From Desulfotalea psychrophila LSv54 (GTDB lineage: Bacteria; Desulfobacterota; Desulfobulbia; Desulfobulbales; Desulfocapsaceae): a stretch of DNA of 32,000 nt. The first letter of the stretch is position 1. Each line of letters starts with the position of its first letter. The DNA lies in contig NC_006138.1 of assembly GCF_000025945.1 (NCBI RefSeq), positions 2,730,001-2,762,000 on the forward strand, given 5' to 3'. Made by a program: the position numbers and the translations under genes. Below are positions 1 through 32,000 of this stretch, piece after piece. The notes beneath the pieces were generated by a model that worked only from the letters and a program-made list of their open reading frames with translations, made no database searches and was not told the DNA's origin.

Positions 1-92
1 AGGCGCCTGAAGATCTTCACCCAGCCCCAGGACAAACCACCGGAGCAACCGTCGCTGACAAAGGGGAGATCCGGCAAATCAATCTTATCCAA
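1..92 (-). CDS. hypothetical protein, N-terminal fragment (gene continues past window start)
   Basis: TTG at 92-90 (minus strand) lies 5 nt after AGAGG (revcomp of 98-102). The frame stays open to the window edge and translates LDKIDLPDLPFVSDGCSGGLSWGWVKIFRR. It is co-directional with, and 55 nt downstream of, the kinase gene. A competing plus-strand frame (..GATVADKGEIRQINLIQNNLL, TAA at 105-107) cannot be excluded. Confidence 0.3.
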   Translation of the reverse strand, partial: MDKIDLPDLPFVSDGCSGGLSWGWVKIFRR

Positions 93-147
93 AATAACCT
101 CTTATAAAATCCATCTATTTTTCACATCAACTACAAATCATTAGCAC

Positions 148-2994
148 CTATGATTTATTCGCAAGAACCTCTCTAACGCTTGCAGACAAGATCTTTTTAC
201 CATATGGTTTCGTCATATATTTACTGATGCCCTGGACCTTAACATCTTCTGCAGAAACCTTAAAACTATAGCCGCTACAGAGAATAATTCGCATATCAGC
301 CCTGACCTTTAATACCTCTTCGATAAGTTCTGTGCCAGACATATTGGGCATTGTCTGATCGGTAATAAGCAGATCAAAGCCATTGGCATCGGCCTTGAAA
401 AGCTCAAGAGCCCTCTGACTACTGCTCTCGGAAACCACCCTATAGCCCATACCCTCCAACATATGCTGCCCCATCGTTAAGATAGATTTTTCATCATCAA
501 CAAAGAGAATTCGTTCTGTGCCAGTGATGACCTCGGAGGAGCCCTCTATTTGCGGAGTCTCCTCCTCAGCCGTTACCGGCAAATATACGTTAAAGGAACT
601 TCCCCGCCCCAAATCACTCTCTACGCTTATAAAGCCACTATGAATCTTAACAATCTCATGCACAAGGGCAAGGCCCATACCCGTACCCTTGCCAGCATCC
701 TTTGTGGTATAAAATAGATCAAAGATCCGCTTAATTCTCTCCCGCCCCATACCCACCCCGCTATCTGTCACTGAGAGTTGCACATACTCCCCCTCTGCCC
801 GGGCGCATGGCGTCGTTAGCGCAAGTTGATCGAAATCTGCATTATTAAGATGAACCCCTTGCATACGAACAACAACCTCTCCCCTATCCTCTATGGCATG
901 CACGGCATTAATAACAAGGTTCATAACAAGTTGATGCAACTGCACAGGGTCCAGAAGAACAACACCACAGTCCGGAGAAATATCCTGGACAATAGAAATG
1001 CTGCTTGGTGTTGTGGAGCGAAGAAATTTCAGGGCCTCCCTGACCAGTAACTGCGGATGCACTGGCACCAATCTCATCTTTTCCTTACGACTGAAGCTCA
1101 GAATCTGCTTGATAAGACTCTTTGCCCGCTCAGAGGCCTTCAGCACCTCATCGATATTGGCAATGGCAGGATTACCCGCTGGGATATCCTCTCTAGCCAT
1201 TTCCGCATTGCCAAGAATAACTGCCAAAATATTATTAAAGTCATGGGCAATACCACCAGCCATGGCCCCAACCGTTTCCATCCTCTGGGCCTGACGTAAT
1301 TGCTCCTCAAGTTTGGCCTTTTCCGCCTCGATCTTTCTCTCGTGGCTGACATCATGAAGAATACAGTGTATCTTTTTACAAGAGTCATTATCAGCAGAAG
1401 AAATTCTGCCATCAATGGCCATAAGAACAGAGGCCCCATCCTTTTTAAGCACCTCAAGCTCTGCAGCCAATACCCCCCCCGTAGCCTTGACATATGAAAA
1501 TTTTTCTTCAAAGCATAATTGACCGGCAGGAGATAAAAAACCGATAAAAAATTTACCCAGAACCTCCCCTTTTTTATAGCCAAGATAATCCAACCAGGTC
1601 TGATTCACCTCAAGAAGAGCCCCTCTATCATCAAGTAACTGATAACCAATGGGTGCCTGCTCAAAAATATCTTTAAACCTCTCTATACTGTTCAAGAAAA
1701 ACATTTCAGCCTGCTTCTGTTCGGTTATATCGGTGCCAGAACAGAGTCTGCCCCTGACTGCGCCACTACTATCCCGCAACAAAATGCTATAAAAATCAAT
1801 ACTACGCATCTCCCCAGAACGGGTAACAATAGTTGTTTCATGGTTTTCAACAGCAATATCTTTGCGAAGAAGTAGCTGAAAAAATTCTTTCTTTTCATTT
1901 GAAGAAAAATGCTCAAACCAGTTAAGGCCTATGGCTTCATCCAAGCTAAGCCCTAAAATTTCACGGCCCTTTGCGTTGATCATGGTAATCACCCCCGAGC
2001 AATCAAAGGCAATCAGCATAACAGCTGCAATATCGAGATATGCCTGAGTCTGCTCCCTAAGCTCTAGCAACTGCTCGTTTCGCTCTTTTAACAGGGCCTC
2101 CAGACTGTCCTGACTATGGGCAAATTTTTGTGACATCCCTGAAAAAGCGCTAGCCAGCTCAGAGAGTTCATCCCCACCAGAAAGGGTAAGCTTCCCCCCC
2201 GGAGGTCTTTCGCCATTTGTAATGGCAGTAGATTCAGCAGTTATTCTCTTAATAGGGGTAACCATGCTTCTCTTGGCTATAAACAGTTGAAAAAAGAAGA
2301 TAACAGCAAAAAAGGCGGCACAGAGAGCAAAGAGACCAAGAATAATCCTGTCTATGCCCCTATAGGTTTCCTCCAGAGGAATACGAATTGAAAGAATAGA
2401 GGAGACATCACCCACTTTTTTATTAAAGCCCCTGTCACGACCATAACGAGCTACAAGGTCTGCCGGAGCATTTTCAGGTGAGCCATGACAGGACATGCAG
2501 GCCTTTGCAAACCTTATATGCTGAGCCTGCATATAACGATAATAAGGTTTGCCCTCAAACTCAATAACCTCAGAGCATGGTCCACCTTCAGAGTTCAGAC
2601 AAGCCTTCTCTAAAAATTTCTTCTCGTACAGGTCAGCTTCGTTCCTTGCATCTCTGGCATTGACTGCAGCATTTTTAAAATAATACTGATCAGAGCTAAA
2701 CCTCTTAAAATAGTCCGCTATCCTTTTATTTACATATCCTGCCGTCATCCAACCCGGGGCAGAGCCTATGGATAGAGAATCAGCCTCATCGTTTAAGTGA
2801 GAGATACTGGGTTGGATACCATGGGTGACATAGTTGATAATATCTTGTTTATGCTGGACAATAATTCTGGCCTTTTCTTCTGCCACCTCAATACTGTACT
2901 GGCGTAGCTCATAATCAACAACTACCAGGAGAATGACAATTACCAGAACAGCACAGATTGTACTCTGCAGTGCCCATCGTCTTCCAAGTTTCAT
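148..2994 (-). CDS. hybrid sensor histidine kinase / response regulator with periplasmic c-type haem sensor domain (DUF3365-like), HAMP, two PAS, HisKA, HATPase_c, REC
   Basis: From the 977-aa ORF 148..3081. The likely start is Met30 (MKLGRRW, ATG at 2994), just before TM1. Two TM segments flank a ~190-aa periplasmic domain containing FAKACMSCHG (CxxCH). Other motifs seen: HisKA GIAHDFNNIL, the HATPase G-boxes DSGVGMG and GTGMGLALV, and a C-terminal receiver (ILFVDDE...LLITDQTMPNMSG). Confidence 0.9.
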   Translation of the reverse strand: MKLGRRWALQSTICAVLVIVILLVVVDYELRQYSIEVAEEKARIIVQHKQDIINYVTHGIQPSISHLNDEADSLSIGSAPGWMTAGYVNKRIADYFKRFSSDQYYFKNAAVNARDARNEADLYEKKFLEKACLNSEGGPCSEVIEFEGKPYYRYMQAQHIRFAKACMSCHGSPENAPADLVARYGRDRGFNKKVGDVSSILSIRIPLEETYRGIDRIILGLFALCAAFFAVIFFFQLFIAKRSMVTPIKRITAESTAITNGERPPGGKLTLSGGDELSELASAFSGMSQKFAHSQDSLEALLKERNEQLLELREQTQAYLDIAAVMLIAFDCSGVITMINAKGREILGLSLDEAIGLNWFEHFSSNEKKEFFQLLLRKDIAVENHETTIVTRSGEMRSIDFYSILLRDSSGAVRGRLCSGTDITEQKQAEMFFLNSIERFKDIFEQAPIGYQLLDDRGALLEVNQTWLDYLGYKKGEVLGKFFIGFLSPAGQLCFEEKFSYVKATGGVLAAELEVLKKDGASVLMAIDGRISSADNDSCKKIHCILHDVSHERKIEAEKAKLEEQLRQAQRMETVGAMAGGIAHDFNNILAVILGNAEMAREDIPAGNPAIANIDEVLKASERAKSLIKQILSFSRKEKMRLVPVHPQLLVREALKFLRSTTPSSISIVQDISPDCGVVLLDPVQLHQLVMNLVINAVHAIEDRGEVVVRMQGVHLNNADFDQLALTTPCARAEGEYVQLSVTDSGVGMGRERIKRIFDLFYTTKDAGKGTGMGLALVHEIVKIHSGFISVESDLGRGSSFNVYLPVTAEEETPQIEGSSEVITGTERILFVDDEKSILTMGQHMLEGMGYRVVSESSSQRALELFKADANGFDLLITDQTMPNMSGTELIEEVLKVRADMRIILCSGYSFKVSAEDVKVQGISKYMTKPYGKKILSASVREVLANKS

Positions 2995-3467
2995 TTCTGC
3001 TCCAAATTTTTTATCGTGTTCCAAGGATTCACAGGGCATCCCTGTTTTCCAAAACCCGTAAAATAAATGTGCAAGCGACAACTACCTAGAGGAAAAGCAC
3101 CTTGCCGGGACAAAACACCTCTGCCTACCACCACTTACGGAGGAACTGCTAGAATGAAATATTAAAAAAAATTACAGATCAAAGAGGGACTAAGACGCCA
3201 AGGACCATAGACCAAAAGAGAGGCACTACCGTCTCCCTCTCAAGGCCACAAGCCCTACACACAAATATAGCACAGAAACAGGTAAATAGACCAATGGCAA
3301 AAAAGCTCCAACGAAAGCCACTCATAATACCCTGACAGGTATTCAGGCCTTCCACCTGCACCCCATTTTTTAAAATCAGAAAATTTTGCTTATTGCCCTC
3401 TTTAAAAAAAAAGAGTTTGATAGCAGATAAAAGAACCTAAGAACCTCCATACTTAGGACAAAATACA

Positions 3468-4862
3468 TTGAGCCAAGACATTGCAAAAAAAATAATCGGT
3501 AGTGAAGAGTGGTGTTCCTTCCCTGAACTGGGCATCCCTGCCATAAAGGCCCGGGTGGACTCCGGGGCCAAGACCTCCTCAATACATGCCGTCAATATCC
3601 AGACATTTCAGAGAGACGGTGAAGAGTGGGTGAGCTTTGAGGTTCACCCACTGCGGATAGACAGACGAACTGTTGTCCGCTGTCAAAGACCAGTAATAGA
3701 TAAACGCATTATTAAAAATTCCAGTGGCAACTCCGAGACGCGCTTTGTTATCAGGACTCCATTGAAACTGAACAAAAAAGTCTGGGACATTGAGCTCACC
3801 CTCTCCAACAGAGACGCCATGGGCTTCAGGATGCTCCTTGGTCGCGAGGCCATGATGGACAGACTTATTATTGACCCCGCCCTGCAATGCGCTCTGGGGG
3901 AAGTCTCTAAGGAGAGCCTCGGCAAGGCCTATACAAAAGAAGAAACTAGAAAAGGTGGTCTGAAGATAGGCATACTTGCCTGCAATGAAAGTCTCTATGG
4001 TAACCAGAGACTCCTGGAGGCGGGAAGGGAACGGGGACATGAGATGCTCTTTCTCGACATAAAGCAGTGCTATCTGAAGCTTGATACCCTGGAGCCTGAG
4101 GTTCACTATAAAGGAAGACTACTCAATGACCTTGATGCCGTACTCACCAAGATCGGGTCAAATATCACCCCATATGCTACTGCTCTCAGCCGGCAGTTTG
4201 AAAGTATGGGTATCTACACCTGCAACTCATCCTCTGCCATTAGCCAATCAGGTGATAAGCTCTTTTCCCTACAGCTACTCCTTAAAAGCGGCATCAATAT
4301 CCCCATCACCGGTTTTGCCAACTCTCCCATTGATGCAAGCGACCTCATTGAAATGGTTGGCGGAGCCCCCCTGATTATCAAGTTGCTGGAGGGTGGTCAA
4401 GGACAAGGCCCTATTCTGGCAAAAACTAAAAATGCTGCCGAGAGCCTTATTAACACCTTTAAATTTCTTAGGGCAAATCTCCTAGTCCAACAGTTCATCA
4501 AAGAGGCCAATGGTAAGATTTTAAGGTGTCTCGTGATCAACGGCAAGGTAGTTGCCTCTATTGAACGCACAGCAGCCTCTGGAGAGCTCAGCTCCAATAC
4601 ACACCAGGACGGAAAGTCCTCCATTGTAAAAATTACCCCAGAGGAAAGAAGCCTTGCCCTTAAGGCAGCGAAGGTACTTGGCCTGCAGATTGCAAGTGTT
4701 GATATCATCAACTCTAAAGCCGGACCACTCCTCCTTGAGGTAAACTCATCCCCTGAACTTGAAGGCATAGAAATAGCTACGGGCAAGGACATTGCCGGCA
4801 TGGTTATCTCCTCCATTGAAAAAAAGCTACAGTGGAAGAGACCATTGCCTCAGCAGAGTTAA
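3468..4862 (+). CDS. rimK: fusion of a RimB-like retropepsin-type ('ATP-dependent zinc protease', PF05618-like) domain with a RimK-family ATP-grasp alpha-L-glutamate ligase
   Basis: 464-aa ORF with a TTG start. The N-terminal ~140 aa carry KARVDSGAKTSSIHA (D-S/T-G-A motif). From aa ~165 it aligns along its length with E. coli RimK as I recall it (LKIGIL.., HYKG, MVGGAPLIIKLLEGGQGQG, LRCLVINGKVVASIER, LLEVNSSPELEGIE). Confidence 0.85.
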   Translation: MSQDIAKKIIGSEEWCSFPELGIPAIKARVDSGAKTSSIHAVNIQTFQRDGEEWVSFEVHPLRIDRRTVVRCQRPVIDKRIIKNSSGNSETRFVIRTPLKLNKKVWDIELTLSNRDAMGFRMLLGREAMMDRLIIDPALQCALGEVSKESLGKAYTKEETRKGGLKIGILACNESLYGNQRLLEAGRERGHEMLFLDIKQCYLKLDTLEPEVHYKGRLLNDLDAVLTKIGSNITPYATALSRQFESMGIYTCNSSSAISQSGDKLFSLQLLLKSGINIPITGFANSPIDASDLIEMVGGAPLIIKLLEGGQGQGPILAKTKNAAESLINTFKFLRANLLVQQFIKEANGKILRCLVINGKVVASIERTAASGELSSNTHQDGKSSIVKITPEERSLALKAAKVLGLQIASVDIINSKAGPLLLEVNSSPELEGIEIATGKDIAGMVISSIEKKLQWKRPLPQQS

Positions 4863-4929
4863 AATCCTACCAGAAGCAACGACCAGTTCAGAAGATTTTC
4901 TGCCGGACCGGGCAAGAGGTAAAACTAGC

Positions 4930-5424
4930 TCATTCTGGAAAGAATAAATCAAGCTGCACGCCTCGCCTCTCCAGACAGAGATCAAGCACTGCATAGGTTT
5001 TTCGATAAATTGCAGGGTCTTTGCTTGCCCTTGTCCCCGCCACATTAACCACCTTCACCCGATTTTTACGGAGAAAAAGAGAGAGAATGAGGGCGGCCTC
5101 TGACAGCCCCCGCTTGTCGAGATCAATGTGAAGCACAGGCTTGTTGTGCTGACGAGCCTTGCTCCGAGTAAAAAGCGAACCACCCGCCAGTTTCCCATGG
5201 GTAAATATTACCGTAACATCAGCATCAAGGATATTTTTTTCGCTGCGGGCAGGGTAAGAGTCTGTTTCCATCTCCACTAGCTGATATTTATCAGGCAAAA
5301 TGCCCGCCTCGGTTCTTCGCCCCCAAGGAATGGCTCCTCCATGAGGAATACCACGAGCCAAGGCCAGATCAAGTCCCGCCCTGTCTGCTCCCGTCTGGCC
5401 ACCACTTATAATTTTATCTATCAC
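4930..5424 (-). CDS. SLOG-superfamily 'putative molybdenum carrier' / YpsA-like protein (PF12694-like)
   Basis: Family motifs seen: IISGGQTGADRAGLDLALARGIPHGGAIPWGRRTEAG...DADVTVIFTHGKLAGGS...KPVLHIDL. The ORF is open to 5595 (221 aa). The first 57 aa are basic and low-complexity, and family members usually begin just before the SGGQTG motif. I therefore prefer the in-frame GTG at 5424. The start is uncertain. Confidence 0.75.
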   Translation of the reverse strand: MIDKIISGGQTGADRAGLDLALARGIPHGGAIPWGRRTEAGILPDKYQLVEMETDSYPARSEKNILDADVTVIFTHGKLAGGSLFTRSKARQHNKPVLHIDLDKRGLSEAALILSLFLRKNRVKVVNVAGTRASKDPAIYRKTYAVLDLCLERRGVQLDLFFPE

Positions 5425-5718
5425 TCTTTTTCCATTATTTTTTCTTCTGTTTTCATAGACTAAACTCTTGAGCACCCCTCTCTTATCAATATTTCTAAAT
5501 CTTACTATAAAATTTCTTGAATGTTTTAAGTAAGATAATCCTACCCCTTTTTTTTTCAGATCTCTATGTAGATTTTGTTCAGTTAAACCGAACATATCGT
5601 CTGGTTTTTTGTGATTTATTTTCCAAAAAAGGCACTGTATACAGTAATTATCATAAAGAAATGACCATAAAACATAACACTGAGTTTTTAAAAAAAATAC
5701 CTAAAAAGAGACACTCTT

Positions 5719-5832
5719 ATGAAAGCGATACTTTCCCAAAAATTTCGTGCCCTTTCCCAAATCACTCTCACCGTTTTGATATGCAATGTCGTACTGCTTG
5801 GACCGGTAGAACTTGCTCTCATCATTGGATAG
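5719..5832 (+). CDS. candidate small hydrophobic protein (37 aa)
   Basis: The ORF runs from ATG 5719 to TAG 5830-5832 and translates MKAILSQKFRALSQITLTVLICNVVLLGPVELALIIG. A strong intrinsic terminator follows 18 nt downstream. There is only a weak purine-rich SD (AAGAG, ~9 nt upstream). It is below the ORF-track length cut-off, and I recognised no homology. Confidence 0.3.
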   Translation: MKAILSQKFRALSQITLTVLICNVVLLGPVELALIIG

Positions 5833-5847
5833 AGCAAAAAAACGTTA

Positions 5848-5885
5848 AAAGCCCTCTTCGGTCATACCGGAGAGGGCTTTTTTTA
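5848..5885. terminator. rho-independent terminator, probably bidirectional
   Basis: An 11-bp stem, GCCCTCTTCGG (5851-5861) with CCGGAGAGGGC (5867-5877), has one G-U pair and loop TCATA. Seven T follow on the plus strand (5878-5884). On the minus strand the hairpin is followed by TTTTAACGTTTTTTT. Confidence 0.7.
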
Positions 5886-6030
5886 TATCCAGGGACGGAT
5901 TGTATGTCGCGGTGGCAGGGATGCCAGGGAGCGACGATGCCCAGGGAGCGGCTGTTACCATGCATGATCAGCCACAATGGCAGAGATAGGACTTTACTCC
6001 GATATCCGTTTTCTGGCAAATCCCGCCTAC

Positions 6031-6480
6031 CTACTCCACAGCGACCTTCACCACCACCTTATGCACCAACCCCGAAGAGATAAGGGGAAGATGGGCATCT
6101 TCAGGAAAGAAAATGGCAAACATCCCAGGTTGGGTATTCAGCCAAACCTCGGGCATTCCGGCAAAAAACTGAATATCATCGACGTCATCATACTCCGTCA
6201 GGGCCTGCCGGCACACTTGCTTTGCCTGCCAACCCATTTCATCTCTGCCGGCTAGCACCAGTTGAATATCTATGTATTTTTCATGGGTTTCAAGGGGGGC
6301 CTCATCCTTTTTTCGACCGGCATCCCGAGAAACCATGGCATAAACGCGCTCGCCATCAAGTTCATATCGTCCCTCAGCCATCTCCGCCAGATCCGGCCGT
6401 TTCAAAAACTCAAAGGCCCTTGCAAATCCCGTATTCAGGGGCAGATAACGATCTGCATTATCTAATATATCAAAAATCAT
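6031..6480 (-). CDS. YhcH/YjgK/YiaL family protein (DUF386, beta-galactosidase beta-subunit-like cupin)
   Basis: 149-aa ORF starting MIFDILDNADRYLPLNTGFARAFEFL, with ...ETHEKYIDIQLVLAGRDEMGW...MFAIFFPEDAHLP, which is typical of the family. SD AAAGAGGAAGAGCT sits directly upstream of the ATG. Confidence 0.85.
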   Translation of the reverse strand: MIFDILDNADRYLPLNTGFARAFEFLKRPDLAEMAEGRYELDGERVYAMVSRDAGRKKDEAPLETHEKYIDIQLVLAGRDEMGWQAKQVCRQALTEYDDVDDIQFFAGMPEVWLNTQPGMFAIFFPEDAHLPLISSGLVHKVVVKVAVE

Positions 6481-6681
6481 AGCTCTTCCTCTTTAGGGAA
6501 CCTTGAAAAATTATCTTTTCTTCAACTCTCTGCCTTGCATGAAAAATTTTATCCTCGCAGATAAGCGCAAACTCCGATATCACGATGTCTGTGGTAAAAT
6601 TTGTCATGCTCATCGCAGTCGGGGCTGCTCCTTGTCGAGATTGGACATTTAAGCCACCCTTATTACCAAGAATATCATGAT

Positions 6682-6712
6682 AAACGCCTGTGAATTACCA
6701 CGGAAGGCGTTT
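6682..6712 (-). terminator. possible terminator hairpin after mog
   Basis: AAACGCCT (6682-6689) pairs with AGGCGTTT (6705-6712), overlapping the mog stop codon. On the minus strand the stem ends in TTT followed by ATCATGATATTCTT, a weak U-tract. Confidence 0.3.
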
Positions 6713-7224
6713 TAAGCTGTACCACAGTCGCTTGTCCCACCATTTATCTTATCAAGGGCATGGGGAAGAGCGGGCAAAACAACCTCTATATTTTCCCGTG
6801 CGGCCTTAAGACTACCCGGCAGATTAATGATAAGGCTTGTCCCGCGAATACCGGAACAGCCACGGGAGAGCATGGCATGGGGAGTTTTCAGCAGACTTGC
6901 TGCCCTCATCGCCTCGGAGATACCCGGTGTCTCCCGCTCAATAACCTCCCGGGTTGCCTCCGGGGTCACATCCGTCGGTGCCGGCCCTGTGCCTCCGGTG
7001 GTAACAATAAGGTCAACACCCGACTCAACCAGTTCCAATAATTTTGCCACTATGCCATCATGTTTATCGGCCATAATTTCATAATCAGCCAACTGATATC
7101 CCTCTTTTTTAAGACAGTCTATCAGATAAGGACCACTGGTATCCTCCCGTAATCCCAGCGAACCTTTATCACTAAGAGTCACCACCGCAAAACTAAATCG
7201 AGCCGTTCTCATTGTTTTTTCCAT
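6712..7224 (-). CDS. mog: molybdopterin adenylyltransferase Mog/MoaB-family protein
   Basis: Motifs seen: VVTLSDKGS, LIVTTGGTGPAPTDVTPEAT, PGISEAMR, LSRGCSGIRGTSLIINLPGS. The long ORF (to 7278) would run through a hairpin at 7255-7292. The ATG at 7224 follows GAAGG. The ATG at 7212 is an alternative start. Confidence 0.85.
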   Translation of the reverse strand: MEKTMRTARFSFAVVTLSDKGSLGLREDTSGPYLIDCLKKEGYQLADYEIMADKHDGIVAKLLELVESGVDLIVTTGGTGPAPTDVTPEATREVIERETPGISEAMRAASLLKTPHAMLSRGCSGIRGTSLIINLPGSLKAARENIEVVLPALPHALDKINGGTSDCGTA

Positions 7225-7254
7225 AACCTTCTTCTTAACACATGTTAACAAAAT

Positions 7255-7292
7255 AGCCCCTACCCGGGAAAATAACACAGAGGATAGGGGCT
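7255..7292 (-). terminator. stem-loop between the EF-G paralogue and mog (possible terminator or attenuator)
   Basis: An 8-bp inverted repeat, AGCCCCTA (7255-7262) with TAGGGGCT (7285-7292), has a 22-nt loop. On the minus strand it is followed by ATTTTGTT. Confidence 0.35.
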
Positions 7293-7350
7293 TAAAAACT
7301 ACCTAAAATTTCCTATTACATTTAATAGAATTCATGGTGCAGCAAACAAC

Positions 7351-9408
7351 TTACTCTCCCTGAGCCAGGGTAACAATTTTATCGGCAATCTGAGCAGGAA
7401 CCTCTTCATAGTGCGAAAAGTACAGAGAGAAGGAACCAAGACCACCTGTCATGGAGGTCAGCTCAGTTGCATAGGACTGAATCTCTGCCTGCGGCACCTG
7501 AGCGTTAATAATTTCATGTTTACCGTCGGAATCCATACCCATTACCTTACCACGACGGGAGCTAAGATCGCCCATAATATCACCAACATGGTCCTTATCC
7601 ACATTAATGACCATATTCATATATGGTTCAAGCAGAACCACCCCGGCCTCCTCTGCCCCCTTCTTAAAGGCCAAGGATCCGGCAATTTTAAAGGCCAGTT
7701 CAGAAGAATCCACATTATGAAAGGAACCATCAACCAGAGTCACCTTCACATCAATAAAGGGATAACCGGCAAGCACTCCCCGCTCCATGGCCTCCTGAAC
7801 ACCCTTGTCAACGGCAGGTCGATACTGTTGGGGAATGACACCACCAACAATTTTATCGACAAACTCATAGTGCTCTCCAGGCAGAGGTGAAATTTCTATC
7901 CAGCAATCACCATATTGACCACGACCACCCGACTGCTTCTTATGTTTCCCCTGCACCCGGGCAGCACCACGAATAGTCTCCATATATGGAATTTTGGGTA
8001 TGGCAAGCGCCATCTCCACCCCAAACTTACGCTTAATACGGGAACCAACCACATCGAGATGAACCCGACCTATACCTGAAAGGAGCACCTCCTCCGTCTG
8101 CGGCTGCCGAGAAAGGCTCAGGGTCTGATCCTCATCAAGCATCCTGGTAAGAGCGCTAAAGAGTTTTTCCTCGTCACCCTTTTTAGCACTTACGGCAAAG
8201 GAGATCACCGGTTGAAATGGCTCCACCGACTCAATAATTACCGGATGGTCTTCACAGCAGAGGGTGTCACCGGTAACGGTACTCTTCAATTTGGCTACGG
8301 CCACCACCATACCCGGACCGGCCTCTTCAATAGCCCGTTGCTCTTTACCCTCAAGTAGATAAAGCTGACCAAATCTCTCAGCCAACTTCTGATTGGCATT
8401 GAAAAAGTTATCGCCCTTAAGAATACCTGTCACAACCTTAAAAATAGTCAGGCGACCGGCGTAGGGATCTGCCATGGTCTTAAAGACAAGGCCGACAAAA
8501 GATTCATCCGGACCAACGATGATCTCCTCCGGATAACCGGACTCTGCATTCACGCCAATAATCTCCCGAGATTGGAGCGGAGAGGGCAGGTAGGTATTGA
8601 GAATATCAAGTATGGCAACAGATCCCTGATTATGCAGGGCCGAACAGACACAAACAGGGGCCAGCTTTGCAGCAATCACTGCGGCCCTGAGACCGTCAAC
8701 CAATTCATCAACGGTCAGTTCACCCTCTTCGAGAAATTTTTCAATCAGATCATCGTCGGTTTCTGCCACTACCTCCATCAGATACTCACGCCTGCCCTTA
8801 AGGTCGGCACGGAGTTCTTCGGACAGATCGGTAAGAACATGCTTACCGCTCTCTCCAGTAAAGAGATATGCCTGCTCAGTGATTATATCAACAAACCCCC
8901 TGAACTCACCCTCTTCGCCAATGGGGAGCTGGATGGCAACGGGTCTAAGAGGCAGCGACTCTTTCATTTCAGCCAAAGTTCTGGCAAAGTTCGCCCGCTC
9001 ACGATCCATCTTATTAATCGCTATAACCGTGGGTAAACCTTTTGCCGCCACCATTTCGGCAAACTTAATGGTCTGACCCTTAACCCCAAGAATCGCGCCA
9101 ATGGTGAAGAGGGCTCCATCACTGACGTTGGTGGTAAAAAGAGCCTCGTTTAAAAAATTATCATCTCCCGGAGCATCGGCAAGAAAAACATGGTGCTTAT
9201 TCCACAGATAATTATGAAATCCTGTATTAATAGAGATACCACGACCTGTCTCTTCAGCATCATAATCCATTACAGCACTACCGTCGTCAACCTTACCAAG
9301 TCGATTAATTTTTCCACTGGTATAGAGCAATGCTTCAGCAAGGGATGTTTTTCCACAGTTACCATGACCAACAATTACGATATTTCTCACCATACTTGTA
9401 TCTTGCAT
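7351..9408 (-). CDS. fusA: elongation factor G paralogue (EF-G2 / EFG II-like), not in a str operon context
   Basis: 685 aa with all five EF-G domains recognisable. G1 is GHGNCGKT, G4 is NKMD, and G3 reads DAPGD rather than DTPGH. A strong SD (GAGGAG) lies 6 nt upstream of the ATG at 9408. Confidence 0.9.
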   Translation of the reverse strand: MQDTSMVRNIVIVGHGNCGKTSLAEALLYTSGKINRLGKVDDGSAVMDYDAEETGRGISINTGFHNYLWNKHHVFLADAPGDDNFLNEALFTTNVSDGALFTIGAILGVKGQTIKFAEMVAAKGLPTVIAINKMDRERANFARTLAEMKESLPLRPVAIQLPIGEEGEFRGFVDIITEQAYLFTGESGKHVLTDLSEELRADLKGRREYLMEVVAETDDDLIEKFLEEGELTVDELVDGLRAAVIAAKLAPVCVCSALHNQGSVAILDILNTYLPSPLQSREIIGVNAESGYPEEIIVGPDESFVGLVFKTMADPYAGRLTIFKVVTGILKGDNFFNANQKLAERFGQLYLLEGKEQRAIEEAGPGMVVAVAKLKSTVTGDTLCCEDHPVIIESVEPFQPVISFAVSAKKGDEEKLFSALTRMLDEDQTLSLSRQPQTEEVLLSGIGRVHLDVVGSRIKRKFGVEMALAIPKIPYMETIRGAARVQGKHKKQSGGRGQYGDCWIEISPLPGEHYEFVDKIVGGVIPQQYRPAVDKGVQEAMERGVLAGYPFIDVKVTLVDGSFHNVDSSELAFKIAGSLAFKKGAEEAGVVLLEPYMNMVINVDKDHVGDIMGDLSSRRGKVMGMDSDGKHEIINAQVPQAEIQSYATELTSMTGGLGSFSLYFSHYEEVPAQIADKIVTLAQGE

Positions 9409-9758
9409 GCGTATCTCCTCAAAGTCGACGGTTATTTATGCTATTATGAATATGTCCTTTTTTATGATAAATGCTACCTGAGGCTAACCGGTATTTATCT
9501 TTTGCCTCCTCCTCTGTGCAAATTTACTAAGAGCAAAGATGCCTGGAAAAAATGACTTAATATTTTTTATCTATTTAATTATATTCTTTTAAAATGGTAT
9601 AAAGTCAAGCCTGCCAGTCCATCTAAGTAGGTGAAAAAACAAATAGCCCTTATGGGAGGTCTGAATGTAAATTTTTAACACGAAATAGTAGCTAAAAAGA
9701 CAATTTAAGAGTAATCTAGCACTAAATTTTCCCTCTCCTTTCTACCAGACAAAATCCA

Positions 9759-11351
9759 TTGCAATCAGAATCTCCTACCAAAGCCAAAATAGGTCGATCA
9801 GCAGCCGTTATTGGTATAGCTGTTCTCTGTAGCCGTCTCCTCGGTCTTGTTCGCGAGCAAGTCTTTGCCGGCCTTTTTGGCGCAGGTTTTGCCTATGACT
9901 CCTTTGTGGTGGCCTTTCGCATCCCCAACCTCCTTCGTGATCTTTTTGGGGAAGGTGCCCTATCGGCAGCCTTTGTCACTGTCTTTTCCGACTACAACAC
10001 CCGCAAGAGCCTCGATCAAACCTGGCAACTAGCATCCAACATCCTCTCCTTTTTTGCGGTAGCCCTCAGTCTTATCGTCCTCCTAGGTATCTTTTGCGCG
10101 GCCCCCCTGGTGGACCTGCTGGCCCCGGGTTTTGCCCTGACTGCCGGCAAATCAGAGCTCACCGTTACTCTTACCCGGATTATGCTACCCTTTTTGGTCT
10201 GTATATCACTGGCGGCAGTGGTCATGGGCATCCTCAACACCAAAGGACGTTTTTTTGTCCCCGCCATAGCTTCAAGTTTTTTTAATCTTGGCTCAATTAT
10301 AGGCGGCACAAGCCTTGCCTATATCCTACCTGAATATGGCTACCCCGCCATTGCCGGTATGGCCTGCGGCACCCTTATCGGCGGGCTATTACAACTGGCC
10401 GTACAAATCCCCAGCCTTTACCGCCTGGGCTTTCGCTATAAGCCACAACTACGTATCACCGATCCCGGTCTGTTACGGGTACTCAAACTGATGGTGCCCG
10501 CCACCATTGGTCTCTCAGCAACTCAACTTAATATTTTCATCAACACCAGTTTTGCAGCAAGCTGTGGTCAGGGTGCAGTCTCTTGGCTCAACTATGCCTT
10601 TCGTCTCGTCCAGCTCCCCATTGGCCTCTTTGGCGTGGCCCTCTCTATTGCCATGCTGCCCCTCCTGGCCCAACAGGCATCACTGAAAAAAATAGATGAG
10701 ATGAAGGAGACCATGACCTCTTCTCTAACCATGGTCTTCGCCCTTACCCTACCCGCCACCTTTGGCCTTATCTTTCTGTCCAGACCCATCATCATGCTCA
10801 TATTTGAGCACGGTGCCTTTACCGCGGCCGATACCATGGCCACTGCCCAAACCCTCGGACTCTATGCGGTGGGCCTCTTTGCCTACTCTGCAAACAAGAT
10901 TCTGGTACCTGCTTTTTATGCGATCAACAAAACCAAATACCCGGTAATAGCAAGTTTTATTGCCGTGGCCTGTAATTTAATCATTATCAATCTTACCATT
11001 GATCAATTCCAGCATCTGGCCATAGCCCTTTCCACCTCCGTCACCATGATTTTAAACTTCATCTTCCTCCTGACAGTACTGAACAGAGAGATGAAGGGCT
11101 TACCCCTTGCCCAGCTTATAAAAAACCTGGCCAAGATCCTCTGTGCCTGCCTGTTTCTGAGCTTAATTCTATTTCTGGCGGACAGTTATCTACCAAGCCT
11201 GCTCTCCTCACACATTTCTCTACAGATAACAAGCCTCTTTGCCACCATCATTCTGGCAACAGGGACCTACGGCATATGCCTACACTTTTTAGGTCTTGAA
11301 GAGATGCAGCTCATAACGAAGAAGGTACTGGGACGTTTTAAAAGGAGCTAA
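9759..11351 (+). CDS. murJ: lipid II flippase MurJ (MviN)
   Basis: A 530-aa polytopic membrane protein. The N-terminal signature is ..VLCSRLLGLVREQVFAGLFGAG..DSFVVAFRIPNLLR.LFGEGALSAAFV. TTG at 9759 is the only conventional start after the in-frame TAA at 9723-9725. No clear SD. Confidence 0.9.
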   Translation: MQSESPTKAKIGRSAAVIGIAVLCSRLLGLVREQVFAGLFGAGFAYDSFVVAFRIPNLLRDLFGEGALSAAFVTVFSDYNTRKSLDQTWQLASNILSFFAVALSLIVLLGIFCAAPLVDLLAPGFALTAGKSELTVTLTRIMLPFLVCISLAAVVMGILNTKGRFFVPAIASSFFNLGSIIGGTSLAYILPEYGYPAIAGMACGTLIGGLLQLAVQIPSLYRLGFRYKPQLRITDPGLLRVLKLMVPATIGLSATQLNIFINTSFAASCGQGAVSWLNYAFRLVQLPIGLFGVALSIAMLPLLAQQASLKKIDEMKETMTSSLTMVFALTLPATFGLIFLSRPIIMLIFEHGAFTAADTMATAQTLGLYAVGLFAYSANKILVPAFYAINKTKYPVIASFIAVACNLIIINLTIDQFQHLAIALSTSVTMILNFIFLLTVLNREMKGLPLAQLIKNLAKILCACLFLSLILFLADSYLPSLLSSHISLQITSLFATIILATGTYGICLHFLGLEEMQLITKKVLGRFKRS

Positions 11352-11383
11352 ACTCTCCCACCAACAAAGAGAAGCTTGTATTA

Positions 11384-11427
11384 ACAAAAAAAGGAGATAT
11401 CCACCCCTTGGGCAGATACCTCCTTTT
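11384..11427. terminator. bidirectional terminator between convergent murJ and the phasin-like gene
   Basis: The stem pairs 11391-11401 (AAGGAGATATC) with 11415-11425 (GATACCTCCTT), with one mismatch. An A7 run precedes it, giving a T-run on the minus strand. TTTT follows on the plus strand. Confidence 0.5.
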
Positions 11428-11454
11428 AAAATGATCCTAAAACGATTCCTGAGC

Positions 11455-11796
11455 CTACTCAGCCGGTTTATCCCCCGCAGGCTCTTCCTCATCCCCTTTT
11501 AAACCTGCAAGCTCAGCCCGAAGCGAGGCGATCTCCTCCCGAAGTGCCTTCATATCCTCTTTCCGGACAAGATCCATTTTAGCCAGGAGCGAGTTCACCC
11601 CTTCCTCTATCTGCTCTTTGAGCTCCTGACGAGATTTTTCCGCCGAGGCAAGCATATCGCCCACCAACTTTTCACCCTCTTTCTCGCTAATTTTCCCCTT
11701 AGCAATATACTCTTTGGCAATCTCTTCAATCTTTTCTTTAGTAAAAGAGGCCACACCAACTCCGGCAAAAACACCCTTTTTCATCCAATCAATCAT
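11455..11796 (-). CDS. phasin-family / PHA-granule-associated-like coiled-coil protein (COG3937-like)
   Basis: MIDWMKKGVFAGVGVASFTKEKIEEIAKEYIAKGKIS... followed by Glu/Lys-rich coiled coil. The ATG at 11796 has a strong SD (GGAGGGGG) 4 nt upstream. The longer ORF, reaching 11847, would overlap dus. Confidence 0.75.
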   Translation of the reverse strand: MIDWMKKGVFAGVGVASFTKEKIEEIAKEYIAKGKISEKEGEKLVGDMLASAEKSRQELKEQIEEGVNSLLAKMDLVRKEDMKALREEIASLRAELAGLKGDEEEPAGDKPAE

Positions 11797-11824
11797 ATTC
11801 CCCCTCCAGATATATTTTTCTATC

Positions 11825-12814
11825 CTATATGTCCCTTGAAATACCATAAAAATCTTCCGCTGCCTGCACTGCTTCCTCTACAGTATGACTCTTTTGCACG
11901 GCAGAAGCAAGGTGATGGCCAAATTGGTGATTTTTTGCTATATAGTGGGTAAATTCTTTAATTCGACCGAGTTGCCTTTCGGGAGCAAAAATTTCTACCA
12001 TTTTCTGGACAAAGCGAAAATAGATCTCAACCGGCCGGGATTCCGCCACGGGTAGATCCAGGCCATAGACCTCCCTGGCTATTTCATTAAAGAGCCAAGG
12101 CCTCTCCACCGCACCTCGGCCAAGCATAAGCCCAGCAGCACCGGAGAGCTCCAAACATCTGCGGGCATCATCCACCGAAAAGATACCACCATTGGCAAAG
12201 ATGGGAATATCAAGCTGCTCACAGATCGGAGCCAGCAACTGCCAACGAGGCTTTCGACAAAATTTTTCCCCATGATAGCGGGCATGCACGGCAAGTAGAT
12301 CAACACCCTCGGCCTCAAGCATCTTACAAAAATCAAGAAGATGCGCCTCCTTGCCGACATGGCCCACCCGGATTTTAGCCGAGAGAGTCAAATCCGTATG
12401 CCGGCGGGCAGAGGAAACTATATCTCTAACCCGATCCCAGTCTTCAGCCAGAGCTGCCCCCGCCCCACCACGACGTACGGAGGGAGCCGGACAACCCAAA
12501 TTAATATCGACACCATCACCACCAAGACGATGGATCTTATCCAGGGCCGGAGCTACATACTTAACATCCGCAATAAAAAGCTGATATATAAGTGGCCGCT
12601 CACAGGGAGTAGTATGCAAATAGGAGGATACTGCCGGATTTTCATGGGGAAGTCGCCTGGCGGCAAGCATCTCCGTATAAAAAAGACCACAACCACCAAG
12701 ATCAGCTATCAGAGAGCGCAGAGCTGAATGACTCAGGCCAACCATGGGAGCAAGAGAGAGAGGAGGCGCTGCGAGTCGCCCCTCGCCATCCCTCTGCAAA
12801 AACGTTAATTTCAT
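11825..12814 (-). CDS. tRNA-dihydrouridine synthase (Dus family)
   Basis: Motifs seen: LAPMVGLSHSALRSL, GVDINLGCPAPSVRRGGAGAAL (catalytic Cys), SAKIRVG, LAVHARY, IFANGGI and MLGRGAVERPWLF. I chose the start at Met26 (MKLTF, ATG at 12814) so the gene does not overlap the upstream gene, which ends at 12858. Confidence 0.85.
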   Translation of the reverse strand: MKLTFLQRDGEGRLAAPPLSLAPMVGLSHSALRSLIADLGGCGLFYTEMLAARRLPHENPAVSSYLHTTPCERPLIYQLFIADVKYVAPALDKIHRLGGDGVDINLGCPAPSVRRGGAGAALAEDWDRVRDIVSSARRHTDLTLSAKIRVGHVGKEAHLLDFCKMLEAEGVDLLAVHARYHGEKFCRKPRWQLLAPICEQLDIPIFANGGIFSVDDARRCLELSGAAGLMLGRGAVERPWLFNEIAREVYGLDLPVAESRPVEIYFRFVQKMVEIFAPERQLGRIKEFTHYIAKNHQFGHHLASAVQKSHTVEEAVQAAEDFYGISRDI

Positions 12815-12857
12815 ACAAATCTCATTTTGAAACGGTTTGAACAACACCCTGACAACC

Positions 12858-15140
12858 TTAAACCCAAGAGGCAAGCAGTCCCATATCAAGGGTCTCTTTA
12901 AATTTTATGTGTAGACAATGGGTTGTTATATCTATTATGCGAATCGCAACTATCTGCCCTGAGCAGAAACAGGCATTAGAATCAGGCCCTAATCGTACTG
13001 CCACATTTTCTCCAAGCAGACTATGTACACTGTTTACAAAGCCAGAACGAACAAAAAGTGACACCCCCTGCTGAGAAACATCTCTAGTCTGACCTTTCAC
13101 GGCCTGCGAATCTTCCCTGTCCCCCGTCAAGACAAGATGCGCAGAGGTTTTAATGGGAAAACGTTGAGAGGAACGACGCTCCCCTCCTGACATCTGCACC
13201 AGAGAAGATATGGTATTTCCCTGCGCACAGTAGGCCCTCAACTTTGCTCCCAAATACGGCTCTTTTTTCTCAAAGTTGATAAAATCATCATAGGCGAGAA
13301 CACCCAAATGCGAAAGACCTGTAGCCAACAGATTCACCGACCAAAGAGAGGCATCAAAAAAAAGCCTCTGTCCACAGCACTCTCCCGGACCAAACTTTTT
13401 CAAAAAGACCTTCCTGTTATCAGCAAGATAGAACATTTGCAAAGAGCCATCCAAGACAAAATAGAGACAGGCATTTATCTCACCAACACGCGCAACCTCT
13501 TCTCCGGGACGATACTCCTCTACCTTCATCAGTTTAAAAAAGACATCCTGCTCCTCTTTGCTAAAGCAGGAGGACAATACTCTCTCAATCACCTGCTGAT
13601 TGGGAAAATAATTACTCCTGCGTCGAGCTATCTCTTTTGCCAGGGAGGTATAATCTGCAAACCCCCCCGGGTTAATGGCCATCAGACGATCCACCGTTAA
13701 CTGAGCCGCAAGGAGATCATTTTTCTGCACAAAGGCAAGCCCCTCCTGATAGAGCAGATCTTCCTTTACAATTTTACTGTTCCTCTGCATGGCCCTCTCT
13801 ATTTTTGCCTCAAGCTCACGGAGACTTGCCTGACCACGTTGCAGCTCAACGGGATCCGTATCAAAGAGCACCTCTTCTTCTAGCTTCTTCCGACGTTGCT
13901 CATGACGCAGCTTAGGCCTGACCAAGGCAAGGGCACGCAGCGTGGCCTGTTCAAGCTCTTTAGAAATGGGTTCTTGGCGACTCTCCTCAAGGAGCATGGT
14001 CAACAAAAAGAGAGCTCGCGCTGAAAATTTCTTCTCAAGCACCGCAACAAGAGAGAGCAAGGCCTCCTGATTTTTACGCAGGAGAGAAAATGATCCCTCA
14101 AGAAAATCAAACAAACCCCTATAAACAAAATCACCACCCAGATCCACCAACTCTCTTATGACCCGAGCTTGAAGCGATGGCGCCAAAAGGGGCAAAAGCT
14201 CCAGTAGATGAGGGACAAGGGAGTCCCCTTCCAGAGAAACAATTCCCTCTACAACCGCCTCCTGCAGACGGATATCAGGGGACGCAACATAATCCTTGAG
14301 AACGTCGTAGGAGTTCTCGCCCTCTGCCTCAACATAAATGGAAAGAAGGTTACGGCTAATATACCACGGTGGATTCTTAGATAAATAATCCAAAAGTATA
14401 GCTGTCACGGCCGAACCAAATCCTGTCAGGAGGGTAACAAGCGCCAACCTCTCATCCTTTTCCTGACTCTGCACCATGCGCTGGAGTAAAAAAAGAGCAG
14501 CCTTTCGTCCAAGTAAAACAAAGATGGTAGAAATATCCTCACAGAGACAACCACCCTCAAGATATTCAGTCCACATTTTTTCCAATAATGGTCTGGTTAA
14601 CAGAAGATTTTTAGAGGCAAGAATAGAGCTCCGAATTCGTTGTTCCTTCACCAGTTCCCCACTCCCTATACGATCAACCACCCTGAGAAAACTGTGCACA
14701 GCCCCGTAATCACCACTCTCGACAAGGCTTGCTGCCAATTGACTCATCTGTTTAGCCAAAACAGGAAGGCCAAGGAAATAATCATCCTCTCCTTCGTACC
14801 AAACTCCTGCTTGAGCCAGACAGAGAGAGACGGTCTCCTGAGAAAAAACGCCCTTCCATTTTTCCAAGCCCAGAGAGAGGAGAGACGCCGCCGCAAAACG
14901 AACCTCTTTATCCAAATGCGAAAGAGAGGGCAAGAGGGAGAGAAGAAGTTCAGGTGAACCATCAATAAGCACAAGCAAACCCTGAACAATATCCTCCCTT
15001 AAAATAAGGGAATACTTCCCAGAGATAAATGCCTGACAGCCATCCTCAACACGTTTTTTTTCACGTTCCTCCTCGGCCAAACGAAGACGATCCCGTGTTC
15101 CAAGCAGTGCTGCAGGCTGCTTACTTGTATCAAAATTCAT
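12858..15140 (-). CDS. multidomain protein: N-terminal helical-repeat (HEAT/ARM-like) region, cNMP-binding-like domain with degenerate phosphate-binding cassette, C-terminal PilZ domain
   Basis: 760-aa ORF. The C-terminal ~107 aa carry both PilZ signatures, RRSSQR (RxxxR) and DVSQQG (DxSxxG), about 28 aa apart. Before that lies a beta-barrel-like segment, LYFVLDGSLQMF...FGPGECCGQRLFFDASLWSVNLLA. The N-terminal ~500 aa are Leu-rich helical repeats. Confidence 0.8.
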   Translation of the reverse strand: MNFDTSKQPAALLGTRDRLRLAEEEREKKRVEDGCQAFISGKYSLILREDIVQGLLVLIDGSPELLLSLLPSLSHLDKEVRFAAASLLSLGLEKWKGVFSQETVSLCLAQAGVWYEGEDDYFLGLPVLAKQMSQLAASLVESGDYGAVHSFLRVVDRIGSGELVKEQRIRSSILASKNLLLTRPLLEKMWTEYLEGGCLCEDISTIFVLLGRKAALFLLQRMVQSQEKDERLALVTLLTGFGSAVTAILLDYLSKNPPWYISRNLLSIYVEAEGENSYDVLKDYVASPDIRLQEAVVEGIVSLEGDSLVPHLLELLPLLAPSLQARVIRELVDLGGDFVYRGLFDFLEGSFSLLRKNQEALLSLVAVLEKKFSARALFLLTMLLEESRQEPISKELEQATLRALALVRPKLRHEQRRKKLEEEVLFDTDPVELQRGQASLRELEAKIERAMQRNSKIVKEDLLYQEGLAFVQKNDLLAAQLTVDRLMAINPGGFADYTSLAKEIARRRSNYFPNQQVIERVLSSCFSKEEQDVFFKLMKVEEYRPGEEVARVGEINACLYFVLDGSLQMFYLADNRKVFLKKFGPGECCGQRLFFDASLWSVNLLATGLSHLGVLAYDDFINFEKKEPYLGAKLRAYCAQGNTISSLVQMSGGERRSSQRFPIKTSAHLVLTGDREDSQAVKGQTRDVSQQGVSLFVRSGFVNSVHSLLGENVAVRLGPDSNACFCSGQIVAIRIIDITTHCLHIKFKETLDMGLLASWV

Positions 15141-15194
15141 AAGTTAGCACCTCAAAAACGATTATATAGACAATCAGCAGGGGCAAAGACATCC

Positions 15195-15223
15195 TTGACA
15201 GAAACAGCTGAAGGCAGTAGTAA
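15195..15223 (+). promoter_or_regulatory. candidate sigma70-type promoter for the SH3 gene
   Basis: TTGACA (15195-15200), a 17-nt spacer, then TAGTAA (15218-15223), about 40 nt upstream of the ATG at 15263. The -10 element is a poor match. Confidence 0.3.
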
Positions 15224-15262
15224 AAGTATGATCAAATGTATCCTTTCTACCTCTAAAAAACA

Positions 15263-15964
15263 ATGGAGCTAAGAATGCCCTCTGCCTGCCTATCACTTTT
15301 TATCACCCTACTGCTCTCCATCTCTCTCAGCTCCCAGGCCATAGCCGCCGACAACAGTCCACAGTCATTACGATATGTATCTGATTTTCTTGTCATCAAT
15401 CTCAAGAACAGGATAGAGCGCCCCTATACCGTTGTCGATCATATAAAGAGCAACGCCCCACTGACTGTCCTTGGTGAAAGAGGGAAATATATCCATGTAC
15501 GTACAGCAGATGATAAGGTTGGCTGGGTTGCAAAACAGTATACCACAACTAAATTGCCAAAATCATTGATTATAAAAAATTTAGAAGAAGAAATATCTCA
15601 GCTCAAACAAAGCCAGCCTCCTGCCTCACAGATAGTGGAAGAGAAAATTCAAGAACTACAGCTAGAGCTCAACAGGGCTCAAGAGGAGATAATTCGCCTC
15701 AGTAAAAGCCAAGCGACAGCCGTGCCCAGTCAGAGTATCAGCCCGGAGGAGCACCAGAGGATAGTCGCCCAGGTTCAGATCCTCAAGAAACAACTGGCAA
15801 GGTCAAAACGCGAAAGCAGTGATGAAAAAATTACCCAGGAAAGTTCTTCCAAGGGAAATTATAGTAATATTTATTGGTTTATCGCCGGGGTAGGCACCCT
15901 TCTCATAGGCTTTTTACTCGGAAAAATACCCGAGAAACGCCGACAGAAACGGGTCTTTTATTAG
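15263..15964 (+). CDS. SH3b-domain protein with coiled coil and C-terminal membrane anchor (YgiM / TIGR04211-like)
   Basis: Signal peptide (..SLSSQAIAAD), an SH3b-like segment (LTVLGERGKYIHVRTADDKVGWVAKQY), a Gln/Glu-rich coiled coil and a C-terminal TM (IYWFIAGVGTLLIGFLLG) followed by a basic tail. Confidence 0.8.
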   Translation: MELRMPSACLSLFITLLLSISLSSQAIAADNSPQSLRYVSDFLVINLKNRIERPYTVVDHIKSNAPLTVLGERGKYIHVRTADDKVGWVAKQYTTTKLPKSLIIKNLEEEISQLKQSQPPASQIVEEKIQELQLELNRAQEEIIRLSKSQATAVPSQSISPEEHQRIVAQVQILKKQLARSKRESSDEKITQESSSKGNYSNIYWFIAGVGTLLIGFLLGKIPEKRRQKRVFY

Positions 15965-16088
15965 ACGATTAGGGAGAAAGCTTGAGTTTTTTGCTTATTT
16001 GCCCTAAATATCTATCTCCTTTAAGAGAAATCTCATACTCGTTCACACCTTATTGGTGTGCCCAAAAATATTAACAAGACAAATCATT

Positions 16089-17324
16089 ATGAATAATCGA
16101 CGCATCGTTATCACAGGGGTAGGCCTTGCCGCACCAAATGCGGACAATCTTAAGGAGTTCAGAGAAAAGTTACTTACAGGCACCTCGGAAATCCAGGAAA
16201 TTGACCTGCGTTATTTCGGTAAGGCTCCTGCGGGTATCTGCTCCTTTCCTGAAACCAAATATCGCAAGAAGAAAGAGAATAAGAGAGGGACACGGGCAGG
16301 TTGTTTTGGCGTTTACTGCGCCCACGAGGCCCTAAACGATGCAGGGCTTGACCATGATCACTACGACAAGGCCAGGGTCGGTGTCTATATAGGCCTTACC
16401 GAGCACGGCACAAGCGAAACGGAGAATGAGGTATTTAACATCAGTCAGTATGATTACGATGTTAAATATTGGACTCATCACCACAATCCACGTACCGTCC
16501 TCAACAATCCGGCAGGAGAAATCACCCTCAGCCTGGGCATCACCGGCCCACACTATGTCATTGGCGCAGCCTGTGCGGCGGGCAATGCATCTCTTATCCA
16601 GGCCGTACAGATGCTCCGCCTCGGTGAGGTTGATATGGCAATTGCCGGCGGAATATCAGAATCCACCGGTTCCTTCGGTATTTTTGCCAGCTTTCAAGCC
16701 CAAGGAGCACTCGGACACGCAGAAGATCCCAAGCTAGCCTCACGCCCCTTCGATAAATCCCGTAATGGTATCGTCGTCTCCGAAGGTGCCTGTCTCTATA
16801 TCCTTGAAGATCTCGACAAGGCCCTGGCCCGCGGAGCTAAAATTTATGGCGAAATTGTAGGCTACGGAATGAACTCCGATGCCCGTGACTTTGTCCTTCC
16901 CTATGCCCCGAGACAAGTGCAGTGTATGGAGCTGGCCCTGAAAAAGGCTGGTCTGAAACCAAGCGACATCGATATCGTCAACACCCATGCCACCGGTACA
17001 CCTTCAGGTGATGTAGAGGAGTGCAAGGCCATACGCGCGCTTTTTAGCAATTGTCCCAGCACCTACATCAACAATACCAAATCCATCATTGGCCACGCCA
17101 TGGGGGCCGCCGGAGTACTTGAACTTGCCGGCAACCTACCATCTTTTGATGACAATATTGTTCACCCGACCATCAACATTGAAGAGATTGATCCTGCCTG
17201 TGTCCTTGAAAACCTCGTTATCAACGAGGCTAAACAGGTGGAATCAGTGGAAACCATCCTCAATAATTCCTTTGGAATGGTAGGGATAAATTCCACCATA
17301 ATTGTGAAAAAATTCAAAAAATAG
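16089..17324 (+). CDS. beta-ketoacyl-ACP synthase, KAS I/II (FabF/FabB-like) family
   Basis: Start at MNNRRIVITGVG (ATG 16089). Active-site Cys in GAACAAGN, His in NTHATGTPSGD, His in KSIIGHAMGAAG. The full Cys-His-His triad is present. Confidence 0.9.
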   Translation: MNNRRIVITGVGLAAPNADNLKEFREKLLTGTSEIQEIDLRYFGKAPAGICSFPETKYRKKKENKRGTRAGCFGVYCAHEALNDAGLDHDHYDKARVGVYIGLTEHGTSETENEVFNISQYDYDVKYWTHHHNPRTVLNNPAGEITLSLGITGPHYVIGAACAAGNASLIQAVQMLRLGEVDMAIAGGISESTGSFGIFASFQAQGALGHAEDPKLASRPFDKSRNGIVVSEGACLYILEDLDKALARGAKIYGEIVGYGMNSDARDFVLPYAPRQVQCMELALKKAGLKPSDIDIVNTHATGTPSGDVEECKAIRALFSNCPSTYINNTKSIIGHAMGAAGVLELAGNLPSFDDNIVHPTINIEEIDPACVLENLVINEAKQVESVETILNNSFGMVGINSTIIVKKFKK

Positions 17325-17433
17325 CTCTTCCCCCTCTAAAAATGGTGAAGAAGCTTACTTTTTTGTGTTATAGACACCTGTTGCAAGGCGTCCTACAAAA
17401 TAATTATATATTACAAGATTGTTTGGAGATATT

Positions 17434-17685
17434 ATGACTAACGAAGAAATCAAAGATTTGATCCTTGAAATTATCGAAGATATAGATGACGAAGCTGAAT
17501 TTGAGGGCCTTAACCCGGATGAGCCTCTGCGAGATCAACTTGACCTCGATTCAATGGATTTTCTCGATATTGTTATGGAACTCCGCAAGCGTCATCAACT
17601 CCAAATCCCAGAAGAGGACTACCCACAACTTGCCTCACTATCAAGCTGTGTTGTCTACCTTGCTCCTCTGCTCAAAGACGCATAG
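17434..17685 (+). CDS. acyl carrier protein (dedicated, non-housekeeping context)
   Basis: 83 aa and acidic, with phosphopantetheine site LDLDSMDFLDIV. GGAG lies 7 nt upstream of the ATG at 17434. Confidence 0.85.
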   Translation: MTNEEIKDLILEIIEDIDDEAEFEGLNPDEPLRDQLDLDSMDFLDIVMELRKRHQLQIPEEDYPQLASLSSCVVYLAPLLKDA

Positions 17686-17736
17686 TTCTCTGCAACTATC
17701 AAAAATTTCATACTTTGCTTTCCCGCCTGTACGGGA

Positions 17737-19155
17737 ATGGAGACTCGTGTGAAAGTTCCACTTATTATTATCGGCGGCGGCCTCTCGGGGCTTGCCGCCG
17801 GTGTTCGCAGCAGTCGTTTTGTACCCGAAATTCTCATCCTTGAGAAACATAGCCGGCTCGGTGGGCTCAACTCTTATTACTATCGTCACAAAAACCTCTT
17901 TGAGACAGGTCTGCATGCCATTACCAATTATGCAGAGCCAAGAGATAAGAAAGCTCCACTCAACCGCCTTCTCCGACAACTAAAAATCAAAAGAGAGCTT
18001 CTAGAGATCTGTCCACAGAAGAGGAGTGAAATTCGCTTCCACGGCACAAACTCACTTTTTTTCTCAAATGATTTCGAAATGTTGCAGGAAGAAATTCTGC
18101 AAAAATTTCCGCAATCATACCCTCTTTTTGAAAAAATGCTCAAAAGGTTGGCCGAGGTCGACCCCTACCGACCTGCGCCTTTTACCTCTGCCAAAAAATT
18201 TCTCGATGAGAGCCTGCAAAACCCCCTGCTCAGCCAGATGTTGCTCTGTCCACTGATGTACTACGGTTCAAGCGTGGAAAACGATATGGATCTTGGTCAA
18301 TTTGCCATTATGTTTCAGGCAATTTTTCAGGAGGGAATGTTTCGTCCCAAGGGCACCATCAAGGATCTGCTCACCCTGATTGAAGAAAAATTTCGGGTAA
18401 ACGGCGGAACAATACGCAAAAATGCCGAGGTAGTACGTATCATCTTTGCTGGCAAAGAGGCACGAGGAGTAGAACTTGTAAGTGGTGAGATCATAGAATG
18501 CGACCACCTACTCTCCACCATCGGCCACCATGAGACCATGGCCCTCACCGCCAGCCCTCGGAAACTGCCCCGACAGGATGCCCGCAAAGGCCGCCTTGGC
18601 TTTATCGAGACCATTTTTCAGATCCCCACCGAGAACAGCAGCCAGCTACCAAAGGACAGGACCATTATTTTCTATAACAATGCCGAGAAGTTTCGCTATC
18701 AGCAGGTGGAGACAACGGCAGATTTTGCCAGCGGTGTCATCTGCTTCCCGCAAAATTTTGTGGGGATAGAGGCGGGCAAACATATAGAGGTACGCTCCAC
18801 CCATTTGGCCAGTTATGATCTCTGGCTACAGCTCTACTCCGAAGGCGGCAAACGAGAAAAGTACCTTGCAGCAAAGAAGCTGGTTGCCAGAAACTCTGCC
18901 CGTACCCTTGAGGATTTGATTGGTAAATTTTCTCAAAATACAGTATACCAAGACACCTTCACCCCCATTACCATTGAGCGCTATACCTCAAAAATAGGTG
19001 GTGCTATCTATGGCAGTCCAGACAAAATAAAAGATGGGGATCTTGGTTTTGACAATCTCTTTCTGGCTGGCACAGATCAGGGATTCTTAGGGATTGTCGG
19101 TTCCATGCTCAGTGGCGTTTCCATTGTTAATCAACATATTTTGCCCAAGCTCTAA
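17737..19155 (+). CDS. FAD-dependent oxidoreductase, phytoene desaturase (CrtI/CrtD)-like family, copy 1
   Basis: N-terminal dinucleotide fold PLIIIGGGLSGLAAG followed by LILEKHSRLGGL. At ~470 aa the length is typical of the family. GTG at 17749 is an alternative start. Confidence 0.8.
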   Translation: METRVKVPLIIIGGGLSGLAAGVRSSRFVPEILILEKHSRLGGLNSYYYRHKNLFETGLHAITNYAEPRDKKAPLNRLLRQLKIKRELLEICPQKRSEIRFHGTNSLFFSNDFEMLQEEILQKFPQSYPLFEKMLKRLAEVDPYRPAPFTSAKKFLDESLQNPLLSQMLLCPLMYYGSSVENDMDLGQFAIMFQAIFQEGMFRPKGTIKDLLTLIEEKFRVNGGTIRKNAEVVRIIFAGKEARGVELVSGEIIECDHLLSTIGHHETMALTASPRKLPRQDARKGRLGFIETIFQIPTENSSQLPKDRTIIFYNNAEKFRYQQVETTADFASGVICFPQNFVGIEAGKHIEVRSTHLASYDLWLQLYSEGGKREKYLAAKKLVARNSARTLEDLIGKFSQNTVYQDTFTPITIERYTSKIGGAIYGSPDKIKDGDLGFDNLFLAGTDQGFLGIVGSMLSGVSIVNQHILPKL

Positions 19156-19186
19156 TCCGGGTAAAATCTTATATACGTTCATACTT

Positions 19187-19206
19187 TCAGGGTAGAGATA
19201 CCCTGA
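19187..19206 (+). repeat. perfect 8-bp stem with GAGA tetraloop between the two flavoenzyme genes
   Basis: TCAGGGTA-GAGA-TACCCTGA at 19187-19206. No T-run follows it. Confidence 0.4.
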
Positions 19207-19227
19207 TAACAACATTATTTATTTACC

Positions 19228-20631
19228 ATGCCCGTACCTCTTACGACTGTTTCTGATAATTACGATATTATTGTTGTTGGCTCCGGCCTTGGTGGGCTGA
19301 CCTCCGCTAACCGTCTTGCCCGTTGTGGACACAAGGTATTACTACTTGAGTACCACCACCGCCTTGGTGGCCTTGCCACCTGGTTCAAGAGAAAGGGCCA
19401 TATTTTTGATGTCTCCCTGCACGGCTTTCCCTATGGAATGGTCAAGACCTGCAAAAAATATTGGAACAAGGAGATTATGCACTCCATTGTCCAATTAAAA
19501 AATATCGTCTTTGACAACCCGCAATTTTCTCTCAAAACCACCTTTGATAAAGAAAATTTCACCTGTATCCTGGAAAAGCAGTTCAAGATACCACGCACCA
19601 CCGTCAATAAATTTTTCGAAACCGTTATCGGCATGAACTTTTACGATGATCAGACGATGACCACCCGGGAACTCTTTGAGCAGTTTTTCCCCGGCAGATC
19701 CGATGTGCATCGACTCCTGATGGAACCCATCACCTATGCCAACGGTTCAACCCTGGACGATCCTGCCATTACCTATGGCATTGTTTTTTCAAATTTCATG
19801 GATAAGGGCGTTTTCACCTTTCAGGGTGGTACCGATAAGCTGATTGCCATGATGACCGAAGAACTGGAGAAAAACGGAGTCACCATCTGCACTCAAGCCA
19901 AAGTCGAGCAGATCATCGTTGACAAGGGCCGAGTACAGGGCGTAGAGGTAAATGGCAGAACCATTCAGGCAAAGGCCGTCGTCTCCAATAGCGGTATCAC
20001 CAACACCATCCATAATCTAACGGACCGGGACTGCTACTCCAGTGAATTTATCGAACGGGCAGATAAGATTCGGGTAAACAACTCAAGCTGTCAGGTCTAC
20101 TTTGGCATCAAGGATGGCGAGGCCATCCCCGACGTCGGCGACCTGCTCTTCACCTCCAAGGCAGAGGAATTCAGCTCCGATGAGCTCCTGGATTTCAACA
20201 CAAAGTCAAAGACATTTTCTCTCTACTACCCCAAGACTCGACCGGGCAAGAATCGCTATACCGTTGTTGCCTCGATGAACAGCCGTTATGATGACTGGGC
20301 AAAACTTGGCGAGAATGCCTATGCGGTAGCCAAGGAAGATATGATTGCCCGCAGTCTCAAGGATCTTGAAGGATATCTGCCGGGCGTCTCAGAGAAAATA
20401 GACTGGATGGAGGCCGCAACCCCATGCACCTTCAACAACTATACCCTGCACACCAAGGGCACATCCTTTGGCACCAAGTTCGAAGGTCTTGATATTTCAC
20501 GAAGTATATTTAAGGAAGTGCCAGGTCTCTTCCACGTAGGTTCCGTAGGAATCATCATGTCAGGTTGGCTTGGCGCCATAAATTATGGCGTCATTGTTGC
20601 CAACGATGTCGATGCCTACGTACGATCATAG
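19228..20631 (+). CDS. FAD-dependent oxidoreductase, phytoene desaturase (CrtI/CrtD)-like family, copy 2
   Basis: [20 protein letters not shown] followed by [12 protein letters not shown]. It has the same length and layout as copy 1, so the two are tandem paralogues. Confidence 0.85.
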
Positions 20632-20683
20632 AATAAATACGACTCTCTATAGCCGTAAAAATACCACCTACAAATTCTAAATC

Positions 20684-21424
20684 ATGACATATTTCAAAGA
20701 ACAGATAGCCATTGTTACCGGTGCCACCCGCGGAATCGGCCGAGCCATCAGCATAGCCCTCCTACAAAAAGGCGCCACCGTCCTCGGCATCTATGGTGGT
20801 AACACTGCCGCCGCAGAGACTTTCCAGGACCAATGTGCTGATTTTAATGGTCGATTAAAACTGTATAAATGTAATGTCGCCGACAGCTCAGCTGTAACAG
20901 AGCTCTTCTGCCAAATAGAGGCAGAGTACGACTCTATTGACATCCTGGTAAACAGTGCCGGTATTCGCCGTGATGCCGTCCTGGCCCTGATGAAGGATGA
21001 CGACTGGCAGAGTGTTATTGACGTCAATCTGACGGGTACCTTTCTCATGTGCAAACAGGCTGTATTGCTGATGATGAAAAAGAAATATGGTCGGATCATT
21101 AATATATCTTCGCCTGCCGCCCATGTCGGTTTTGCCGGACAGGCTAACTACTCAGCATCCAAGGCAGGACAAATTGGTCTGACCAGAAGTCTGGCCAAGG
21201 AAGTTGCCAAAAAGAAAATTACAGTAAACTGTGTTTCACCGGGCTTCATTGCCACCGACTTTATTGATGATCTGCCGAAGGAGCAGGTGGCCGAATATAA
21301 AAAGCTTGTGCCCATGCGCCGCTTTGGCAAGGCAGAAGAGATCGCCGATGCAGTACTCTTCCTGGCTGGTGACGGGGCAAACTATATCACAGGTTCCGTA
21401 CTCGACGTAAACGGAGGCCTTTAA
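20684..21424 (+). CDS. fabG: 3-oxoacyl-ACP reductase FabG (SDR family)
   Basis: Motifs seen: TGATRGIGRAI, NSAG, NISS...YSASKAG (Ser-Tyr-Lys triad), PGFIATD. Confidence 0.9.
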   Translation: MTYFKEQIAIVTGATRGIGRAISIALLQKGATVLGIYGGNTAAAETFQDQCADFNGRLKLYKCNVADSSAVTELFCQIEAEYDSIDILVNSAGIRRDAVLALMKDDDWQSVIDVNLTGTFLMCKQAVLLMMKKKYGRIINISSPAAHVGFAGQANYSASKAGQIGLTRSLAKEVAKKKITVNCVSPGFIATDFIDDLPKEQVAEYKKLVPMRRFGKAEEIADAVLFLAGDGANYITGSVLDVNGGL

Positions 21425-21425
21425 T

Positions 21426-21872
21426 ATGGATGAGCTTGACAGAATCAAGAGCCTCATTCCCCACCGAGAGCCATTTTTACAGGTAGATCGTATTATTGGC
21501 TTTGACCGGCAAGAGCTCTGTATCAACACCGAAAAAACCTTTGCCGCCGACCTCGATATCTTCAAGGGACACTATCCCGACAACCCTATCGTTCCCGGGG
21601 TGATCCTCTGCGAGGCAATTTTTCAATCAGGCGCACTCCTTATGGCCCTCTTAGGGCAAGAGAAGCAGGGCGAGCAGGAGAACGCTGTGCCCGTTCTCAC
21701 CCGAATAGGCGGAGCGCGATTCAAACGCTTTGCCGGACCGGGCGACACGGTCCAGATAGAGGTTCGGGTCCAGGAAACCGTGGGTTCAGCCACCTTTTTT
21801 AAGGGCAGATTAAAGGTTGGGGGAAAAACTGCAGTGCAGATAGAATTTAGCTGTGCCATGATAGATAAGTAA
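21426..21872 (+). CDS. fabZ: 3-hydroxyacyl-ACP dehydratase, FabZ/FabA-type hotdog fold
   Basis: Motifs seen: LIPHREPFLQVDRI, catalytic His in FKGHYPDNPIVPGV, Glu in LCEAIFQ. The ATG lies 1 nt after the fabG stop, which suggests translational coupling. Confidence 0.85.
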   Translation: MDELDRIKSLIPHREPFLQVDRIIGFDRQELCINTEKTFAADLDIFKGHYPDNPIVPGVILCEAIFQSGALLMALLGQEKQGEQENAVPVLTRIGGARFKRFAGPGDTVQIEVRVQETVGSATFFKGRLKVGGKTAVQIEFSCAMIDK

Positions 21873-21882
21873 CAGGCAAGCC

Positions 21883-21921
21883 AAAAGGGTGGTGCAACAT
21901 CTCTTCTCCACCCTTTTAAAA
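21883..21921 (+). terminator. possible terminator after the FAS-like cassette
   Basis: AAAAGGGTGG (21883-21892) pairs with CCACCCTTTT (21908-21917) around a 15-nt loop. Read another way, the GGGTGG/CCACCC core is followed by TTTT and then an A-run. Confidence 0.4.
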
Positions 21922-22068
21922 AAAGCCATCAGTGCCTGTCCTGCAATGCCCCCTCTCTTTTGTCCATTGAATTTTTTAATCAAGGCCAGTAAACTAGACA
22001 TCTGTTCAACAACAAAATCAGTGTACTACTTAGCTGTAACTATCCTCTTTTGCCAATAAGGACTTTTC

Positions 22069-22767
22069 GTGGATCTCTCTATTACTCATATGATTCTTAG
22101 CGCAGGACCAATGGTAAAATTTGTCATGCTCGTCCTGCTTGTCTTCTCCGTCAGCTCCTGGACCATTGTTCTGATGAAATGGGCTCTCCTGAGAAACATC
22201 CGCCGCGACAGTGAAGATTTTCTCGACTCTTTTTGGGGATCCCCCAACCTCAATGAGGCATATAAAGAGGTAAATCAATTCCCATATAGCTCTGAAGCCG
22301 CTGTTTTTTCCGCAGGTTTTACTGAGCTACAAAAAATTACTAAAATACAGAGCAGCAAAGAGGAATCAAACCAGCCTCTGGGCATGCAGATGGCCGCCAT
22401 GGACAACCTGAAAAGGGCTGTACGTAAGGCCGAGACACAAAAGTTCAATGAATTCAACAAAGCTCTGCCCTTTTTAGCCACAACAGGAAGCGCAAGCCCC
22501 TTTATTGGTCTCTTTGGTACTGTCTGGGGAATCATGACCTCCTTTCATCAGATTGGTCAACAGGGTTCCGCCTCCCTGGCCGTTGTTGCCCCCGGTATTT
22601 CAGAGGCACTGGTCGTAACAGCAGCAGGACTCTTTGTGGCCATACCTGCCGTTGTCACCTTCAACTACTTCTCTCACAAATTTGACCAAGCGGATGCAGC
22701 AGCTCAACATTTTACCACAGACTTTCTGAACCTCATCGAACGGGATCTGCTGGGTAGAAGTAAATAA
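22069..22767 (+). CDS. tolQ: Tol-Pal system protein TolQ (MotA/TolQ/ExbB proton channel)
   Basis: GTG start with AAGGA 7 nt upstream. Three TM segments. Conserved C-terminal stretch: LATTGSASPFIGLFGTVWGIM..F and APGISEALVVTAAGLFVAIPA. Confidence 0.9.
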   Translation: MDLSITHMILSAGPMVKFVMLVLLVFSVSSWTIVLMKWALLRNIRRDSEDFLDSFWGSPNLNEAYKEVNQFPYSSEAAVFSAGFTELQKITKIQSSKEESNQPLGMQMAAMDNLKRAVRKAETQKFNEFNKALPFLATTGSASPFIGLFGTVWGIMTSFHQIGQQGSASLAVVAPGISEALVVTAAGLFVAIPAVVTFNYFSHKFDQADAAAQHFTTDFLNLIERDLLGRSK

Positions 22768-22860
22768 GCCTTCCGGGTGGCAGAAAATTTAATGTTTTCG
22801 ATAAATATCGAGGATAAGATTTTTACAAAACTTTGCAGAAAACTTTAATAGGGCTCCCAA

Positions 22861-23278
22861 ATGGATAGCAGTCAGGGCAGAAGACCAAAACGACTTGTTT
22901 CAGAAATCAACGTCACCCCCCTTGTCGATGTCATGTTGGTTCTACTTATCATTTTTATGATAACGGCCCCCATGATGACCGCAGGAGTGGATATTGACCT
23001 GCCCGAAACCACCTCAAAGGCCCTTCGCCAAAATGAAAAACCTCTGATGGTTACCATTGATAACAAAAGGGTACTCACCCTTGAGGGTAAGGTCGTCTCT
23101 GAAAAGCTTCTCCCTTCAGGAACTGAAAAAGCTTCCCGCCTCGCTCAAGAAAGAGTCTCTCTTCCTCAAGGCTGACAAAACGGTCCCCTACGGGTATGTC
23201 GTTAACATTATGCCCGAAATCAAAGCAGCTGGTTTCAATAAACTTGGAATGATAACCACCCCAACACAAAAGAACTAG
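22861..23278 (+). pseudogene. tolR: tolR (ExbD/TolR family) interrupted by an apparent +1 frameshift near 23112-23114
   Basis: ORF 22861..23175 encodes the N-terminal TM half (EINVTPLVDVMLVLLIIFMITAP). ORF 23057..23278, in the next frame, encodes the conserved C-terminal half (LFLKADKTVPYGYVVNIMPEIKAAGFNKLGMIT). Removing one C from the CCC run at 23112-23114 gives one continuous 138-aa TolR reading ..GKVVSEKLLLQELKKLPASLKKESLFLKADK... This may be a sequencing error rather than true decay. Confidence 0.7.
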
Positions 23279-23281
23279 CCT

Positions 23282-24115
23282 GTGCTTACAAAAAACCACC
23301 ATACCCCGGAGACATCATTTCCATGGCAGATGCCCTTTGCCATCGTCCTGGCCCTTCATATCGGCCTTGCCCTGGCGGTGACTCTTGCCCCCCAGTTTAG
23401 TCATAAAAAGCCACGCTTTGAAAATATCTACACGGTTGACCTGATAGAACTTGCCCCACCGGTAAAGGTCCAGCGAACAAGCAAGCCACAAAAAATACGT
23501 GCCAAAAGCGTTTCCGTCGCCAAGGTTATACCGGCAAAACTGACTGTGGCAGACCCTGTTTCCATTGCCCCAAAAAAGAAAAAAATTAAAAAAATTCCAC
23601 CAAAATTAAAAGAGAACAAAAAGAGTGCAGATAAGGCCATGGCCCGAGAACGACGCCGCTTAGATCAGGCAATAGTTGCCGAGAAACTTGCTCGGCAGGA
23701 AGCAGAACAGGCACAAAGAGAGCTGGAGGAAGAGGAAAAGCTCTTTAAAAATAGTAAGGGCACCACCTCTCTCCCCACCACTAGAACAGTAAAGAGCGGC
23801 TCACATAACAGGCAAAAGATGACGGGGGTTGAAGCCCAGTGGTTTGCCCGGGTTACAAGTCATCTAATGCAATTTTGGGCCCTGCCGGAGTTGCAGGAAT
23901 GGGATTCCCGTCTGACCACTACAGTGATAATCACCGTTAACCAGGATGGCAGGATCATTAACAATTATTTCGAACATAAATCAGGCAACCGTATCTTCGA
24001 TCAGTTTGTAAAAAAGAGCCTTCAGGATGCAGATCCACTACCCAAGATGCCTGCGGCAATGAAGCAATACCGTTTTGAATTCGGTCTCCACTTTAAACCT
24101 GGCACAATTCAATAA
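23282..24115 (+). CDS. tolA: TolA-like protein (TonB/TolA C-terminal domain)
   Basis: GTG start 4 nt after the tolR stop. One N-terminal TM (FAIVLALHIGLALAVTLA), a Lys/Pro/Glu-rich extended region (KKKKIKKIPPKLKENKK, EAEQAQRELEEEEK) and a C-terminal TonB_C-like fold. It sits between tolR and tolB. Confidence 0.7.
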   Translation: MLTKNHHTPETSFPWQMPFAIVLALHIGLALAVTLAPQFSHKKPRFENIYTVDLIELAPPVKVQRTSKPQKIRAKSVSVAKVIPAKLTVADPVSIAPKKKKIKKIPPKLKENKKSADKAMARERRRLDQAIVAEKLARQEAEQAQRELEEEEKLFKNSKGTTSLPTTRTVKSGSHNRQKMTGVEAQWFARVTSHLMQFWALPELQEWDSRLTTTVIITVNQDGRIINNYFEHKSGNRIFDQFVKKSLQDADPLPKMPAAMKQYRFEFGLHFKPGTIQ

Positions 24116-24232
24116 GATAAACAGAGAATATATTTCGTCTCACCCTATTCTGTGATAAAATGGTTTAAAAATAGGTCAGGACATTTACAACATTCACTTA
24201 TCACTAATTTTATATAGCCAATCACTCACCCC

Positions 24233-25549
24233 ATGATAACTATGAAGAATATCCTAAAATTACGAGCCACAGGCCTTCTCCTCCTACTCCTTCTAATGAT
24301 CTCTGTCCTAGGCAATGGCATAGGACAGGCCATGGCAGCTGATCGTGTCTATCTTGACATAACTGCTCCCGAAACCAGAAAAATCAAAGTCGCAGTCCCC
24401 TGGTTCACCAACACAGGTGAGGGTGGTATGAAGGCAAGAATTGCCAAAGATATTGCCGACACCGTTGCCAAGGCACTAAAATTTCACGGCATTATATCTA
24501 TCATTCCTACCAGCGAATATAAGGGCAGGCAAACGGCTGATTGGGCAAAACTGGGGGCAGATTATGCTGTTTTGGGAAGCTACAAAATGTTTCCAAAAAA
24601 AATTAAACTGGAAATTCGCCTGCTTGATGTGGCCGAAAATAATATCATCCTCGGAAAATCCTATAAGGGTAGCATGAGCCAACAGAACCCAATGATCTTC
24701 AAGTTCTGCGATGCGGCCATCAAATCCCTTACAGGCACTGAAGGTATCGCCTCCAGCCGAATCGCCTTTGTCTCCTACGAAAAAAGGACCAAGGATGTCT
24801 TTATGACCGATATCCTCGGACGGCGAATACGCCAGGTAACCCGGCATAACAACCTTGTAGTCTCTCCCCGTTTCACCCGCGATGGCAACTTCTTAAGCTA
24901 CTCCTCCTACCATTCAGGCAGCCAAAAACTCTATATCACAGATTTACGTCAGGCAAAAATCACCAAATCTCTGTCAAGAAGAAAGGGAATGAACCTTGCC
25001 CCAACCTGGGCTCCCGATGGAAAATCCTGCATCCTTACCCTGTCAAAATATGGTGCCCCCGACCTCTTTCGCATCAACCAGCAGGGAAAGATTCTTGAGC
25101 AGCTCACCAGCAGGGCCGGGGTCAATGTATCGCCAACCTATTCCGCCGATGGCCGGCATATTGTCTTTGTTTCAGATAGAAGCGGCCGCCCGCAACTCTA
25201 CCTGATGGAGTTGGAGACAAAACAGACCAAACGTCTCACCTACGACGGACGAGAAAATGCAGAACCTAATTGGTCCCCTGTGGAAAACAAAATAGCCTAC
25301 TCAAGTCTGCGAGATGGCCTCTATCAAATATTTACCCTGGATCCTTTTAGCGCTGCACCCCCAAAACAGCTGACCTCAGACCTCACCCGTCATGAATCAC
25401 CGGTTTGGTCACCCGATGGCAATCAAATTTTGTTCACCCAATATGACGGTAGACGCCAACAGATATACGCTATAATGAAAAACGGTTCATACCAAAGAAG
25501 GGTCTTTTCTTTCCCAGGCAGCCAATCGTCAGCCCGCTGGGCAAGATAA
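24233..25549 (+). CDS. tolB: Tol-Pal system beta-propeller protein TolB
   Basis: Signal peptide, an N-terminal TolB domain, then repeated propeller blades (P.WAPDGK, SPTYSADGRHIVFVSDRSG.PQLY, PNWSPVENKIAYSS, PVWSPDGNQILF). Confidence 0.9.
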   Translation: MITMKNILKLRATGLLLLLLLMISVLGNGIGQAMAADRVYLDITAPETRKIKVAVPWFTNTGEGGMKARIAKDIADTVAKALKFHGIISIIPTSEYKGRQTADWAKLGADYAVLGSYKMFPKKIKLEIRLLDVAENNIILGKSYKGSMSQQNPMIFKFCDAAIKSLTGTEGIASSRIAFVSYEKRTKDVFMTDILGRRIRQVTRHNNLVVSPRFTRDGNFLSYSSYHSGSQKLYITDLRQAKITKSLSRRKGMNLAPTWAPDGKSCILTLSKYGAPDLFRINQQGKILEQLTSRAGVNVSPTYSADGRHIVFVSDRSGRPQLYLMELETKQTKRLTYDGRENAEPNWSPVENKIAYSSLRDGLYQIFTLDPFSAAPPKQLTSDLTRHESPVWSPDGNQILFTQYDGRRQQIYAIMKNGSYQRRVFSFPGSQSSARWAR

Positions 25550-25601
25550 TAATCCAAAAAACAATAAATAGTCTCTATCATTTACACATCGCTGGTGAGT
25601 T

Positions 25602-26642
25602 ATGAAAAAAAAGCTTCTTACAATGGCACTTTGTCTTGGTCTCGCTCCTCTCCTCTCCCAATGCGCATCTCAGGAGGAAGTACAGACTCTTCATTATCAA
25701 CTACGGGTTATGAATCAAAAGATTGAAAATATTAAGACGGAAAGCCAAAGACTAACCCAGAAAAACCAAGCTGCATCCAACTCACAGCTCGAACAACTTG
25801 ATCAAGAGATCATGATGCTGAAGAACCAGCTTAAGGCAACAAACGAGATTAATAATCGTTTAAAGCAACAAAACAAAGACTTTGAAAAAAACTTCTCCGC
25901 CCTTACCCGCCAAGAGGCAAAAAAACGGGAAAAGGCCATAGGGCAACTACGCCAGGATCAAGAGGTAAAAGAAAAACAGCTTGATTTCCTGAAGAAAAAA
26001 ATTGCCGAGCAGCAGGACAATGTTCACGCCATCCAACAGGCCAGATTACGAGATGCGAAACGCAAAGCGGCAAATGCCAAGAATAAGGCAGACATTCGCA
26101 GAGAGCAAAGAAAAAACATTGCCCAGACTGGCAAAAGTGGCTACATAAAGGCGGAAACCAAAAAGGTTATGAAACCGGTCAAGGACAGTAGCTTTGCCTT
26201 AAGGGAGCCTAGCAAGAGACAACAAAAGGTCACCTCTCAGCAAAAAACAGTAGCCCCGGATAAGGTCATCGCCCCAACCGGTGCAATTTTAATTGCCAAG
26301 GCAAACACTATTTTTAAAGAGAATAGACTGGCAGATGCCTACACAATGTTTGAGGAGATATCCCAGAGTAACTACGATAGCAAGATCACTGCCGAAGCTC
26401 TCTATATGATGGGAGAGTGTCGTTTTTATCAAAAAGATTATGAAGACGCCGTTGTTCGTTATCAGGACTTGATCCGCCAATACCCGGACACGCCCCTCAG
26501 TGCCTCCAGCCTGTTAAGACAGGGAAATTCCTTTGCCAAATCTTTGGACAAGGAAACGTCGAAAATGATTTATAAAAAAGTCATCGAAAAATATCCTGAT
26601 TCTTCCCAGGCAATAGCTGCTACAAAAGAACTTAACAAATAG
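25602..26642 (+). CDS. cpoB: CpoB/YbgF-like protein: signal peptide, long coiled coil, C-terminal TPR domain
   Basis: Signal peptide MKKKLLTMALCLGLAPLLSQCAS, then ~150 aa of Gln/Lys/Glu-rich coiled coil. The C-terminal TPR region matches the YbgF pattern (AEALYMMGECRFYQKDYEDAVVRYQDLIRQYPDTPLSASSLLRQGNSF...KKVIEKYPDSSQA). SD GGTGAG is present. Confidence 0.75.
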   Translation: MKKKLLTMALCLGLAPLLSQCASQEEVQTLHYQLRVMNQKIENIKTESQRLTQKNQAASNSQLEQLDQEIMMLKNQLKATNEINNRLKQQNKDFEKNFSALTRQEAKKREKAIGQLRQDQEVKEKQLDFLKKKIAEQQDNVHAIQQARLRDAKRKAANAKNKADIRREQRKNIAQTGKSGYIKAETKKVMKPVKDSSFALREPSKRQQKVTSQQKTVAPDKVIAPTGAILIAKANTIFKENRLADAYTMFEEISQSNYDSKITAEALYMMGECRFYQKDYEDAVVRYQDLIRQYPDTPLSASSLLRQGNSFAKSLDKETSKMIYKKVIEKYPDSSQAIAATKELNK

Positions 26643-26651
26643 AATAGATTT

Positions 26652-27380
26652 ATGAAAAAGATTCGCCTCGACCAACTTTTGCTCGAACTCAACCTTGCCC
26701 CGTCTCTTGAAAAGGCCCGGGCCTATATTGGTGCAGGCCAGGTACTGGTCAATGACGAACCCGCAGATAAGGCAGGAATGACCTATCCCTGTCAGAGCGC
26801 TGTTCGTCTTCGCAAAAAATGTCCCTATGTTTCCCGTGGGGGGTTTAAACTTGAGCAGGCCCTCAACTATTTCAGTATTGACCTTGCAGGAAAGGTCTGT
26901 GCTGATATTGGTGCATCCTCGGGAGGATTTACCGATTGTCTCCTCCAACACGATGTGGGCAAGGTCTTTGCCGTTGACGTTGCCTACGGCCAACTTGACT
27001 GGAAGATTCGCCAAGACGACCGAGTCGTGGTTCTGGAACGATTTAATGCCAGAAACCTCCTGCCCGAGAGTCTGGGAGAAGAGATCAACCTGGCTGTGAT
27101 GGATACCTCTTTTATCTCCATCACCAAACTCATCCCAGCCCTCCTGCCCCTCTTTGCTAAGGGATGCGTTGATATCATTGCCCTCATTAAACCTCAGTTT
27201 GAGCTGCCAAAGGGTCTCATTGGCAATGGGGTGGTAAGAGATCCTGCCCTCCATCAACAGGCCATCGACAAGATAAAAGATTTTGTGGCCGAGCTCGGCC
27301 TGCAAACTGCCGGCATTACCCCCTCCCCCATACTGGGGCCCAAGGGGAATAGAGAATTTCTCCTGCGCATTCTTTCATAA
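26652..27380 (+). CDS. tlyA: TlyA-family 16S/23S rRNA (cytidine-2'-O)-methyltransferase
   Basis: S4-like N-terminus (RLDQLLLELNLAPSLEKARAYIGAGQVLVN), then VSRGGFKLEQAL and the SAM motif DIGASSGGFTDCLL. Confidence 0.9.
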   Translation: MKKIRLDQLLLELNLAPSLEKARAYIGAGQVLVNDEPADKAGMTYPCQSAVRLRKKCPYVSRGGFKLEQALNYFSIDLAGKVCADIGASSGGFTDCLLQHDVGKVFAVDVAYGQLDWKIRQDDRVVVLERFNARNLLPESLGEEINLAVMDTSFISITKLIPALLPLFAKGCVDIIALIKPQFELPKGLIGNGVVRDPALHQQAIDKIKDFVAELGLQTAGITPSPILGPKGNREFLLRILS

Positions 27381-27389
27381 CCGACTAGC

Positions 27390-27425
27390 GAGGAGAGGAG
27401 ACACCGCCAAGGTATCCCTCTCCTC
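27390..27425 (+). repeat. long imperfect stem-loop after tlyA (GAGGAGAGG ... CCTCTCCTC)
   Basis: A perfect 9-bp inverted repeat (27390-27398 with 27417-27425) is extended by GACACC/GGTATC (5 of 6 paired) around loop GCCAA. No U-tract follows. Confidence 0.5.
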
Positions 27426-27452
27426 CCTTGCCTCCCACCTGATGAGCTGCCA

Positions 27453-28691
27453 ATGGATATTCAAATGCAAAGAACAAGTCACACCACCCCCGGGCCGGAG
27501 CTTGCCAATCGCCTGCAACGATTCCAAAAGAATCTACAAGAGATGCTCCCCCAGACCGAGGGTATGTTGGTCTTTTCCCGACTCAATATTTTTTATTATA
27601 CAGGTTCCTTTATCAACGGCGTCCTGTGGCTTCCTGTAGAGGGAGAGCCCATTCTCTTTTGTAAGCGTGGTCTGGAAAGGGCTCGGCAGGAATCTCCTCT
27701 GAAACAGATCCTGGCCATAAACAGCTATGGGGATATTGCCACCACCCTCAGGGATCTGGGTATCTGCCTCGCCCCTGAAATTGCCGCAGAGAAAAATGCC
27801 CTCTCCTGGAATTTGGCCCTCAGCCTGAAAAAACATTTTAGCGGTCACTCCTTTGTTACCGGTGATATGATCCTTATGCTGACCCGCTCAATTAAATCAG
27901 GATGGGAGCTTGCTATTCTTAAGGAGACAGGGGCGCGACATAACGATTGCCTGACCAATCTCCTTCCGCCTCTCTTGCAAAGTGGACTGAGTGAGTTTGA
28001 GATTGGTCGCATTGCCTCCGATATCTTTTTCTCCCGTGGCCATCAGGGCATCCTTCGCATGGAAAAATTTGGCGAAGAGATCTTCTTTGGCCATATTGCC
28101 GCAGGTAACAGTGCCAATTACCCCAGTGTCTACAATGGTCCCGTGGGCCTGACCGGCATACATCCGGCCACCCCCTTTATGGGATCTGCCGATATCCACT
28201 GGCAAAAGGGCAGTCCGCTCACCATTGACAATGGCTTCTGCCTGAACGGTTACCAGACAGACAAGACGCAGGTATACTGGTCCGGGGAGAGAAAAAGCAT
28301 CCCTGAGTCCGTACAGAGGGCCCATGATTTCTGCATCCATATCCAAGAGCTGATCAGAGACAATCTCCGCCCCGGCATCATCCCCCAGGAACTCTGGCAA
28401 AAATGCATGACAGAGGTGAAGAAGAGCCCATGGCAGGAAGGCTTCATGGCCCTTGGCAGCAACAAGGTCTCCTTTATTGGCCATGGTATAGGTCTTGCCA
28501 TCGATGAGTATCCAGTCATTGCCAAGGGCTTCGCCCGGCCCTTTGAAGAGGGCATGCTGATGGCAGTGGAGCCCAAGATAGGGATTGCCGAAGTCGGGAT
28601 GGTGGGAGTTGAAAACACCTTTATGGTCGGGCCAGCAGGCGGCAGATCCATAACAGGAACAGACAATGACATTATCTGTATAGAGAAGTAG
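27453..28691 (+). CDS. M24-family metallopeptidase (Xaa-Pro aminopeptidase / prolidase-like)
   Basis: Creatinase-like N-terminal domain plus a pita-bread C-terminal domain. Metal-ligand pattern seen: IDNGFCLNGYQTDKT, IGHGIGLAIDEYP, MAVEPKI, GVENTFMV. No clear SD, so the start is uncertain by a few codons. Confidence 0.85.
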   Translation: MDIQMQRTSHTTPGPELANRLQRFQKNLQEMLPQTEGMLVFSRLNIFYYTGSFINGVLWLPVEGEPILFCKRGLERARQESPLKQILAINSYGDIATTLRDLGICLAPEIAAEKNALSWNLALSLKKHFSGHSFVTGDMILMLTRSIKSGWELAILKETGARHNDCLTNLLPPLLQSGLSEFEIGRIASDIFFSRGHQGILRMEKFGEEIFFGHIAAGNSANYPSVYNGPVGLTGIHPATPFMGSADIHWQKGSPLTIDNGFCLNGYQTDKTQVYWSGERKSIPESVQRAHDFCIHIQELIRDNLRPGIIPQELWQKCMTEVKKSPWQEGFMALGSNKVSFIGHGIGLAIDEYPVIAKGFARPFEEGMLMAVEPKIGIAEVGMVGVENTFMVGPAGGRSITGTDNDIICIEK

Positions 28692-28765
28692 TCCGCCACG
28701 GCGCCAATGGTATGCCGGAATTGTGCAGCACTTAACATTTTAGAGAAAATCGACAGGGAAGAGAT

Positions 28766-30208
28766 ATGGGCATAGACATTGGACATTTTTTAACAGAGGT
28801 AAAAAAGGCCACAAGAGGGCAGGCTCTGCCGGTAGTGGATCTTATTGCCGTACAGACAGAGGATCCCTTTAAGGTACTGGTGGCAACAATTCTCTCGGCC
28901 CGCACCAAGGACGAAACCACGGCGGCGTCCTCCAAGAGACTCTTTGCCCGAGCGCAAACCGCAGAGGAACTGACAGAGCTGAGCGAAGAAGAGCTACAAA
29001 AGCTTATCTACCCCGTAGGTTTTTATAAGAACAAGGCCGGTTATCTGAAAAAACTCCCTGAAGCCCTGAAGGAATTTAAGGGTGTCGTACCCGAGACAAT
29101 GACAGAGCTACTGCGCCTGCCCGGAGTCGGGAGAAAGACGGCAAACCTGGTCCTCAGTATCGCCTTTAAAAAGCCCGCCATCTGTGTCGACACCCACGTT
29201 CACCGAATCATGAACATCTGGGGCTATGTGGAAACTGCGACCCCCCTGAAAACAGAGATGGCCCTGCGAGAAAAACTGCCCGAGGAGTTCTGGATTCCGG
29301 TGAACTCCCTATTGGTCTCCCTCGGCCAATCTATCTGCCGACCAGTCTCACCACGTTGCAGTGAGTGCCCTCTGGAAAAGGAATGTCCACAACTAGGGAT
29401 AACCCCACGTAAAGCCACCCTTAAGGCGAAAAAAAACACCCCAAGCTATCGCTATATATCCTGGAACGTCAACGGCATCCGGGCGGTTGAGAAGAAGGGT
29501 TTTATCGATATTGTCCAAGAACTGAATCCCGATGTCATTGGCCTGCAGGAGACCAAGGCCCAGCCAGAACAGCTCTCGGAGAGCCTAAAAAACATCCCCG
29601 GCTATACCTCATACTGGTACAGCGCCCAGCGCAAAGGATATTCAGGGGTGGCCTTCTACAGTAAGCATGAACCCCTGCAGGTAATATACGGTATTGGCGC
29701 AGAAGAGTTTGACTGCGAGGGACGAGTTATCACCCTGGAATTTGCCGATCACTATCTGGCCACCATCTACTTCCCCAACAGTGCCGACCAACTGAAGCGA
29801 CTCGACTATAAGCTACGCTTTAACAGGGCCCTGTTGGCCTTCTTCCAGAAATTAGAGAAGGAGAAGGCGGTTATTCTCTGTGGCGATTTTAATGTTGCCC
29901 ACAAAGAGATTGATCTGAAAAACCCCAAGAGCAATGTGAAGAATGCTGGCTTTACCCCGGAAGAACGGGCCTGGATGGATGAGTTTTTAGAGGCAGGCTA
30001 TACAGACACCTTTCGCCTCTTTAACCAGGACCCTGAAAACTATAGCTGGTGGAGTTATCGATTTAGTGCCAGAAGCAAGAATATAGGCTGGCGTATCGAC
30101 TATTTCTGTGTCTCTGAAAATGGCCAAAAACGAATTGTTAATGCAGAGATCCTCCCCGAGGTCATGGGCTCTGACCACTGCCCCGTCCTCCTCGATTTTA
30201 AGCAGTAG
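28766..30208 (+). CDS. bifunctional fusion: endonuclease III (Nth, HhH-GPD with 4Fe-4S) N-terminal and exodeoxyribonuclease III (Xth/ExoA AP endonuclease) C-terminal
   Basis: One uninterrupted 480-aa ORF. Nth part: LPGVGRKTANLV (catalytic Lys), VDTHVHR (Asp) and CRPVSPRCSECPLEKEC (C-x6-C-x2-C-x5-C). A ~15-aa basic linker follows. Xth part begins YRYISWNVNGIRA, with GLQETK, GDFNVAH, WWSYR and a terminal SDHCPV. Confidence 0.9.
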   Translation: MGIDIGHFLTEVKKATRGQALPVVDLIAVQTEDPFKVLVATILSARTKDETTAASSKRLFARAQTAEELTELSEEELQKLIYPVGFYKNKAGYLKKLPEALKEFKGVVPETMTELLRLPGVGRKTANLVLSIAFKKPAICVDTHVHRIMNIWGYVETATPLKTEMALREKLPEEFWIPVNSLLVSLGQSICRPVSPRCSECPLEKECPQLGITPRKATLKAKKNTPSYRYISWNVNGIRAVEKKGFIDIVQELNPDVIGLQETKAQPEQLSESLKNIPGYTSYWYSAQRKGYSGVAFYSKHEPLQVIYGIGAEEFDCEGRVITLEFADHYLATIYFPNSADQLKRLDYKLRFNRALLAFFQKLEKEKAVILCGDFNVAHKEIDLKNPKSNVKNAGFTPEERAWMDEFLEAGYTDTFRLFNQDPENYSWWSYRFSARSKNIGWRIDYFCVSENGQKRIVNAEILPEVMGSDHCPVLLDFKQ

Positions 30209-30704
30209 GGTCATGCAGGCGGGCAAGCACCTGCTCTTTCAGCTGTGGGGGAAAGCAAGTGTCCCAACAGCTGTACTATGGCCTGTTTATCGAGATAGAG
30301 AGCCCCTCTGGGTAACAGAGAGAAGGTGCAGAGATAGCTGTTGGGCCCCTAAAATTGACGAGACATACTTAAAAGCGGCATAAGTGACCTTTACACTCAA
30401 CAAGGGTTCCTACCGTTTCGTCTCATCTCTTAATAAAAACTCTGCGAAGAGTATCCAAACAGGATGAACTCTTTTTTCGTGCACCCGTAACACCTTTTCG
30501 CTTTTTCCAAGCTATTTTAGCAATTTGCATAGGACTAATATCAACTTTCGGTAAAAAACCATCAAGAGCACATAAACCACGATAACACTCCTCAAATAGG
30601 ATACATGACCAGTGGTGAAATTCTCTTTTTTGCAAAATATTGCAGCTGACATCGTCTTTACAGTATACGAGTTAAGCTGCTTATGATTTAAGGGAGAAAA
30701 AAAG

Positions 30705-32000
30705 ATGAATAAACAAAAAGAATCCAGCACCAGGTCACAAAACAATAAAGCACCAGTAAAAAGAAAAACACACAGAAGAAAATCGCGTTCATCACGTCAC
30801 AAAAGCCCATTTTTTTTATTTTTGACCCTGTTAATAGCTTTTGCAGGCATATCAACCGCTGTTTTTTTTATACGCCCTATAGATCTTTTTAGCCGATATA
30901 TTGCACTCACTGACACGATAGAAATGGTTTTGACAGAAAAGTATAACATTCTGCAAACAAATGGTTTTTTAGCAAATACAGGAGATGATCTCAATGCAAA
31001 AAACTTTTTACATCGTTTACAAGAAAGGGGTTATACCAGGGTCAATCATCACCCAAAAATGGCTGGCACGTTTAACATTGAGGGAAATATTCTTTACCTC
31101 TACACCCATGCCAACCAAGGCCTAAGCTCTGGAAAACGCTATAAGTTCACTCTGCAAAAGTCCATACTTACATCTATCTCTTCAGCTGCTGACAGTACCC
31201 TTCTTGAATCCCTAGCCTTCCCCCCTTTAAATTTAACATACTTTATAGATTCGGTGTGGGAGATCAGAACCCCAGTCTCATATGATGAAATTCCAGAAGA
31301 TCTGATCAATGCAGTCATCGCCACAGAAGATCAGAGCTTCTTCTCTCACTATGGTGTGGACGTAAAAGGTATTATAAGAGCCACTCTATCAAATCTGCAA
31401 GCTGGCAGAGTTGTTCAAGGTGGGAGCACCATTACCCAGCAACTCGTCAAGGTGCTCAGTAAAAATGATGAACGAAGCCTGTCACGTAAGCTTCGTGAAG
31501 CCATTCTTGCCCTTATGGTTGATTATCAATATTCTAAACAAGAAATCCTCACTGCATATTTAAATAATGTCTATCTGGGGCATGCCTCACCATTCGAACT
31601 CCGTGGTATTGCAGCAGCTTCTGACTATATTCTTGGTAAGGATCTTAAAAATCTCAACCTCAAAGAATGTGCTATCATAGCGGGATTAATACGTTCACCA
31701 AATTCAGCATCCCCATTGCGTAACCACAGCTTTGCCGCCCAACGAACTCAGACTGTCTTAAACCAGATGGCAAATATGGGAGACAGTCTTGCTGCTGAAA
31801 CCCAAGTGAAAGACAAACTTATTCGTATTAAACATAAAAGCATTCTGCATAAAATGAGTTGGTATTTTGACCAGATTGCTAAAGAAATAAAATTACGAAA
31901 ACTTGATACCAGCGACCATACCAGACACCTTACAATCCAGACACCGCTTGATCCCTGGATGCAGATCAGTGCCACCAAAGTGCTCAAACAACAACTGAAC
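30705..32000 (+). CDS. mrcB: class A penicillin-binding protein, PBP1B-like (5' part; runs off window end)
   Basis: My own translation from ATG 30705 (AGGGAG SD 8 nt upstream) gives 432 codons open to the window edge. It has a basic cytoplasmic tail, a TM (FFLFLTLLIAFAGISTAVFFI), a ~150-aa insert and then GT51 motifs (ATEDQSFFSHYGVD, QGGSTITQQLVK, RKLREAILAL). It is absent from the ORF track because there is no stop codon in the window. Confidence 0.85.
   Translation, partial: MNKQKESSTRSQNNKAPVKRKTHRRKSRSSRHKSPFFLFLTLLIAFAGISTAVFFIRPIDLFSRYIALTDTIEMVLTEKYNILQTNGFLANTGDDLNAKNFLHRLQERGYTRVNHHPKMAGTFNIEGNILYLYTHANQGLSSGKRYKFTLQKSILTSISSAADSTLLESLAFPPLNLTYFIDSVWEIRTPVSYDEIPEDLINAVIATEDQSFFSHYGVDVKGIIRATLSNLQAGRVVQGGSTITQQLVKVLSKNDERSLSRKLREAILALMVDYQYSKQEILTAYLNNVYLGHASPFELRGIAAASDYILGKDLKNLNLKECAIIAGLIRSPNSASPLRNHSFAAQRTQTVLNQMANMGDSLAAETQVKDKLIRIKHKSILHKMSWYFDQIAKEIKLRKLDTSDHTRHLTIQTPLDPWMQISATKVLKQQLN

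Follow-up and report, generated by a model that had tools for sequence, protein, structure and literature searches.

Six codirectional plus-strand genes (positions 16089 to 21872) were identified from the open reading frame list of the 32,000-nucleotide stretch of Desulfotalea psychrophila LSv54 DNA analyzed here (the window). They encode a ketoacyl synthase (KAS), an acyl carrier protein (ACP), two flavoenzymes (FLV1 and FLV2), a FabG-type reductase, and a FabZ-like dehydratase (Table 1). An alternative upstream TTG start for KAS, at 16053, is also open. The intergenic gaps are 109, 51, 72, 52, and 1 nt, and a further 124 nt separates KAS from an SH3 gene ending at 15964, in agreement with the original prediction, which had been made from the sequence alone. 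The terminal stem-loop described there is likewise a real hairpin, with the stem AAAAGGGTGG/CCACCCTTTT enclosing a 15-nt loop; its folding energy corresponds to a z score of -2.1 relative to shuffled sequences, 6 of 200 of which were equally stable. This hairpin was passed over by a consensus terminator scan because its loop is longer than 8 nt. Beyond it, tolQ is the next gene, its start being 152 nt downstream.

Table 1. Features of the six-gene cassette in the D. psychrophila window
Feature	Position	Strand	Remarks
KAS, FabF/FabB-type paralog	16089..17324	+	Pfam ketoacyl-synt N and C domains; ATG start
ACP, dedicated	17434..17685	+	PF00550; phosphopantetheine Ser in LDSMDF
Flavoenzyme 1 (FLV1), CrtI/amine-oxidase superfamily, 472 aa	17737..19155	+	PF01593, PF13450
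Flavoenzyme 2 (FLV2), CrtI/CRTISO/CrtD superfamily, 467 aa	19228..20631	+	PF01593
FabG-type short-chain dehydrogenase, 3-oxoacyl-ACP reductase	20684..21424	+	adh_short_C2, 2e-63
FabZ-like hotdog-fold 3-hydroxyacyl-ACP dehydratase	21426..21872	+	PF07977
Stem-loop 3' of last gene, probable operon terminator	21883..21917	+	10-bp stem, -17.3 kcal/mol

All six gene assignments were confirmed using Pfam and NCBIfam profiles, and the catalytic motifs that had been reported as intact were all located, including those of the flavoenzymes given below. In the 411-aa form of KAS, the triad consists of the Cys in GAACAAG (residues 159 to 165) and the His residues in THATGT (from 299) and GHAMGA (from 335). 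The ACP carries DSM at residues 39 to 41, FabG has TGATRGIG, NISS140, and Y156-x3-K160 (Ser-Tyr-Lys triad), and FabZ has GH49YP and PGVILCE63, with catalytic His49 and Glu63. Scores against the NCBIfam models were 320 bits for KAS (TIGR03150, fabF; cutoff, 494), 28 to 35 bits for the ACP, below the cutoff of every ACP model (65 to 84), and 108 bits for FabZ (TIGR01750; cutoff, 155), with a second fabZ score of 107 against 113. FabG scored 293.8 bits against TIGR01830 (cutoff, 297.75) and passed the subfamily model NF009466 (264 bits; cutoff, 222). These subequivalog scores indicate that KAS, ACP, FabG, and FabZ form a specialized set, paralogous to housekeeping type II fatty acid synthase (FAS), and the values for the FabF-type KAS, the ACP, and FabZ in particular support the dedicated ACP-dependent pathway that had been predicted. 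The catalytic residues of KAS and ACP are largely conserved in the orthologs examined, with LDSMDF kept in 41 of 52 ACP orthologs and KAS orthologs, cross-phylum ones included, being 60 to 80% identical.

What sets the chemistry of the cassette apart must be due to its two flavoenzymes of the CrtI superfamily. FLV1 and FLV2 are distant paralogs (24% identity over 434 columns; E = 8e-27), and both have the FAD-binding Rossmann motif and amine-oxidase/CrtI fold, with GxGxxG and E-x-H-x-RLGG segments (GGGLSG13 and EKHSRLGG36 in FLV1; GSGLGG18 and EYHHRLGG41 in FLV2). FLV1 is a 100% match to a D. psychrophila protein of 468 aa named phytoene desaturase family protein by NCBI. The leading Foldseek matches of the flavoenzymes were 4rep, 4dgk, and 3ka7, with 4rep at the top for the AF2 models of both FLV1 (pLDDT 88; TM 0.70) and FLV2 (pLDDT 75; TM 0.73), and the FLV2 sequence also matched 4rep (2e-10) and 4dgk (2e-9) in the PDB. 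The FAD-binding amine-oxidase fold is thus shared with the CrtI/CrtD/CRTISO family (TM 0.55 to 0.73 to 4rep and 4dgk), whereas identity to the solved structures is 14 to 18%, scores fall 5- to 12-fold under the family cutoffs, and the partners of FLV1 and FLV2 are ACP dependent. The scores of FLV1 and FLV2, respectively, were 43.1 and 91.9 bits for crtI_fam (TIGR02734; cutoff, 238.1), 37 and 108 bits for CrtD (cutoff, 550), and 49 and 111 bits for carot_isom (cutoff, 587), the carotenoid isomerase model being the best-scoring NCBIfam model for both. Given the crtI_fam scores, a role as carotenoid enzymes was rejected; moreover, no CrtB/CrtM-type, phytoene, dehydrosqualene, or squalene synthase was found in the window or among the annotated recurrent neighbors at the 85 loci described below. 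As indirect evidence, the anammox phytoene dehydrogenase (PDH)-like proteins kuste3336 and kuste3607, possible counterparts of FLV1 and FLV2, did not yield lycopene when substituted for crtI in vivo (PMC4790861). Desaturation or isomerization, as suggested in the original prediction, remains the live option for what the two enzymes may do.

To define the distribution of the cassette, neighborhoods of 81 loci were scanned, with ole genes sought within 8 kb, and a further four loci (L082 to L085) were added, giving 85. KAS, ACP, and FLV1 occur in constant order in at least six phyla, with carriers in Desulfobulbales, Bacteriovoracia/Oligoflexia, Nitrospinota, Chloroflexota, Planctomycetota, and Opitutales, and this triad is usually accompanied by FLV2 and FabZ. 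The FLV1 family comprises 181 representative clusters at an E value of ≤1e-30, and FLV2 is 56 to 63% identical across phyla. Co-occurrence of the genes as a block, proposed earlier as a check, was borne out, as the gene order is repeated in dozens of genomes and the arrangement is therefore not due to chance. The recurrence of the KAS-ACP-flavoenzyme core in at least six phyla, its linkage to ole genes, and the placing of a FabI-like reductase in the ancestral cluster (see below) are new in this analysis.

At least one ole gene was found within 8 kb in 20 of the 81 scanned loci. At locus L060 the order is KAS-ACP-FLV1-OleA-OleB-OleC-OleD-FLV2-FabG-FabZ-FabI, while all three long Desulfobulbaceae-type contigs obtained with an OleA query (L082 to L084), whose KAS and FLV2 are 67 to 74% and 71 to 74% identical to the window proteins, read KAS-ACP-FLV1-FLV2-FabG-FabZ-FabI-OleA-OleB-OleC(-OleD). 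The cassette had been called self-contained; in relatives, however, its six genes front an array of, at its fullest, 11 genes, running on into a FabI-like enoyl reductase and oleABCD. OleA scored 396 bits on NF006720, above the cutoff, and matched the 3row/4ku2 series at 231 bits but FabH structures at 88 bits. OleB is a haloalkane-dehalogenase-type hydrolase, the best NCBIfam match of OleD is 2-alkyl-3-oxoalkanoate reductase, and olefin beta-lactone synthetase is the second-best match of OleC, behind a generic fatty-acid coenzyme A (CoA) ligase family model. No ole gene lay within 8 kb at the Nitrospinota loci and many planctomycete loci. Using tblastn, no ole, FabI-like, or pfa gene was found in the window, and D. 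psychrophila is not among the best 120 OleA homologs, which carries no weight as a negative because that list reaches down to 66% identity only.

In accordance with the original prediction for the cassette, the window as a whole contains no enoyl reductase, acyltransferase, ligase, or thioesterase. As FabI, FabK, and FabV are missing from the cassette there and the CrtI/CRTISO superfamily includes saturases such as RetSat, one or both flavoenzymes could be enoyl-ACP reductases, making the cassette a complete alternative FAS for saturated chains. This reading, already disfavored, is highly improbable. A FabI-like short-chain dehydrogenase lies directly 3' of FabZ in orthologous clusters retaining both flavoenzymes (17 of the 81 loci scanned, plus at least three of L082 to L085), and most lineages have such a reductase in the cluster; the cassette of a Lacipirellula genome is also accompanied by a FabI-like gene. 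The ancestral cluster therefore included this reductase, and the flavoenzymes are not substitutes for it, contrary to one role suggested for them.

The block itself has already been published. Rattray et al. (2009) described DP2405 and DP2406, adjacent phytoene-dehydrogenase-like genes in a FAS-like cluster of D. psychrophila that is syntenic with candidate ladderane clusters of anammox bacteria, and proposed a new anaerobic route to polyunsaturated fatty acids (PUFA) and hydrocarbons (PUHC) (PMC2649909). On organism and gene content, DP2405 and DP2406 are most likely FLV1 and FLV2, and the cassette, which had been considered not assignable to a characterized pathway from the sequence alone, had thus been described by 2009, with its function as a proposal. 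That paper predates the Ole pathway and made no link to ole genes. According to the same source, D. psychrophila has no Pfa/PKS genes but makes C31:8 and C31:9 hydrocarbons, which amount to 5% of lipid and resemble fatty acids in their 13C values (PMC2649909). n-C31:9 is also "often present in planctomycetes" (PMC6995999, PMC3327967).

Since the cassette adjoins oleABCD in related bacteria, its probable task is to make the polyunsaturated chains of this C31 polyene hydrocarbon. Specifically, we give even odds to the cassette being a dissociated (type II), flavoenzyme-dependent polyunsaturated-acyl synthase that builds the chain and feeds OleABCD to give C31:8/C31:9, with the flavoenzymes acting as double-bond isomerases or desaturases during elongation. 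The analysis documents the genes present, their motifs, folds, and conservation, and their linkage in relatives to FabI-like and ole genes, whereas the product, isomerase roles, and hand-over to OleA outlined next are inferred. The dedicated KAS would add malonyl units to a chain on the dedicated ACP, FabG and FabZ would generate trans-2-enoyl-ACP in each cycle, and the two flavoenzymes would divert a part of these intermediates, fixing their double bonds as cis. Most likely, the two would be redox-neutral flavin-dependent isomerases, one converting trans-2 to cis-3 and the other trans-2 to cis-2; a 16:4(n-3)-type chain would require both activities, twice each, which are provided by FabA-like domains in Pfa synthases. 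The few fully reducing cycles would use a FabI-type reductase, for which D. psychrophila presumably relies on its housekeeping FabI, and the finished polyunsaturated acyl chain would pass to OleA for head-to-head condensation by OleABCD. That the carotenoid isomerase model is the best for both flavoenzymes favors this scheme, as do the C31 polyenes reported for D. psychrophila and for planctomycetes, among which Lacipirellula carries the cassette. Moreover, if the flavoenzymes modified only finished chains, there would be no need for a KAS, ACP, reductase, and dehydratase of their own. Counting against it, ole genes are missing from the window and from within 8 kb of the cassette in Nitrospinota and at many planctomycete loci, CrtI-family chemistry is best known on conjugated systems rather than skipped cis dienes, and Kuenenia, a metagenome-assembled genome of which contains the KAS-ACP-FLV1 triad, had no detected polyunsaturated hydrocarbons (PMC2649909).

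With product and Ole link unchanged, the flavoenzymes could instead be true CrtI-like dehydrogenases that desaturate growing or finished acyl-ACP oxidatively without O2, passing electrons to quinone. Their fold and best structural matches, 4rep and 4dgk, are those of carotenoid desaturases, CrtI itself performs several successive desaturations, CrtI-type enzymes use quinones, and UfaD provides a precedent for a CrtI-like fatty-acyl desaturase. An oxidative mechanism was also the proposal of Rattray et al. (PMC2649909). We regard this alternative as rather unlikely, because finished-chain desaturation needs no dedicated KAS, reductase, dehydratase, or FabI, and because CrtI-type desaturation extends conjugation, whereas the C31:9 of Shewanella is methylene interrupted (PMC4882568).

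The genomic setting in Desulfocapsaceae counts against the Ole link, as the genes that follow the highly conserved cassette there are invariably tolQRAB rather than ole. This proximity to housekeeping tol-pal genes, like the strictly anaerobic and psychrophilic lifestyle of D. psychrophila, would fit a housekeeping role in which the cassette makes monounsaturated fatty acids for membranes anaerobically, replacing FabA/FabB independently of hydrocarbons. Such a route would be analogous to FabX (Helicobacter/Neisseria), a flavoenzyme of anaerobic unsaturated fatty acid synthesis that, as in the FabA/FabM routes, fixes the double bond on ACP during elongation; however, FabX belongs to another, FMN-dependent family unrelated in fold to FLV1 and FLV2, and these routes supply membrane-lipid monoenes on the housekeeping ACP and have no ole linkage. 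A lack of fabA has been reported for Kuenenia stuttgartiensis (PMC2649909). We nevertheless judge a membrane-lipid role improbable, since aerobic Planctomycetota and Opitutales carry the cassette too, it lies repeatedly inside or beside oleABCD, a private ACP suggests separation from bulk lipid synthesis, and two divergent flavoenzymes are conserved together where monoenes would need one isomerase.

A close functional parallel to a polyunsaturated-acyl synthase feeding OleABCD is the Pfa-OleABCD system of Shewanella and Geobacter bemidjiensis, whose anaerobic, elongation-coupled synthesis of a polyunsaturated acyl chain for condensation by OleA to C31:9 is the role proposed here for the cassette. 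In the C31:9 producer G. bemidjiensis, pfaDABC is in tandem with oleABCD (pfaDABC-oleABCD-pfaE) (PMC4882568), and in Desulfobulbaceae the cassette fills the place of pfaDABC, a positional analogy in favor of our reading. The two assemblies are not homologous: the type I Pfa system consists of multidomain proteins and comprises KS/CLF, tandem ACPs, dehydratase/isomerase domains of the FabA-like type, and the PfaD reductase, whereas the cassette encodes single-domain proteins, two of them CrtI-superfamily flavoenzymes. A Pfa-type identity was accordingly rejected, as PfaA matches KAS weakly and partially (94 bits versus 1010), and so was a FabA-like domain, FabA models scoring just 18 to 21 bits. 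The cassette may represent, with a likelihood slightly short of even, a third, previously uncharacterized bacterial route to polyunsaturated acyl chains beside O2-dependent desaturases and Pfa megasynthases, in which a dissociated type II system with two CrtI/CRTISO-like flavoenzymes would install cis double bonds in ACP-bound intermediates independently of oxygen and supply OleABCD, in place of Pfa, with the C31:9 precursor in Desulfobulbales, Planctomycetota, Opitutales, and Bacteriovoracia.

Clusters like the cassette are annotated in nonanammox phyla as "ladderane" biosynthetic gene clusters (BGCs) of unknown function (PMC9902471). A third route of this kind, if true, would explain the ladderane-type BGCs reported there by antiSMASH and would suggest a role for the PDH-like enzyme in ladderane synthesis. 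The same annotations, together with the synteny to anammox clusters (PMC2649909), could also point to a conjugated polyene, another specialized lipid (of an aryl-polyene or highly reducing type II PKS-like kind), or a ladderane-related intermediate, with the flavoenzymes isomerizing or partly saturating a polyene. Aryl-polyene, flexirubin, and highly reducing type II PKS systems share with the window a discrete KS, an ACP, a FabG-like ketoreductase, and a FabZ/ApeI-like dehydratase, the window version having no enoyl reductase; FabZ orthologs give weak or unmarked matches to the ApeI-like and ApeP-like Pfam families, and FabG reached 252 bits against FlxB, a flexirubin model. That score is below the 340-bit cutoff, however, and those systems lack flavoenzymes of the FLV1/FLV2 family, while the window has no KS-CLF pair, aryl-starter ligase, LolA/MMPL exporter, acyl- or glycosyltransferase, or radical SAM enzyme. 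An aryl-polyene, flexirubin, or xanthomonadin cluster was rejected on these grounds, and as most lineages include the FabI-like reductase and no ladderanes were found in D. psychrophila (PMC2649909), we consider the broader alternative improbable. Anammox Cluster I (kuste3603 to kuste3608), compared by its published composition, resembles the cassette in having a private ACP, FabZ, FabF-type synthases, and a PDH-like flavoenzyme. Its gene order differs, and it encodes a FabF2/FabFmut heterodimer and a B12 radical SAM enzyme along with a single PDH-like protein, whereas in the window there is no radical SAM gene, and a lone KAS, its triad intact, is accompanied by two flavoenzymes and FabG.

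The six genes of the cassette were recovered as co-directional ORFs separated by gaps of 109, 51, 72, 52, and 1 nt, in agreement with the original prediction, and for each of them Pfam and NCBIfam agreed on the identity that had been proposed. All of the catalytic motifs named in that prediction were located in the cassette proteins. The hairpin at 21883-21917 was likewise borne out (10-bp stem, -17.3 kcal/mol, z = -2.1), and a search of the 32-kb window confirmed that it harbors no enoyl reductase, acyltransferase, ligase, thioesterase, or carotenoid synthase. Rfam and tRNA searches of the window returned no matches, and promoter and terminator scans of the window gave results at chance level. 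An SH3-and-anchor protein gene lies 5' of the cassette, with tolQ, tolR, a TolA/TonB-like gene, tolB, a TPR (CpoB-like) gene, and an FtsJ-type methyltransferase gene on the 3' side. The gene at 12858-15140 (minus strand), transcribed away from the SH3 gene and from the cassette, encodes 760 aa comprising HEAT repeats, a cyclic-nucleotide-binding domain, and, at the C terminus, a PilZ domain.

Genes of the cassette in the window, with the databases supporting each identity
Gene	Coordinates	Strand	Support
KAS	16089-17324	+	Pfam, NCBIfam
ACP	17434-17685	+	Pfam, NCBIfam
FLV1	17737-19155	+	Pfam, NCBIfam
FLV2	19228-20631	+	Pfam, NCBIfam
FabG	20684-21424	+	Pfam, NCBIfam
FabZ	21426-21872	+	Pfam, NCBIfam

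Judging from their sequences, the FabF-like protein (the beta-ketoacyl-ACP synthase, KAS) and the ACP- and FabZ-like proteins are specialized paralogs and not components of housekeeping fatty acid synthesis, as catalytic residues are kept while NCBIfam scores fall below the equivalog cut-offs (KAS, 320 versus 494 for fabF; FabZ, 108 versus 155; ACP, 28 to 35 versus 65 to 84). The flavoenzymes FLV1 and FLV2 are distant paralogs (24% identity, E = 8e-27); PF01593 matches both, and both belong to the CrtI/amine-oxidase superfamily. FLV1 is 100% identical to a D. psychrophila database protein annotated as "phytoene desaturase family protein." Profile HMMs and structure prediction upheld a CrtI-superfamily fold for the two enzymes, with scores below the carotenoid cut-offs: with crtI_fam they reached 43 (FLV1) and 92 (FLV2) bits against a cut-off of 238 bits, far outside the curated carotenoid families. 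For each, the best single NCBIfam model was that of carotenoid isomerase. The AF2 models (pLDDT of 88 for FLV1 and 75 for FLV2) both had the CrtD-like desaturase 4rep as their best Foldseek match (TM of 0.70 and 0.73, respectively), followed by 4dgk CrtI and 3ka7, at identities of 14 to 18%. A carotenoid role was rejected on the low family scores and the lack of a carotenoid synthase in the window and among the recurrent neighbors in 85 loci. FLV1 defines its own compact family, for which 181 representative clusters were counted at an E value of ≤1e-30 among 1.84 billion proteins.

Using an FLV1 profile built from a 16-sequence alignment (a 54-sequence alignment of diverse relatives was too divergent), 80 loci were identified with one genome taken per species, and the addition of a Desulfocapsa locus gave a set of 81, on which the window proteins were placed by tblastn. 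Across this set KAS-ACP-FLV1 was found in constant order and on a constant strand in Desulfobulbales, Bacteriovoracia/Oligoflexia, Nitrospinota, Dehalococcoidales, Opitutales, and Planctomycetota, the last represented by Pirellulales, Planctomycetaceae, Thermoguttaceae, Gimesia, and a Kuenenia metagenome-assembled genome (MAG). This core therefore recurs as a block across phyla, and it is usually followed by FLV2 and FabZ and, in some lineages, FabG. Cross-phylum identities to the window proteins are 60 to 66% for KAS and 56 to 63% for FLV2 and are lower, at 39 to 47%, for FLV1. The orthologs keep the catalytic motifs, and the ACP family signature LDSMDF is present in 41 of 52.

In Desulfocapsa, Desulforhopalus, and Desulfobulbaceae MAGs (L001-L021 and L071) the cassette is followed, as in the window (21426-26642), by tolQ-tolR-tolA-tolB and the TPR gene, with the FtsJ-type methyltransferase gene after it in the window and L001 at least. 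Because tolQRAB follows in these closer Desulfobulbales relatives while the gene 5' of the cassette varies, the six genes form a unit with the SH3 gene outside it; the latter was rejected as a member since its upstream position is not conserved. A functional tie to tol-pal was also rejected, as the synteny is confined to Desulfobulbales loci of the window's type.

Departures from this arrangement were also observed. On the chromosome of the cable bacterium "Ca. Electronema halotolerans" (L022, 3066-12525) the cassette is split by unrelated genes, with a D-Ala-D-Ala-ligase/S58-peptidase fusion and a histone-deacetylase-family gene between KAS and ACP and a cold-shock/DUF1294 gene and a PAS gene between FLV1 and FLV2. 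A Dehalococcoidales MAG (L027, 3-9261+) carries an expanded cluster in the order KASIII-like, KAS, ACP, KASIII-like, second KAS, FLV1, FLV2, FabG, FabZ, FabI-like; its KASIII-like genes share 41 to 44% identity with OleA and could be OleA or FabH-type starters. FLV1-family genes (38 to 47% identity) without a KAS/ACP neighbor were identified at L031, L036, L054, L057 (Victivallales), L073 (Opitutales), and L077-L079 and L081 (Planctomycetota), one of them adjoining planctomycete PSD/PSCyt-domain genes; therefore, the family may also act outside the cassette, or its partners may lie elsewhere in these genomes.

Clustering of the neighboring ORFs of all loci yielded four recurrent families that resemble the products of the head-to-head olefin (ole) genes. 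The OleA-like family exceeded the cut-off of the KASIII-type model NF006720 (396 bits), and its protein scored 231 bits against the structures 3row, 3s1z, 4ku2, 5vx*, and 6b2*, which are entries of Xanthomonas campestris OleA, compared with 88 bits against FabH. The OleB-like family is a haloalkane-dehalogenase-type alpha/beta hydrolase; olefin beta-lactone synthetase matched the OleC-like family at 506 bits, outscored only by a generic CoA-ligase family model, and 2-alkyl-3-oxoalkanoate reductase was the best match of the OleD-like family (392 bits). At least one ole gene was found within 8 kb in 20 of the 81 loci, including all five from Bacteriovoracia/Oligoflexia, 6 of 22 from Planctomycetota, and 5 of 14 from Opitutales; many carrier loci have no ole gene within that distance. 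OleD-like matches beside some Opitutales cassettes (L062 and L067) were left out of the count owing to their 25 to 26% identity.

One locus, L060, has the order KAS-ACP-FLV1-OleA-OleB-OleC-OleD-FLV2-FabG-FabZ-FabI. A reverse search with the OleA of a Desulfobulbales-type contig found a single co-directional array, KAS-ACP-FLV1-FLV2-FabG-FabZ-FabI-OleA-OleB-OleC(-OleD), in three of three long contigs (L082-L084), which share 67 to 74% (KAS) and 71 to 74% (FLV2) identity with the window. The FabI-like short-chain reductase gene follows FabZ at 17 of the 81 scanned loci, plus L082-L085. At L063 the cassette-FabI-OleA-OleB array is intact except for an Mrr-type restriction endonuclease gene (10898-11863) that is inserted between FLV2 and FabG. 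The original prediction had allowed that the flavoenzymes stand in for the missing enoyl reductase; this reading is contradicted by the FabI-like gene that shares a cluster with the cassette in relatives.

Given the linkage of ole and FabI-like genes in relatives, the window cassette corresponds to the front six genes of a cluster of 11. In the D. psychrophila lineage the FabI-like and ole part does not adjoin the cassette, and the best 120 OleA matches listed, all with at least 66% identity, include none from Desulfotalea. No mention of ole genes in D. psychrophila was found in the literature searched or in the supplements of the OleA paper, and a literature search covering sources other than subscription journals found no earlier link between such cassettes and ole genes. 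D. psychrophila presumably has oleABCD and a FabI of the clustered type and, according to the 2009 study of Rattray et al. (PMC2649909), lacks pfa, the genes for the multidomain PUFA synthase.

That study described "striking" synteny with D. psychrophila, in which the phytoene-dehydrogenase-like (PDH-like) proteins DP1860, DP2405, and DP2406 lie inside FAS-like clusters; from organism and gene content, the window's two adjacent flavoenzymes are most likely DP2405 and DP2406. The organism was reported to contain C31:8 and C31:9 polyunsaturated hydrocarbons, amounting to 5% of lipid and with fatty-acid-like 13C, no Pfa/PKS genes were found, and a novel anaerobic PUFA pathway was put forward (PMC2649909). 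D. psychrophila is also not among the species listed in a 2011 survey of pfa-like clusters (PMC3098273). The cassette itself is thus not new, having been published in 2009 as a hypothesis on an unexplained cluster; the view that it belongs to no described pathway is not supported, as the block had already appeared with a proposed PUFA route. The present analysis adds its conservation across phyla, the ole and FabI-like genes linked to it, and a specific role proposed for the two flavoenzymes.

In Shewanella, C31:9 arises when two Pfa-made 16:4(n-3) chains are condensed by OleABCD, and the C31:9 producer Geobacter bemidjiensis carries a pfaDABC-oleABCD-pfaE tandem (PMC4882568). As the Desulfobulbaceae cassette adjoins ole just as the Geobacter pfa genes do, the cassette takes the position of pfa. 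The n-C31:9 hydrocarbon is "often present in planctomycetes" (PMC6995999; PMC3327967), and KAS-ACP-FLV1-FLV2-FabZ-FabI-like was identified in Lacipirellula limnantheis, whose congener L. parvula produces C31:9. With ole and FabI-like genes linked to the cassette and its carriers matching C31:9 producers in taxonomy, a specific, easily testable hypothesis can be stated: the cassette is most likely a dissociated polyunsaturated-acyl synthase, a counterpart of the Pfa synthase that is of type II and depends on flavoenzymes.

Elongation cycles would be run by KAS, ACP, FabG, and FabZ, with FLV1 and FLV2 capturing trans-2-enoyl-ACP intermediates and fixing cis double bonds, and with a FabI-type reductase finishing those cycles that need saturation. 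By step count, a 16:4(4,7,10,13) chain would take two trans-2-to-cis-3 isomerizations (at C6 and C12), two trans-2-to-cis-2 isomerizations (at C8 and C14), and three full reductions (at C4, C10, and C16), so that two distinct isomerases with occasional use of a reductase would fit the gene content of the cassette. Isomerization coupled to elongation would explain the retention of a dedicated KAS, reductase, dehydratase, and ACP. CRTISO and type 2 IPP isomerase provide precedents for redox-neutral isomerization by reduced flavin.

Rattray et al. instead proposed that the flavoenzymes are oxidative, quinone-linked desaturases, an alternative that ranks second. A housekeeping route to monoenes is disfavored, as the cassette also occurs in aerobes, lies within ole clusters, and keeps two flavoenzymes and a private ACP. 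Also disfavored is a conjugated polyene or ladderane-type lipid as the product: the window lacks the hallmark chain-length factor, exporter, and radical SAM genes, the cluster includes a FabI-like gene in relatives, and D. psychrophila yielded no ladderanes (PMC2649909). An aryl-polyene or flexirubin cluster was rejected on its missing hallmark genes.

If a polyunsaturated-acyl synthase is indeed encoded, it would explain the polyunsaturated precursor in C31:9 producers that lack a Pfa synthase (D. psychrophila and perhaps many planctomycetes) and give a role to the "ladderane-like" clusters annotated by antiSMASH in Desulfobacterota, Verrucomicrobiota, and Planctomycetota. "Ladderane" clusters of Desulfobacterota, Verrucomicrobiota, and nonanammox Planctomycetota were described as functionally unexplained in a 2023 metagenome study (PMC9902471). 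Such a synthase would also hint at the chemistry of the PDH-like flavoenzyme in the still unsolved ladderane pathway, and would make available for engineering a compact group of small soluble enzymes that produce polyunsaturated chains and polyene hydrocarbons without oxygen. A direct test is feasible, as the organisms can be cultured, some planctomycetes are amenable to genetics, and the 11-gene array is of a size suited to heterologous expression.

PDH-like proteins of anammox bacteria fail to replace CrtI in a lycopene strain (PMC4790861). Kuenenia is without polyunsaturated hydrocarbons (PMC2649909), although a MAG labeled "Ca. Kuenenia stuttgartiensis" in the 81-locus set (L050, 6465-9380) carries a stand-alone KAS-ACP-FLV1 triad with 60%, 48%, and 40% identity, respectively, to the window proteins. 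No FLV2, FabZ, radical SAM, or ole gene was found within 8 kb of it. Its order differs from the published K. stuttgartiensis clusters kuste3603-3608 and kuste3335-3352, and it represents either an unreported third locus or an artifact of binning.

Elsewhere in the window, a plus-strand ORF (3468-4862; 464 aa) encodes a RimK-type ATP-grasp ligase fused to a putative ATP-dependent zinc protease domain (PF05618). Another, of 480 aa (28766-30208, plus strand), carries an endonuclease III/HhH-GPD DNA glycosylase domain at residues 39-172 and an ExoIII-type AP endonuclease domain at 231-471; as read from its domains, this fusion would unite base-excision glycosylase and AP endonuclease functions in a single polypeptide. 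An ORF of at least 438 aa (about 30690-32000, plus strand) is open at the right edge of the window, in a region of low GC (0.41 to 0.42).
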